Program-made: the position numbers and the translations under genes
DNA from: Amphiscolops sp. MND2022
Lineage: Eukaryota
Length of the DNA stretch: 64,000 bases
Assembly: GCA_964187785.1 (NCBI GenBank)
Contig: OZ076409.1
Location: 32,676,001-32,740,000, forward strand
Direction of reading: 5' to 3'
Shown: positions 1 through 64,000 of the stretch, piece by piece
Numbering within the stretch: position 1 is the stretch's first letter
Layout: every line of letters starts with the position of its first letter
Notes under the pieces: model-generated
What the model was told of the DNA's origin: nothing
Seen by the model: the letters and a program-made list of their open reading frames with translations, nothing else
Database searches by the model: none

Positions 1-119
1 TCGAGGAGAATATTTTGAACAAGAACATTTAAGAAGTGTATTCAACTTTGAATCTAAAACAAAACGTTAGAAAATATGAGTATTTTCCATAAATTTGAGT
101 AATTTTAAATTAGTAAATA

Positions 120-1595
120 ATGGCATTTCATAATTTTGGTTATAGTGTCGAGAGCTTGCAAAAAGATAAGATTGAGAATCTTGAAAAAGAATTAGAATCA
201 CAAACCAATTTAATTAACAAAACACTTAATGATATGTCCGATAAATTAGAAACGTTCAACAACCTGAAAATGCCGAAAGCGCTTTGCGTGTACACGAAAT
301 TCAATTCATCAACGGTGAAACAAATATGAAAATTAATGCAAAGTTATTCTTAGAGATAAATTAAAGAATAGAAGATATAAAATAAAATTTGAAACATTTA
401 GAACAAGATATTAAAAATAAATTACTAGAAAAGAAGAAGGAAATAATTTTGGATGCTGCCAAGTTAGTAGAAGAACAACAAACTATTTTACGTAATCACT
501 TCGAGAGAAACCTTTTTTCGGAATTGGAAAAATGTAAACGTGAAGCTGTCGAAGATAATATTCAATTACTATATAATAAAGAATAGTTTGATTTATTTGA
601 AAGTAAAGACCAAAGTTTTAATGCGTATCTAACCTTCACAAACCAATACTTGTTGGAACAAGACGGGAACGTCTAAAGTCGGCGCTATATCTAAGGCTCA
701 AAAAAGCGCTAAGTTTTTAAACTTGTAAAAGGGGGGACCCTTTCAGCTTTTCGAAAATTCAGTCTGTTGCAAAATATCAAAAAAATTGAAGGAGACAAAA
801 TAAATTTCCGGAATTTTTTTGAAGAAACTTTCGGAAAAAAACGAAAAATGAGAATTTTGAAACAGTCTCACAGTGCCGAAAACTAGAGAGGGGGGCCCTT
901 TGGGCTTTTTGAAACTTCAATTTGCTGCAAAATATTAAAAAACTTGAAGGGGGGACCGTTTGGCGACAAAAGAAAAACTTGAAAATTTTTTGAAAAAAAA
1001 TCAAAAAAAACGAAAAATGAGAATTTTGAAAGTCTGACAGTGCCGAAAAACTAGAAAGAGGGACCCTTTGGGCTTTTTGAAACTTCAATTTGCTGCAAAA
1101 TATTAAAAAACTTGAAGGGGGGACCGTTTGGCGACAAAAGAAAATTCGAATATAAAGTCGCACAGTGCCGAAAAAAATTCAAATGGGGGACCCTGTAGTC
1201 CCGTCCGGTTTTGTATCTTACGTTAAAAATTGAGTTCACGAAAGAGGGGACCCTTTGCAGTAACTCAGATGTGATTCCGCTTGCCGGTTCAGTACTTTTA
1301 GTATTTCTGTAAAAAGTGTCCACTACGCATACATTCTGTGGTCTGACAGAAAAAAAAAGAAAAAAAAATTGCCTCTGTAATAGTCGGGCTCATATTGATA
1401 AAATGCGCCGACTAAAAATACGGAACAAAAACACAAACATCAGATGGTGTGTATTATTTACCTGACCTACTCTATTCAACAAGACAAACCGTGTTGAATA
1501 GTTTGAAGAAAGACCTGTACAAAGATATTGTCGACCTTAAATATAGAATGAAACTAACCGATACTGAGCTCAATTTCATACTTTTTGAAAACTAA
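120..1595 (+). pseudogene. Polinton ORF of unknown function (coiled-coil-like), interrupted by HINE-like insert, copy 1
   Basis: ORF pieces 120..329 and 389..586 continue FDLFESKDQ...TNQYLLE. Removing 659-1415 restores the frame KYGTKTQTSDGVYYLPDLLY...LFEN* (stop 1593-1595). Confidence 0.6.
659..1415. mobile_element. Non-autonomous Helentron-associated (HINE/DINE-1-like) element, copy 1
   Basis: End hairpin AGACG-GGAA-CGTCT (661-674); subterminal inverted repeats AGTCGGCGC (677-685)/GCGCCGACT (1405-1413); partial extra IR TAGTCGG (1381); ~3 internal ~165-170 bp repeats; inserted in an A/T run with no TSD. Confidence 0.7.
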
Positions 1596-1639
1596 AAGTG
1601 TAAAAGTTTATCAATTTTTCAAATATCAAAGATTCCGTA

Positions 1640-2181
1640 AATGCAAATTAGAAACCAAGTTTTTAATATAAAAAATTGTGTGAAAAATTACAACGTAGTT
1701 TGAATCCAGATGGTTTTGATATACGATTGAAAGAAAAAATAGTTTTATTATTTCAATTCAAAATATAAAAAACTTGAAAAGTTTTATAATCAGGAAGCTG
1801 AAAAGTATAAAAATTAAGACATATAAAATTATAAACGGTTTAATTCAATGTTTTGATGGAGTTTTATTATTGGGTGTTTCTTAAACATGTATCACGTTAA
1901 GTGTTACCGGAGTGGGACTGGTTGTGGTACCCATCGCGAGTGGTGTAGGTGCAGGAGTATCCTTATTCAGTAAGCTTATTGGTGAGTATCTGAAAAGAAA
2001 AGAATAACACACTATTGAAATTTATACACTTGCTGGTGGAACTTTAATCAACACCCAAAAACTACACACAAAGTTTCTAAAAGACAATAAAGGAAATCTG
2101 AATGAATACAACAAACTAAAACAATTACATGATGTCTATAAAAACAATGAAACTAAACTAAATTCTGAGTTTACTTTTTAA
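1640..2181 (+). pseudogene. Polinton/adintovirus membrane-protein-like ORF (GasderminX-like), copy 1
   Basis: Manual translation GVLLLGVS*TCITLSVTGVGLVVVPIASGVGAGVSLFSKLIGEYLKRKE...TKFLKDNKGNLNEY: Gly-rich hydrophobic hairpin then basic helix, just upstream of the capsid gene. Boundaries approximate. Confidence 0.5.
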
Positions 2182-2255
2182 GGATAAACTTGTTTAGTAA
2201 AAAATTTGAACATAAATTTTAAAAATTGGTTTTATTAGTTTTTTTTCTAATATAA

Positions 2256-3500
2256 ATGGAGTTATTTTCATTGAAAATTAAACATGCTCTTGATAAACCT
2301 GTTCATAATTTTGATTTTATAAAGTATATTCCAAATAGTTTAGCTACAATCAAAAATAAAAGTTCAAACATTTCAATCAGTTTGCCAAGAGAAGACGCAT
2401 ATATTTGTTTACGAAATTCATACATATCAATAGATTTTGAATTAGTAAAAAATAATGACACAAGATATGCAGATAATGATCAAGTAGCACTAGTCAACTT
2501 TGCGCCTGTTGCCTAATTTAATGAAGCTCAGCTGACAACCGGTTTGGGGAAACATTTGGAAAAAGTTGACAACCTCCATTTTATAAGTATGATGCATAAA
2601 TTTTTTCCTTCCCAACAACAGACCAGCGAATTGATGTGTGGGTTTGACGAATCAGTCACTATCAGAAGACAAGAACCAACAAACAATAGGACAGAAAACG
2701 GAACATTCTTTGTGAATATCAAGCTTACTGAATTTTTTGGGTTTGCTGATCAAGAAAAAGTAACATATGGTTTGGGTTATACTCTTACTTTATAACGTAA
2801 CAACAACCACAATGTTATTTTCCGTGGTGCTGGGGTAGAAGCTGCAAAAATTGTTATATAAGATATAGGTTGGCATATTCCACACTTTACACCTAGCTTA
2901 GAAGACCAACAAATTATGATGGATCAGTTACTGAATAAAAATCCAACTGAATTGCCTTACAGGAAACGGATTGTTTTTAGAAAAGATGTAAACACTAAAA
3001 TTAATAGGACCTTTGACTTGGGAAATAGTGGAGAATCAGCGCGAACTTTCGTAATAGTTGGATTTCAAGCTAGAAATGAAATTGATTCGTAAACACATGA
3101 TAATGCAATTTTTGATCGTTTACCTATTTGAAATGCTGTTTGTAAAATAGGATCAAAAAATATCCTGTTGATGGAATTGAATTTGAGTATGATAAAGACA
3201 ACTACCGTGAAGCAAATCAAGAAATATAAAAATTCTATCAGTTAAAAAACGAAACTAACCTATTGAGGCCATCTATTGATTTGCATAATTTCAGGACAAA
3301 ATATAGTTTTTTTGTATTTGACTTATCCAAACAAGAAGATCATTTTGCGAGTCAATCTATCAGACTAGAATTTAAATTTAATGCTGCCATTGATGTAGCA
3401 GACTATATAGTTTATGTTCTGGTATTAACACCTAAGTAAAAAGGTACCAGTAATGATGTGCAAAGGCATTTCGATTTAATAAAAGAAATACGTTTATAAT
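2256..3500 (+). pseudogene. Polinton/adintovirus major capsid protein (double jelly roll), copy 1
   Basis: ~410 codons with in-frame stops; motifs LPREDAYICL, FFGFADQEKVTYG, WHIPHFTPS, FVIVGFQ, YPVDGI, FVFDLSKQE, IRLEFKF. Confidence 0.8.
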
Positions 3501-3663
3501 ATTTTATATAAAATGATAATTTTTTAATATTTATTAATAAAAGATAAGAATATAATATTTGATTGATGAAAAATATATATTAATATAAAAGAATACACAT
3601 GTCATATAAAGATATTGAACAATTTTATTTTAAATGATTTAAAGTTATAAAAGATGAGCTCGA

Positions 3664-6600
3664 TCACTTATCAGTTTTGAAAGCCGTTGATGTGGTACTT
3701 TTTTTCCGATACCAAACATTTAGGTATATGCCAAGCAAGCTTTGCTGTTTTTCTGTATCACAATTTTCAGTTACAGCATAGTCGAGTTCGCATAGTTCTT
3801 TTTGATATGAAAGTATTATTTTCAAACAATATAGACATGGACAATTGCCTTGTTGTGTGTGTTTATCCCATGGTAAACTTTGTATTGGATTTAAGTACAT
3901 ACGTTTATCATCAAAGCTAGTTTGTTTTGTTTTTCACCTATATTTGATGTAAGTTTGAACGAATTGACCAATTTGTAAATCTTGAACATTCAGAACTAAA
4001 CAAACAACGTATGTAATCATGACATTCAGGGGCTTTTTCTATTCCTTTTTGTTTTGCTTTTTGTACTAAGGTTTATCATACGCTTCGAGCCTTTGGTATG
4101 AAAAAGAAAATGATTTTGATCGTAAGGCTGTGAAACTGTCAAGTACTAATACCGTACTTGTTTCAATTTTCAATTTTCCTATACCTTTCGTGTTAATAGG
4201 ATCATATAATTCATGAGACTTATTTATATCACTAAAATCAAAGGCATCTTTGTTTTGTTGTAAAAAGTTTGTTAGTTTTTGGTTGTTTGCATCAAAACTT
4301 AGAACAAAACTGTCAGAGTCCATATAATGTAAATGTTCGCGGTCAAGCCCATACGGTTCTAAAGTATGATAATAAATTTCATACATTAATAGTTAATTTA
4401 AATCTAACACAGAGAAAACCAATTAAATTGGTTTAACAAAGACTGTTTTTTCTCTATCAAGTTTGTAGACACTAAACGTAGAACACCAACCCTCGATCAC
4501 CAACCACCTGCATCTTTGTTACTTTCATACCAATGTTGATGTAAAACTTGAACATCCTGTAGTGCATCCTATAGTTTTGTTTGTTTGTTAGGTCACACAC
4601 AAGCTTCTGGGCTGGTTTGTAAATCGGTTGTTCCATAAAATTCATATAATCTGAGAGCAACTCACATTTAGCTTCTTCTTGAAATGGACATAAAGGAAAG
4701 TTTTCAATTTTTTCTTTGATATGTTGTGGATATTCTAAATCACATTCTAATAACGGATCCATAATCATTATAATCTGGTATTTGTCTTAAATCTTCTACT
4801 AATATCTCTGGATTGTAAATATTTGTGTAATTGTTCGGATTGAAAGGTAACTTTTCGATTTCACCAGAAAGAAGATAACTCATACCCATCCATACATATT
4901 ATTTGCATCAATGTATAAGATTTGTTTATTGACATTCGATACAACATTCCTATTACCCATAACACTCGAAATTCTTCCACGTATATTGTTTTCTAAAAGT
5001 AATAATTATTCTTCATCTTTTATAAAATCTAAGTTGATTTTGATCATTTTTAAAACAGCTTTCCAGGTATACCCAGGAGCTGAGTATGAGTACAACGGAT
5101 TGATGCCGTACTCTCTCAGTGGATGTTTGCACAAACTTCTCAAAGACATCAGTCAATTGAAAAACATCCATTCTTAAGTGTAACATAGTTGATTCTTGTC
5201 CGTTTCTTTGTTAACCTTTTTAATATTTTCTTGTGTACGGATAATTTCTTCATCTGGAGGTGTTTCTTGTTTAAGTGTTGACCTAAAGTTTTCTTTTGTT
5301 AGATTTAATGGTTCTTCAAAATTACTAAGACCAAAGCATTCATAAGGATAAGCCATTTTCTTTTTTAATAATTCAGCATCCAGACACTTTTCATACATTC
5401 CGAAGGCGCTTTGCGCTTTTGGGAAACTGTTTATACTCCTAACTAATTGATCCAAACTAGAAGAAAGAAAACGTTATGAATCTAGGAAACTAAACAACCT
5501 ACTTGTACATTAACATAATTTTCCATTCACTTTGGAATTATTTTCGGTTCATACCCCATTTTGAAAGCTTGTGTTAGAAGTTGATCAAATATAAGATGAC
5601 AATCATACTCAGAAAAAATGTGGAAAAATATAGGAACAAAACTTGATTACTTTTGTTTTACATTTATGTTACATTCAGAATGGACTGCTCTTCTGTATTT
5701 TCCTGTCAAATGATCGTGGTCTCGAACTTTATCTATATGCGAAGCTCCTTTGGTATGCGAAGCCAGCGTTGCTCTGTTTTGTAAAAAATGCTCTTCGCAT
5801 AACCAACACACGTTGGATTGTTGGAATTTTACTTTTTGAGCAGTTATTTGTAGTGGTATATTTGTTTTAAAATAAGCCGATGCAAAATTTTCTAGTGTCA
5901 ACATCTCATTTATAAACCATTTTACACAACCTTCGCCGAAGTCTGAGTAATATGCGGAGCCAGCTTTGCTGTATTGATTTCCAATGGTGAAATTAGATTT
6001 TATCCTACAGCACTTGCAATTTGTTCAATTAATACTTTGGAGTCATGCGAAGCCAGCTTTGCTGTATTTTGAGGTTGGTTATTGCATTCGAAATCTGCCT
6101 GCATACACTCTAATAGGTAAAAGTATTTCAATGTGGTGGTCTTCTCATTTTAGATGGTCCTTCCAACTGAAACTGATTTTAGTTGGTTGCTGTTTTATAC
6201 ATCTTTCTCTTTGATCAATTGGAACCGGTTGTGAACTGAATGCTGTTATACATCTTCTACATACATGTGTCATGTGTGAGTCATCATTTATTAGACTATG
6301 CAATTTTGTTATCAGACAATAGTGATTTTCATACAATAACAAACCTATTTGTGGTTGTAAGATATTTTTGTTAATGTAAACTGGTGTTAAAATTGTTTAG
6401 TTTAATTCAAATACATTCATATTTTATCTATAAGGTCTTTCAAACTTAGGTATATCTTTAACTTTCATAGGGAATTCTAAACCTTCCAAACACAACGTAG
6501 ACATTTGAATAACATAGTTTGATATTTTATTTCTATTACCCTCAACTGGAAATAAATATGCTAAAAAACACCATAAAAACATAATTGATCATCATTTTTT

Positions 6601-6726
6601 ATAGTTATAAATGATTGGCTATTCTTATACTTTGGTGATAACTCAATTTAAGAACATGCTTTAATATCATTAACTTTAAATATTTCTAATACGGCTTCTT
6701 AAATTTCTTGAAATTGGAAACCTGAT
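3664..6726 (-). pseudogene. Protein-primed family B DNA polymerase, copy 1 (5' truncated, motif B deleted)
   Basis: DKVRDHDHLTG, YPYE, YIDANNMYGW (motif A), YMDSDSF (motif C), DDKRMYL; many frameshifts. Confidence 0.9.
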
Positions 6727-7500
6727 TGGAAAGAATTCAAATACAAACTCACTATACTATAAAGATGAGTGTTGGAGTACTGATTTGATAGAGTGGTCTA
6801 ATTTATCACAATACAAGAAAGATTTCGAATTTTTTTTTCAATTTTTGACAATCATACTAAATATGCATGGGCGATTCCTCTTAAAGGTAAGTCCAGAAAA
6901 AGTAGAACAACTGCAATAAAAAGTCTTATTGAAAAAGCCAAAAGAAAACATCATAAAATTTGGTCGGATAAAGCTAAATAGTTTTATCATAAAACATTTT
7001 TAGATTTCCTTAAAGAGCAAAACATTCAATTTTATTCAACTATTTCAGATTTGAAAGATGTTTTTGTTGAAAATTTCGATAGAACAATTTTAGATATTTT
7101 CAAAAAACCATGGTATATTGAAGGTAAAGAGTGTTGATTGAATAATTTTGATGCTTCTATTGAATTATATAATAACCGTGTCCATGGTACAACAAAAATG
7201 ACACTGTTTGAAGACAGTAACAATAAACTAATTCCTAGTTTTATTAATCATAATAATAATAAATTGCACAAGTTCCAAGTGGGAGATTTTGTAAGAGTTC
7301 CTGATAAACGCTATTTATATTGTAAAGGTCATACAACTAATTGGAACAGAGAACTTTCTGAAATACTTTAAATTTACAAAACGAGTCCAGTAACTTATAC
7401 TCTAGAAGATAAAAACAGAGAAATTGTTCGAGGAGAATATTTTGAACAAGAACATTTAAGAAGTGTATTCATCTTTGAATCTAAAACAAAACGTTAGAAA
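6727..7500 (+). pseudogene. Polinton-type rve (DDE) integrase, 5' truncated at the duplication junction; its 3' tail recurs at 1-70
   Basis: Manual translation WSTDLIE...DNHTKYAWAIPLK...IWSDK...VENFDRTI...YNNRVH...KFQVGDFVRV...KGHTTNW...PVTYTLED...GEYFEQE. Confidence 0.85.
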
Positions 7501-7546
7501 ATATGAGTATTTTCCATAAATTTGAGTACTTTTAAATTAGTAAATA

Positions 7547-9020
7547 ATGGCATTTCATAATTTTGGTTATAGTGTCGAGAGCTTGCAAAAAGATAAGATT
7601 GAGAATCTTGAAAGAGAATTAGAATCACAAACCAATTTAATTAACAAAACACTTAATGATATGTCCGATAAATTAGAAACGTTCAACAACCTGAAAATGC
7701 CGAAAGCGCTTTGCGTGTACACGAAATTCAATTCATCAACGGTGAAACTAATATGAAAATTAATGCAAAGTTATTCTTAGAGATAAATTAAAGAATAGAA
7801 GATATAAAATAAAATTTGAAACATTTAGAACAAGATATTAAAAATAAATTACTAGAAAAGAAGAAGGAAATAACTTTGGATGCTGCCAAGTTAGTAGAAG
7901 AACAACAAACTATTTTGCGTAATCACTTCGAGAGAAACCTTTTTTCGGAATTGGAAAAATGTAAACGTGAAGCTGTCGAAGATACTATTCAATTACTATG
8001 TAATAAAGAATAGTTTGATTTATTTGAAAGTAAAGACCAAAGTTTTAATGCGTATCTAACCTTCACAAACCAATACTTGTTGGAACAAGACGGGAACGTC
8101 TAAAGTCGGCGCTATATCTAAGGCTCAAAAAAGCGCTAAGTTTTTAAACTTGTAAAAGGGGGGACCCTTTCAGCTTTTTGAAAATTCAGTCTGTTGCAAA
8201 ATATCAAAAAAATTGAAGGAGACAAAAAAAATTCAGAAATTTTTTTGAAAAAACTTTCGAAAAAAACGAAAAATGAGAATTTTGAAACAGTCTCACAGTG
8301 CCGAAAACTAGAGAGGGGGGACCCTTTGGGCTTTTTGAAACTTCAGTTTGCTGTAAAATATCAAAAAACTTGAAGGGGGGACCGTTTGGCGACAAAAGAA
8401 AAATTTGAAAATTTTTTGAAAAAAAAATAAAAAAAACGAAAAATGAGAATTTTGAAAGTCTGACAGTGCCGAAAAACTAGAAAGAGGGAAACTTTGGGCT
8501 TTTTGAAACTTCAATTTGCTGCAAAATATTAAAAAACTTGAAGGGGGGACCGTTTGGCGACAAAAGAAAATTCGAAAAAAAGTCGCACAGTGCCGAAAAA
8601 AATTCAAATGGGGGACCCTGTAGTCCCGTCCGGTTTTGTATCTTACGTTAACAATTGAGTTCACGAAAGAGGGGACCCTTTGCAGTAACTCAGATGTGAT
8701 TCCGCTTGCCGGTTCAGTACTTTTAGTATTTCTGTAAAAAGTGTCCACTACGCATACATTCTGTGGTCTGACGAAAAAAAAAGAAAAAAAAACTTGCCTC
8801 TGTAATAGTCGGGCTCATTTTGATAAAATGCGCCGACTAAAAATACGGAACAAAAACACAAACATCAGATGGTGTGTATTGTTTACCTGACCTACTCTAT
8901 TCAACAAGACAAACCGTGTTGAATAGTTTGAAGAAAGACCTGTACAAAGATATTGTCGACCTTAAATATAGAAAGAAACTAACCGATACTGAGCTCAATT
9001 TCATACTTTTTGAAAACTAA
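7547..9020 (+). pseudogene. Polinton ORF of unknown function interrupted by HINE-like insert, copy 2
   Basis: Duplicate of 120-1595. Confidence 0.6.
8086..8840. mobile_element. HINE/DINE-1-like element, copy 2
   Basis: Duplicate of 659-1415 at the same insertion point. Confidence 0.7.
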
Positions 9021-9065
9021 AAGTGTAAAAGTTTATCAACTTTTCAAATATCAAAGATTCCGTAA

Positions 9066-9606
9066 ATGCAAATTAGAAACCAAGTTTTTAATATAAAAAG
9101 TTGTGTGAAAAATTACAACGTAGTTTGAATCCAGATGGTTTTGATATACGATTGAAAGAAAAAATAGTTTTTTTATTTCAATTCAAAATATAAAAAACTT
9201 GAAAAGTTTTATAATCAGGAAGCTGAAAAGTATAAAAATTAAGACATATAAAATTATAAACGGTTTAATTCAATGTTTTGATGGAGTTTTATTATTGGGT
9301 GTTTCTTAAACATGTATCACGTTAAGTGTTACCGGAGTGGGACTGGTTGTGGTACCCATCGCGAGTGGTGTAGGTGCAGGAGTATCCTTATTCAGTAAGC
9401 TTATTGGTGAGTATCTGAAAAGAAAAGAATAACACACTATTGAAATTTATACACTTGCTGGTGGAACTTTAATCAACACCCAAAAACTACACACAAAGTT
9501 TCTAAAAGACAATAAAGGAAATCTGAATGAATACAACAAACTAAAACAATTACATGATGTCTATAAAAACAATGAAACTAAACTAAAATCTGAGTTTACT
9601 TTTTAA
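9066..9606 (+). pseudogene. Membrane-protein-like (GasderminX-like) ORF, copy 2
   Basis: Duplicate of 1640-2181. Confidence 0.5.
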
Positions 9607-9680
9607 GGATAAACTTGTTTAGTAAAAAATATGAACATAAATTTTAAAAATTGGTTTTATTAGTTTTTTTTCTAATATAA

Positions 9681-10927
9681 ATGGAGTTATTTTCATTGAA
9701 AATTAAACATGCTCTTGATAAACCTGTTCATAATTTCGATTTTATAAAGTATATTCCAAATAGTTTAGCTACAATCAAAAATAAAAGTTCAAACATTTCA
9801 ATCAGTTTGCCAAGAGAAGACGCATATATTTGTTTACGAAATTCATACATATCAATAGATTTTGAATTAGTAAAAATTAATGACACAAGATATGCAGATA
9901 ATGATCAAGTAGCACTAGTCAACTTTGCGCCTGTTGCCTAATTTATTGAAGCTCAGCTGACAACCGGTTTGGGGAAACATTTGGAAAAAGTTGACAACCT
10001 CCATTTTATAAGTATAATGCATAAATTTTTTCCTTCCCAACAACAGACCAGCGAATTGATGTGTGGGTTTGACGAATCAGTCACTATCAGAAGACAAGAA
10101 CCAACAAACAATAGGACAGAAAAAGGAACATTCTTTGTGAATATCAAGCTTACTGAATTTTTTGGGTTTGCTGATCAAGAAAAAGTAACATATGGTTTGG
10201 GTTATACTCTTACTTTATAACGTAACAACAACCACAATGTTATTTTCCGTGGTGCTGGGGTAGAAGCTGCAAAAATTGTTATATAAGATATAGGTTGGCA
10301 TATTCCACACTTTACACCTAGCTTAGAAGACCAACAAATTATGATGGATCAGTTACTGAATAAAAATCCAACTGAATTGCCTTACAGGAAACGGATTGTT
10401 TTTAGAAAAGATGTAAACACTAAAATTAATAGGACCTTTGACTTGGGAAATAGTGGAGAATCAGCACGAACTTTCGTAATAGTTGGATTTCAAGCTAGAA
10501 ATGAAATTGATTCGCAAACACATGATAATGCAATTTTTGATCGTTTACCTATTTGAAATGCTGTTTGTAAAATAGGATCAAAAAAATATCCTGTTGATGG
10601 AATTGAATGTGAGTATGATAAAGACAACTACCGTGAAGCAAATCAAGAAATATAAAAATTCTATCAGTTAAAAAACGAAACTAACCTATTGAGGCCATCT
10701 ATTGATTTGCATAATTTCAGGACAAAATATAGTTTTTTTTTGTATTTGACTTATCCAAACAAGAAGATCATTTTGCGAGTCAACCTATCGGACTAGAATT
10801 TAAATTTAATGCTGCCATTGATGTAGCAGACTATATAGTTTATGTCCTGGTATTAACACCTAAGTAAAAAGGTACCAGTAATGATGTGCAAAGGCATTTC
10901 GATTTAATAAAAGAAATACGTTTATAA
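9681..10927 (+). pseudogene. Major capsid protein, copy 2
   Basis: ORFs 9681..9941, 9969..10220 and 10341..10556; duplicate of 2256-3500. Confidence 0.8.
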
Positions 10928-11091
10928 TATTTTATATAAAATGATAATTTTTTAATATTTATTAATAAAAGATAAGAATATAATATTTGATTGATGAAAA
11001 ATACATATTAATATAAAAGAATACACATGTCATATAAAGATATTGGACAATTTTATTTTAAATGATTCAAAGTTATAAAAGATGAGCTCGA

Positions 11092-14000
11092 TCACTTATC
11101 AGTTTTGAAAGCCGTTGATGTGGTACTTTTTTTCCGATACCAAACATTTAGGTATATGCCAAGCAAGCTTTGCTGTTTTTCTGTATCACAATTTTCAGTT
11201 ACAGCATAGTCGAGTTCGCATAGTTCTTTTTGATATGAAAGTATTATTTTCAAACAATATAGACATGGACAATTGCCTTGTTGTGTGTGTTTATCCCATG
11301 GTAAACTTTGTATTGGATTTAAGTACATACGTTTATCATCAAAGCTAGTTTGTTTTGTTTTTCACCTATATTTGATGTAAGTTTGAACGAATTGACCAAT
11401 TTGTAAATCTTGAACATTCAGAACTAAACAAACAACGTATGTAATCATGACATTCAGGGGCTTTTTCTATTCCTTTTTGTTTTGCTTTTTGTACTAAGGT
11501 TTATCATACGCTTCGAGCCTTTGGTATGAAAAATAAAATGATTTTGATCGTAAGGCTGTGAAGCTGTCAAGTACTAATACCGTACTTGTTTCAATTTTCA
11601 ATTTTCCTATACCTTTCGTGTTAATAGGATCATATAATTCATGCGACTTATTTATATCACTAAAATCAAAGTCATCTTTGTTTTGTTGTAAAAAGTTTGT
11701 TAGTTTTTGGTTGTTTGCATCAAAACTTAGAACAAAACTGTCAGAGTCCATATAATGTAAGTGTTCGCGGTCAAGCCCATACGGTTCTAAAGTATGATAA
11801 TAAATTTCATACATTAATAGTTTATTTAATTCTAACACAGAGAAAACCAATTAAATTGGTTTAACAAAGACTGTTTTTTCTCTATCAAGTTTGTAGACAC
11901 TAAACGTAGAACACCAACCCTCGATTCCGTTGAAACTTAACTTGGATTGTCTTTTTCTTATTTGGTCTATTTGAGAATGATCAATGAATTCTAGATTGGT
12001 TCTTTCTCTTACATTTTCCATAGTTTTACCCAAGAAACCATTGTTCATTAACTTGTACAGGTCTTTTCCAAATTTTGTTTCTGCTTTGGTACGCTTTTGC
12101 GTGTTATGATGAATGTATTTTGCTAACCATTTCGTTTGAAGCGGTAGATTGTATGCATCTTTGTTACTTTCATACCAATGTTGATGTAAAACTTGAACAT
12201 CCTGTAGTGCATCCTATAGTTTTGTTTGTTTGTTAGGTCACACACAAGCTTCTGGGCTGGTTTGTAAATCGGTTGTTCCATAAAATTCATATAATCTGAG
12301 AGCAACTCACATTTAGCTTCTTCTTGAAATGGACATAAAGGAAAGTTTTCAATTTTTTCTTTGATATGTTGTGGATATTCTAAATCACATTCTAATAACG
12401 GATCCATAATCATTATAATCTGGTATTTGTCTTAAATCTTCTACTAATATCTCTGGATTATAAATATTTGTGTAATTGTTCGGATTGAAAGGTAACTCTT
12501 CGATTTCACCAGAAAGAAGATAACTCATACCCATCCATACAGATTATTTGCATCAATGTATAAGATTTGTTTATTGACATTCGATACAACATTCCTATCA
12601 CCCATAACACTCGAAATTCTTCCACGTATATTGTTTTCTAAAAGTAATAATTATTCTTTATCTTTTATAAAATCTAAGTTGATTTTGATCATTTTTAAAA
12701 CAGCTTTCTAGGTATACCCAGGAGCTGAGTATGAGTACAACGGATTGATGCCGTACTCTCTCAGTGGATGTTTGCACAAAGTTCTCAAAGACATCAGTCA
12801 ATTGAAAAACATCCATTCTTAAGTGTAACATAGTTGATTCTTGTCCGTTTTTTTGTTAACCTTTTTAATATTTTCTTGTGTACGGATAATTTCTTCATCT
12901 GGAGGGGTTTCTTGTTTAAGTGTTGACCTAAAGTTTTCTTTTGTTAGATTTAATGGTTCTTCAAAATTACTAAGATCAAAGCATTAATAAGGATAAGCCA
13001 TTTTCTTTTTTTAATAATTCAGCATCCAGACAATTTTCATACATTCCGAAGGCGCTTTGCGCTTTTGCGAAACTGTTTATACTCCTAACTAATTGATCCA
13101 AACTAGAAGAAAGAAAACGTTATGAATCTAGGAAACTAAACAACCTACTTGTACATTAACATAATTTTCCATTCACTTTGGAATTATTTTCGGTTCATAC
13201 CCCATTTTGAAAGCTTGTGTTAGAAGTTGATCAAATATAAGATGACAATCATACTCAGAAAAAATGTGGAAAAATATAGGAACAAAACTTGATTACTTTT
13301 GTTTTACATTTATGTTACATTCAGAATGGACTGCTCTTCTGTATTTTCCTGTCAAATGATCGTGGTCTCGAACTTTATCTATATGCGAAGCTCCTTTGGT
13401 ATGCGAAGCCAGCGTTGCTCTGTTTTGTAAAAAATGCTCTTCGCATAACCAACACACGTTGGATTGTTGGAATTTTACTTTTTGAGCAGTTATTTGTAGT
13501 GGTATATTTGTTTTAAAATAAGCCGATGCAAAATTTTCTAGTGTCAACATCTCATTTATAAACCATTTTACACAACCTTCGCCGAAGTCTGAGTAATATG
13601 CGGAGCCAGCTTTGCTGTTTTGATTTCCAATGGTGAAATTAGATTTTATCCTACAGCACTTGCAATTTGTTTAATTAATACTTTGGAGTCATGCGAAGCC
13701 AGCTTTGCTGTATTTTGAGGTTGGTTATTGCATTCGAAATCTGCCTCCATACACTCTAATAGGTAAAAGTATTTCAATGTGGTGGTCTTCTCATTTTAGA
13801 TGGTCCTTCCAACTGAAACTGATTTTAGTTGGTTGCTGTTTTATACATCTTTCTCTTTGATCAATTGGAACCGGTTGTGAACTGAATGCTGTTATACATC
13901 TTCTACATACATGTTTCATGTGTGAGTCATCATTTATTTGACTATGCAATTTTGTTATTAGACAATAGTGATTTTCATACAATAACAAACCTATTTGTGG

Positions 14001-14977
14001 TTGTAAGATACTTTTGTTAATGTAAACTGGTGTTAAAATTGTTTAGTTTAATTCAAATACATTCATATTTTATCTATAAGGTCTTTCAAACTTAGGTATA
14101 TCTTTAACTTTCATAGGGAATTCTAAACCTTCCAAACACAACGTAGACATTTGAATAACATAGTTTGATATTTTATTTCTAATACTCTCAACTGGAAATA
14201 AATATGCTAAAAAACACCATAAAAACATAATTGATCATCATTTTTTATAGTTATAAATGATTGGCTATTCTTATACTTTGGTGATAACTCAATTTAAGAA
14301 CATGCTTTAATATCATTAACTTTAAATATTTCTAATACGGCTTCTTAAATTTCTTGAAATTGGAAACCTGATCGTTCCATTTATTCATCATCTAATCTCT
14401 GTATAAATGTGGTATGAATTGAATAATAATCAAAAGAGTAATTAAAATTTATTTCTCATTTTACCCATTTGTGAATTACATTTTCTTCTTCGTTGATGTG
14501 TTTTATTTATAAACTTAGCCAAATATCTCAATTGCTATTTATATCGGGACACGTAATTTTTACTAAGTAATTCATTTATGTGATATTCAAGATTGTTCAT
14601 ATTTGGAATTTTTTGAAATTTCATGTTTTTTGATTCACAATTATTTTTAAACCGAAGGTGCATCGCATACCGAAGGTGCTTCGCGTACCTTGATAAAAAT
14701 TACTTTGTTGATTTTCCTGTAAATGAATTTGACTTTGGAAATATCTTGTTTTATTAGTTATATTTTTACCACAACCTTCACACCAAACAAGCAGTTGTTT
14801 AGTTTTATTCTTGTGATCATCTGATTTTAAGTGTGAATCTTCATCTGATAGAAGCATACATAAATTAAATTTTTTACAATAATATTGATTTAATTTTTCG
14901 AGAAGTTTCACTAATTTTATATGATCGGTTTTGAAGGATTTTTTATAATCTAAACTACACATTCTACATTTTTCCAT
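11092..14977 (-). pseudogene. Protein-primed PolB, copy 2, full length with N-terminal Cys/His (zinc-finger-like) region
   Basis: Starts MEKCRMCSLDY...CEGCGK; motifs DHDHLTG, IDANN, LYKLMNNGFLGKTMENVR (motif B), YMDSDSF. Confidence 0.9.
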
Positions 14978-15619
14978 TTCTATTTAATACAGAAAAACTA
15001 GTTTAATTAAAAGTTATAAAAAATTAGTGAAAAATATTTTTTTAATTTTGTGGATGTGAGGTATTAAATTTTTCAACAAATTCTTGGAATGATAAATATT
15101 TCACTTAGGAAAAAATTTCATTGAAGTGTTTTTCTAAGCTTTGCTTGTATTAGTTATTATCTTACAGAAAATAAATATATTTTAAAATTTTCCAACAAAA
15201 ATTTATTTTTCTCACCTATGGATTCCAGGTGAGAAAATTTGCCAGAGATAAAAGTTTTTCATATTTTAGATTTCTAAAATTTTATTTCCCTAATATTACA
15301 CAGCAGAGCCAACCATTCTCGAGAAAAAACCCATTTTTACACCTATTTTGACAGGTGCTGATTGCTGGGTTGAATGCATGAAAAACCCTTAGAAGCAGTA
15401 TGTCTGTAACTTTTGATTATCTACAACTTTTATACCTTACGTTTTTCAATAAAATTATTTCCCGTTGAGATATTGAGTGAACTATACATTCCCATGTATT
15501 AACATTAAATATAAAAGATTTTGTGAAATGAATTGAATAATTTTTCCGAGATCTTTGTATCGGTTTTTTCAAGTTTGAGATTTTTGTATCGGTTTTTTCA
15601 TTTGTCTCGGAAAATTCAA

Positions 15620-15673
15620 CATGCGAAGCGCTTTCGGCATGCGAAGCGCCTTTGGCATGCGAAGCGGCATTGG
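15620..15673. repeat. 3 x 18-bp tandem repeat CATGCGAAGCGCYTTYGG in the Polinton terminal region
   Basis: catgcgaagcgctttcgg catgcgaagcgcctttgg catgcgaagcggcattgg. Confidence 0.9.
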
Positions 15674-18049
15674 AATGTGACGTTCCACTTGATGTTATTC
15701 CAGTTTTATATTAATACCACGCACTTGTTTCCACTTGAATGCTACTTTCAGTCCAAAAAATGTTTGCTACACAAATTTTCTCTATTACCATATTGGAGGG
15801 TAGTGAATTTTTCCTTGTAACAAACTTTTTCAATGACAATTTTTGTTCAGTGATTTTTGATTTTGGTAATTTTTTGGTTGCGAAAAACGCTAATTTTTGA
15901 TGATTTGCCTTGAAAATATGCTTAATTTTGATAGTCTGACTGACTGATTATTTTTTTGTAAACATGGTAAAAAAAATACCTATTTTTGATGGTTTGGTTT
16001 ATCAGGATCAGGAATTCGTATACTACTCTCGAGGACATTTTGTTATATTGTATCAGTTTTGTACGAATCAAAATGTGTCTTCTGGTTTTCTACCATTCTA
16101 TTTCAATTCCTATCTCAATTTATGAGGTTCAGCTTTTTTGCATACTCTTCTAATTTTATAGACGCTTTTCGACGAAACAGGCTCTCCGTCAACAAAGGTG
16201 ATTTTAATTAACACTCAATTTGTTTTTTCTCTGCCAGAAAAAAAATCAAAATTTTCAATATTGGAGCCAAGATTTTCACTAATAAAGGTTAAGTTCTGTT
16301 CTTACAGTATTGACCAGAAAACTATGTATCATTAAACTTTTCAAATTATAGTGGAATTAAAATGTTTAAATGAAGCAACAAATGCTCAATTATTACCCGA
16401 AAAAACTTGCCCAGAACCATCTATAAAATTTTGGTAGGAATTACATCCTCTTCATTAAAAATACAGCACTACCGATGCAAAATCAATGATTTCACTTTAT
16501 TTGAGTAAACACTTTTAAACGATCTATCAAAAGTGGCCGGAAAAATTATCGTTCCTGGGGAACAATTAACTGTTGATTTTCCTCGAAATTACCATTGAAA
16601 AGGTCGTTTCTAGCACTGAAGAGGCTGTATGCAGTTACAATGAGATGTTATGTACTTTTTGTTGCTGGTACGGTGGACGCTTGAGAATTAATCAGAGAGG
16701 CTGCGAATGAATGAGAGAAGGCTCTTGTAATTGTATATAACACAGATTAGAAGATAGGCCTAGTTAGCACTACTCTACATCTTTTGAAGCTGAGAAAAAA
16801 TTTTCCCCGTGCTTATTCTTTGAGGCCCCAGCATTTGCGATATTTTCGCTGTGCCTCTTGACATTGTTGATTTTTCCCGCTGATTTTGTTTCCTGGGATG
16901 AATTACCGCAATCTGAGTTGCCGATTTGTCTTTTCCCAATCAAAAAGTATTCCCGTCAAAAGGGGAGGAGAGAAGGGATAATCTAACGTGTCTGCTAAAT
17001 CAAATGCGCCATCGCTTCTTCCGTGCGCTCGCCCGCAAGCACGCGACACCTTTTTTCACTGACTAAAATTTCACAAAGCTTTTTTTAAAAAGTGAGACTG
17101 AGAAGAGAACACAGATAAAATGTTGGATTGCTAAGGAAGCTTTTCAAGTACACGTAACTGCTGGAAATTCTTACGGACGCTTGTCAGTTTAGAGTGTGAA
17201 CATATAATTCACATGGGTCCCAATGCACTTTTCTAACTTTAAACGAACTGCTTGGGTGAACTCAGTGACCAACGTGTGCCCTTGAAGGAGAGTTGAATAA
17301 TTGAAAATTCTTGTGGACGCTTCAATCTTCATCTGCTACTGAGAAATTCATGAAGAGGTGATAGTTTATTGTAGAACAGACGTTAAATCAAGTTACCATA
17401 ACAAGAAGAGGAAAAACTGAAAAAGGAAAAGCAGAAAACGCGAACTAATTGTTTGGATGGGTTGTTTCTGAAGTAGCGTTTTAAATTAGCCTTTTGTTTC
17501 AACATTCAGGTCAATCGAACTTCTATTCTACAAACTTTATTGAAAAAATGACACAAAGTTGTCAGAAACGAGGTTTTGTTACTTTTCAGTTTTTGAGGTG
17601 CTCCCGAGGGTGACTCTAACATGAAATTGTGTTTATATCTTCTGCAACGACTACTGGATACCGGACCGTGTTGTTGTTTAGTATTTGAACTACTTTGTGC
17701 CAGTGAAAAAGCAGTATAAAAGCGTCAGACATTTTGAATAATTTGGACCTTTTGACAAATTTGTCCCAACAAAACTGCAAGTTTTTAAAAGCCTGCTGCT
17801 AAGCTAGTTGTGGTGGATCTTTCTGATGCTTTAAATTCTTCTACGTTTTCTAATTTCGACCAAAAAAATCGTTCAAATCAACAAAAATTGAAAAATTATT
17901 CGACTAGTTTGAGTTATTTTGGAGCAGTTTCCCAAGATACCATTTGATACAGCTTTTGTTCGTTTTTATTATTCTAACACAAGAAATCACTCGACACGAC
18001 AACTTAACAAAATTTGCAAGTTAAAAACGAAATTCAAAACATGGAAAAC

Positions 18050-18990
18050 TTTGGACTTTCGGCAATTTTGGTGGATCTGTGGCGTTGTTTTCGTAAAAAG
18101 TGGCCAATTTTCCTATAAAAGGTGTACTGTCTTGCAAGACAATTCGTTTGGAGTTTAAATAACCTCTTGATCTCGAAAGTTTATCCAAAGTTGCAAAAAA
18201 AATCTATAAATTGTCAGGTTGATATTTTCGACTTTTTTGAGGCCATTTTGACGGGTTTTGTGACAGAAGCATGCGTCTATCCTTTCAGAAAGCCTACTTT
18301 GGATCAATATAAATTATTTTTGAATGTCTTCACTATTCTAAGTTCGACAAGTTTCACGAAGTTCACAAAAATTACCTGAAAAACGTTGGAAAAAACGAAA
18401 TTTTTCTGTCTCATCTGAAGTCATCCTGAAGAGTTTTGAAGCAAAACACTGCTACTTTCTCTACAAAAAAGCTTACTGTATAGCTATTTCGCTCGTCTGT
18501 GAGCGTTTTGAATCTTCTAACTCACAAAAAGTTTCAGCACTTGTACAAAATTTCATGGAAAACGACTTAAACTGGAAAATTTTAGATTTTTCGACTTTTT
18601 GTGGTCATTTAAGGCACATTCCTATTGAAAAGTATTCCTATTGAAAATTATTCCTATTGCTATCATCTCTTCAAAAAGCCTATAGGACAACAACGATAAT
18701 TGTTGTTGAACGGTTTCGAAGTTCTAATCCACGAAATTTCTGAAAAATTTGAGGAAATTACGATTGAAAATAAGTGAAATTTTTATAATTTCTTTACACT
18801 TGCGGACTTTTTGTGGCAACATTTCATCACGAAAAATATTGACTTTGCCAAAAAAGTCTCCTAGACAACGAATTTGTGATAGAACGTTTACAACGTTCTA
18901 ATTCACAAAATCTATCAAGAAGTTGACAGAAGTTGCATAAAAAGCTTGAAAACAGAAATTTTTGGGATCTTTTGACATTCCCGGTGTCAT
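18050..18990. repeat. Degenerate ~180-bp tandem repeat that continues at 37765-37930 beyond the Gypsy insertion
   Basis: AAAAGYCTAC-like and TTCTAAYYCAC-like motifs recur at about 18288, 18465, 18672, 18849 and 37805. Confidence 0.55.
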
Positions 18991-19703
18991 TGTAACGACC
19001 GGCTAGCGACGCACATCTAGGAAGAGGGACAATGCCTAGGATGCTTAAACAGGAGACCGTTGTCTTACTACATACCTAGACACTAGTTTTTGGTCCCAAA
19101 ATGGTCTCCTAATGGTCCCTGACGTCCAGGGAGGCTTCTCAAATTAGAGTTCCGAAGCGACGCGCCTGCACTCTCAAAGTCCGGACACGCCCCACAAGCC
19201 TGTAAAAACGATTCCTAAGGTTTCTAGTACGTTCCTACGAGTTCCTAGATACTTCTGAGGTCAAAACAGTGTTTAGCTGGAAAACATCGTATTTGGTGAA
19301 TGAGATCTAAAATGACCTAGAAGGTCATACATTATCCAAATACTCCGAGGAAAATGGGGAAATATTAAAGAAAACGGGGATAGGCCCCAATTACGTTACA
19401 GTTTTCAGTCCATCATCCATATTTGGCCTCTGGCAATGGTCTGCAGATTTTGTTGATTTCCCAAGGAGATGGCACAACATTCCGATAATCTTTCTGCTGA
19501 TGTTTCTTCATCTTCTGGCAATTCTTCATCTTTTTCTGCAACTTTTTCACACGTGCTCTGTTTCTTGCTCGCTCTCCGCGTTGTCTCTCTTTTTGTTCAT
19601 TCTTTTCGTACCTGCTAGGTCGGCCATTTTGATTCTTCTATTTTTATATCGCACATTTCGAATTTTTCATCGAAATTTTGTCATGCCAGTGGCTGACGTT
19701 ACA
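18991..19703 (-). repeat. Gypsy 3' LTR
   Basis: Direct repeat of 37049-37764; TG...CA ends. Confidence 0.95.
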
Positions 19704-20251
19704 TCCTGCATGGGCCGTAGTTTGTCGTCCTCGGCAAACGAGAGGATGCTCATACCCAGAGGGTAATAGCAAAGCTGAGAGTCTATTGATTACCTAAGGA
19801 AGGTTTCGTTTTTTCTTACTTGTTTCCTGTCAACCTCCAAATTTCCTGTCATTTTCTCGTGTATTAGTATTTATCAGTTTTACGATATATTAAAATGTTC
19901 GACAAAACTAGAATCACGACAGGCGATTTCAAAAATTTTATGCAGTTTTCACTGGTCTAAGTTCAAATTTTTTTTCTAGGAAGTGTCCTTGCACTTCTCA
20001 AGTAACAACATTCAGGTCTTGGTAGCAGTATTTAATTACCAAACTAGAGAGGGTGGGCACTGGCTCAGGGCCCACCCACATAGTATAGTTTAACTAAAAT
20101 TTTAAGCACATAACAAGTATTGCTTAGGAACTCAGTGTACGTAGCATCAACTAAAATGAAATGGTCTACAACCATTAAGATGAAGTTGTATTCGTTTGAG
20201 AGTGAGTTTGGCTTTCATTTGGTGAACGGGTCAGCATTGGTTACAGCTCTT

Positions 20252-23200
20252 TCACTCATCATTCTGGCTCTGTTGCGAGTCCGAAACGGATGATGTTATT
20301 GCTGACTCCTGGTTCGTAGACGATTCCGCCACCAAGGGAGGATACTGCATGGAGTCGTCGATGGTGAGCAAATTATTCAGGTCTGACTCTATATCAGCGG
20401 CGTCCATTTGTGATATTCCCGTCCCGGGTTCATCTCGGACAGGGGTTGCTCCGTCGGATAACGTGAAATTATCGTCAGTCATTTGTTCATCGTGGGGCTT
20501 TATGGCAACGGGTAGATTCTCCTGATCTTCCTCCATTTGGGTTTCAGTTCCTTCCGAGGGTAACCCACTGGGTGTTGTCTGCTGTGAGCTGCAAGGGGCA
20601 GCCGCATTTGTTGCGCTGTTTTGGTGGGTGGTGCTTCCTGTGGGAAATCAGGTAGGTTGTTGGCTAATTCTGGATGACCATACTGCACAAACAAATTTTT
20701 GGAGATTTGGATTCTACGTGCATAGTCTTCGCCAACAGAGTCTCTTCGTTCTTTCTGTCTGCTGTGCAAATTCAAGAATAATTCCAGCGCAGCGCGCGGA
20801 TTGTTGGGGACGTCCGCACTGATTGGCAAAGCCTTTCTGTTCGGTTCTTTGGCCACCGAGGGCGTCTTGGCTTTCATGCGCAGCGATGTCTGGTGTACTG
20901 CGAGATCCACTAGGTCTGGTTTTGACAAGCATGTTGTCGTGTCTAGTATGCGAGCTGGGTGTGCGCGGGGACTAGTTCGGTCACATTACATTCGTGATGT
21001 GTCGCATACATAAGGGTATCGTAATTCGCTGGGTTCTTCCCCTCATTTTCTGCCGCCCAATCTCCGAATTGTGGTAGCTATGATCCCAAAATTACTTCGG
21101 CATTCCAATCCGTAAAAGAGTCCGCCGCGCCTGGACTTAGGTTCAGAGGGATATGTAGTTACGCACTTGGATGGAACTCCATTGGCATTGGGAGGGCGGA
21201 TCGCGCACGTGCCCTTATGATGGAAGTAAAGTTGTGCTCAACTTGCTTCTTGTCTATAATAATCGTGTAGGCCATGGGCGGTCGCAGAGATGTAAAGCTG
21301 GCTACTACTCTGTGGTAGGTGGGATCCGGCTGGGCTCCATCTGTCGTTACGAAGTGTAATATGGACAAGGTGGGGGTGTTTGCCGCCATACGTAGGACTT
21401 GTGTTGGGTATCTGAGTGCCATGACCGCACCAAAGATTGGCCAGACTATGGGAGCGATTAGAGGCATCAGGTCTTCCGTCTCCACTAGCATGAGAGTGGC
21501 CATTTGTGAGGGAAATAAGAAGCCAGGAAGTTGATTGGGCTCTCTGTTGATAGCAGGGTTTTCATCCAGAGGATGCATTGTACCCGCAACGTTGACCCAG
21601 GTTGAGTAGATCCACGTGAGGACAGCTTCGATGTTGAGCTTCAGTTGTTTCTTCAATTGTAGGGGACCCGCTGGATCCAAGGCGCATAAAATCGCTTGCA
21701 GCCAACTTTTCTGATTGTGGGCGTACACAAGGTAACTGAAAAGCGACAAGTTTCCTTTGTCAAAGATCAGTTTCTGGAGAATATCTGAGGGTCCTTGGTA
21801 GATTGCGTGCATGCCGACAGCCATTAGATACGCTAAGATTTCACTTATGGTGGCTTTCTGCATCGCTTCCACGTATAGGCGCACTTGCTGGTCGTCGAGA
21901 TTAATTCCGGCCTGGACGCAACTAGGGAGCCAGAATGGGGAAATGTTGTACAACAGTACAGGTATGGAATTTCTAGCCGCAGGACGACTTGATTTAGGGT
22001 TTCACGCAAGGCTTGGTGCCAGGTTTGATATGTGTGCCTGGGTTGTGTTTCATTCTGTTTTGCCAGGCTTCGTGTCATCATTACCAGGAGTGTCAAGGTG
22101 AGGGACGCCGTCTCGAGCTTAGCATCTATTGCTATCGCTGCTATGGGGAACACGGTAGTGTTGGTTCGCTCTGCCTTGATCATCTCTGTTTCCTTGAAAA
22201 GGGCTAGCATCAGTTTATGGAATTTCGGATCGTGGGTTTTATCATCGAGGGTGGACTTGTCTCTTCGTTAATACCAGAGGTTATCCACCAGGTGCTTCCG
22301 CTCGTTCTCATTGGAGTCATTTACCTTGCGTACACCATTCTCGTCTAGGGACCTGATCGACATTTGCATCCCATAGTTGTGGGCCGTCGCCTCGTCCACT
22401 ATGAGTTGCGAATTCCCTCGGTATCCTGTATATCCTTGAACAGCTTTGGATACTTCTGCCAAGAAGGCTGGATACGACGCTTCGCAGGGACGCCATGTCG
22501 TGACGTTGATTCTCAGGTTCGGTGCCACGATGTAAAAGTGCAAATCTCTTGCGTAAGATGCTTCTAGCACCAAATACATGAATTGTTGCAATGCTCTTGG
22601 GAGATGCATATATCCAGGAGTTGACACAAATACGGTTCCCGTATTTGGCTTCTTGTTCTTCATCATTTTGGCAATGTGAGACATCGTTTCCACGTGTGCC
22701 ACAACTTCGTCAGTGATGAATCCTTCTGTGAATCGAGTGCTTTGCATGTCGAAATATCGCAATGATCGTCGCAGGGCGAGGTGGTCGATCACATTTGAAT
22801 ACACTAGGATTGGTGAAAGAGGTATGGTTTCTGCCGCCGCTGGCGTGAATATTTTGTCGGTTACCTCCGCCATCTCACTGAGCGTGGTGCAGGGCATATT
22901 CATTAATCTAACATCCATCAGAGTATTATTGGAGTTGTATGAAGATTTGATGGTCGAGTCAACAAAGAGAGCAATTCTGGTCTTTTGCAAAAGGTCTTTT
23001 CCCATTGGCAGCAGGGTGATGGGGTCCCTCGCGTAGTTTTTCGATTGTAAGTGATTCTCCCCAAATCTGCCAGGTCTCTGGCGAGTGAGTCGCTCAGTCG
23101 ATGGTTGCAGTGGTTGAAGGTACGTAGAGTTACTGTTCTGCAAATCCCTCCTGGACGTTCGAACCATGGTGGGACTCCTCCATCATTGTTGAATACCGGT

Positions 23201-24480
23201 GGCTTGACTGGCCTGGTGTAAACTACTCCAATGTTGGCCCTCTCTATAGTACGCTGAGTGATTTGGTCCCCTTTGCTGTTAGCGCTCGCAAACTTCTGTT
23301 TTGGGGGATCTTCTTCATCGGGTATACTCGGTACTTTGCGTTGAAGACGCACTGCGTCCCTCGCCGTTATGTCTAGTTGTTTGATTTCGGTTGCAGTGAG
23401 CAGCTCTCTGGCTACTTTTTGCCTTCTGGCTTCCGGTTGGCTGGGGGATGGGGCTGGTATTCTTCTGTTTGATCCTGAGCTAGTTTGCCCGTCTTGTTCT
23501 CTAGCTCTTTTCGCTGCGTTCAATTTATCGCGAAGGTCTATGGGAGCGTTGTTGATTTTTCTTTCTTCCCGCTGCTCTTCTCTTTGGCGCTCTTGTAGTT
23601 TAGGATCCTTTTGGAAGCCTATCAGCTTGCTGGGTTCATTTCGGGAGGGTTTGGTGTTAGAGGTGGAGGGTGTCAATTCTTCATGGGAATCTTGAAAAGT
23701 TACTGTTCTGGTTGGGCGACTTTCGTTGGTTTGCACTTGTGTTGTTGTTTGGTTGCATTCAGTAGGGCTCACTTGCACCCCTCCCCCCTGAAAGGTGGAA
23801 GGAAGCATGAAGCCCGAAGTGGATTGTGTAAGCGAGCTGACGCCCACAGATGCCAGAGGCATAGGTGGTGTTAGGATCGGAGGCGGTACTAAGGGTAGGG
23901 TGCAGCTGAAAGTTGTGGTTTCGGAAGGGAGAAGTTGAATCACGGTTTGTATTGGGGTAGGCTGCGGTGCTTGGAATAAAGGTTGAATCGTAGGGGGAGA
24001 GATTCTGAATGACCGTTCTTGATCCATTTTAGGCCTATTAGGTTCTCCGTAAAGGATGTGGGAGCGGGGATCGATTAGATTATGAGTTAGATCATAACCA
24101 TGCCAAATGCCATCACGGAAAGTAGCGGAACGCTCAAGCTGCCCGATACTGCTAGTATTGGTCAATAGGACCTCTGGGTGCACTGCTTGCGCTTGCATTT
24201 GAGCAACGATCATGGCAAAGCCAGCGATCATGGTAGGGGTGGCCCCATCTTGCAAAGGTTGTTGGACTAAGGCTAGCTGGTCGACTCGACCATTAACCTC
24301 GCCCACCGACGGAAGAGTGCTGGAAGGAGTAGCACGTTGTTGGGAAGGTTGTTGACTGCTGGGTGCAGGCATGCAGTTACGTGATGAGGGGTCCATGGCA
24401 GGTGAGTTCGATAGCACTGATGAGGAATATGGTAACATAGGAGAAAATGAGTGATGGTGCAATCTGGGGTATCTGCGCAA
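20252..24480 (-). pseudogene. Gypsy extra ORF (ORF3): P/S/T/Q-rich N-terminus, SGNH-hydrolase-like middle, unknown C-terminus
   Basis: Chained minus-strand ORFs 22918..24480, 22268..23167, 21845..22210, 21159..21953, 20500..20928 and 20252..20536; motifs IALFVDS, MPCTTLSEM, ILVYSNVID, VFVSTPG. Confidence 0.55.
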
Positions 24481-24751
24481 GGGCGAAGCAACAGGACAAA
24501 ACTGAAGAGCAAGTTACACATGAACATAGAGAAGGTGTAAGAAATACGTTAAGTGAGTTAAGAAAGGAACATAAAGGGTTGAAACTTAAAAGATGAAGGA
24601 GTGGCTGTTAAGAAAATTTGCAGTTTTATTGAACGCAGTCTTTAAAAGCCTATGGATTGATTGGCGCGTATTAAGAAAATTAAAAAGGAAAGTGGGGAAG
24701 TAGACAGGAGAAACAAGGAGGGCGGGCCTCTGGCCCTGTGTCCAAGACAAC

Positions 24752-26980
24752 TCAATCAGCATTGATATCAATAGAAGAATTTGATGCGATCGAAACGTAG
24801 ACCCTGTCGTGGAGTATTATTTCTAGGCTTGACCCGAAAAAGTGATCTCGGAGCGTGGTGTACTAAGTTGGTAAGAGGTTATTCGATCGTTCGGGGTCGT
24901 AAATGGGTATGTGGATTTGGGAGATTTCGTATTGATGAAGCTGGTGTTGGAGGTGAGTGAGGCATGTGTGCAGAGTTTCGTGCAGGAGTGGGTGTTTATT
25001 GGAGGCTCTGGTGCACAAGAGGAAGATTTGATTGTTCCAGGGTGCGGTATGGGAGTGTTTCAAGCAAATGGCAGTGCCAACCGAAGGTTTTAAGTGGAAT
25101 ATAGCTTCCTGTCCATATTCGCGAACGATGTATCGAATAGTCGCCGATTGGGATTGTAGGTCGGCGGGACAACACAACACCAAATGTGCCGGAGGCTTGT
25201 AGAATGTCCGTATCAGAGTAAGTAATTCACGGCACATGGTTTGGGCGAATTTTCGGTTGCGATATGAATCATTTCCCAGTGTCCTCTTCATAATTATCTA
25301 GGGGTTTCGATGTCAAGTGTCCAAAAATCGCTCTGCGATCCTCCCATATTGTGCGATGCAGAGGACAGTTGCCTATGTGTATGCACGACCAGCTGTGCAT
25401 GATGGAGAGTGCTTCTAGGATGGACATGGGCGTATCAAGTGTGTATGTTAATTGGTCTAGAATACAAATTTTCGTTTGTCGGCAGAATATGATGGCTATC
25501 AGTTGCAGCCAATGTTGGCTCAAGAATTTTCCGCGATATATGTCGGCTAGATGAAAACACAGGGTGTCGCTTGTCTCCACGAGAGTGCGTAAGTTCTCTA
25601 GGCATAATAACAACGTAGTCGGTAAGACTATTGAGGAATCATCGAGGGAGGTGATCAGGAGCCACCATCCCGCGGATGGTTGATATACGTCACCCGGAGG
25701 TGAAGCGATGTGGTATTTGTTCCATACCTGGTTTGCGGTGATGCAGCGAATCATCAGGGGGTTGCTGCATGTGTTATCTAGATCACCGAACCAGAATGAG
25801 GGTGGTATAGGGGGAATGGTTGCTGCCAATGTGAATTCAAGTCCACCTTTTTCATGGCTTGTACATTCCTTGAAGCGATATGTTGGAAAATTAGAAAGAG
25901 AGAACTTGTGCATTTCTTTCAGCGTGGTTTCTAGAGGTGGTATAAGTCCAGATTCAGTGCTGGCATAAGTTTTCTCGATGGTCAAACTTATATGTCGGAT
26001 GGTTGGTGGGGCTTTGGGTTTCTGTTGTTCCGCTCGTACAGTCAAGATTTCGTATTGAGGGTGGTTTTGCGCTCGTGCTAGCGTGAGTTCGCGAGCCGGA
26101 ATCGCCGCTCCCCGGGCAAATCGTAGATTCGGGGGTTCCGTAGTAACTAGCTGGACGCAACTACAATCACGGGAACCACAGGTTCCGCATCTATATCTGG
26201 GCGCTCTGTTAGCTCGGAGTTGATAGCGCGGCGCTCGCCTGGAAGCATCATCGAGTGTGTTTGGTTGGGTAGGGTCTGGGCTCTCGGGAATTTTGGGGAG
26301 AGTTATGGCTCTGTCATGTATTCTGGGCGGGGCCCTAGTAGAAAATCTAATTCTTGGGCCTCTTCTAAGTTGTGTGGTTGGTCTAGAGGACGTAGTGGTT
26401 CCGCTTGAAGATGTGGGTAGCTGGTTTCGGCGACCATGAGGTCTACCCCTTGGTCGACCTCTCCTGTTGGAGGTTCTAGGTGGTGGACTTTGATTCGCAA
26501 TCTGGTTGTCAAGGTCGACAATGGGTTCTTGTGGGTCAGCTGTTGGAGCTGAGGGAGCTGACTGAATGGGGTCTCTTGTTTGTGGGTTGAATAGAGGGAA
26601 GTTGCTCAAGGTGTCTGTGAGCGAAGGGTTAGACAGCAGTGGAGCTGAGGTCCCAGAGGGCGATGGTATCAAGCTCTCGATGAATGATGGTGGTTGTATT
26701 TCCTCCTGATCAGAGAATAACGTTTCCAGGTCATCGAGTTCGGGAAAGACTACCTGGGAGGGAGAGTTCATGGGTGGCAGTTCAGCTGCCTCCGCTTCTG
26801 ATTCTGATTCGGATGGTTACCGAATTGGCTGAATCTCATGCGTGGGATTCCTTGCTCTAGGGCAGTTTGAGTACGCGTTTGGATGATACGTGGGGGAACC
26901 GGCCTGGTGTTTCTGGGAGTTTCTGAATGCTTCTGGGAGTTGTTCTGGTAGGAAGGAGTCTCTGGAGATATCCGAGGCAA
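24752..26980 (-). pseudogene. Post-integrase pol extension: Pro/Arg-rich linker, CxxC motif, two degenerate TARG1/Poa1-like macrodomains
   Basis: ORFs 26768..26980, 25269..26771 and 24863..25291; the last continues past TAG as YTTLRDHFFGSSLEIILHD to a stop at 24752. Confidence 0.5.
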
Positions 26981-29900
26981 TTTCTTCGTTGCTTTCTTTC
27001 ACGTATGGATCAGCTATGATGGCTATATTTTGATCTGGTCCGAAAAGTTGGTGAGTAGTCCAGTCCCAGGGGGCTGGTACGTGTTTCTTTAGTCTCTCAT
27101 AGTGAACATTTTGACCCGTGTCTAGTACGTGGAGGCGTCCGTCTTGTAGTACGTCCGTGATTTGCTGGGGTCCGCGCCATGAGCGTATGAGCTTGCGAGT
27201 GCCACCTTTGGGTATTTTGTGACAGAACACCCAGACAGCGTCGCCGACGGCGTGCGCTTTTGCTTTTAGGTGGCGATCGAATTGTAGCTTTTGTCGAAGC
27301 TGAGCTTGATGGGTGTTTCGTCGGACTAATTCATGGATTTCTTGTTGTCTGGCCAATAAGTGTTCTACAAATTCTTCTCTGGAGTCAAAGCCTCGTGCTG
27401 CGAATTCTGGGTATATGAACGACAATGGGATGGATTTTTCTGCGCCATGTTGGAGCATGTATGGGGAAAATCCCGGGTGGCGTGTCGAGTAGAGTTGTAT
27501 GCGCCAAGAACTCCGTCGATATGGTCGTCCCAGTCCTGCATTCTGCGCGACGTGTAGACTCGAAGTAATGTGAGCAGGGTTCTGTTCTGTCGCTCTACGA
27601 GTCCATTACCTCTGGGGTGTGCCGGAGTTGAAGTAACTTTTGTAACTTGGGAAGCCTTCATGAGTTCTTGGGCTATTTCAGCTGTGAAGTTCATCGCGTT
27701 GTCGGATTGCATTCTTGCAGGAGTGCCATGTCTGGCAAACCATTTGTTCAGGATGATTTTTGCCGTAGTTTGCACGTCATATTCGTCGTGGGCGCATGGG
27801 ACAGCTTCTGCGAATTTGGTAAAATGATCTATTATTACTAAAAAGCCGGTGTTGCCTGAATCAGTTTTGCAAAATTTCAAGTGATCAAATTGAACCAGAT
27901 CATTGAAGTTGCTACTCTGCAGGGGGTAGCAAGGATTTCCTGATGGGTGTTTTGCTTGCTGGCAGGTCAAACATTGTTTGATGTGATTCACTACGTCTCT
28001 TTTGATGCCCGGCCAAGTATGTCGTTCTTGTATCCTTGATAGCACTTTTCCTACGCCTTGATGTCCCGACTCATCGTGCGCTCGGTACAGGATTTCGTGT
28101 TGGAAGAGTTGTGGCATGACGATCATACACGGGCGTACGTGCAAAGCACGTTGTTGAGGGACGTAGTTGACGCAAAGTATGTCGTTGGGATTTAGGAAGA
28201 GTAGATCTTTCTTTTGGTTGTAATACCTTTTGGCGAAGTCTAGCACTTCATCAGGGAACATTGGGTCCTCCAAGGGTTCGTTCTTCATGAGCTTTTTCAG
28301 TGCCAAGAGGTGCACGATTCCGTTTTGGGCCATGAGTAGGTCTCGTAGACCGTATTTGGTTAGGTGGTGTTCGTGTAATTCCGTTTCAATGGTCCTTAGA
28401 ACATCAGCTTGTTTCTGACATTCGGCGGGCAGTGCCCCTAGAGTCGGGTCCGGCTCGGTTGTGTCTATTTGCGCCGGGGGCACTCTTATGGTGATGCTCA
28501 TAATTCGGTTCGGTCGTTCGTCTTCCTCAAGAGTCGGTGTGGTTTCCCACTGAATCTCAGGATACCAAGGAGTGTTTCCTGTTGATTCTTCAGGACTTTT
28601 GTTCTTTTGCTTCTTCTGAAGAATGTACAGTAGAAGTAGTCGGGCTCGGGCTTCCGGAGGAAGTTCTGGATGATTTGGAATTAGGTGACCGCGCTTGTCG
28701 ATGTATGGGATTGTGGGGAGTTCGTCATAGTCTTTCTGTGACATGAAATTGAATCCTTCGCTTACCTCTGGTAGCTTTTCAAGGATTTGTTCACGATTGA
28801 TATAGTCGTTGGTGCGCTTGCTAAGTCCGTCGACATTTCGGTGTTGCGTACGCGGTCTGTGGATGGTTTTGAAATGATATTGGTCTAGGCGTGCGATCCA
28901 ACGTCCTATCATGGCTTGGTCCATGGAGTAGGTTTTAAGCCATGATAGGGCTTGATTGTCCACGCGAAGCGTGAATTCTCTACCTGCTAGGTATGAGTGG
29001 AATTTCTCCACGAAGTAAAAACTGCATACATTTCCAACTTGGGGGCACCAGAGGTTGATTGGGTCTTGGTCAGTGATTTGCTACCGTAGACGATCGGTCT
29101 CAGGATGGTTTTGCCGTTGTATTCTTGTTCTTGATGCAGAATACCAGCGATTTCTACTGAACTGGCATCTGTGTCTAGCACAAACCGTCCTTGTTCATTC
29201 GGTGCAGCTAGGGTGGTAGCGTCGGATAAGGCTTGTTTCACCGAGTCGAAGGCTTCTTGGTGTCTTTCCTCCCAACAGAAGTGTTGATTTTTCTTCAATA
29301 ATTCTTGCATGGGTTGTACTTTGGCAGCATGGAATGGGACAAAATCGCGGTAGTAGTTAGCAAATCCTAGGAAGCTTTGAAGTTCTTCCGTGTTCCTGAG
29401 AGGTAACCACTCTTGGATTTTGGTCACTGCTTTTGGGTCGGGCCGGATTCCCTCGGCGGACACTATTCGTCCCAGATATTTGGTTTCCGTGCGCATGAAG
29501 TCGCACTTTTCCGCTCGCATTTTGAAGCCTGCCTCTCTGAGACATTCGAATACTTCTTTAATTCTCATGATGTGGTCTTCGATTGTTTCGGTTGCAATTA
29601 CTATGTCGTCGATGTAGGCCATGACGACACTCCCATGTCTTTGTTGGATTTTTTGTAGGGCTCTTGTGATGGATCGTTGGAAGGTGGCGGATGCATTGCA
29701 TAGCCCGAAGGGCATACGTCGCCATTCGAACAAACCTAGTTCGCAGGCAAATGCTGTTTTCCTTCTGTCGCGTTTCTTCAGAGGTATTTGCCAAAAGGCC
29801 CACGCTAGATCGATGCTCGTAAAGATTTTTGCGTTGCCAATCCTGGATAGACTCTCGTCTATTCTGGGCAGGGGGAAGGCGTCTTCCACTGTCACGTCAT

Positions 29901-31545
29901 TCAGCGGTCGGAAGTCGCAACAGAAGCGAAGTTCGCCTGTCTTTTTCTTTACAATTACTATTCCACTAGCCCAAGGCGAGTAAAAGGGTTGAATTAAGCC
30001 TAAGGCTAGGAGATTCCTTACTTCTTGATTGGCTTTGGCAGCCTTGTCGGGGGACATTCGTCTTGCGCCCTTCCTGTGGGGGATAGCTTCCCGTTCCAAC
30101 TCAATACGATGTTTTGCTAGCGTACATTTTCCTATGTCGGCCTTATGTTTTATAAAAAGGTCGTCGTACTCATTTAAAACTTCTGCTAACTGATCTCTTG
30201 CACCCTTCCCCCAGAAAGAAAGGACAGAGGACAGGTCAGGGCCTGGTATTGGTTTTAACAATTGGGGATCGGTTTGTGCGCGTTTCTCATTTTCCAACAT
30301 TTCCTCTTCCGACAACTCAGTGGATGACAAAAAATTTTGGGCGAAGGAACTAAATTCACTGCTTGTATCACTAAAATTAACAATACGAATATTATTAACA
30401 TGTTCTACAAGAGGCATGGAAGTTCCATCTGTTTGGTCAACTGTGACCGGTTCGAACATAAAGACGGTAGGCTCTGCCTGGCCGAGGACAATTTTACTTG
30501 GAATCTGTAAGTTTTCGTTTGCTGTTTTGTTTCTTATGGCGAGGTACACTGTGCCGTCGTCTCCCACTGAAGTCAAAGTGTCTTCTGAAACAAACGAACT
30601 TCGGTTGTACAGCCCGCTGGGGCGTATCATTACATTGCGGAAACGGTATTCATTGGGGTCCTGGGTAATGACTTGTGCTCTAACTAATTTACGTTCAAAA
30701 GGTCCTAGTATAACCAATTCGGTAGAGACTACTAAAGAAGTTTCATAGTCACTAACCTCATGGACTGGTTTAAAATGGCGTGGAGATTTTAGATCTCGGA
30801 TGGTGACCCTCATTGCGGTCAGGTCCACGAGGACATTATAAGTGCGTAAAAAGTTGCGTCCTAGCAGGAACTCTTCAGCTCCTAAGTGGTCTGCGATGAC
30901 TATGAAGTTGGTCTTCAGCGTGTTGCCACCCAATTGAAAGTTCACATTCTCAGCAATACCGACAGTGGTTATGGTTTTGCCGTTGGCTGCGTACAGCTGG
31001 ATGTCATACGGCAGGAGACTCAATGAATGGGCGGATGCTATCTTTTGATACGCGGCAAGTGAGAGGATAGAGACACCTGAACCAGTGTCAATCATACCGT
31101 ATAAGGGAATGGGTTCTTGGAGGTTATTGCCAAAGGCAACCACCAAAGATGCTCTTTCGTCGATGCGAGCTTCCCCCTGGGTGTCTTGTATACCAATGAT
31201 GTAACACCGTAACTCCTGGCGGCCCAGGTATAATCCCTGTAGGAAATAACCTTCTAGGACTACAATGGCGTCGAATTTCATATCTACGCCATCTACGTTA
31301 ATTGCCACTGGGACGAAAAAAATAGTTTTCACTTTTTGAATAGGCGCTATCTTGGTCTCGTCGTCGCGGGTGAAGTGCGGTAACGGTCGAGCGGCGATCG
31401 TGTATTTAGTGTTTCTACACAGTTCCTCTTTCAAATGCGCTAATGTTAATTCGGTACGTAATTTTTGTTCGGCAGAGAGGAGTAAGTGTATGGAGATGAC
31501 GGTCTCGGTGCAGTTAGGGGCGGGTGCTTCTAATGTGGTAAGCAC
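26817..31545 (-). pseudogene. pol: Gypsy pol: protease, RT, RNase H, integrase (frameshifts near 29000 and 27460)
   Basis: MIDTGSG; MPFGLCNA and YIDD; LDTDAS; HDESGH...CLTC, FDHL, IIDHFTK, QSDNA, GLVERQN; WRGP. Confidence 0.95.
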
Positions 31546-31551
31546 TTGTTT

Positions 31552-34363
31552 CTAGCCGCAAGTAACGATAACGGGGCGAGACGGGCCTCCGGCCTCTGCA
31601 ACTGAGATTACTCTGACTTGATCATCTTGCGGGTCGCCATCTAACTGGTTGGTATACGGAGCATACCATGCTGCCTTGACTTGTTCTTCTTGTCTGGGAT
31701 GTTCTGGGGCCATACATTCTGATGCGGAATGTTCAGTGCATCCGCAATTGATGCAGAACTCAACGGTTCCTTGGATTGGCAGAGATGCTGGGTGCACTTC
31801 GTTATTCACCCCGTGTGGTTGCGCTGGGCAAGTCCATCCACCGGATGGGTTCGTGTGACATGAATTCACCTGTTGCTGCACTGGTTTTCGTGCGCAATCT
31901 TTCAGTGGACAGTCGATCACACAGTGTGATGGGTCACCGCAGTTCAAGCATGCTCGTTGAGGTTGTTGCCTATAGGGTGCCTGTTGTTGAGGTGGCACTT
32001 GCTGAGGTTGTTGCATTGGCGGTGGAATTGCCGGGGGCAATTTTGGTTGTTGGTTTGGTGGTGGAGGCTGTGGTTGTTGAGGCTGAGCCATTTGATAATT
32101 TTCTGGACGATTGGAACCGCGCATGCGCAAGTATTGCTGGACTGTGAAGCGAAGCGCTTCTACCGTCGGTGGTGTTTCGACGTATTGTTCCTGTGCGTAC
32201 ACGAGGGCTAGGTTCCATTTCAGTTCGAAATTGCTAACACCTTTGATCAATTTTTGCTTCCTCGTTGGGGTAGCGTTGGCTACGCAGACCTTCGAGGGCA
32301 TCGAGGTATTGCATATAGTCCTCCTCGTTGTACTGGTTGCGGGTCCTGAACTGTTGTTGTATGTGGATCTTACTTGACCCAGTTCCAAAACGCCGCGCTA
32401 GCAATGCAAAGAGTTTTTCGTCGGTGTCTCTTTCCGCATCGGATTTGTTGGTGATGTAGTCTCTGGCTTCGTTTTCTAGATATTCAATGATTGTCCAGGC
32501 TTTGTCGAGGGAAGTGGTTTTGGCAGGTGCCTTTTCCAAATGACGCTTCATCAACATCATGCAGCCGTCGGTGTTGCCGTCCTTGGTTCCTCGATATTTC
32601 GTTGGTTTATTCTTCGACACTTTCGCCGCTAGCAGCGGTTCCAGACCCTGGGACATTGCGGTCGAAATGGCTTCTGCCAGTGCTTGCCGTTGGCTTGTTC
32701 TTGGGGTTCAGGGGTTACGCTTGGCGTTGCAGGAAGCTGTTCCATCTCCTCTTGGTCTTGTTCCAGGTTTCGCTTAGTGGTGATTTTTCGCTGTGTATTG
32801 GTGGCCACTGACCGTGGGACCAAGTCTAGGTACGTCTGCTTGGGAGGGTCATTACTTGTGTTGGTTCTGGCGGTGTAGTAGTTTGACTCTCTTGTCGTCA
32901 TTCCGCTTGCAGGAGAATAGTAATCTCCCGTTGTAGATGCACCACGAGCAAAAGGGTCGAATGATACGCTAGTTAGTGGGTCCGTACCCACGTCGCAAGA
33001 TCGGATCACTCTTGCCATCTTGCTTGTTCGTGGTTGATCTCTTTTGTAGGTTGCGGGCGGCACCAACTTCAGAGGTTTGGGTTGTTCGATGTTGGACTGT
33101 GCTACCTTTTGGTAGGTAGCATGCGTTGGGTGTGGGGCCGCGCTAGTGAAAGGTAAGTCGCTGGATGGGGAGGTTACCGGCGCCGCTGGTGTCGTTTTGG
33201 TTTGGGCTGTTGCGGTTTGGGCCGCCATTGCTTTCACTCCTAGTGTTAGGTCTTTCATCGTGGTCATCAAGTCTATCATTCGACTGTTTGCGTCATTTTC
33301 TTTGCGCTGCATGAGGTCTGACATCATTCTCATTCGCTCGTCAGCTTGACGATCTCGCTCTTTCATCACGGCTGACATTTCGGACATGCGGGTGTCTGCC
33401 ATGTTTTCTCTTTGTTTATCAAGTCATTCAGAGAGGCCATGGATGCTTCCAACCTTCCTTGATTCTGGCGTCCTTCGGCCTGTATCTCCAACAGGCCCTT
33501 TCTCATGTCATCCATATCCCTCATGATGACGTCAGCTCTCATCACATGTTCGGTGTTTTCTCGGGACAGTCGTGAATGCACTTGTGAGAGTTGAGCCAGG
33601 CTGTTTCGGAAATCTTCTCTCACGGCTTGCGACTCTCTTGTAATTTTCGTAGCAGTTGAGTCCGGGGCCGTTTCAGCGCTAGTTCTCGAGTTAGGCGTGT
33701 AGTTTGATTTGTCAGTTCTTTCTGGAGCAGATCTTAGCTTATTGATGGGGGTGTTCTGAAGACGTATCGCAACGGGTTGTCTTCCATTTGCGTCGATGGA
33801 TTGTCGTTTGGTTCAATAGGCATCGCTGATGGCCCTCCCTCTCGTGCGTAGCTGCTCAAAAAGGGATTTCTAGTTCCGCTGGTACCTAATGCGAGGGAAC
33901 CCTGCGGGTTCTTGTTAATGGAAGGGGTGCGGGGGGCCGCCACAGGAGTTGCGTGGTTGCTACTTTGTGATGCCGTATCTCCGGCTACACTTGTTTCGCA
34001 TGGTGGTTTTTTATTTGAGTTTGGCCATTCCTCTAGACTGTAGTCAGTGACTTCTAGGGGTGGCCACGCATTATTTCGTGTGGTATTTCCGGTACCATCC
34101 ACTGGATTGGTACTATCGGGGGAAGCTTGCGACGAACCGAGCTGTTCGGCTGCGGCTGTCATCTCTATGTTTTGTTCCGCGTTGGAAATAAAGTCAAACA
34201 TGAGTTCTGAAAATACATTTCTAATGGTTGGTTCTTGGAGATTGTCGGTTAGAGTCTCCCATCGAGTTGTGTTTTTTATCATGCTGCCAAATGGATTTGT
34301 AGCATGGAAGTTCCTGGGTACGTCCCAGTTCATTTTGGCCAATTTTGGACTTATGGAGCTCAA
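31552..34363 (-). pseudogene. gag: Gypsy gag-like ORF (long N-terminus, coiled coil, two CCHC knuckles)
   Basis: Chained ORFs with KYRGTKDG...YLENEARDY, CLNCGDPSHCVIDC and CINCGCTEHSASEC; last piece is in frame with pol across one TAG. Confidence 0.85.
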
Positions 34364-37014
34364 TTATAAACTAAAAGGAGGTTTTTTAACTGACGGAGTT
34401 ACTTGTCTCACCCTTCCCTCCAGAAAGAAAGGATAGCGAATGATGAGAGGTATGAATTGCGGCAAGTGGAACTTCGACACTAGAAACGACTAGAATTAAA
34501 TGGGACCATTTCACTTTGATTGGGACCGAGGTCAACAAAAGGTTTTTTACTAGCTTCGGTAATTGGGCTACTGGTATTCTACGTTCTGAGGTTAACTAAA
34601 ATTTTGATCTCGGTCTCCGCTAAGTGGAAAAGGATTAGATTTATACCAAAACAAAAAGTTTTTTTTTGGCTTTATTTACTGCTTACGAGCTGTTTGCTAA
34701 TCTACTTCGGGATAGGCTGTGGAAGGGCCTATTGAGTTGCGGAGCGGTTGATGGAATTGAATAGTGGTGGTCCAAAGAGTTTCAGCGCTATGCGCTCCTT
34801 TGACTAGTTAAACTTGTTTCTCACTAAGTTTTCTCAATTTCTGGATTCAGGTACGGTGGGAAGGATGGGATACGGGGGTGAGCATGGAAGAAGGACCCAG
34901 TCGGAGGCGCAGAGGGTACTCCGTTTATTGAGGAGTTGTTTTCAAGTCCTTATGGGTGTTGTTTGGGACAGAAAGTGTGCCGTTTTCCGTTCAATTTTCG
35001 TAAAGTCGGTGAATTTGTCGTCGATTGGCACGTCTGGAAAAAATGGGAAATTATTTCCAGGGCCCGTAGCGACTTGAAAATTTCACACCAACTAGTACAC
35101 TAGCTGAATCGTGGGAAATTTAACGCTGATTGTACAGAAATTGACTCTATGGACGTTACGGTCACTTAGCAATGTTCATTGAAAAATTGATTATGTCGTG
35201 AAATTCGCAAAAAGTGGTCAAATTCGCCTCCTAGGCGTCCTAGCTACTTGAAATTTTGCGTGTGAGCGTAGATTATCCCCACACAACAAAAAATTACGCC
35301 GGCGGGGTGCCTGGATAGATACTTGGGGATTCGATGTGACAAAACCTTGATGTACCTGAGGTACCACTTTTTTGGGTCAAAATTCACAAAAATGTCAATT
35401 TCTCAGCTTTGACTACCCACTGGCTGCTCAAATTGCACAAGTCGTCGGGATTTAGTGCCGTACGTTTGAGGATGCAGGAACTTTAGTGCTGGGATACCTG
35501 CAAGGTATTGCGCTATGCTCAACTAAAATTCGATTTTCTCTACAATTTCGTACGCTTTTTGCGCAAAACTGCGGCTAAGATTTCTCGAGGCCTAGCAGTG
35601 CTAACGCAATGAAAATTACACCACTAACGTATTTTTTTGCGGTCTACACGTTGGTCTAATTCGTTTTGAGTTGCTCTTGCCAGGAGAGATATCGACCTGC
35701 TCTGAGAACACTACACCAATATTTCGAAATTGTCACTAAAATATCACGTTTTTGGCAATTTCTCGGCAACCACTGGTTGGAATCACTCGCGGTTTTCTGC
35801 GTTTGCAACGTGAGGGTATATACTAACAGAAAATAAGCAAGCAAATCCTGGTAGGTTCCAAATAGGATTTCTCAAAAAATTTTTAAGTTGCACTTTTTAC
35901 ACTCTCGGAACAACACTGAAATAACGTGTTTTCGCCAAGAAATTTTTATCTATCGGCTCTGGGACGTTCAAGATTGTTCCAATAGTATTGTAAGAAAGCG
36001 TGACAACTTATTTTAAGGGGATGGGGTTCGTTCAATTATTATTTTTGATGTTATATCTCTCAGGTCTACGGGGTCCTCTATTCAGGTCTATGTATATCAA
36101 AAGAAGCAAGTAGTTAAAGTTTCAATTTCTATTGGGGAACCTTAGAAAACAACTTGGCAGTAGTGTCTTGTACTACCAAGCTAGGGAAAAGATTTTTGGG
36201 CGTATTTGGAAGCTTGGAAGCTAACGTCCAAGGCTTTGCCCTAGTCAAATTGGGTCAAAATGGCCAAATTTTACGATTTTTTAACAAAAATCGCTAAACT
36301 TTTCGCTATTTTTGGATAAATGGCCCCGCAAAATTTTTTGTACCTGACCCAGTGAGTCTGTTGGAACGTTTTTTTAGTATTCCCACTGGCCTTACTCTGT
36401 TTGGCAGAATATTGGCTTTCAAAATTGGAAATTTTGGTATTTGAGCTTTAAATGGTGTTATTTTCGAGGTTTTCGAGCACAAATTTTTTAACAACTGATC
36501 CGAATACCCTCTGGGTATTTTCTCAGTTAGTTATAATGGAAATAGGCCTGGAAATACTCTTTTTGGGCCGTTAAATTAAAAAAAATGGACGATTTCACCC
36601 GTTTGACGTGGTATACAGCAATCACAGGGGCGTGGGAGGAGCAGTCGTGAAGGACGTCACCACGTCATCACAGCTGGTGGGAACCTTCGGCGTTCGTCCT
36701 CTCTGTCCCCATACACTGCAAATTAGCTAAAAATAAGCTAGAAAACCCTTTAAAACACGTTCCGGATAGGCCGGAACAGCTTTTTTATTAGGTTTTGGTA
36801 ATGTTAAAGGGGGTACACTGTTACAAACTCTTAATTTCTCTAGGTAGACCTCAGAAATATGCGGAAAACGCAGGAACAACACTAGTACAAAGCCCAGAGG
36901 GCTGAAAAAAGATTATAAAAATAATCTAGGACCCTCCCTTGAGCTTTTCCTAGATCCGGACCTAACAGGGCCGGAAGGCAGAAGTTGCTCCTACTTGTAC
37001 GCAAAATGAAAAAT

Positions 37015-37032
37015 ATCCCTCTGTGGTCGCCA
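37015..37032 (-). other. Primer-binding site, tRNA-Arg-like
   Basis: Minus strand TGGCGACCACAGAGGGAT is complementary to a tRNA 3' end ...AUCCCUCUGUGGUCGCCA; 16 nt from the 5' LTR. Confidence 0.7.
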
Positions 37033-37048
37033 TAAAAACTATTCCAGA

Positions 37049-37764
37049 TGTAACGACCGTCTAGCGACGCACATCTAGGAAGAGGGACAATGCCTAGGAT
37101 GCTTAAACAGGAGACCGTTGTCTTACTACATACCTAGACGCTAGTTTTGGGTCCCAAAACGGTCTCCTAGGGGGACTTTTCTGACGTCTAAGGAGGTTTC
37201 TCAAATTAGAGCTCCAAAGCGACGCACCGGCACTCTCAAAGTCCGGACACGCCCCACAAGCCTGTAAAAACGATTCCTAAGGTTTCTAGTACGTTCCTAC
37301 GAGTTCCTACATACTTCCGAGGTCAATACAGTGTTTAGCTGGAAAACATCGTATTTGGTGAATAAGATCTGAAAAGACCTAGAAGGTCATACATTATCCA
37401 AATACTCCAAGGAAAATGGCGAAATATTGAAGAAAAACGGGGATAGGTCCCAATTACGTTAGTTTTCAGTCCATCATCCATATTTTGCCTCTGGCAATGC
37501 TCTGCAGATGTTGTTGATTTCCCAAGGAGATGGCACAACATTCCGATAATCTTTCTGCTGATGTTTCTTCATCTTCTGGCAATCCTTCATCTTTTTTTGC
37601 AACTTTTTCACACGTGCTCTGTTTCTTGCTCGCTCTCCGCGTGGTCTCTCTTTTTGTTCATTCTTTTCGTACCTGCTAGGTTGGCCATTTTGATTCTTCT
37701 ATTTTGATATCGCACATTTCGAAGTTTTCATCGAAATTTTGTCATGCCAGTGGCTGACGTTACA
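37049..37764 (-). repeat. Gypsy 5' LTR
   Basis: Direct repeat of 18991-19703 with scattered substitutions. Confidence 0.95.
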
Positions 37765-38133
37765 CATTTTGGGGCGTTTTTCTGATGAATAATCGCATTC
37801 AAGTCAAAAAAGTCTACTGGACACCGAATTCTTTCCTGGTTGAATGTTTAAACATTCTAATCCACGAAGTCTTTCGCAAATGTGACCAAAATTGCATAAA
37901 AACGGTAAAAGTCGAAAGTATGTGTGATCCTTCAACTTGGATATAATATTGGAACATGGCAAATTTTAATTTAAAACCCGGCTCATTTAAATGTTTTCCT
38001 TTCTCCTATGAAATATGGGCGGAAAATAAAAAAGCTACTATCAGAGCTTGTAAAATGGCTTTGGTTCCACATACTGGGTGTTTGCATGCATGTCTGAAAA
38101 GTAGTTTCTACATCTGTAACATGCATGTTGCAG

Positions 38134-38355
38134 GCATTTGCTATGCGGAGTTTGGAGTGCGAGCCCCAAAGACGACGGGGTCTGCATACATGTACAGCTA
38201 CGTCACAGTGGGGGAGTTCTTTGCCTTTGTGATCGGGTGGAACCTCATCCTGGAGTACATGATCGGGACTGCGGCGGGTGCCAGTGCCCTGAGCTCTTGT
38301 TTCGACTCCCTCTCCCATCATGCAATCAGTGGATTCATGCACAGTCTCGGTGCAG
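38134..38355 (+). CDS. Cationic amino acid transporter (SLC7A14/CAT-like), internal exon
   Basis: [42 protein letters not shown]; flanked by cag| and |gtaat. Confidence 0.9.
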
Positions 38356-38842
38356 GTAATTACTCATCCAAAAACACATTAGAATGTTATAACAGTTGTA
38401 CGTATAGCTTTGCTCTCAAATGTCCATTCTAAATATTGAAAGAGTCGAATTCGCATAGGCATGACTGAGAGATGTCTCTGAATGTACTTTTGTGTTTCTG
38501 TTTCTGTTTATATTTTATACGCCTGAAAGCAACAAAATAATAAACTCTTCTTCGTATTTTTTGATGTTGACATAAGCGATACGATTTAGTATAAGAATGT
38601 TCTTATTCCTAGCATTTAATAATTTGTTATTCATTACTCAGTAAGGCTAAGATATTCATCTTGGGATATAAACAACAGGCGTTACTCTAGTTGGAATTAA
38701 AAGATTTTTTATACGCTGCATGTTTTTCTTTCAAAACACAAAAAAAATCAGGGATCCTGCCGGGAAAAATATATTTTTGCAGAATTTCTTTGGTCATCAT
38801 TTTTGGGATGTTGTTAATTGGGAAATGTGTTCCTCGTGTCAG

Positions 38843-39063
38843 GTACGCAAGAAGGGCGAGGCTTCCCTGACGTGGTAGCGTTTATCATAGTGATAGCGAT
38901 GACTATCCTGCTAGCGGCGGGTGTTAAGAGCTCCGTCTGGTTCAACAACGCCCTCAACTTAGTGAACTTCGCTGCCTGGGTCTTCGTCGTCATTTGCGGG
39001 CTGTTTTACGTGGAGCCCAACATATGGAAAACGGAAGGGGTTCTGCCATTCGGCGCTTCTGGA
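38843..39063 (+). CDS. SLC7A14/CAT-like internal exon
   Basis: FPDVVAF...GVKSSVWFNNALNLVN...LPFGASG; cag| and |gtaagt; phase matches neighbours. Confidence 0.9.
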
Positions 39064-39360
39064 GTAAGTTATAGCCTCTTCAGCTCTGACCAGTTCATTA
39101 TCACACTCAGAACACGACGATGATGTTAATGGTATTCAAAGTTTTCAAAAGTGACTAATTTTACTTGTGATAAAAATATACTTGTTCGAAATTTCATTTG
39201 TAATTTATCATTTCAGTTTCATGTTTCAACTTGGTAAAATAAATTGTGTTCGTCACCTCCATAACTTGTGCAGATGCAAAAAAAACTAACATAACTTTTC
39301 TTCTTTTCTTTTCAGATGCAATCTTGTAAATCTTGAATTTCCATGCTTGAGCTGTTTCAG

Positions 39361-39575
39361 GTGTTTGCGGGTGCAGCTACGTGTTTCTACGCTTTTATAG
39401 GGTTCGATATAATCGCCACAACGGGCGAAGAGAGTCGTAACCCGAGTAAGAGCATCCCCCTAGCCATAGTGCTCACCCTCATTATCTGCTTCGTGGCGTA
39501 CGAGAGCTGCTCCCTCATCGTGACCTTGATGGTGCCCTATGACACCATCGATCCCGAGAGTGCACTCACAACCAG
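39361..39575 (+). CDS. SLC7A14/CAT-like internal exon
   Basis: [33 protein letters not shown]; tttcag| and |gtattt. Confidence 0.92.
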
Positions 39576-40116
39576 GTATTTGTGCCACATACCACGGATG
39601 CATCCTACCACCGAATCCCAGCTTCCACGGTTGCTGTAATCGTAGAAACCAAGTTTTGACACATTAAGGGACAAAGGCAAGAGTTGAACTCATTGCAAAG
39701 TCATTCTTGCAACGCTTCATCTTAAAATTTTTTAACATTAACTCAAAGTTATTTAAACAAGGGAGATGATTAAACTAAACTATCTTACATACAGTCGCGT
39801 TCCGACACTTTAAGGTTCACATTCTAACTGACGTTCACGATATTGTTTCTTGAGTAGTTTTCGAAAATATTTGATAGCTTTTAAAGATTAGGCACTTAAT
39901 AGAGTTCAATTAGTGCAGTATTTTTGTCAGTAGTTGTATCTTGCGGTCAACCAATGTCGAAAAAAGGCTATTACCAGTCGATACGTTTCCAGTCCTAGTT
40001 TTCCATCAGCCTCAAATTGGCAATTGAATATGCTGTACTTTTGGAAAACTGAAAAAAAATCTGTGTATTTGGTTTGTTTTAATATTGGCGATGCATGCCG
40101 ATTGTCTGTTTTGCAG

Positions 40117-40257
40117 TTTCGTGCAGAGGGGTGCCAACGCAGCCAAGTACTTCGTGGCATTCGGGGCCATTTCTTCGCTCACGGCCAGTCTGCTGGGGTC
40201 TCAGTTCCCCATGGCTCGCATCATCTATGCCATGTCCCACGACGGACTCCTTTTCAA
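40117..40257 (+). CDS. SLC7A14/CAT-like internal exon
   Basis: SLLGSQFPMARIIYAMSHDGLLF; ttgcag| and |gttagt. Confidence 0.9.
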
Positions 40258-40305
40258 GTTAGTCATCATTACTATTCTGCACTTTGAGTGATATTCATGT
40301 ACATG

Positions 40306-40537
40306 AATTCTTTGCGGGGCGAAATTACAGGACGGGAATAAGATCTAAAGGGAATAAAATCTAAAATTTTCGATTTTATTCCCCCTTCTTAAGAATAAGA
40401 TTCAAAGGGAATGAGATCTACTAGATCTCATTCCCTTTAAATCTTATTCTTAAGAAAGGGGAATAAAATCGAAAATTTTAGATCTTATTCCCTTTAGATC
40501 TTATTCCCGTCCTGTAATTTCGCCCCCGCAAAGAATT
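40306..40537. repeat. Near-perfect 232-bp palindrome (foldback-like), centre 40421
   Basis: AATTCTTTGCGGGG...AGATCTA-C-TAGATCT...CCCCGCAAAGAATT, built from GGGAATAAGATCT-like subrepeats. Confidence 0.9.
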
Positions 40538-41442
40538 TTTGGTGAAATTTTAGATCTTATTCCTTTAGATCTTATTCATTAGACCTTATTCCCCCCTCCC
40601 GCTGAGAAATCGCGTAAAGACCCGGCAAAAGAATTACCACACGAATGTGACCATTGTTAGAAATCTTCATCGAAATTTTAAAATCTTAGAATTTTTTCTT
40701 TGTAAGATTCCATCTTGGGATAATGATACGTCTTGGCGGGATTTTAGTAGGAATCTTGAGATCCATGTTTGCCAAGATGTAGAGAGAATTTGGCAAGATC
40801 TTGCCATGGTATCCAAGATGCTAGTAAGAGGGTCAACCCGGTCATCCACCGTCGCCATCGTTGATTTAGATTTACCCTTGAAAGCCAATACCCTATATTC
40901 TTTTTTCCCGGAAACAGTGGTTAATAATTTAAACAATTCAAAACAATCTTTTAATTATAGTTATGAACTTACCTAAAACAATGAATTATGAATGACTTAT
41001 AACAACTATATAGAGTTTCGTTATTTTGCATCTTGTACTCTTATTTTCTTTGAATTAAGAATACGTAGAAGCGTCGAGGTAGCTCCTAATAAAGGCGTCT
41101 TGACTACAGTCACATTGGTCGCACCTTTATCGTTCCAATATAAAGCTCATTAAAAATAAGTTATACAAATTACAACAAATTCACCATTTTTCCAAGCATC
41201 AACCGATGAAGAAAATAAAAACTCAGTTGCCGAAAGTTATTACGTGTGTAGAGTCGCTAAATGTGAATCCAAACGCAGCGAAAAAGTAAGTTCAAAGGGA
41301 ACTATAGAAGATTAACTTAATTAACCAACTATACCGTTTGAAAGCCTAGCGTTCGAACTGGTGAACTTTTCTGCTTTGAATAACTCAAATGTGTTAGATA
41401 ATTTATGCAGAGCAACTGCTTATGCTTTTAAGCTGTCAAGCT

Positions 41443-41975
41443 GAATTCCGGACGTTTCGGCAAAAGACGTTTCGGCAAAAACATGGCGGCGGACGTTTCG
41501 GCAAAAAAATATGCCGAAGCGTCTCAGGCTAAAAACATTTGCCGAAACGTTTCTTGTGATATGTGGGGCATATCCGGTGTATGCACGCTCGCCCTCACCG
41601 TCTCAAAGACCAGCTCCCACTACGATTGCTTCGCGATCTCTGTTCCCGCTAGGTCTTTGCTCCTGTTCGGCCTCGCTTAGCAAGATGGGAATAAAAGCGG
41701 CCCCAAGGGGCAGCGGGGCACTAGAGGAAATGAAGACATATCCGAGGCACGTTTTATGCTTTCCATCATTCCTACATTATTGGTCTTATCGTTTTTCTTG
41801 AATTCCAGAATTCTACAAACTGGTATTCTACAAACTGGACCCAACCAGTTTGTAGAAAACCAAAAGCAAAACCAAGATAATACGGGACCAAGATAATACG
41901 GGACGTTTCGACAATAATTTGCAGAAACGTCTCGATTTTTTTGCCGAAACGTCTTTGCTGAAACGTCCTGCTCCC
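41443..41975. mobile_element. MITE with subterminal repeats and 8-bp TSD GTCAAGCT
   Basis: GGACGTTTCGGCAAAA repeats at the left end, inverted at the right end; GTCAAGCT at 41435-41442 and 41976-41983. Confidence 0.85.
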
Positions 41976-42246
41976 GTCAAGCTACCTCATCCAACACTGC
42001 TACATTTTAATACACGTTCCTTTTCGATTATGTATACGGATTAAATTAAAAAGCAAATTGCTATAAATATTTTAACATGCAACATGACTATTTCCAACCA
42101 GTTAGGAGTATTTTTCTAGGGAAAAATTTCATTCCGTATCATGAAAAACAACCCTACCGGCAACTAATCACCACATTAGAACACTGTTTGTATTGAACAT
42201 TTGTATTATCTCTCCGAATATATTTTTTTGCAATTTTGTCAGATTT

Positions 42247-42272
42247 TCTCTCTCTCTCTCTCTCTCTCTCTC
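42247..42272. repeat. (TC)n microsatellite
   Basis: Direct observation. Confidence 0.95.
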
Positions 42273-44734
42273 TTTGGATTCATGAATTTGCTCTGTTGAC
42301 CCGAGTCGGGATCCCAGGGCAGCAGTTCCATGGGCTATCGATTGACCATCGCATTCCATCGCAATTTTTGCCAGGGAATAAAAAACACTTTTCTAAAGGA
42401 CTTCTATGAAAAAAGATTGGAAATAAATAATTTACATGACAGTATAAGCTCAAGAGAATGCTCAGAATGTAAGGGATCGTGTCAGGAGTCGACCTACGGA
42501 TTCTCAAATACAATCCATAACAAACAATAGCATCTCGAAATCCTAATTTTGTAACAAATAAATTAATAAACCTTCGATGCAGATGACATCCCCAAAATGG
42601 AACATCCATATATCTGAAAAAGTGAAGTACGATTGAGTAGTGTAACTACCAGGAAGGACAGACCACTTTTTGCACTATGATCCAAAAAAGCCCGCCGGCC
42701 TTTCAACAGGGGGTTCTTGCGGTCCAACTTTTAGTACCCCTTCAAAAAAGAAGTTGGGTGGGGTTCTAAATTAAAGACCTCCATATTTGTTTCAAGGTTA
42801 ATTTCAGCAGAGCTTATACGAGCCATATGTTTGTTTTGTGTGAGTGGAATTCTCAAGTGGTTTTGTTTACAATTGTCAAGTGGTTTTGACTTGGCAAGTC
42901 AGTAAAGTGTGTTTGCGGTCTTGTGTTTAGTAAATAGCGGCGGTGAATATTCTTTCATGGTGGATCCCACCCGACAATCTTGGTGGACTAGAAGTAATTT
43001 TAAAATTGTATAGCCGACAAGGAGACTCTATTTACTGCCATTACGATTGTAATTCTTTAGGCTCTTGTCAGAGTCAGAATAGAACTTGGAAGTGCGCTGG
43101 TATTTATAGGATAATAATAAAAAATACATTCTTACAATTTATCATAAAAGAAGGTAATTTCTGTCAAAACCCAAATCAGAGCAGGGTCACGGCTATTAAA
43201 ATGGACAAATCACTCCATGAAAGGGGATTTTTGGTGAACAAAAAGGTTTATTAGGCGTTTCCGGAGCGCCAGATATCTTATGCGTTCCGCCTTCCCTTCA
43301 TTGTTATGTGGTGGCAAAAGTAGAGTGTCAACTCGATCCACTCTGGAGTCAAATACTCAAAGACCTTCGTAGTGTTTGCATCGTTCTCCGTTTGTACCAG
43401 CAAAACTAAATTGTTGCCGTCTATTTCGGCTGCTGTTATGTGGAACGTCTTTTTTAGGTACACAGAAGACCATTTGAAGTTGGAAAAATGCATCTCAATT
43501 CACTGTTTATGTGCCAAAATAATTCATTCAATATACATACCTTTCTGATTCTGCGCCATGAAAGGTCAGATATATTCAACAATCAAAACACAGAGATCTT
43601 TGAATTTACCTTATTGGGTCAACAAATAAAAGTAGTTGATGTGGAATTGTCTAACACCGGTATACACAAGCACTCAACTTTGTCGAACATGAAGGACTTC
43701 ATAATGTCACAGGACAAAGCTCCAGAAATCGAGTATGTTGAGTTTTTGATTTTTATATTTTTGGTGAGCCGGAATCAAATCGAAATTCTTGCAAAAAATT
43801 GAAATTTGCTTTGGCTCCGTTGGAATCTGACAAAATTTTCTTGAACTTGAGTCATTTTAACAGGAAACGTGAAAGTTAATTATGGATAAACATGAAGGAC
43901 TTTCGATAATCGTAGCGAAAGGAATATAGAATCTGAGAATCTGAAGGGAAAAATCTGAGTGGCTTCTACGAAACGTATATATATCAAACGGCTCGGGATT
44001 CACTTTGTTCAGCCAGAGTGTGGACGGTCACCATGACTGACAAATTGAAGCGTGTACTCTGGTTGTCCCAGGGCTTCTAACATGGGTTTGGTGATCCCGC
44101 GATACAACAGTTCAACAACAGTGAACCTAGTTCAATACTACGTTACTGCCGACCAAGTACAGCCATACAGTGATAAGGTCCACGCCCTATGCTATGATCT
44201 GAGTACGGCGTTCATCAGTGAATATGGAGTTTGCGCGTTTGCTAAAAAATTGATCGAGCGAGACTGATCACACAAACACAACGCAATGCATTCGCTTTCA
44301 GTGTTTGCTCAATTCTTTGAAAAAAATTATTTACACTCAATTTTTTGAAAAGCATCAAACTCACGAAAACTCAATTTCAACTACCTAGTTAGCTTTCATA
44401 GTGCAATCATTTCACCTTGCTATAGGTAAAGCAGCCAATAAATTTGAAGGACCACAGTTAACCAATTTACTTGTAGTATTATTGATATTTGAATTGAATC
44501 ATTGATTTTCAAACGTTTTCAAGGTCAAAAATATATCGACAGAAGCATAAGTATATGGTGATGTCTAGACACCATATGTGGTTTCAGACAGCTGTCTAGC
44601 CGCCACATGTGATTCAAATACAGGTCAAAGTACCAACTGAATGGTTAGGAACTGCACTTTTACAACGAAGTTCATATAGTTCCCAACTGCAGTAGAATCA
44701 AGTTGGCAAGTCATTAAAACATTTTCAGGATAAA

Positions 44735-47700
44735 ATGAAATCAACTTTTAATTGTGAGCTGTGTCCAAAAAGTTACAAATGGAAAAATAATTTAACAAAG
44801 CATTTGGAACAAAAACACAAAATTGGATCTCTTCGAGCTATGAATTATTTTTGTGATGTCTGTAATCAAACTTTCACAACAAGACATGCCCTCAAACGTC
44901 ATCAGAAACGTTTACATCGTTTGAGTATTTTTTGTAACAGTTGCGATTTGTAGTTCGTTGACGAAACCGAAATGAAACAACATCAAAACGTCCATCAAGT
45001 AACAGCAGACACCCAAAGTGCTCGAAGCTGTGAAGAGGGCTTTGATTTGGTGGGAAGTACCCGAAAAAGTATTTGAAAGTTTATCGTTCACTCCAAAAGC
45101 ATTGATGTTAGACCCAGTAACTTTCCTCGACCAACATTTTGAACCTATATCTTCATTATTACAGATTGATTTGGAGACTCAATCAAGCAACAAACTTCAA
45201 TTCTCTCAGCGTGTAAAACTTTTCCAGCCCACCACGGAAATCGAAGTGGACACATGTTTCATTTCAAAAATGCAGACGCTTTATAGCAATGGCCTTACAC
45301 CTACAACCTATACGGATTTGAAACATCCAATATTGAAAAAATTCGAAAACTTTTGTCAGTATGGATCAGGGTGAACCGTGGGTAAATATTGAACTTGAAT
45401 CTGAATTTTGAAAACCATACACCAATCAAAGTTGTAACCTTCATTCCACTTCCAAGAACGTTCGCCAACAACCATTTTCTCCTCAATATAAAAACAATCA
45501 AAACAAACAATTGTTTTGAACACTTTATCAGGGCAGCCCAACACTGTTTGACGATCAGCAAACATCGAAACCAACCAGGAGTATACAAAACATTGAGCGG
45601 TCCTGAAATGTCTCAAGTAGAAACGCCTGTGAAACTGAGAGACATTGAAAAAGTTGAAGAGGAAAACAAATTTTCAATTATTGGTAATCTATCGATAAAG
45701 ATGTTTACCCCTTCCGTATATCTCATAAAGGTTATTATCCTATTGATCTTCTTTTATTGGAGGAAGATGGTAAGTTTCACTACTGTCTCATCACGAATTT
45801 TCAAGCTTTCATGAGAAGAGAAACAAAAAAGAAGAATTAATTTTACTGTCGTAAACGTCTTTGTGATAGTTATGAAATAAAATCCTTCGAAAATCACAAA
45901 TTGAATTGTGCAGAAAAACCCTGTCGCATCAAGAGAAACTCCAACACTCAGATGTTTTGGAAAATTTCTCCTTTACAATGCGAGTGCCATTTATCACTCC
46001 CAAAGTGAACGAGTCTCAAAACAAAGCATGTACTCGGAAAATTGAAAACAAAAACCTTGTGGTCTTTTTGCTATTTGCCTGAATGGGGAAGGAAACGTCT
46101 AAAAAAATTTTTCAGCAGAAATGAAATTTGTAATAATCAATTCCTGGATACAATGCTCCTTTGGGCCAAGGATATTTACAAAAACAAACGAAAGTTTCCT
46201 ATATACAGAAAGAAATACGGCGATACGATACTTCTAGAGCAACCTACGCATTGCTCAATTTGTGGTCAAATTCTTTACTCGGAGCGCGTCATTGATCACA
46301 ATCACCTGAATGGAGAAATGGGTGGTATTGCCCATAAAAACTGCAATGCATCATGTAGAACCGGAAATATTTTTCCATAATGGGTCAAAAGATGACTTCA
46401 AACAAGATCTGAGATATTATCAACATGGAGAGGAGGACAAAAAATCAGATTGCTTTGCCAATAACTCGGAAGAGTCTATCCGCTTCTCAAAATCTATCCC
46501 AACGGGATGATTTCAAAACAAAAATAACGAAAAGACAAGTACATTCGAGAGGCTCCGGTTCTTTGACAGTTACCGATTTCGAGCAAAATTATTACGATAC
46601 ATGTCCCGCAAAAGTGGAAAGTGATCACTTGGGGTAAACAGTTTTTTGGGTAGAATAGTCAATGACTGTAAATTTTTCAAAGACTGTGGTAATCCATTAG
46701 TGTAGTGGTACAGCAAAGTGTAATGTGAAGCGTTGAATTCCAGTCAAAATGCATAGTTAGTAAATTGTGTAAAACAGTCAAACTTTACTATCTAATTTAG
46801 AAGGTGTAAGTTAGTCAAAGTTTGAATAAATTTCACTTTTATTGAGTGTTCATTTACAAAACTACCGAAAAGTGTAAATTAGTCAAAGTTTGACTATTTT
46901 ACGGCAATTTAATAACTACTTCAAACACATCATTTTACATTTAATAGTTGCTTGGCGTTTAATTACTTCGACTAAATTACACATTAACTTTGACTGAATT
47001 ACGCGATTAAACAATTACCGCATACGTACAATAACACATACATACAGACACCAAAGTTTACATTGGATGACAGATGCACGCAAAAGAATAACGTGTAACT
47101 AACTAATTATGTCAATTTAGAGTTTAATGATTTGAAGTAATTGCTTACTGGTCATGCCAGTAAGCAAAATGTTTAAACATAAACTGGGCCATATGTTCAT
47201 TTTCCTACACACCATAGGGTTGAAGTATTGTTAGTTAGACGTATTTACAATTTTTGAGACCCTTCAGATGCCACGTTCTCGGCGTGGGTCTTGTTATGGG
47301 CGACACTATGTGATCCCCTAACTGAAAGCCTCTTTAAATCTAAATTATACTGGGAAACTTACCTAAGTTTCCTAAGCTCATTTGAACTAAGTGCTAACTG
47401 ATCATGTCAGTAAGCAAAATTTTCGACCGCTACTTTAATGATTTGATCGAATTGCTCACTGATCATGCCAGTAAGCAAAATTTGTAAATTGAAAATTTAT
47501 GATTTCAATTCTTGTGATTGAATTCAAATCACTCAGAACTCAACACTAATCATCACTGAATCAATACCGATGTTTTCCGACAATAACTGAAACATCTAGC
47601 AAGTGAAATTGATCCATTGCAATCTTCACAACAATTTTGATAAAACCACCTTTAATATAGGTAAACCAATGACTCACAAAACGCGTAAATTAGTCAAGTT

Positions 47701-50002
47701 CATTACTGTACTACACTAATTGACAAATTTACACCACGTAATTAGTAAGACGGCGTAATTCAGTCAAAATGCGAAGTGGAAAATCGCGTAATATAGTCAA
47801 AGTGCGTAGTACTGCATAAGTGCGAAATGCAGTCAATTAGTGTAAATTTATGGACCGGAAAAAAGTGTAAATCAGTCAATTAGTGAATTTTAGTCATTCA
47901 GTGTAACTAATTATTACTTGGTGTAATAGGAGAAAAGTGTAAAACTGTATTTGTAGTAATAACTCGCTGTGATTGGTTATTAATGCAAGTCGCAAGATCT
48001 GGGAACTTGCTTGCGGGGATATGTATCGTAATGATCTCGGAGCAGCCTCATAGAGACTATGAAAGGTTACTCTTCACCATTTTGCTCGTTCGGCGTATCT
48101 AACAAACGAACAAAAGAACCTTTTTCTCCAGCCAGAAAGGTGGTATCAATATAGTTATATGGATTCTTTCACGAAATTCACCGAAACAAAATCACCGGAT
48201 TTTTGTACAAATACTCTAACTAATGAGCGAACTCGGCAAGTATCACGATATTTATTTACGAGTAGACGTTACTACTTTGGCTGACGTGTTTAAAAACTTC
48301 CGGAAATTGTGTTTCCACAACTTTAGTATAGACACAGCCCACTTTATAACAGCCCCCATTTGGCATGGGTCGCAAAGCTGAAAACGACGAAAATGAAGCT
48401 AGACATACTCGCCGAAAAATATCACTCAGATATCGTGAGGGGGGGAATAAGGCATGGCATGTGTGATGACTCCCACAGTCGTACTTTCAAGCAAATAACC
48501 CAAGATGTGAGAACTACGAGGATACGAAGCCGATAACGTGGTTAATACTGTTGGATGCGAACAATTTGTATGGAGGAGGAGTTATGTGTGAAAACTTACC
48601 TTCAGGAAATTATTCAGATGTGAAAAAATCAAAAGAAATTTTGGCGACCAGTGATAGCTCTCAGCATGATTATTTCGTAGTTTTAGACTTTGAATACCCA
48701 ACAGAACTGAATTATCAACAAAACGGGTTTTCGATGGCATCAGATCACATAGAAATCACCAAAGAAATGCTATCAATGTGGCAAACCGAAACCTTCCATG
48801 GTAAACACTTTTACGCCTGTCACTACAGGATAATGAAATTTTACGTGCGACATGGTCTTTTTATTTCCAACGTTCACCGAGTAACGAAATTTGAACAGAG
48901 CCCCTGAATGAAACCTACATAGATATCAATACAAGCATCAGACGTACAGCCAAAACCGATTGTTTGAATGATCTCGAGAAGCTGTTCAATAACTCGGTGT
49001 TTGGCAACACAATGGAAAATTCGATGAATCGACAAAACATTAAGTTTTTTACCGATGAGGAGCAGTGTCAAAAATACATCAGGAAACCGAACTTCAAGAG
49101 TGGTTCAAAATATTTCATCCTGACCTCTGCGCCTTGTTCATTAGCAAGACATTAGTAACTTGGAAGAAAACAACTTACACCGGAGCTTCCGGTTTGGACT
49201 TATCAATATTGGTCATGTATAGGTTTTTGTATGAAACAATAAAACCAAAGTATGGTGATAAGGCAAAATTTTTGTAATCAGACACAGACTCGCTTTTACT
49301 AGCTATTGAAACTGAAAATTTATACAAAGGTTTTGAATCCATGACAGAAGAGTTAGATTTTTCGGATTACCCAAGAGATTACCCGTTATACAGCAATAGC
49401 AACAAGAAAAAGTGCTGAAGATGGAGGATGAAATGAATGATGAGGTGATCGATGAGTACGTCGGCTTGAAAGCGAAAATGCATAGCATCTCAGCGTCAAT
49501 TATGTTTGAAAAATGTGCAAAAAGGGTTACCAAAACAACACAGGAAACTCTACATCACGAGCTGTACAAAGACGTTCTCCGACAAAATCTGACCATCAAA
49601 GAGAAAATGCGAACCTGAAGAAAAAAAACTTGAAGCTCTTTGTGGATGAATGTGAGAAAATTGTTCTCAGTAGTGTAAATAACACGCGGTACATGACAGA
49701 AGGACATGAAACGCAGGCTTTTGGTCACCACAAGGTATTTAACACAAATATTCTCACTAAAAGCACAATCACAAAAGAAAGCCTTAGTCTTTTGGTGATT
49801 GCTAGAGACTTTATTGTAAAAAAAACTCATCTGAGCGGTTAGGCAATAAGCGAGACGAGGGCGATGCTGATTCCGAATTCTTATCAGACGACGACGTTGA
49901 TCCAGGGTTCATATCCTCAGAAGAATCCGAGAGCGAATTAGTATATACTCCCCCAAAATGGTCAAGAATGAACAACCCTTTGATAATATATGAGGCGCTG
50001 TA
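44735..50002 (+). pseudogene. Protein-primed PolB with N-terminal C2H2 zinc fingers, interrupted at ~46581-48038
   Basis: CELC...HLEQKH, CDVC...HQKRLH; IDHNHLNG; FFDSYRF; YHDIYLRVDV..LADVF; LDANNLYG; KLFNNSVFGNTMEN; *SDTDSL. Confidence 0.9.
46581..48038. mobile_element. Nested insertion in pPolB: short TIR element containing a ~1.3 kb AGTCAA-rich insert
   Basis: ATTACGATACATGTCCCGCAA (46591-46611) is inverted relative to TTGCGGGGATATGTATCGTAAT (48011-48032). PolB reads DSYRF before it and resumes after it. Confidence 0.6.
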
Positions 50003-50132
50003 AAAAAGTTGAATGTTGCAATTATATCATAAATTTTATCCGCAATATCGCTGAAATAAATGTTTTCGGGTTTGACTTGCTTTTCTTACAGCGGAGCTCG
50101 ATGGATTATATTCGAAATTATTAGTCACTAGC

Positions 50133-51039
50133 TGTTGGCGCCACTCATCAGCAGGCAAGGAACTCGATTTAGAACCTGCTGAAAGAGAAACAGGACTTAA
50201 ATTTTTGAAAATTTAGAAGAAACTTTGAAGAAAATTCGATCGTCAATTTTAATCAAACCCCCCCAAAGGGGTTTTCTCAAAGACTCTTAGCCATAGAGCC
50301 ATCACACTTGGCACACATATGCAAGGACCTAACACGAACTTACCGGCTACGTTTCAAGGTCATTTATCCACTATAACCCCCTTTACCCCTCACATGCGCG
50401 ATGTTCAAGGTCATTGAACCGAAAAGGTAAACATTGCTATTTACCTATATGACCACATTAGAATGTAAATCTGTTGAAATTGATGAAATTTACATTGTGT
50501 AAACATGCTTCTAACCCACCTGACCAACATGCCAAAATCACCATGTGCTTTGTTTACATAGCCAATAACTTCAATAATTCACTCAAATGTCATTTATTTA
50601 TACTTACCTATTTCGACTTATATTTACTGTAGAAATGTAAACCACATTTATATCCTTATTAGATGGAGATTTTCACCACTGAATAGCTATAGTCAAGTTG
50701 GGTCTTAGGACCAAGAGACTAATCAATCAACTTCTCAATCCTCACAACTTTTCGCTAGAGTCAGAGCGACTAAGTAGCTACTCTCATAGTTGGAGAGCCG
50801 GAGCGCGTGAAGATACAGTAAGGGAAGTGTGTGCAGGATCACATCGGATCCAATTCAGTGCAAAGCGGGATCGCAGGAGATTCCTCGGGTCACATCGGAC
50901 CCACCAGTCAAAGATACAGTCCTTTAAAAACAAGAAAACCAGGAATAGTTTAGTGACGGTCCACAGCACTAAGCAACGGATAAGGGCGGCGTAAAGTTTG
51001 TCAAGCCTCAGCGCAGGATAAAGGCAAGCAGCCGTTACA
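50133..51039 (+). repeat. BEL/Pao 5' LTR
   Basis: Direct repeat of 55748-56656. Confidence 0.95.
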
Positions 51040-51041
51040 TT

Positions 51042-51058
51042 TGGTCCGTCGGCCCGGA
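51042..51058 (+). other. Primer-binding site, tRNA-Tyr-like
   Basis: TGGTCCGTCGGCCCGGA, 2 nt after the LTR; resembles the TGGTCCTTCGAGCCGGA PBS common in BEL/Pao elements. Confidence 0.65.
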
Positions 51059-51203
51059 CAACTCGTTAGTGGACGACCCGGACAACTCGTTGGTGGACGA
51101 CCCGGACTAGAAGAAGAAGACGAGAACGAAGACGTCTCGTTGGTGGACAACTGAGAAGATTGCCCAAGAAGAACAAGTGTCTGGATCTTGGAGTCACTGA
51201 ATT

Positions 51204-51417
51204 TGTGTCTCTGGGAGTTCGAGTTACTGTGTCTCTGGGAGATTGGGCTACTGTGTCTCTGGGAGATTGGGCTACTGTGTCTCTGGGAGATTGGGCTACT
51301 GTGTCTCTGGGAGATTGAGCTACTGTGTCTCTGGGAGATTGGGCTACTGTGTCTCTGGGAGATTGGGCTACTGTGTCTCTGGGAGATTGGGCTATTGTGT
51401 CTCTGGGAGTTTGGGCT
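51204..51417. repeat. ~9 x 24-bp minisatellite TGTGTCTCTGGGAGATTGGGCTAC in the BEL leader
   Basis: Units start every 24 bp from 51204 to 51396. Confidence 0.95.
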
Positions 51418-51572
51418 TTTGTGACTTTGGGAACTGAGTTCAATCAAGAAGAGAAGAGATTGCTCAACCAAAACGATTTGATATCAACAAAGTTGAAAAC
51501 TTTCTGAAGAACTCTGCAGATAACGCGCAAACGCGGAGTTATTGGAATGCAGCTGTCGAGCAAGGAAAGACG

Positions 51573-54500
51573 GTGAAAAAAATTGATGAAAATCTAGCTA
51601 GCAATGATGACAACAAGCAGATAGTAGAGCTACTGTTACGACGAACAGATGCCATGAACCGGCGAGAACGACTCATTAAGGCAGTCGAAAATGCGATAAA
51701 ATTCAAGTATCAACCGCAGATACCCGAAATATTCTCAGCAGTGAACAAAGAAATAAAGATTCGATTTGTTGAGTTGCAGCAACAAAACTCTAGAATTGGA
51801 AGGATGATAATACTGATGTCAGCATTGCAAGATGAAAATCAGATACTGAACTACCTGGATCTTGAAGAAAAGAAACGTGCTATTGATGAAAAAATCGTAC
51901 ACAACGAAAAGTTGAGCGACGAACGAAGTGAAAACGGCGAGGACGCCGAAGCAGATTATGCAGCAGCATGTCAAAAATTGCTTCAAGAGAGTTCTGACTT
52001 CAAACTGAAAATTGAAGCTCTCCTGAAGTCAGAAGAAGCTGGAGCCATCTTGCGAAGCCTTGAGGACGCCGAACAAAGACTAGCAGACGTTCGCGCAAGC
52101 GTAGCCGCAGACAAATCAAGTAAAAATGGAACTTCACCACAAAAGGAGCCACAACCAGACAATGAGCAAAAGGAACACGATGGTCACAACGCGGATGACA
52201 GCCAAGAGCCACAAAATGGGGCTAGATCATTGCCAATAGAAGAAATGAGCATACATTCGCGAAGTGAAAGAGCCAAAAGCAACACAACCTCTGTGTTCTC
52301 GAAGACGTCAAGTGTAAGAAGAATCCTTGAATCTTTGATTTGGAGATAAAAGCATTGAAAGAGCAAGAAGAATTGCAAGCTCGCCTGAACTGAAACAAAA
52401 GGAAATAGCTGACTTGCAAGAAGAGTTGGCTCGCAAAGCTAGAATAGCCGAAAAAGAAATAGAAAGAGCGAAAGTCTCGAGTAGTTGTGGGTCTAGCTTC
52501 CGACGTATCTCACCAGTCGGGACTCCAGATGACAATCTGACGAAAGTTTCAGGATGGATGGACAAGAGAGAAGAAACTGAAAACGTGGCATCGTCGGTTA
52601 ACGTGCCACCAGGTTACCAGCAAAAGTCCGTCTCAGCACCAGTGATAACAGTACGTTCAACTCATGGAGGACAATGCTCCGCGCAAGTGAGGGACTCGAA
52701 GTCCTCATTGAAACCGGTCATGTCCACAGAGGTGTGTGCGAGATATTGGAAAGGACAGAACAAAGACTGTCAATAGATGTTGGCAGTCAAAGAGCAACAG
52801 CACAACCAGAAGTGAAATTCGCCTCATCGAAGCCGTCGATGACTCTCAGTGCAGACCGGAATTGGTTACCACCTACGTTTGGAGGCATCCCGAGTGGTGC
52901 AATTCAGGTACCACAGCTTGCGAACACACAGAAGCAGTAATCGCCAAGTCAAGGGCCAAACCTGGCGTCGAACGTAAGAGATGACTACTACATCAGATCT
53001 AGCATGCCAAAACTGAAGCTGGCAGAATTTTCAGGTGACCCATTGGAGTGGCCAGAGTGGTCACAACTATTTCAAGCAACTGTCCACGCAGCCAATATGG
53101 ATGACAGTGTAAAGATGAATCACTTGAAAACCATGGTCACAGGCAAAGCCAAGGAGGCAATTGCTGGCCTTGGGTACACCGCTGAAATGTACAATGTGGC
53201 GTGAAACGTGCTAGTTCGAAACTTTGGAAAACCGCAGATGGTTGTGAATGCTCAACTGAAGCGAATATACACTTTTTCCCCGATGAAACCTTATGATGGA
53301 GCATTTATCAAGTTTGCGAGAATAGTGTCGAGCTGCGTGAATGTTTTGACACAATTCAACTACGTGGGAGACCTAAACTCAGAAGGAGTTCTGGGCAGTG
53401 CCACAAGGAAGTTAACACTGGACATGAAAACTAAGTGGCTCACTTATGTGAAGCAAATGAACATGTATCAACCTGGACTCGCTGTATTCAGTGAGTGGCT
53501 CAATGATATAGCAGATGTTCAAGATGAATTGCTATTGTATTCGAATCCAAATGCTGATCGCGCAAAGACGAACTACAAGGAAAAGACCGAATGCTCTACT
53601 TTGCAACATCAGCAACAAACACAGCAAATTACAATTTGAAAACTCAGCGAGAGTGTGTGTTGAAAGTTGGTCAACATCCTATATGGAAATGTGAGAAATT
53701 CAAGAAGATGAACGTCGAAGAAAGAAGACAAAAGGCGAAAGAACTGGAGCTGTGCTTCAAATGCTTGTCAGACGCACATCAGATGAGAAATTGCTCTGGT
53801 AGTTTCTGCGACGTCAATGGTTGCCGACAACATCATCACCGATTGCTACCCCGACCTTACAAGAACGAGGAACAGACGCAAAATGTTGAGAATGTTGATG
53901 AGGTCTCTAACCTGTCATCAATGAGTGGTTCAACCTCCATCTGACAGTGGAGTGCTTCCAGTCATCCCAGTAACGATAAGAAGTGGGAGCAAAACTCTGA
54001 AAACGTTCGCTTTGTGTGACTCTGGAGCAAGCCTGTTCGTTGTAGACGAGAGCCTGATGAAAACGCTATATCTGACAGGAGAGCCAGTGGATTTGAATGT
54101 TGCAGGGATTCATGGTACCTCAGATATTAGTAGCAAACGACTTCGAGTCAGGAATGGAGATCAAGACGGACAGGTAAATGAAGATATTATGGCCTATAGT
54201 CACCCCAACGTAAATGCAGGAAATCGAACGTACAACCTCAAGAAATTGAAAGAAACTTATCCTCACCTGTCAGTTTTGAAAGACTCTACCATCAACTTGG
54301 GAGAAGTGAAAGTCATCTTGGGTCAAGATTGCTACCACTTGCATAGAGCAATCGACTATAGAAAGTGTGGAAACGCAAAGCCCTGGGCAGTGCAAACGAA
54401 GCTGGGATGGATGCTCAGTGGACCATTGCCTCAACATGAGACAGCAAAGCTTGCAACTGAAAGCTTAGTTGCAGCAGAAGTGGACCCATTAGCGGATCAA

Positions 54501-55750
54501 GAGAAGTCTCGGTGGGGTATGGAATCGTTCACTTCCCACTGCAGCGTATCCAAAATGTCCAAGGAAAATACGGAGAACTCACCAGACATATTCGTTGTAG
54601 AAAGGAACTGGCAGGAAGTCAGTACTAAATCCCTCCTCTTGGAAATCAAGCAAGTTTGGCAAAACTAAATGCACCTAGCTGTGGGTGACCATGTGGTAGT
54701 CAAACAAGACAAAAGAATGGGTTTCTCCTTTACAGAAGAAAAGAACGGACATGAAAGTTTTGCAATTAAATCAAACATCCGAACCTTGGAAGAATGTAGT
54801 GTGAAGCTTGATTTGCTGAAAGAGAATATAGATGTCGCCTCTATACGACAGCATGTTGAAGAAAAACAACCGACTCAAATGCAAGCCGTGAAGTTCGCTG
54901 TCAAGACCTTAACACTTGAAGAGGGAAAAAAGTGTTCTCAAATGAACAAAGTGGTTGAATTCGTAAAAGAGTGTCAAGTCGAACTTCATGAAAATTCAAG
55001 AGGGAAAGCGATGTATCGAAGAAACTCCAGTGATTTGTTGGAACACAACCAACCGTATAAAGACAACGCAAGTCATGGAGCAAAAGCCGTAGAGATGTCA
55101 TTTTGGAGAAAACATGATGTTGAGCTGAAAGAAAAACTGCGGGACAAAATTATTCCAAACGACAGTGAAAATTGTATCAACTGAATAGGTAATGGAAACT
55201 CGGGAATGGATGCAGTGGCACAAGCTAACCCTAATGTGTACACTCAACTGAGCAGTGGTCACGGCAAGCAACTCCAGAAACGAGCTTGGAAATTTGAACA
55301 TAGCTCATACTTATCAGATGAAATGGACGAAAGGGTTCAACTGAATCAAGATGGCATACTAGAAGCAAAAACTTCGACAGTTGATTTTGCATGCTTAATA
55401 TCACTAATGGAAAAGCGAATGGGTTCTTCAAAAGCCCGAACAACAACAAGCTGTAAAATTGGACCTTGCTTAGGGCCGGCCGCATTATGGGAAGAAGTGA
55501 TGATGATGAACGTGACTTTTTGGAAAATGCATCAAAGAAGAAGTTAGACAACTGGAAGTCAATGATTTGGTTTGGATAGTGGATGAAAATGTGAAAAGAG
55601 CACATTACAAGATGGGCAGAGTGTTAGAAATCTATCATGGAAGCGATGGGCAAGTGAGATCACCGCTGGGGAACTAAAACGATCAGTAGTGAAACTGGCA
55701 CCCATGTTCTATGAATGTGTTTTTCGAGAGAAAAACAGGGCCGGCAATGT
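51573..55750 (+). pseudogene. BEL/Pao gag-protease plus integrase C-terminal remnant; no RT, RNase H or DDE core seen
   Basis: PKLKLAEFSGDPLEW (DUF1759-like); CFKCLSDAH..RNC and CDVNGC..HH knuckles; FALCDSGAS; TKLGWMLSG; terminal NDLVWIVDE...MGRVLEIYHGSDGQVR...RSVVKLAP (DUF5641-like). Confidence 0.85.
55726..55747 (+). other. Polypurine tract
   Basis: GAGAGAAAAACAGGGCCGGCAA abutting the 3' LTR. Confidence 0.7.
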
Positions 55751-56656
55751 TGGCGCCAGTCATCAGCAGGCAAAGAAACTCGGTTTAGAACCTGCTGACT
55801 GAGAAACAAGACTTAAACTCTTGAAACCTTATAAGAAATTTTGAAGAAAATTCGATCGTCAATTTTCATCAAACCCCCCCCCAAATGGGTTTTCTCAAAG
55901 ACTCTGAGCCATAGAGCCATGAAACTTGTCACACATATGCAAGGACCTAACACAAACACACCGGATACGTTTCAAGGTCATTCACCCACTATAACCCCCT
56001 TTACGCCTCACATGCGCGATGTTCAATGTCATTGAACCGAAAATGTAAACATTGCTATTCACCTATATGACCACATTAGGATGTAACTCCGTTGAAATTG
56101 ATGATATTTACATTGTGTAAACATGCTTCTAACCCACGTGACCAACATACCAAAATCACCATGTGCTTTGTTTACATAGCCAATATTTTAAATAATTCAC
56201 TCAAATGTCATTTATTTATACTTACCTATTTCGACTCATATTTACTGTAGAATTGTAAACCACATTTTATCATTATTAGATAGAAATTTTCACCATTGAA
56301 TAGCTATAGTCAAGTTGGGCCTTAGGACCAAGAGACTTATTATTCAACTTCTCAATCTTCACAACTTTTCGCTGGGGTCAGAGCGACTGAGTAGCTACTT
56401 TCATAGTTGGAGAGCCGGAGCGCGTGAAGATACAGTGAGGGAAGTGTGTGCAGGATCACATCGGATCCAATTCAGTGCAAAGCGGGATCTCAGGAGATTC
56501 CTCGGATCACATCGGACCCACCAGTCAAAGATACAGTCCTTTAAAAACAAGAAAACCAGGAATTGTTTAGTGACGGTCCACAGCACTAAGCAACCGATCA
56601 GGGCGGCGTAAAGTTTGTCAAGCATCAGCGCAGGATAAAGGCAAGCAACCGTTACA
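55748..56656 (+). repeat. BEL/Pao 3' LTR
   Basis: Direct repeat of 50133-51039. Confidence 0.95.
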
Positions 56657-56833
56657 CTAGCGTTAAAATTCCAAATTGAATTTTTGCTAAATCGTCGCAA
56701 TAGATATTTTCTTTCAGCTATTGAGTCTTTGAAATAAACAGGAATAAATTCTTTGTGATAATTTTTTTTTGAATTTGTATTAATCTTTTTTAAAATTCAG
56801 TAATAAAAGAATACTAGTCTAAAGTCATCCCAG

Positions 56834-56850
56834 ACACACACACACACACA
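56834..56850. repeat. (AC)n microsatellite followed by inverted TGTGTG
   Basis: Direct observation. Confidence 0.9.
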
Positions 56851-57822
56851 TGTGTGAGAATCCGCACTTGGTCGGTCTGCCAGCACAATCCGCATAAGGT
56901 CGAACATTTACACTCACATTTGACCGGTCGAACGAAACAGTCGAACTTTCACATAAAAGCGGTCGAACATGCACATTCTATCTTAGACTGTCTGAGACTA
57001 CAAAAGATAGAAAAAGCCACATGCCTTGGTAGGACATTAACACAAACTTGAATGTGTTGTGCAAAAGCTGATTTCATGCTTTTTTGCTCCTTTCCTAATC
57101 AGTCTATGACGAATTATAGTTTTTTGTTCTACCTGTTGCTGTAAAAATTAGGCAATTTGCACGCATTCTTTTAATAAACCTTTCCCCCCATTGCTAATTA
57201 AAAAATCTTGATTTTCAACATAGATATAAAAATTTCAGAATTGTACTCTAAAAGTAACAAAATTTGTAAATTTTTGGGCAAAATCTAGTTCGTCTTGCGT
57301 TCTTTACACTGAATAACCGTTCGAAAGAAACTAAAAGCCAAGCCAAAGCCAATAAGATGAGTGAGTCAAGTGAGGATGAGTGAGTCAAGTTATTCGCAAT
57401 AAAATATTGCATTCGTTAATTTTCAATTCTTTAGGCGAATAAAAGTGTCCGCTAACGCTTTATATTGTCGCTAACTATCGATATCGCTAGTTTATGCAGA
57501 ATTTTCGCTACCGCTATCGCTGCCACACCTCTGATAACACATTAGGAACAAAATAAAACTATTTCTAACTTAAACAAAATAAGGAAATATTTGGACGCAA
57601 AAGTGAATTCAGAAAACACAAAACTGAATAAGCAGAAGCAATAACTTTATCAACAAAGTCCGATAAACATTTCAAATTTATTGAACAAGCTGTCAGAAAA
57701 TTCAAAATTCAAAACAGTTAAGTCAATTCAGCGTTCACAAATATAAAAATTGTCGATATAAATACCATTTCCTAAAAATAAAAAAGTTTTGAACTGAAAG
57801 TCTTTGAAATTTCCAACAGTTT

Positions 57823-58293
57823 TCATTTTCTGGCATCGCTGACCTGCATATTCCTCACTTTGTCCTTGATATCTTGCCACTTTTGTGCATGAGGATACCT
57901 CTTCATTGCTTCCAAACAGACATCTTGACCGGGCAGACGCCCTTCCATCATTTCTTTTCGAAATTCCTTTCTCAACGCCTTTTCTTGGTCTTCCGGCCAT
58001 TGTCGTCTGGTGGCACCTTTTGGCCTTCCAGCAGTTGTTCTCTTCTTTTTCTTGGGCCTTCTTTGTTCGGGTTCTTCCTCAGAACCATGGGAAACTTCAT
58101 CTGCTTGGAATGAAGCGTCATCGTCTGACTTTTCTTCCTTGTCGTTGTCGTCGTCATCGTCATCGTCATCTTCATCAGACTCATCCTTCTTCCCTTTCTC
58201 TTTGGTTCGTTGTGATGTGCTGCGGCTTGAAGTCGCCTTCGAGGAACTCGGAAGATTTGAATCAGCAGGAGTTTCTACTTCTTCACCTGCATC
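57823..58293 (-). CDS. Tyrosine recombinase gene, last exon (acidic tract, basic patch, Myb/SANT-like tail)
   Basis: tttccag|DAGEEV...RRQWPEDQEKALRKEF...LPGQDVC...KWQDIKDKVRNM...ARK*; 157 codons; missing from the ORF track. Confidence 0.75.
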   Translation of the reverse strand, partial: DAGEEVETPADSNLPSSSKATSSRSTSQRTKEKGKKDESDEDDDDDDDDNDKEEKSDDDASFQADEVSHGSEEEPEQRRPKKKKRTTAGRPKGATRRQWPEDQEKALRKEFRKEMMEGRLPGQDVCLEAMKRYPHAQKWQDIKDKVRNMQVSDARK

Positions 58294-58367
58294 CTGGAAA
58301 GTTCAAAATTTCGGGAAATTATGACACGAAGACGTGATTTTGCTTTGCAGCTTTTCGAAGAGCAAAC

Positions 58368-58690
58368 TTCTCAAACACCGTATGCTACTATTTCAACAAA
58401 GAACTCAAGAAACTAAATTCCGACACTTGTTCAATTGTTAATCCAATTCGAAGAGAAATCAGTATTCTCAAACACCGGGCGTTGCTATTTCAACAACAAA
58501 ATCAAGAAACTAAAATCCGACACTTTTTTAACTGTTAGTTCAATTCGAAGTGAAATCAGTATTCTCAAACACCGGGCGTTGCTAATTCAACAAAGAATTA
58601 AAAAAACTGAACTCCGACACTTTTTTAATTGTTAATTCAATTCGAAGTGAAAAGTATTCTCAAACACCGGGCGTTGCTATTTCAACTGAA
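58368..58690. repeat. ~97-bp tandem repeat (3+ copies) in a recombinase intron
   Basis: TTCTCAAACACCG... recurs at about 58368, 58465, 58562 and 58657. Confidence 0.85.
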
Positions 58691-58785
58691 GCTTTTAAAA
58701 TTATTGAAAAAAAATTAAAATTGGAATTCAAACTTATCAACCTATTCGCAATAGTATTTGAAGTCAAATTAGTAGAAAATCTCAC

Positions 58786-59560
58786 CGAATCGTCAAGATT
58801 CAAAGTCGGCTGGAGTGTGTCAAGGTTCTCCAGATAGGCGTCTTTGACCTTGCCTTTGTCCGCAATGTATAATAGTTTGGTCATTTTTGCCAGGTTTACA
58901 GCATCAGTGTGCATCCTGTAGTACTTGTCGTGAACATTCAGGTCGTGTCCCAGGAAGTCGGCCACCCAAACTCTTTGGTTTTGTGGTAAATCCAAGAACT
59001 GGGCTGCAGTGGCATTATACTTACGGAGCACTGTATATCGGAACACTTTTTTGTCTTGCAGCTTAAACTCTTCAGCGTATTTCCTCAAAACATCGATGCT
59101 TCTGTAGAATTGTTCGCCTCCCTCTGTTTGGAAGAAGTAGTTGTCACTTTTCAGCTTATCGTCATTAATCATGATGTCTATCACTTCTAGTGTTTTAGGT
59201 GGAATCAAAACGAGAACAAATTTTCCACCTTTCCCAGGCAGTCGCAGCAACGTGTAGTACTTTGCGAACATCATTTCAACTTCTGTGAGCTTAAAAAGTT
59301 CGTAATCCGTTGTTTGTGCCCTCTGTAAAGCCAGACTTCTTTGGAGAATCATGTCTTTTCGTGTTACACCCGAAACTTCGCGATCTCGCTTCTTATTAAA
59401 ACTGACAAGATCAGCAATCACGATTTGTTTCATTTCGGCGTAGTTGTGAGTCGTTTTGGCCAGCAAACCCGAAATTTTTGCCCCAATCTTTTCTCTGAAG
59501 CGCATCATATCCGAAGTTGGAATGACAAGGTGTGTCGACTCGTTCTGTTTCTTCAGCATC
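58786..59560 (-). CDS. Crypton (CryptonV-like) tyrosine recombinase, catalytic exon
   Basis: FNKKRDREV, GKGGKFVLVLIP, TVLRKYNAT, VADFLGHDLNVHDKYYR; acceptor aacag|, donor |gtgaga. Confidence 0.85.
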
Positions 59561-59956
59561 CTGTTAAAACAATCAAAACATACAAGGCCAATATGAAAAA
59601 AAACTCATTTTGGAAATACGGAATTAAAGCTGAAAACATTGAAAAAAGGTTGATGCTATCCGGATATGCACCCACGTGGGATTGTCATAATTCACGACAG
59701 CTTCCCTCCTGCACTGTTGCCGCAATGGAAGACTCAACATTGTCAATTTGACGCTTAAGGGCGCGACATCCGCTCAGGCATAGTACCGAGAACGGAATTA
59801 AATGAAAGATACTACAAAAATTAAAAAGTTGTCAAACGACGTACATCTGCATTTTTCTGAAGTGCAAAATCATTTTTGTTTGTTTTTGTTGAATTTGAAA
59901 GTCAGTATGAGACGTCTTTCGTGGTGACATGAAGTGTTAAAAAATAAAAAACTAAC

Positions 59957-61425
59957 TCATATTTTGCTGGTGCCGAAATTGCTGCCCACTCACTATCTAG
60001 AATTTTCAAGAACTCTCTTGCTGTTTCCGATATTGACTTCTTTTTCCACATCCAAGCCTGGTTGCGTAAGAACTGAGCAGCTGTTTTCAGAATTGATCCC
60101 ATTTTCATCCTGTAGGACTTTTCGAATGTCATAACAGCTTCTTTCACTCTTGGCCACATTTCGGGATTAATGACTTCAATCAAGTATGAGCAATTGAGTT
60201 TGTGTACAAGCTTGGCCATTGTTCTCATTCTGTCGTTGATTTGAAGGTAACCCTCGTCAGCTTTTCTCTTATCGAAGTTCAACTGGCCAAGGTATCGTAT
60301 CAGAGGATCACGCCTTGCAATATTCCCATATTCATCATGTCTCATTCGTGTGAAAACATATTGTTCAAATGGGGTGTCTTTGGTAGCTTTCACTTCGAGC
60401 ATCAATGCAAATGTAGCAGCCTTGATATTTTTTCCTGTATTGCTCAAAGCTATCTTTCCACTTGCTGGACAATCTGTTTTATGTCGATACATTGTTTTTT
60501 TCTGGAAGAAACCGAGACAACTTGGACAAGGGGCAAAGTCATAAGCAGATGGATTTTCAGCTACAGTTGGATCCCTGGCAACAATCAATTTGCTCTCGAA
60601 GTTTTGGGTCTCGCTGCACTTCTTGAAAACAGCGATGTTGTTTTTATAGAGACCTTCATAGACAATCAAGTGAGTGAGATTGTCCTTCTCTCTCCTCAGT
60701 TTTTTAAGTTCGGTCTCAGTTTGAACAGTTTCCCTGCCTTCTTCAAGATCCTCAATTTCCTTGTTAATCCTTTGAAGGTTTAAAACTCGGAGTTCTTTGC
60801 GATGAAATTTATCCACATGACGTGTCAGTTTTTGCACCATAGTGGCATTTTCTGGTTCAGTGAAGGGACAGTAAGGACAACATTTTGTTTTTCTGTGTTT
60901 ATTCAGGGCGACTTGAAATTTGATCTTCCGAAGAAATTTAGCATTGAATTGGCATTGTCCTGTTTGTTGGACGTACTTCTCCATTACAAGTTCCATTTCC
61001 TGATCTTCCATTTCTTGGGTATCCGTTGAAGTTGTAGCTGACTTGTAAGAACTTTCACTAATCTGACTGATACCTTCTGCATCCAAAACAACTTCTTTGG
61101 TTATTCCAACCAGAGGACCGCATTTCTTCGTTTTTGATCTTGTTCGTTCCAATGGCTCATCTTTTGATGGGTATTCGCTGCTCACATCCTCATCGTCCGT
61201 GTCATCATCACTTCCGGGAGTGAATCGATCGCTCGACGAGGTGGACGAATCTTTACTAGAATCTTCAGTTGTTCCACTGGAACATGGGGGCTGCGATTCT
61301 TCGTCGCTTGAGCATTGTTCGGAGACGGATTCTTCGCTTTCTTCAGCTTCCGGTTTCGGCCGTAGGTATTGACGGCCCTTGGCGAGCAGTTTTACAGCTC
61401 TGGTTGTTCCCTTCTCGGGTGTCAA
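59957..61425 (-). CDS. Tyrosine recombinase gene, Cys/His-rich middle exon
   Basis: CPYC...LTRHV, PCPSCLGFF...RHKTDC, DPLIRYLG, RMRTMAKL; donor GA|gttagt joins |G-ATG in frame (KYE-MLKK). Confidence 0.8.
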
Positions 61426-61781
61426 CTGCAAAACAACACACTAAGTTGAACATCACTATCAACCAATTGAAATGTTTTCGGTAAAACTTCAACAGAAAAA
61501 CAGCAATTTTCATTAGCAAAACCTTAGAAACTCCGCCTTCAATTACAATTACTTTTCGCTTTGTTCCAAAACATCTTTTTTCAACAATTGTTTTTTGACC
61601 AGTAGATGTCTCACGAAAGAAACCAAGGGGCTCCTCCATTCTGAATTTTGGAGAGCTAGGTCGAACATGCGACGTATGTTCGACCAAATGTGATGAACTT
61701 TTATGCGAGACGAAAAACGACTACTGAAAAACTTTTGTGGTTTTTATCAAGGAAAGTGAACCAAAAGAAAACTAGGTTTAC

Positions 61782-64000
61782 TTTGTGAGGTAGAGAAGTA
61801 TCCGGAGTTGAAGAACTTTCTTCCTTTTTCTGGTATTTGTTCGTCGTCAACCTTTGAACAGATTCCTCGATAGCTGAGTCTATGTTCTTCGGCTTCTTGG
61901 CTTGCGGCTGTTTCGTTGATGTCAGGGTCGGCTTTTTGACAGCCTTTTTTTATCTCCACTTGCTGTTGGTTGTTGAAGCGGTTCAGCTGGTCTTGATGCT
62001 CCGCAAATGGTTGATGATCTCACTGGTCCACTTTTAGAAGACAACGCTGCGACGGACGGCTCATTCGCGTCAATGACAGATGCCAGTTCCGAAGCATGTT
62101 CATCAGCAACATCTGGCTTGGCTTCTCCACTTTTAGTTGGTGGTTTCGGATCAACCATCTCGCCGACAGCTGGCTTGGCTTCTCCACTTTTAGCTGCTCC
62201 TTTCTGAGCAAGTTTCTCTCCGACAACTGGCTTGGCTTCTCCAGTTTTAGCTGGTGGTTTCTGAGCAACTTTCTCTCCGGCAGCTGGCTTGGCTTCTCCA
62301 GGTTTGGCTGGTGGTTCCGGAACAACTATCTTGCCGACAGCTGGCTTGGCTTCTCCACTTTTAGCTGTTGGTTTCTGAGCAACTTTCTCTCCGACAGCTG
62401 GCTTGGCTTCTCCACTTTTAGCTGGTGGTTTCTGAGCAAGTTTCTCTCCGACAACTGGCTTGGCTTGTCCAGGTTTGGCTGGTGGTTCCGGAACAACTAT
62501 CTCGCCGACAGCTGGCCTGGCTTCTCCACTTTTAGCAGGTGGTTTCTGAGCAACTTTCTCTCCGGCAGCTGGCTTGGCTTCTCCAGTTTTAGCTGGTAGT
62601 TTCGGAACAACTATCTCGCCGACAGCTGGCCTGGCTTCTCCACTTTTAGCTGGTGGTTTCTGAGCAAGTTTCTCTCCGACAGCTGGCTTGGTTCCTCCAG
62701 TTTTAGCAGGTGGTTTCTGAGCACCTTTCTCTCCGACAGCTGGCTTGGCTTCTCCACGTTTAGCTTGAGGTTTTGAAGTAAGTTTCTCTACGGCCGCTGG
62801 CTTGGCTTCTCCAGGTTTAGCTGATGGTTCCGAAACAACTATCTCTCCGACAGCTGTTATGTCTTCTCCACTTTTAGCTGGTGGTTTTGAAGCAAGTTTC
62901 TCTCCGACAGCTGGCTTGGCTTCTCCACTTTTAGCAGGTGGTTTTGAAGTAAGTTTCTCTCCGGCAGCTGGCTTGGCTTCTCCACTTTTAGCAGGTGGTT
63001 TTGAAGTAAGTTTCTCTCCGGCAGCTGGCTTGGCTTCTCCACTTTTAGCTGCTCCTTTCTGAGCAAGTTTCTCTCCGACAACTGGCTTGGCTTCTCCAGT
63101 TTTAGCTGGTGGTTTCTGAGCAACTTTCTCTCCGGCAGCTGGCTTGGCTTCTCCACTTTTAGCAGGTGGTTTCTGAGCAACTTTCTCTCCGGCAGCTGGC
63201 TTGGCTTCTCCAGTTTTAGCTGGTAGTTTCGGAACAACTATCTCGCCGACAGCTGGCTTGGCTTCTCCACTTTTAGCTGCTCCTTTCTGAGCAAGTTTCT
63301 CTCCGACAACTGGCTTGGCTTCTCCAGTTTTAGCTGGTGGTTTCTGAGCAACTTTCTCTCCGGCAGCTGGCTTGGCTTCTCCAGGTTTGGCTGGTGGTTC
63401 CGGAACAACTATCTTGCCGACAGCTGGCTTGGCTTCTCCACTTTTAGCTGTTGGTTTCTGAGCAACTTTCTCTCCGACAGCTGGCTTGGCTTCTCCACTT
63501 TTAGCTGGTGGTTTCTGAGCAAGTTTCTCTCCGACAACTGGCTTGGCTTGTCCAGGTTTGGCTGGTGGTTCCGGAACAACTATCTCGCCGACAGCTGGCC
63601 TGGCTTCTCCACTTTTAGCAGGTGGTTTCTGAGCAACTTTCTCTCCGGCAGCTGGCTTGGCTTCTCCAGTTTTAGCTGGTAGTTTCGGAACAACTATCTC
63701 GCCGACAGCTGGCCTGGCTTCTCCACTTTTAGCTGGTGGTTTCTGAGCAAGTTTCTCTCCGACAGCTGGCTTGGTTCCTCCAGTTTTAGCAGGTGGTTTC
63801 TGAGCACCTTTCTCTCCGACAGCTGGCTTGGCTTCTCCACGTTTAGCTTGAGGTTTTGAAGTAAGTTTCTCTACGGCCGCTGGCTTGGCTTCTCCAGGTT
63901 TAGCTGATGGTTCCGAAACAACTATCTCTCCGACAGCTGTTATGTCTTCTCCACTTTTAGCTGGTGGTTTTGAAGCAAGTTTCTCTCCGACAGCTGGCTT
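61782..64000 (-). CDS. Tyrosine recombinase gene, upstream exon with 19-aa repeats (runs off window; one apparent frameshift at T-run 61945-61951)
   Basis: Frame AVGEKLAQKPPAKSGEAKP appears open throughout the array; phase-0 donor AAA|gtaaac at 61782 fits the acceptor at 61425. Confidence 0.6.
62110..64000. repeat. 57-bp tandem repeat (~33 units in window) with a 1083-bp higher-order repeat
   Basis: Variant TCTCCACGTTTAGCTTGAGG at 62751 and 63834 (1083 = 19 x 57). Confidence 0.95.

What the first reader, a model, noticed from the sequence alone, without database searches (positions are those of the whole stretch)
270..15673. A tiny 18-21 bp GCGAAGC hairpin element scattered in-frame through the Polinton genes
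Seen: in an AT-rich element, one GC-rich motif family (YATGCGAAGC followed by CAGCTTTGCT or GCYTTYGG) recurs in both orientations at 270-290, 3728-3746, ~4077-4100, 5396-5416, 5736-5773 (x2), 5951-5970, 6044-6063, their copy-2 equivalents, 14651-14689 (x2), and as a 3x tandem near the terminus (15620-15673). Where the frame can be followed it adds whole codons (ATLASH-TKGASH just before DKVRDHDH; AKLASH; AQSAFGM; TRSTFG-MRCTFG). I did not see it outside element A. Established: d(GCGAAGC) forms an exceptionally stable mini-hairpin, and in-frame palindromic insertions are known in bacteria (Rickettsia palindromic elements). Inference: a micro-element spread while the Polinton was still active and was filtered for frame preservation. 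It may be copied by template switching during strand-displacement replication, or act as an ssDNA-protection or packaging signal.
Basis: partly seen in the sequence, partly recalled or inferred. Interest (0 to 1): 0.75.

Follow-up and report, generated by a model that had tools for sequence, protein, structure and literature searches.

The report
Tiny hairpin inserts in Polinton polymerase
A virus-like jumping gene (a Polinton) in this genome, and its intact relatives elsewhere, carry the same tiny 12-21 base hairpin-shaped DNA pieces slotted into flexible parts of their DNA polymerase gene without breaking it, which looks like one of the smallest kinds of selfish DNA and a setting in which we found no earlier report.

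Summary
A decayed Polinton, partly duplicated in tandem, holds 14 non-redundant units at 10 sites, 8 of them in the polymerase (pPolB) gene; none lies in the other 48 kb. Each unit puts one mini-hairpin on each strand. All 8 window insertions of 4 or more codons against an intact homologue fall at units. Intact homologous pPolBs carry 4-7 residue insertions that are present or absent between copies up to 99.8% identical. Their peptides fit a 12-nt form, GC-GNA-GC-TNC-GC, or the window's 18-21-nt forms. Exact fit to the relaxed 12-mer: 41 of 176 pPolB indel clusters, 2 of 8 capsid, 0 of 42 in a gypsy control; distant Polintons show no excess. Sites avoid helix and strand cores (2 of 21). Best reading: a lineage-specific selfish micro-element, copied during Polinton replication, shuffled by recombination and filtered by selection. 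The mechanism is inferred, and homologue evidence is protein-only. Closest known: mitochondrial double-hairpin elements and GC clusters, and bacterial in-frame palindromes. Ten literature searches and four look-ups of this scan's notes found no report in Polintons.

The parts
1..7427 (.). Tandem copy 1 of part of the decayed Polinton (end of integrase to the middle of pPolB, then an integrase fragment); lacks about 230 bp that copy 2 has
   Evidence: 98.6% over 4502 and 99.0% over 2219 columns to copy 2; repeats D15-D18
6745..7500 (+). Retroviral-type integrase fragment, broken by stops; no unit
   Evidence: PF00665 E 3.8e-5, below the curated cut-off
7540..8100 (+). Unknown coiled-coil ORF, broken; holds site A
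   Evidence: translation; no Pfam match
7697..7717 (+). Site A unit (copy 1: 270-290), ATGCCGAAAGCGCTTTGCGTG; reads MPKALC in one frame, like the IPKALC/IPKVLC insert seen 6 times in homologous pPolBs; insertion status and frame untested
8156..8578 (.). 168-bp tandem repeat region (copy 1: 835-1144), not part of the unit family
9681..10880 (+). Major capsid protein gene (double jelly roll), broken; no unit
   Evidence: PF21738 E 2.6e-10; 64-72% identical to 120 listed homologues
11076..14975 (-). Protein-primed DNA polymerase B gene with an Endonuclease VII-like zinc domain; decayed (15-16 frameshifts, 16-17 stops); holds 8 sites
   Evidence: 63-66% identity to four intact homologues; homologue model matches phi29 polymerase; PF02945
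11156..11176 (+). Site B, 21-nt unit (2 differences from G; copy 1: 3728-3748), read as QQSLLG; 6-codon gap against P0048 and P0094, no clean gap against P0102 and P0230
11201..11221 (-).
11505..11528 (+). Site C, degenerate unit with its second arm reversed (copy 1: 4077-4100); about 6-7 codons, with a frameshift about 13 nt downstream, so its frame is the least certain in pPolB
13042..13062 (+). Site D unit (copy 1: 5396-5416), CCGAAGG + GCTTTGC arms, read as AQSAFG; net 6 codons
13382..13421 (+). Site E, an 18-nt plus a 21-nt unit (copy 1: 5736-5775) in the loop between CxxC and DHDH of the Endonuclease VII-like domain; 15 codons longer than P0102 and P0048
13598..13618 (+). Site F, 21-nt unit with a GGA loop (copy 1: 5952-5972), read as SKAGSA; 7-codon insertion, frameshift about 12 nt upstream in the gene
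13691..13711 (+). Site G, 21-nt unit (copy 1: 6045-6065), read as TAKLASH; 7-codon insertion; one homologue has TAKLASH at the same site
14651..14689 (-). Site H, two tandem 18-nt units (TRSTFG-MRCTFG) in the variable N-terminal part; three homologues carry MQSTFG here
15620..15677 (+). Site I, 3.2 tandem 18-nt units in non-coding DNA about 650 bp upstream of pPolB; possible template reservoir (inferred)
16022..16029 (+). Candidate right end of the Polinton (ACTACT; the Polinton terminal motif is recalled); unconfirmed, a second candidate lies at 16769
   Evidence: the other end is not in the window

Best explanation
The units are a selfish micro-element of one Polinton lineage. SHOWN in window DNA: each unit is a dyad, a purine-loop mini-hairpin arm on one strand followed by one on the other, 18 or 21 nt long, read in all three frames and both orientations. 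SHOWN in proteins: related 4-7 residue blocks are optional at about 20 loop sites of intact pPolBs and at one capsid loop, and they recombine between element lineages. INFERRED step 1 (new sites): during strand-displacement replication the polymerase or a repair step briefly switches to a resident unit on displaced single-stranded DNA, copies it whole and returns; tandem arrays then grow by slippage. INFERRED step 2 (spread): displaced strands of filled and empty genomes anneal, and the extra bases loop out and fold into a nuclease-resistant mini-hairpin whichever strand carries them. This would explain why each strand has its own arm, and the loop would escape removal or be copied across. INFERRED step 3 (filter): in a gene-dense element only unit lengths divisible by three, landing in loops, survive. 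The window's copy later died, and its frameshifts are decay that is separate from the units.
For: Whole-unit copying: one 21-mer recurs at 5 sites with 0-5 differences, including bases outside the arms, and nowhere else at 5 or fewer. Insertions: 8 of 8 window insertions of 4 or more codons lie within 25 nt of a unit, a zone covering 15% of the gene; 7 of these were at units named beforehand. Recent and polymorphic: P0204/P0119 are 99.69% identical and P0200/P0203 99.84%, and each pair differs by a 4-residue unit. Defined length: 40 of 85 likely-insertion clusters are 4 aa. 22 of 85 back-translate exactly to GCGNAGCTNCGC, against 1.1-2.4% of control windows and 0.6% of shuffled peptides. Polinton-specific: 41 of 176 pPolB, 2 of 8 capsid, 0 of 42 gypsy clusters. 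Lineage-specific: 1.96 per 1000 aa against 0.18 shuffled in 230 family proteins, 0.32 against 0.36 in 149 distant pPolBs. Mini-hairpin rather than one long stem: arms with GC..GC and CC..GG stems are mixed in one unit (13385, 14670, 13046, 15641), which keeps each short stem and breaks a long one; the loop's middle base varies (GAA and GGA in the window; AQLR, AELR, GVAS in proteins). Filter: 2 of 21 sites in helix or strand cores against 38% of bonds (p 0.004). Recombination: GQSFA plus a linked flank residue occurs in P0202 and P0204 on a background otherwise like that of empty P0200, P0203 and P0206. 6 of 10 insertion characters conflict with amino-acid markers more (0.67-0.94, one at 1.0, at 60-300 columns; a seventh at 0.62) than markers do with each other (0.37-0.39). 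Chemistry from papers (passages): GCGNAGC and CCGAAGG mini-hairpins are stable, resist 3' exonuclease and bind SSB poorly (PMC13037366); a 26-bp palindrome is poorly repaired in heteroduplex DNA (PMC5736917).
Against: No DNA was obtained for any homologue, so the 12-nt form, its junctions and any target duplication are inferred from peptides. The motif was read off those same peptides. Protein databases show only in-frame events, so frame filtering is tested only on the 8 window sites, whose unit lengths are themselves multiples of three. 57 of 85 clusters do not fit the relaxed 12-mer exactly; some fit longer forms, others are ordinary duplications or deletions. Gains cannot be told from precise losses, and markers in these proteins recombine freely anyway; 3 of 10 insertions conflict less than markers do at 60-300 columns, so drive is not shown. 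6 of 8 pPolB units have a frameshift within 35 nt (p 0.016; 2 of 8 within 15 nt, p 0.52), unexplained. Any insertion prefers loops. Nearest-neighbour folding gives no unusual stability (z from +1.6 to -2.0 for 15 of 15 strands); that model has no special term for sheared G-A pairs (own knowledge). The Endonuclease VII-like motif is also in 113 of 149 distant pPolBs that lack the inserts, so it cannot alone explain the lineage limit.
Confidence: 0.62

Rival explanations
1. Recurrent de novo lesion rather than a copied element: at a break, each 3' end is extended until it ends in an exonuclease-proof mini-hairpin. The two tails anneal by their terminal GC and are filled in, giving GC-GNA-GC-TNC-GC afresh each time. 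This would be a mutational signature of this lineage's polymerase or repair.
For: It predicts the geometry exactly: hairpin first on both strands, arms overlapping by GC, arms varying independently. Mini-hairpin ends resist 3' exonuclease (PMC13037366 passages).
Against: The 21-mer recurs with its outer bases and spacer at 5 window sites, and TAKLASH, TAKLPSG and QSTFG recur in homologues. Clades favour different forms: no 12-mer in 8 of 33 full-length proteins, yet 5 of these 8 carry the long form. Both points suggest copying from resident templates.
Confidence: 0.15
2. A useful cis signal kept by selection: dispersed hairpins on both strands serve as priming sites, SSB-free landmarks, nuclease protection or packaging marks for the displaced strands.
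For: GCGAAAGC, CCGAAGG and GCGGAGC hairpins act at phage G4 and plasmid ssiA priming sites and at N4 promoters (PMC13037366 passages). A 3x array sits near the candidate terminus. Short stems are kept through compensatory change.
Against: Nearly every site is optional between near-identical intact copies. The capsid gene has almost none. Density follows protein tolerance, not spacing along the genome. Distant Polintons do without. Stem conservation is equally expected if the fold is needed for copying.
Confidence: 0.12
3. A host micro-repeat or host repair bias that hits integrated DNA in general; it shows up in the Polinton only because that DNA is neutral.
For: The window's copy is long dead, and units lie near frameshifts more than expected at 35 nt. 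No genome-wide scan was possible.
Against: No family unit in 48 kb of flanking DNA. 0 of 42 gypsy indel clusters fit. Inserts are shared by many intact copies and kept in frame and in loops, which needs selection on an active element.
Confidence: 0.06
4. Local slippage, chance or assembly error: short duplications and GC-rich codons in variable loops only look like a family.
For: Some indels are plain duplications (5 of 85 clusters flagged). The tandem arrays at H and I, and REATREATH in homologues, fit slippage. The 7.4-kb duplication may be an assembly artefact (untested).
Against: Most inserts do not copy their flanks. The enrichment over shuffles is large. One 21-mer occurs at five unrelated sites in three frames.
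Confidence: 0.05

Closest known systems
Mitochondrial double-hairpin elements (Allomyces), repetitive hairpin-forming elements of sponge mtDNA, and yeast GC clusters (PMC2800124 and PMC4478555, passages read)
   Same: Short GC-rich hairpin or double-hairpin inserts in an AT-rich replicon; optional between close relatives; tolerated inside genes away from structurally important parts; associated with recombination and co-conversion; mechanism unsettled.
   Different: Organellar rather than in a nuclear virus-like element; larger (GC42 is 42 nt); mostly intergenic; GC clusters have a target duplication, not testable here. Here the arms are 7-nt GNA/AAA mini-hairpins, one per strand.
Rickettsia palindromic elements and intragenic REP repeats (PMC3733652, passages read)
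   Same: Palindromic DNA inserted in frame in working genes, among them DNA polymerase and repair genes.
   Different: Bacterial chromosomes; REPs are 20-40 bp, GTAG- or CGTC-tagged and often linked to RAYT transposases. The units here have no such tag, and no such enzyme was seen in the part of the element present.
Small dispersed repeats (SDR) of Nostoc (named in a passage of PMC5861425; the 21-27 nt size and in-gene insertions are recalled, the original paper was not held) and MUSE1 of Podospora mtDNA (11 bp; recalled, from no call)
   Same: Mobile repeats in the same very small size range, nested and tandem copies, mobility thought to rest on recombination (recalled).
   Different: Different sequences and hosts; neither is known from a eukaryotic DNA virus or transposon, as far as the searches reached.
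Tandem repeats of archaeal Borg elements (PMC9879509, passages read)
   Same: Fast-evolving inserts in ORFs of a linear, terminally repeated replicon with its own PolB; all genic unit lengths divisible by three; nearly absent from the host.
   Different: Borg repeats are A-rich, tandem and arise independently at each locus from flanking seeds; the units here are GC-rich, dispersed and one sequence family.
Polinton/Maverick elements with nuclease domains in pPolB (PMC11161782 and bioRxiv 10.1101/2023.08.22.554363, passages read)
   Same: The carrier is an ordinary Polinton: pPolB, integrase, double jelly-roll capsid, and an HNH-type domain inside pPolB.
   Different: The passages describe whole-domain insertions (HNH, VSR, homing endonucleases). 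The nematode preprint has 0 occurrences of 'hairpin' or 'palindrom' in its main text.

Membership tests
Polinton/Maverick (carrier) | Protein-primed family B polymerase | tested here: met
   63-66% identity to intact homologues; the model of homologue P0109 (pLDDT 83.6) has phi29 polymerase as its 9 best PDB matches
Polinton/Maverick (carrier) | Retroviral-type integrase and double jelly-roll capsid protein | tested here: met
   PF00665 fragment (E 3.8e-5, under the cut-off) and PF21738 (E 2.6e-10)
Polinton/Maverick (carrier) | Terminal inverted repeats and 5-8 bp target duplication | tested here: inconclusive
   Only one end can lie in the window; ACTACT at 16022 and 16769; no partner arm
Polinton/Maverick (carrier) | Packaging ATPase, protease, minor capsid protein | not tested
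   Not recognised among the frames scanned; probably outside the window
GNA mini-hairpin (d(GCGNAGC) class) | Two-pair G/C stem closing a G-N-A loop | tested here: met
   8 GCGNAGC in the non-redundant element against 0.35 expected, plus CCGAAGG arms; many second arms have an AAA loop, which PMC13037366 does not count as a GNA mini-hairpin
GNA mini-hairpin (d(GCGNAGC) class) | Exceptional thermal and nuclease stability in its sequence context | not testable with these tools
   ViennaRNA DNA folding shows nothing unusual; needs melting and exonuclease assays
REP/RPE repeats | GTAG or CGTC end tag and RAYT-type HUH transposase | tested here: not met
   No such tag at the ends of the 14 units; no HUH domain in the Pfam scans, which did not cover a whole element
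REP/RPE repeats | In-frame insertion in working genes | tested here: met
Mitochondrial double-hairpin elements / GC clusters | Two adjacent hairpins, GC-rich, optional between relatives | tested here: met
Mitochondrial double-hairpin elements / GC clusters | Residence in mitochondrial DNA | tested here: not met
   The carrier is a Polinton next to a gypsy retrotransposon and a host permease exon, read in the standard code
MITE / DNA transposon derivative | Terminal inverted repeats recognised by a transposase, with target duplication, 70-300 bp | tested here: not met
   Units are 12-21 nt; target duplication could not be tested without empty-allele DNA

The most novel reading that the evidence does not exclude
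A 12-21 nt DNA parasite of a virus-like element that drives itself using only its carrier's enzymes. Its two-strand mini-hairpin design makes the looped-out insert win in heteroduplexes formed between displaced Polinton strands, possibly nicked by the Endonuclease VII-like domain of the same polymerase it invades. This would be molecular drive with no dedicated transposase and no coding capacity, still active, and a source of new loop peptides in a viral polymerase.
Probability: 0.3. Interest if true: 0.88.

Novelty: new variant of a known kind. Interest (0 to 1): 0.7.

Why it matters
How very short palindromic repeats move is a long-open question for mitochondrial hairpin elements, GC clusters and bacterial in-frame palindromes; the papers read leave the mechanism unsettled. 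Here the carrier encodes its own polymerase and a structure-specific nuclease-like domain. Hundreds of near-identical intact copies with filled and empty alleles exist in public assemblies, and the unit is short enough to test with oligonucleotides and one purified enzyme. That makes the question directly testable. It also shows Polinton copies recombining freely, as co-replicating viruses would, gives markers for dating copies, and is a route by which new loop sequence enters a conserved enzyme.

Tried and rejected
No whole genome is held, so no genome-wide scan. No sequencing run was listed for 8700-16200 (no evidence either way), so no reads were laid. Searches for DNA of relatives with P0048 gave no locus in viral contigs or JGI metagenomes. 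The 21-mer gave 0 viral hits and 1 metagenome hit in 52% GC DNA with no further unit, taken as chance. A doubled 12-mer gave 16 viral contigs of 51-66% GC, each with a single pair; they were not identified and are not counted as relatives. The first protein count was inflated by the native RGAAH motif; it was redone with RGA[APST] matches dropped, though a few native variants (RRAAH, REAAH, RGAVH) remained. A catalytic-motif count (0 of 230) came from a wrong spacing in my pattern and was redone (174 of 230; 113 of 149). The tree is the quick tree, and its '410' column was mis-scored by a pattern that also hit site 60; one search used a corrected pattern. Nearest-neighbour folding was uninformative. 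A single long stem was rejected as the conserved structure because arms with different stems are combined. A requirement for a GC target site was considered from two protein pairs by hand and not supported; it needs DNA. The Nostoc SDR paper was not held. Four look-ups of this scan's notes showed nothing on this element; the eight notes listed concern other features. The host organism was not determined. Supplementary files of the papers were not opened and could mention such inserts.
Full report
1. What lies at the coordinates. The first 16 kb of the window (about 30% GC) is a decayed Polinton. In order it holds an integrase fragment (PF00665), an unknown coiled-coil ORF, a 168-bp repeat, a membrane-protein-like ORF, a double jelly-roll capsid gene (PF21738) and, on the minus strand, a protein-primed polymerase gene at 14975-11076. 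About 7 kb of it is present twice in tandem at 98.6-99.0% identity, so the 'copy-2 equivalents' are not independent. The polymerase gene has 15-16 frameshifts and 16-17 stops against four intact homologues. The host was not determined; no genome is held.

2. The observation. All named sites exist. Counting once, there are 14 units at 10 sites: A (7697), B (11156), B' (11201, new), C (11505), D (13042), E (two, 13382-13421), F (13598), G (13691), H (two, 14651-14689) and I (three, 15620-15677). Eight sites are in pPolB. A pattern 'purine-loop mini-hairpin on the plus strand, then one on the minus strand' occurs 7 times in 6731-16030 against 0.01 expected; 6 of the 7 are family units. This pattern was written after seeing the data. 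Outside the element it gives 4 hits against 0.77, none like the family. One 21-mer recurs at 5 non-redundant sites with 0, 1, 2, 2 and 5 differences, and its best outside matches have 6.

3. Anatomy. Read 5' to 3' on either strand, a unit starts with a hairpin arm and ends with the complement of the other strand's arm. Arms are GCGAAGC, GCGGAGC, GCAAAGC, CCGAAGG or CCAAAGG, and arms with different stems are combined in one unit. This keeps each 2-4 bp stem while spoiling a single long stem, so the small hairpins are the likely conserved feature (inference). ViennaRNA sees nothing special in 15 of 15 strands. The stability claim rests on PMC13037366 (passages), which reports that only GNA loops form such hairpins, so AAA-loop arms are ordinary short hairpins. 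The 21-mer is read in three frames (TAKLASH, SKAGSA, QQSLLG) and once on the other strand (CELDYAV).

4. Are they insertions, and in frame? Against P0102 the window's gene has 13 insertions. 8 are 4 codons or longer (5, 4, 7, 7, 15, 5, 7, 7), and all 8 lie within 25 nt of a unit, a zone that covers 15% of the gene. One of the 8 is how B' was found. Site B shows a 6-codon gap against two of four references only. At G, F, E, D, H, B and B', aligned codons in one frame flank the unit on both sides; C has a break about 13 nt away and is less sure; A is untested. No frameshift is inside a unit, but that has a 42% chance anyway. 6 of 8 units have a frameshift within 35 nt (p 0.016), which I cannot explain.

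5. Relatives. A search with the site-E frame gave 214 proteins, 120 listed, at 48-63% identity. Cluster members brought the set to 230, 33 of them over 1150 aa. Among 1925 pairs at 93% or more identity (167 of 230 proteins), 117 of 244 indel rows are 4 residues long. I dropped 37 rows under 3 aa, set apart 31 rows where the filled allele was commoner, and collapsed the other 176 to 85 clusters, 40 of them 4 aa. 22 of 85 back-translate exactly to GCGNAGCTNCGC and 28 of 85 to GCRNAGCTNYGC, against 1-3% of control windows and 0.6-1.7% of shuffled peptides. The peptides (REAA, GEAA, REAT, GVAS; AQLR, AELR; QSFA, RSFA) are the three frames of that self-complementary 12-mer. Longer ones (TQSAFG, MQSTFG, TAKLPSG, EGASH, IPKALC) match the window's 18-21-nt forms. 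The motif was read from these peptides, so the negative controls carry the weight. With the same procedure at 85% identity, exact fits were 41 of 176 clusters in pPolB, 2 of 8 in 120 capsid proteins and 0 of 42 in 120 homologues of the window's gypsy polyprotein. Four contig lengths are shared between the gypsy and Polinton lists, which suggests common assemblies. After dropping the native RGAAH motif, family proteins have 1.96 matches per 1000 aa against 0.18 shuffled; 149 distant pPolBs (32-47% identity) have 0.32 against 0.36. 25 of 33 full-length proteins carry 1-7 12-mer matches. The other 8 form one clade in a quick tree, and 5 of them carry the long form. Pairs at 99.7-99.8% identity differ by a unit, so gain or loss is recent.

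6. Where they land. On an AlphaFold model of P0109 (60-sequence alignment, pLDDT 83.6; best matches phi29 polymerase), 2 of 21 hand-mapped sites are inside helix or strand cores against 38% of bonds (p 0.004). 10 of 17 sites past residue 200 lie where most distant homologues also vary in length, against 21% of positions. This shows a tolerance filter; it is not special to this element.

7. Movement between lineages. GQSFA with a linked flank residue appears on several backgrounds, including P0202 and P0204, whose neighbours on both sides match empty P0200, P0203 and P0206. In 25 full-length proteins, 58 amino-acid markers are mutually incompatible at 0.33-0.39 beyond 60 columns, so copies recombine widely. 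At 60-300 columns, 7 of 10 insertion characters are more incompatible (0.62-1.0) and 3 less (0.0-0.14). The characters are not independent, and gain cannot be told from precise loss: this is suggestive of extra mobility, not proof of drive.

8. Mechanism. I favour (0.62) a selfish micro-element: templated copying of whole units to new sites during strand-displacement replication, slippage to make tandems, spread by recombination with hairpin-protected loops, and selection for lengths divisible by three in loops. Support from papers (passages only): mini-hairpins resist 3' exonuclease and bind SSB poorly (PMC13037366); a palindromic insert is poorly repaired in heteroduplex DNA (PMC5736917); T4 endonuclease VII nicks bulges and branched DNA (PMC10956419). 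The polymerase has an Endonuclease VII-like domain (PF02945 in 6 of 6 proteins scanned, above or near the cut-off in 3) with its motif intact in 174 of 230 family proteins. It is also intact in 113 of 149 distant ones, so it may assist but cannot explain the lineage limit. Reannealing of displaced strands in protein-primed viruses is recalled knowledge. Rivals: de novo joining of hairpin-capped ends (0.15), a selected cis signal (0.12), a host process (0.06), slippage or chance (0.05).

9. Comparison and novelty. It works like the invasive hairpin elements of mitochondria (PMC2800124, PMC4478555; passages) and the in-frame palindromes of bacteria (PMC3733652), and it shares the multiple-of-three rule with Borg repeats (PMC9879509). 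It is not a member of any of them by sequence, tag, size or replicon. Nostoc SDRs and Podospora MUSE1 are closest in size (largely recalled). Ten full-text searches (listings and abstracts seen) returned no paper on such inserts in Polintons. In the two Polinton papers searched by term I saw only whole-domain insertions. The library lacks most subscription journals and Repbase reports, and supplements were not opened. Verdict: observation confirmed, interpretation partly supported and extended; a new variant of a known kind; interest 0.70. The decisive gap is DNA of filled and empty alleles.

Noticed in passing
window 1-14370: A 7.4-7.6 kb tandem duplication inside the dead Polinton, 98.6-99.0% identical, with about 230 bp missing from copy 1; a recent duplication or an assembly artefact.
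   Followed up: partly
window 11076-14975: Frameshifts lie within 35 nt of 6 of 8 units (p 0.016), though none is inside one; possibly hairpin-linked mutagenesis, alignment placement or chance.
   Followed up: partly
window 835-1144 and 8156-8578: A 168-bp tandem repeat with GGGGGACC motifs between the coiled-coil ORF and the next ORF of the Polinton.
   Followed up: no
window 8860-9600 (+): Broken ORF with a hydrophobic stretch like a membrane anchor just upstream of the capsid gene; no Pfam match.
   Followed up: no
window about 19400-37760 (-): A gypsy-type LTR retrotransposon (protease, RT, RNase H, integrase) with probable LTRs at 19400 and 37461 (97% over 300 nt). It is unusually long (about 18 kb) and has extra long ORFs with no Pfam match at 21159-26816.
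   Followed up: partly
window 40316-40526: A near-perfect inverted repeat with 105-nt arms and a 1-nt spacer.
   Followed up: no
window 37947-38432 (+): An amino-acid permease-like exon, probably a host gene (PF13520 E 5.9e-6, just under the cut-off).
   Followed up: no
window 50648-56564: Direct repeats at 50648 and 56265 (94% over 300 nt) bracket broken ORFs with a weak aspartyl-protease match and a 24-bp tandem array at 51156; probably a second, decayed LTR element.
   Followed up: no
window 58660-61440 (-): Two long ORFs (314 and 512 aa) with no Pfam match; their ends recall a tyrosine-recombinase-like element (recalled impression, untested).
   Followed up: no
window 61922-64000 (-): An open frame of at least 692 codons made of 57-bp repeats (K/P/A/G/E-rich 19-residue units).
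   Followed up: no
L002, L003, L005, L009, L012, L013, L015 and L004, L010, L014 (match at about 1170-1525): Two groups of related GC-rich viral contigs each share a doubled GC-RNA-GC-TNY-GC motif in conserved flanks; perhaps a replication or priming signal; not identified.
   Followed up: no
P0119, P0038, P0049 and other family pPolBs: At least 33 near-full-length, apparently intact pPolBs, 120 listed capsid proteins and clusters of up to 307 members point to a large, recently active Polinton family whose copies recombine heavily.
   Followed up: partly
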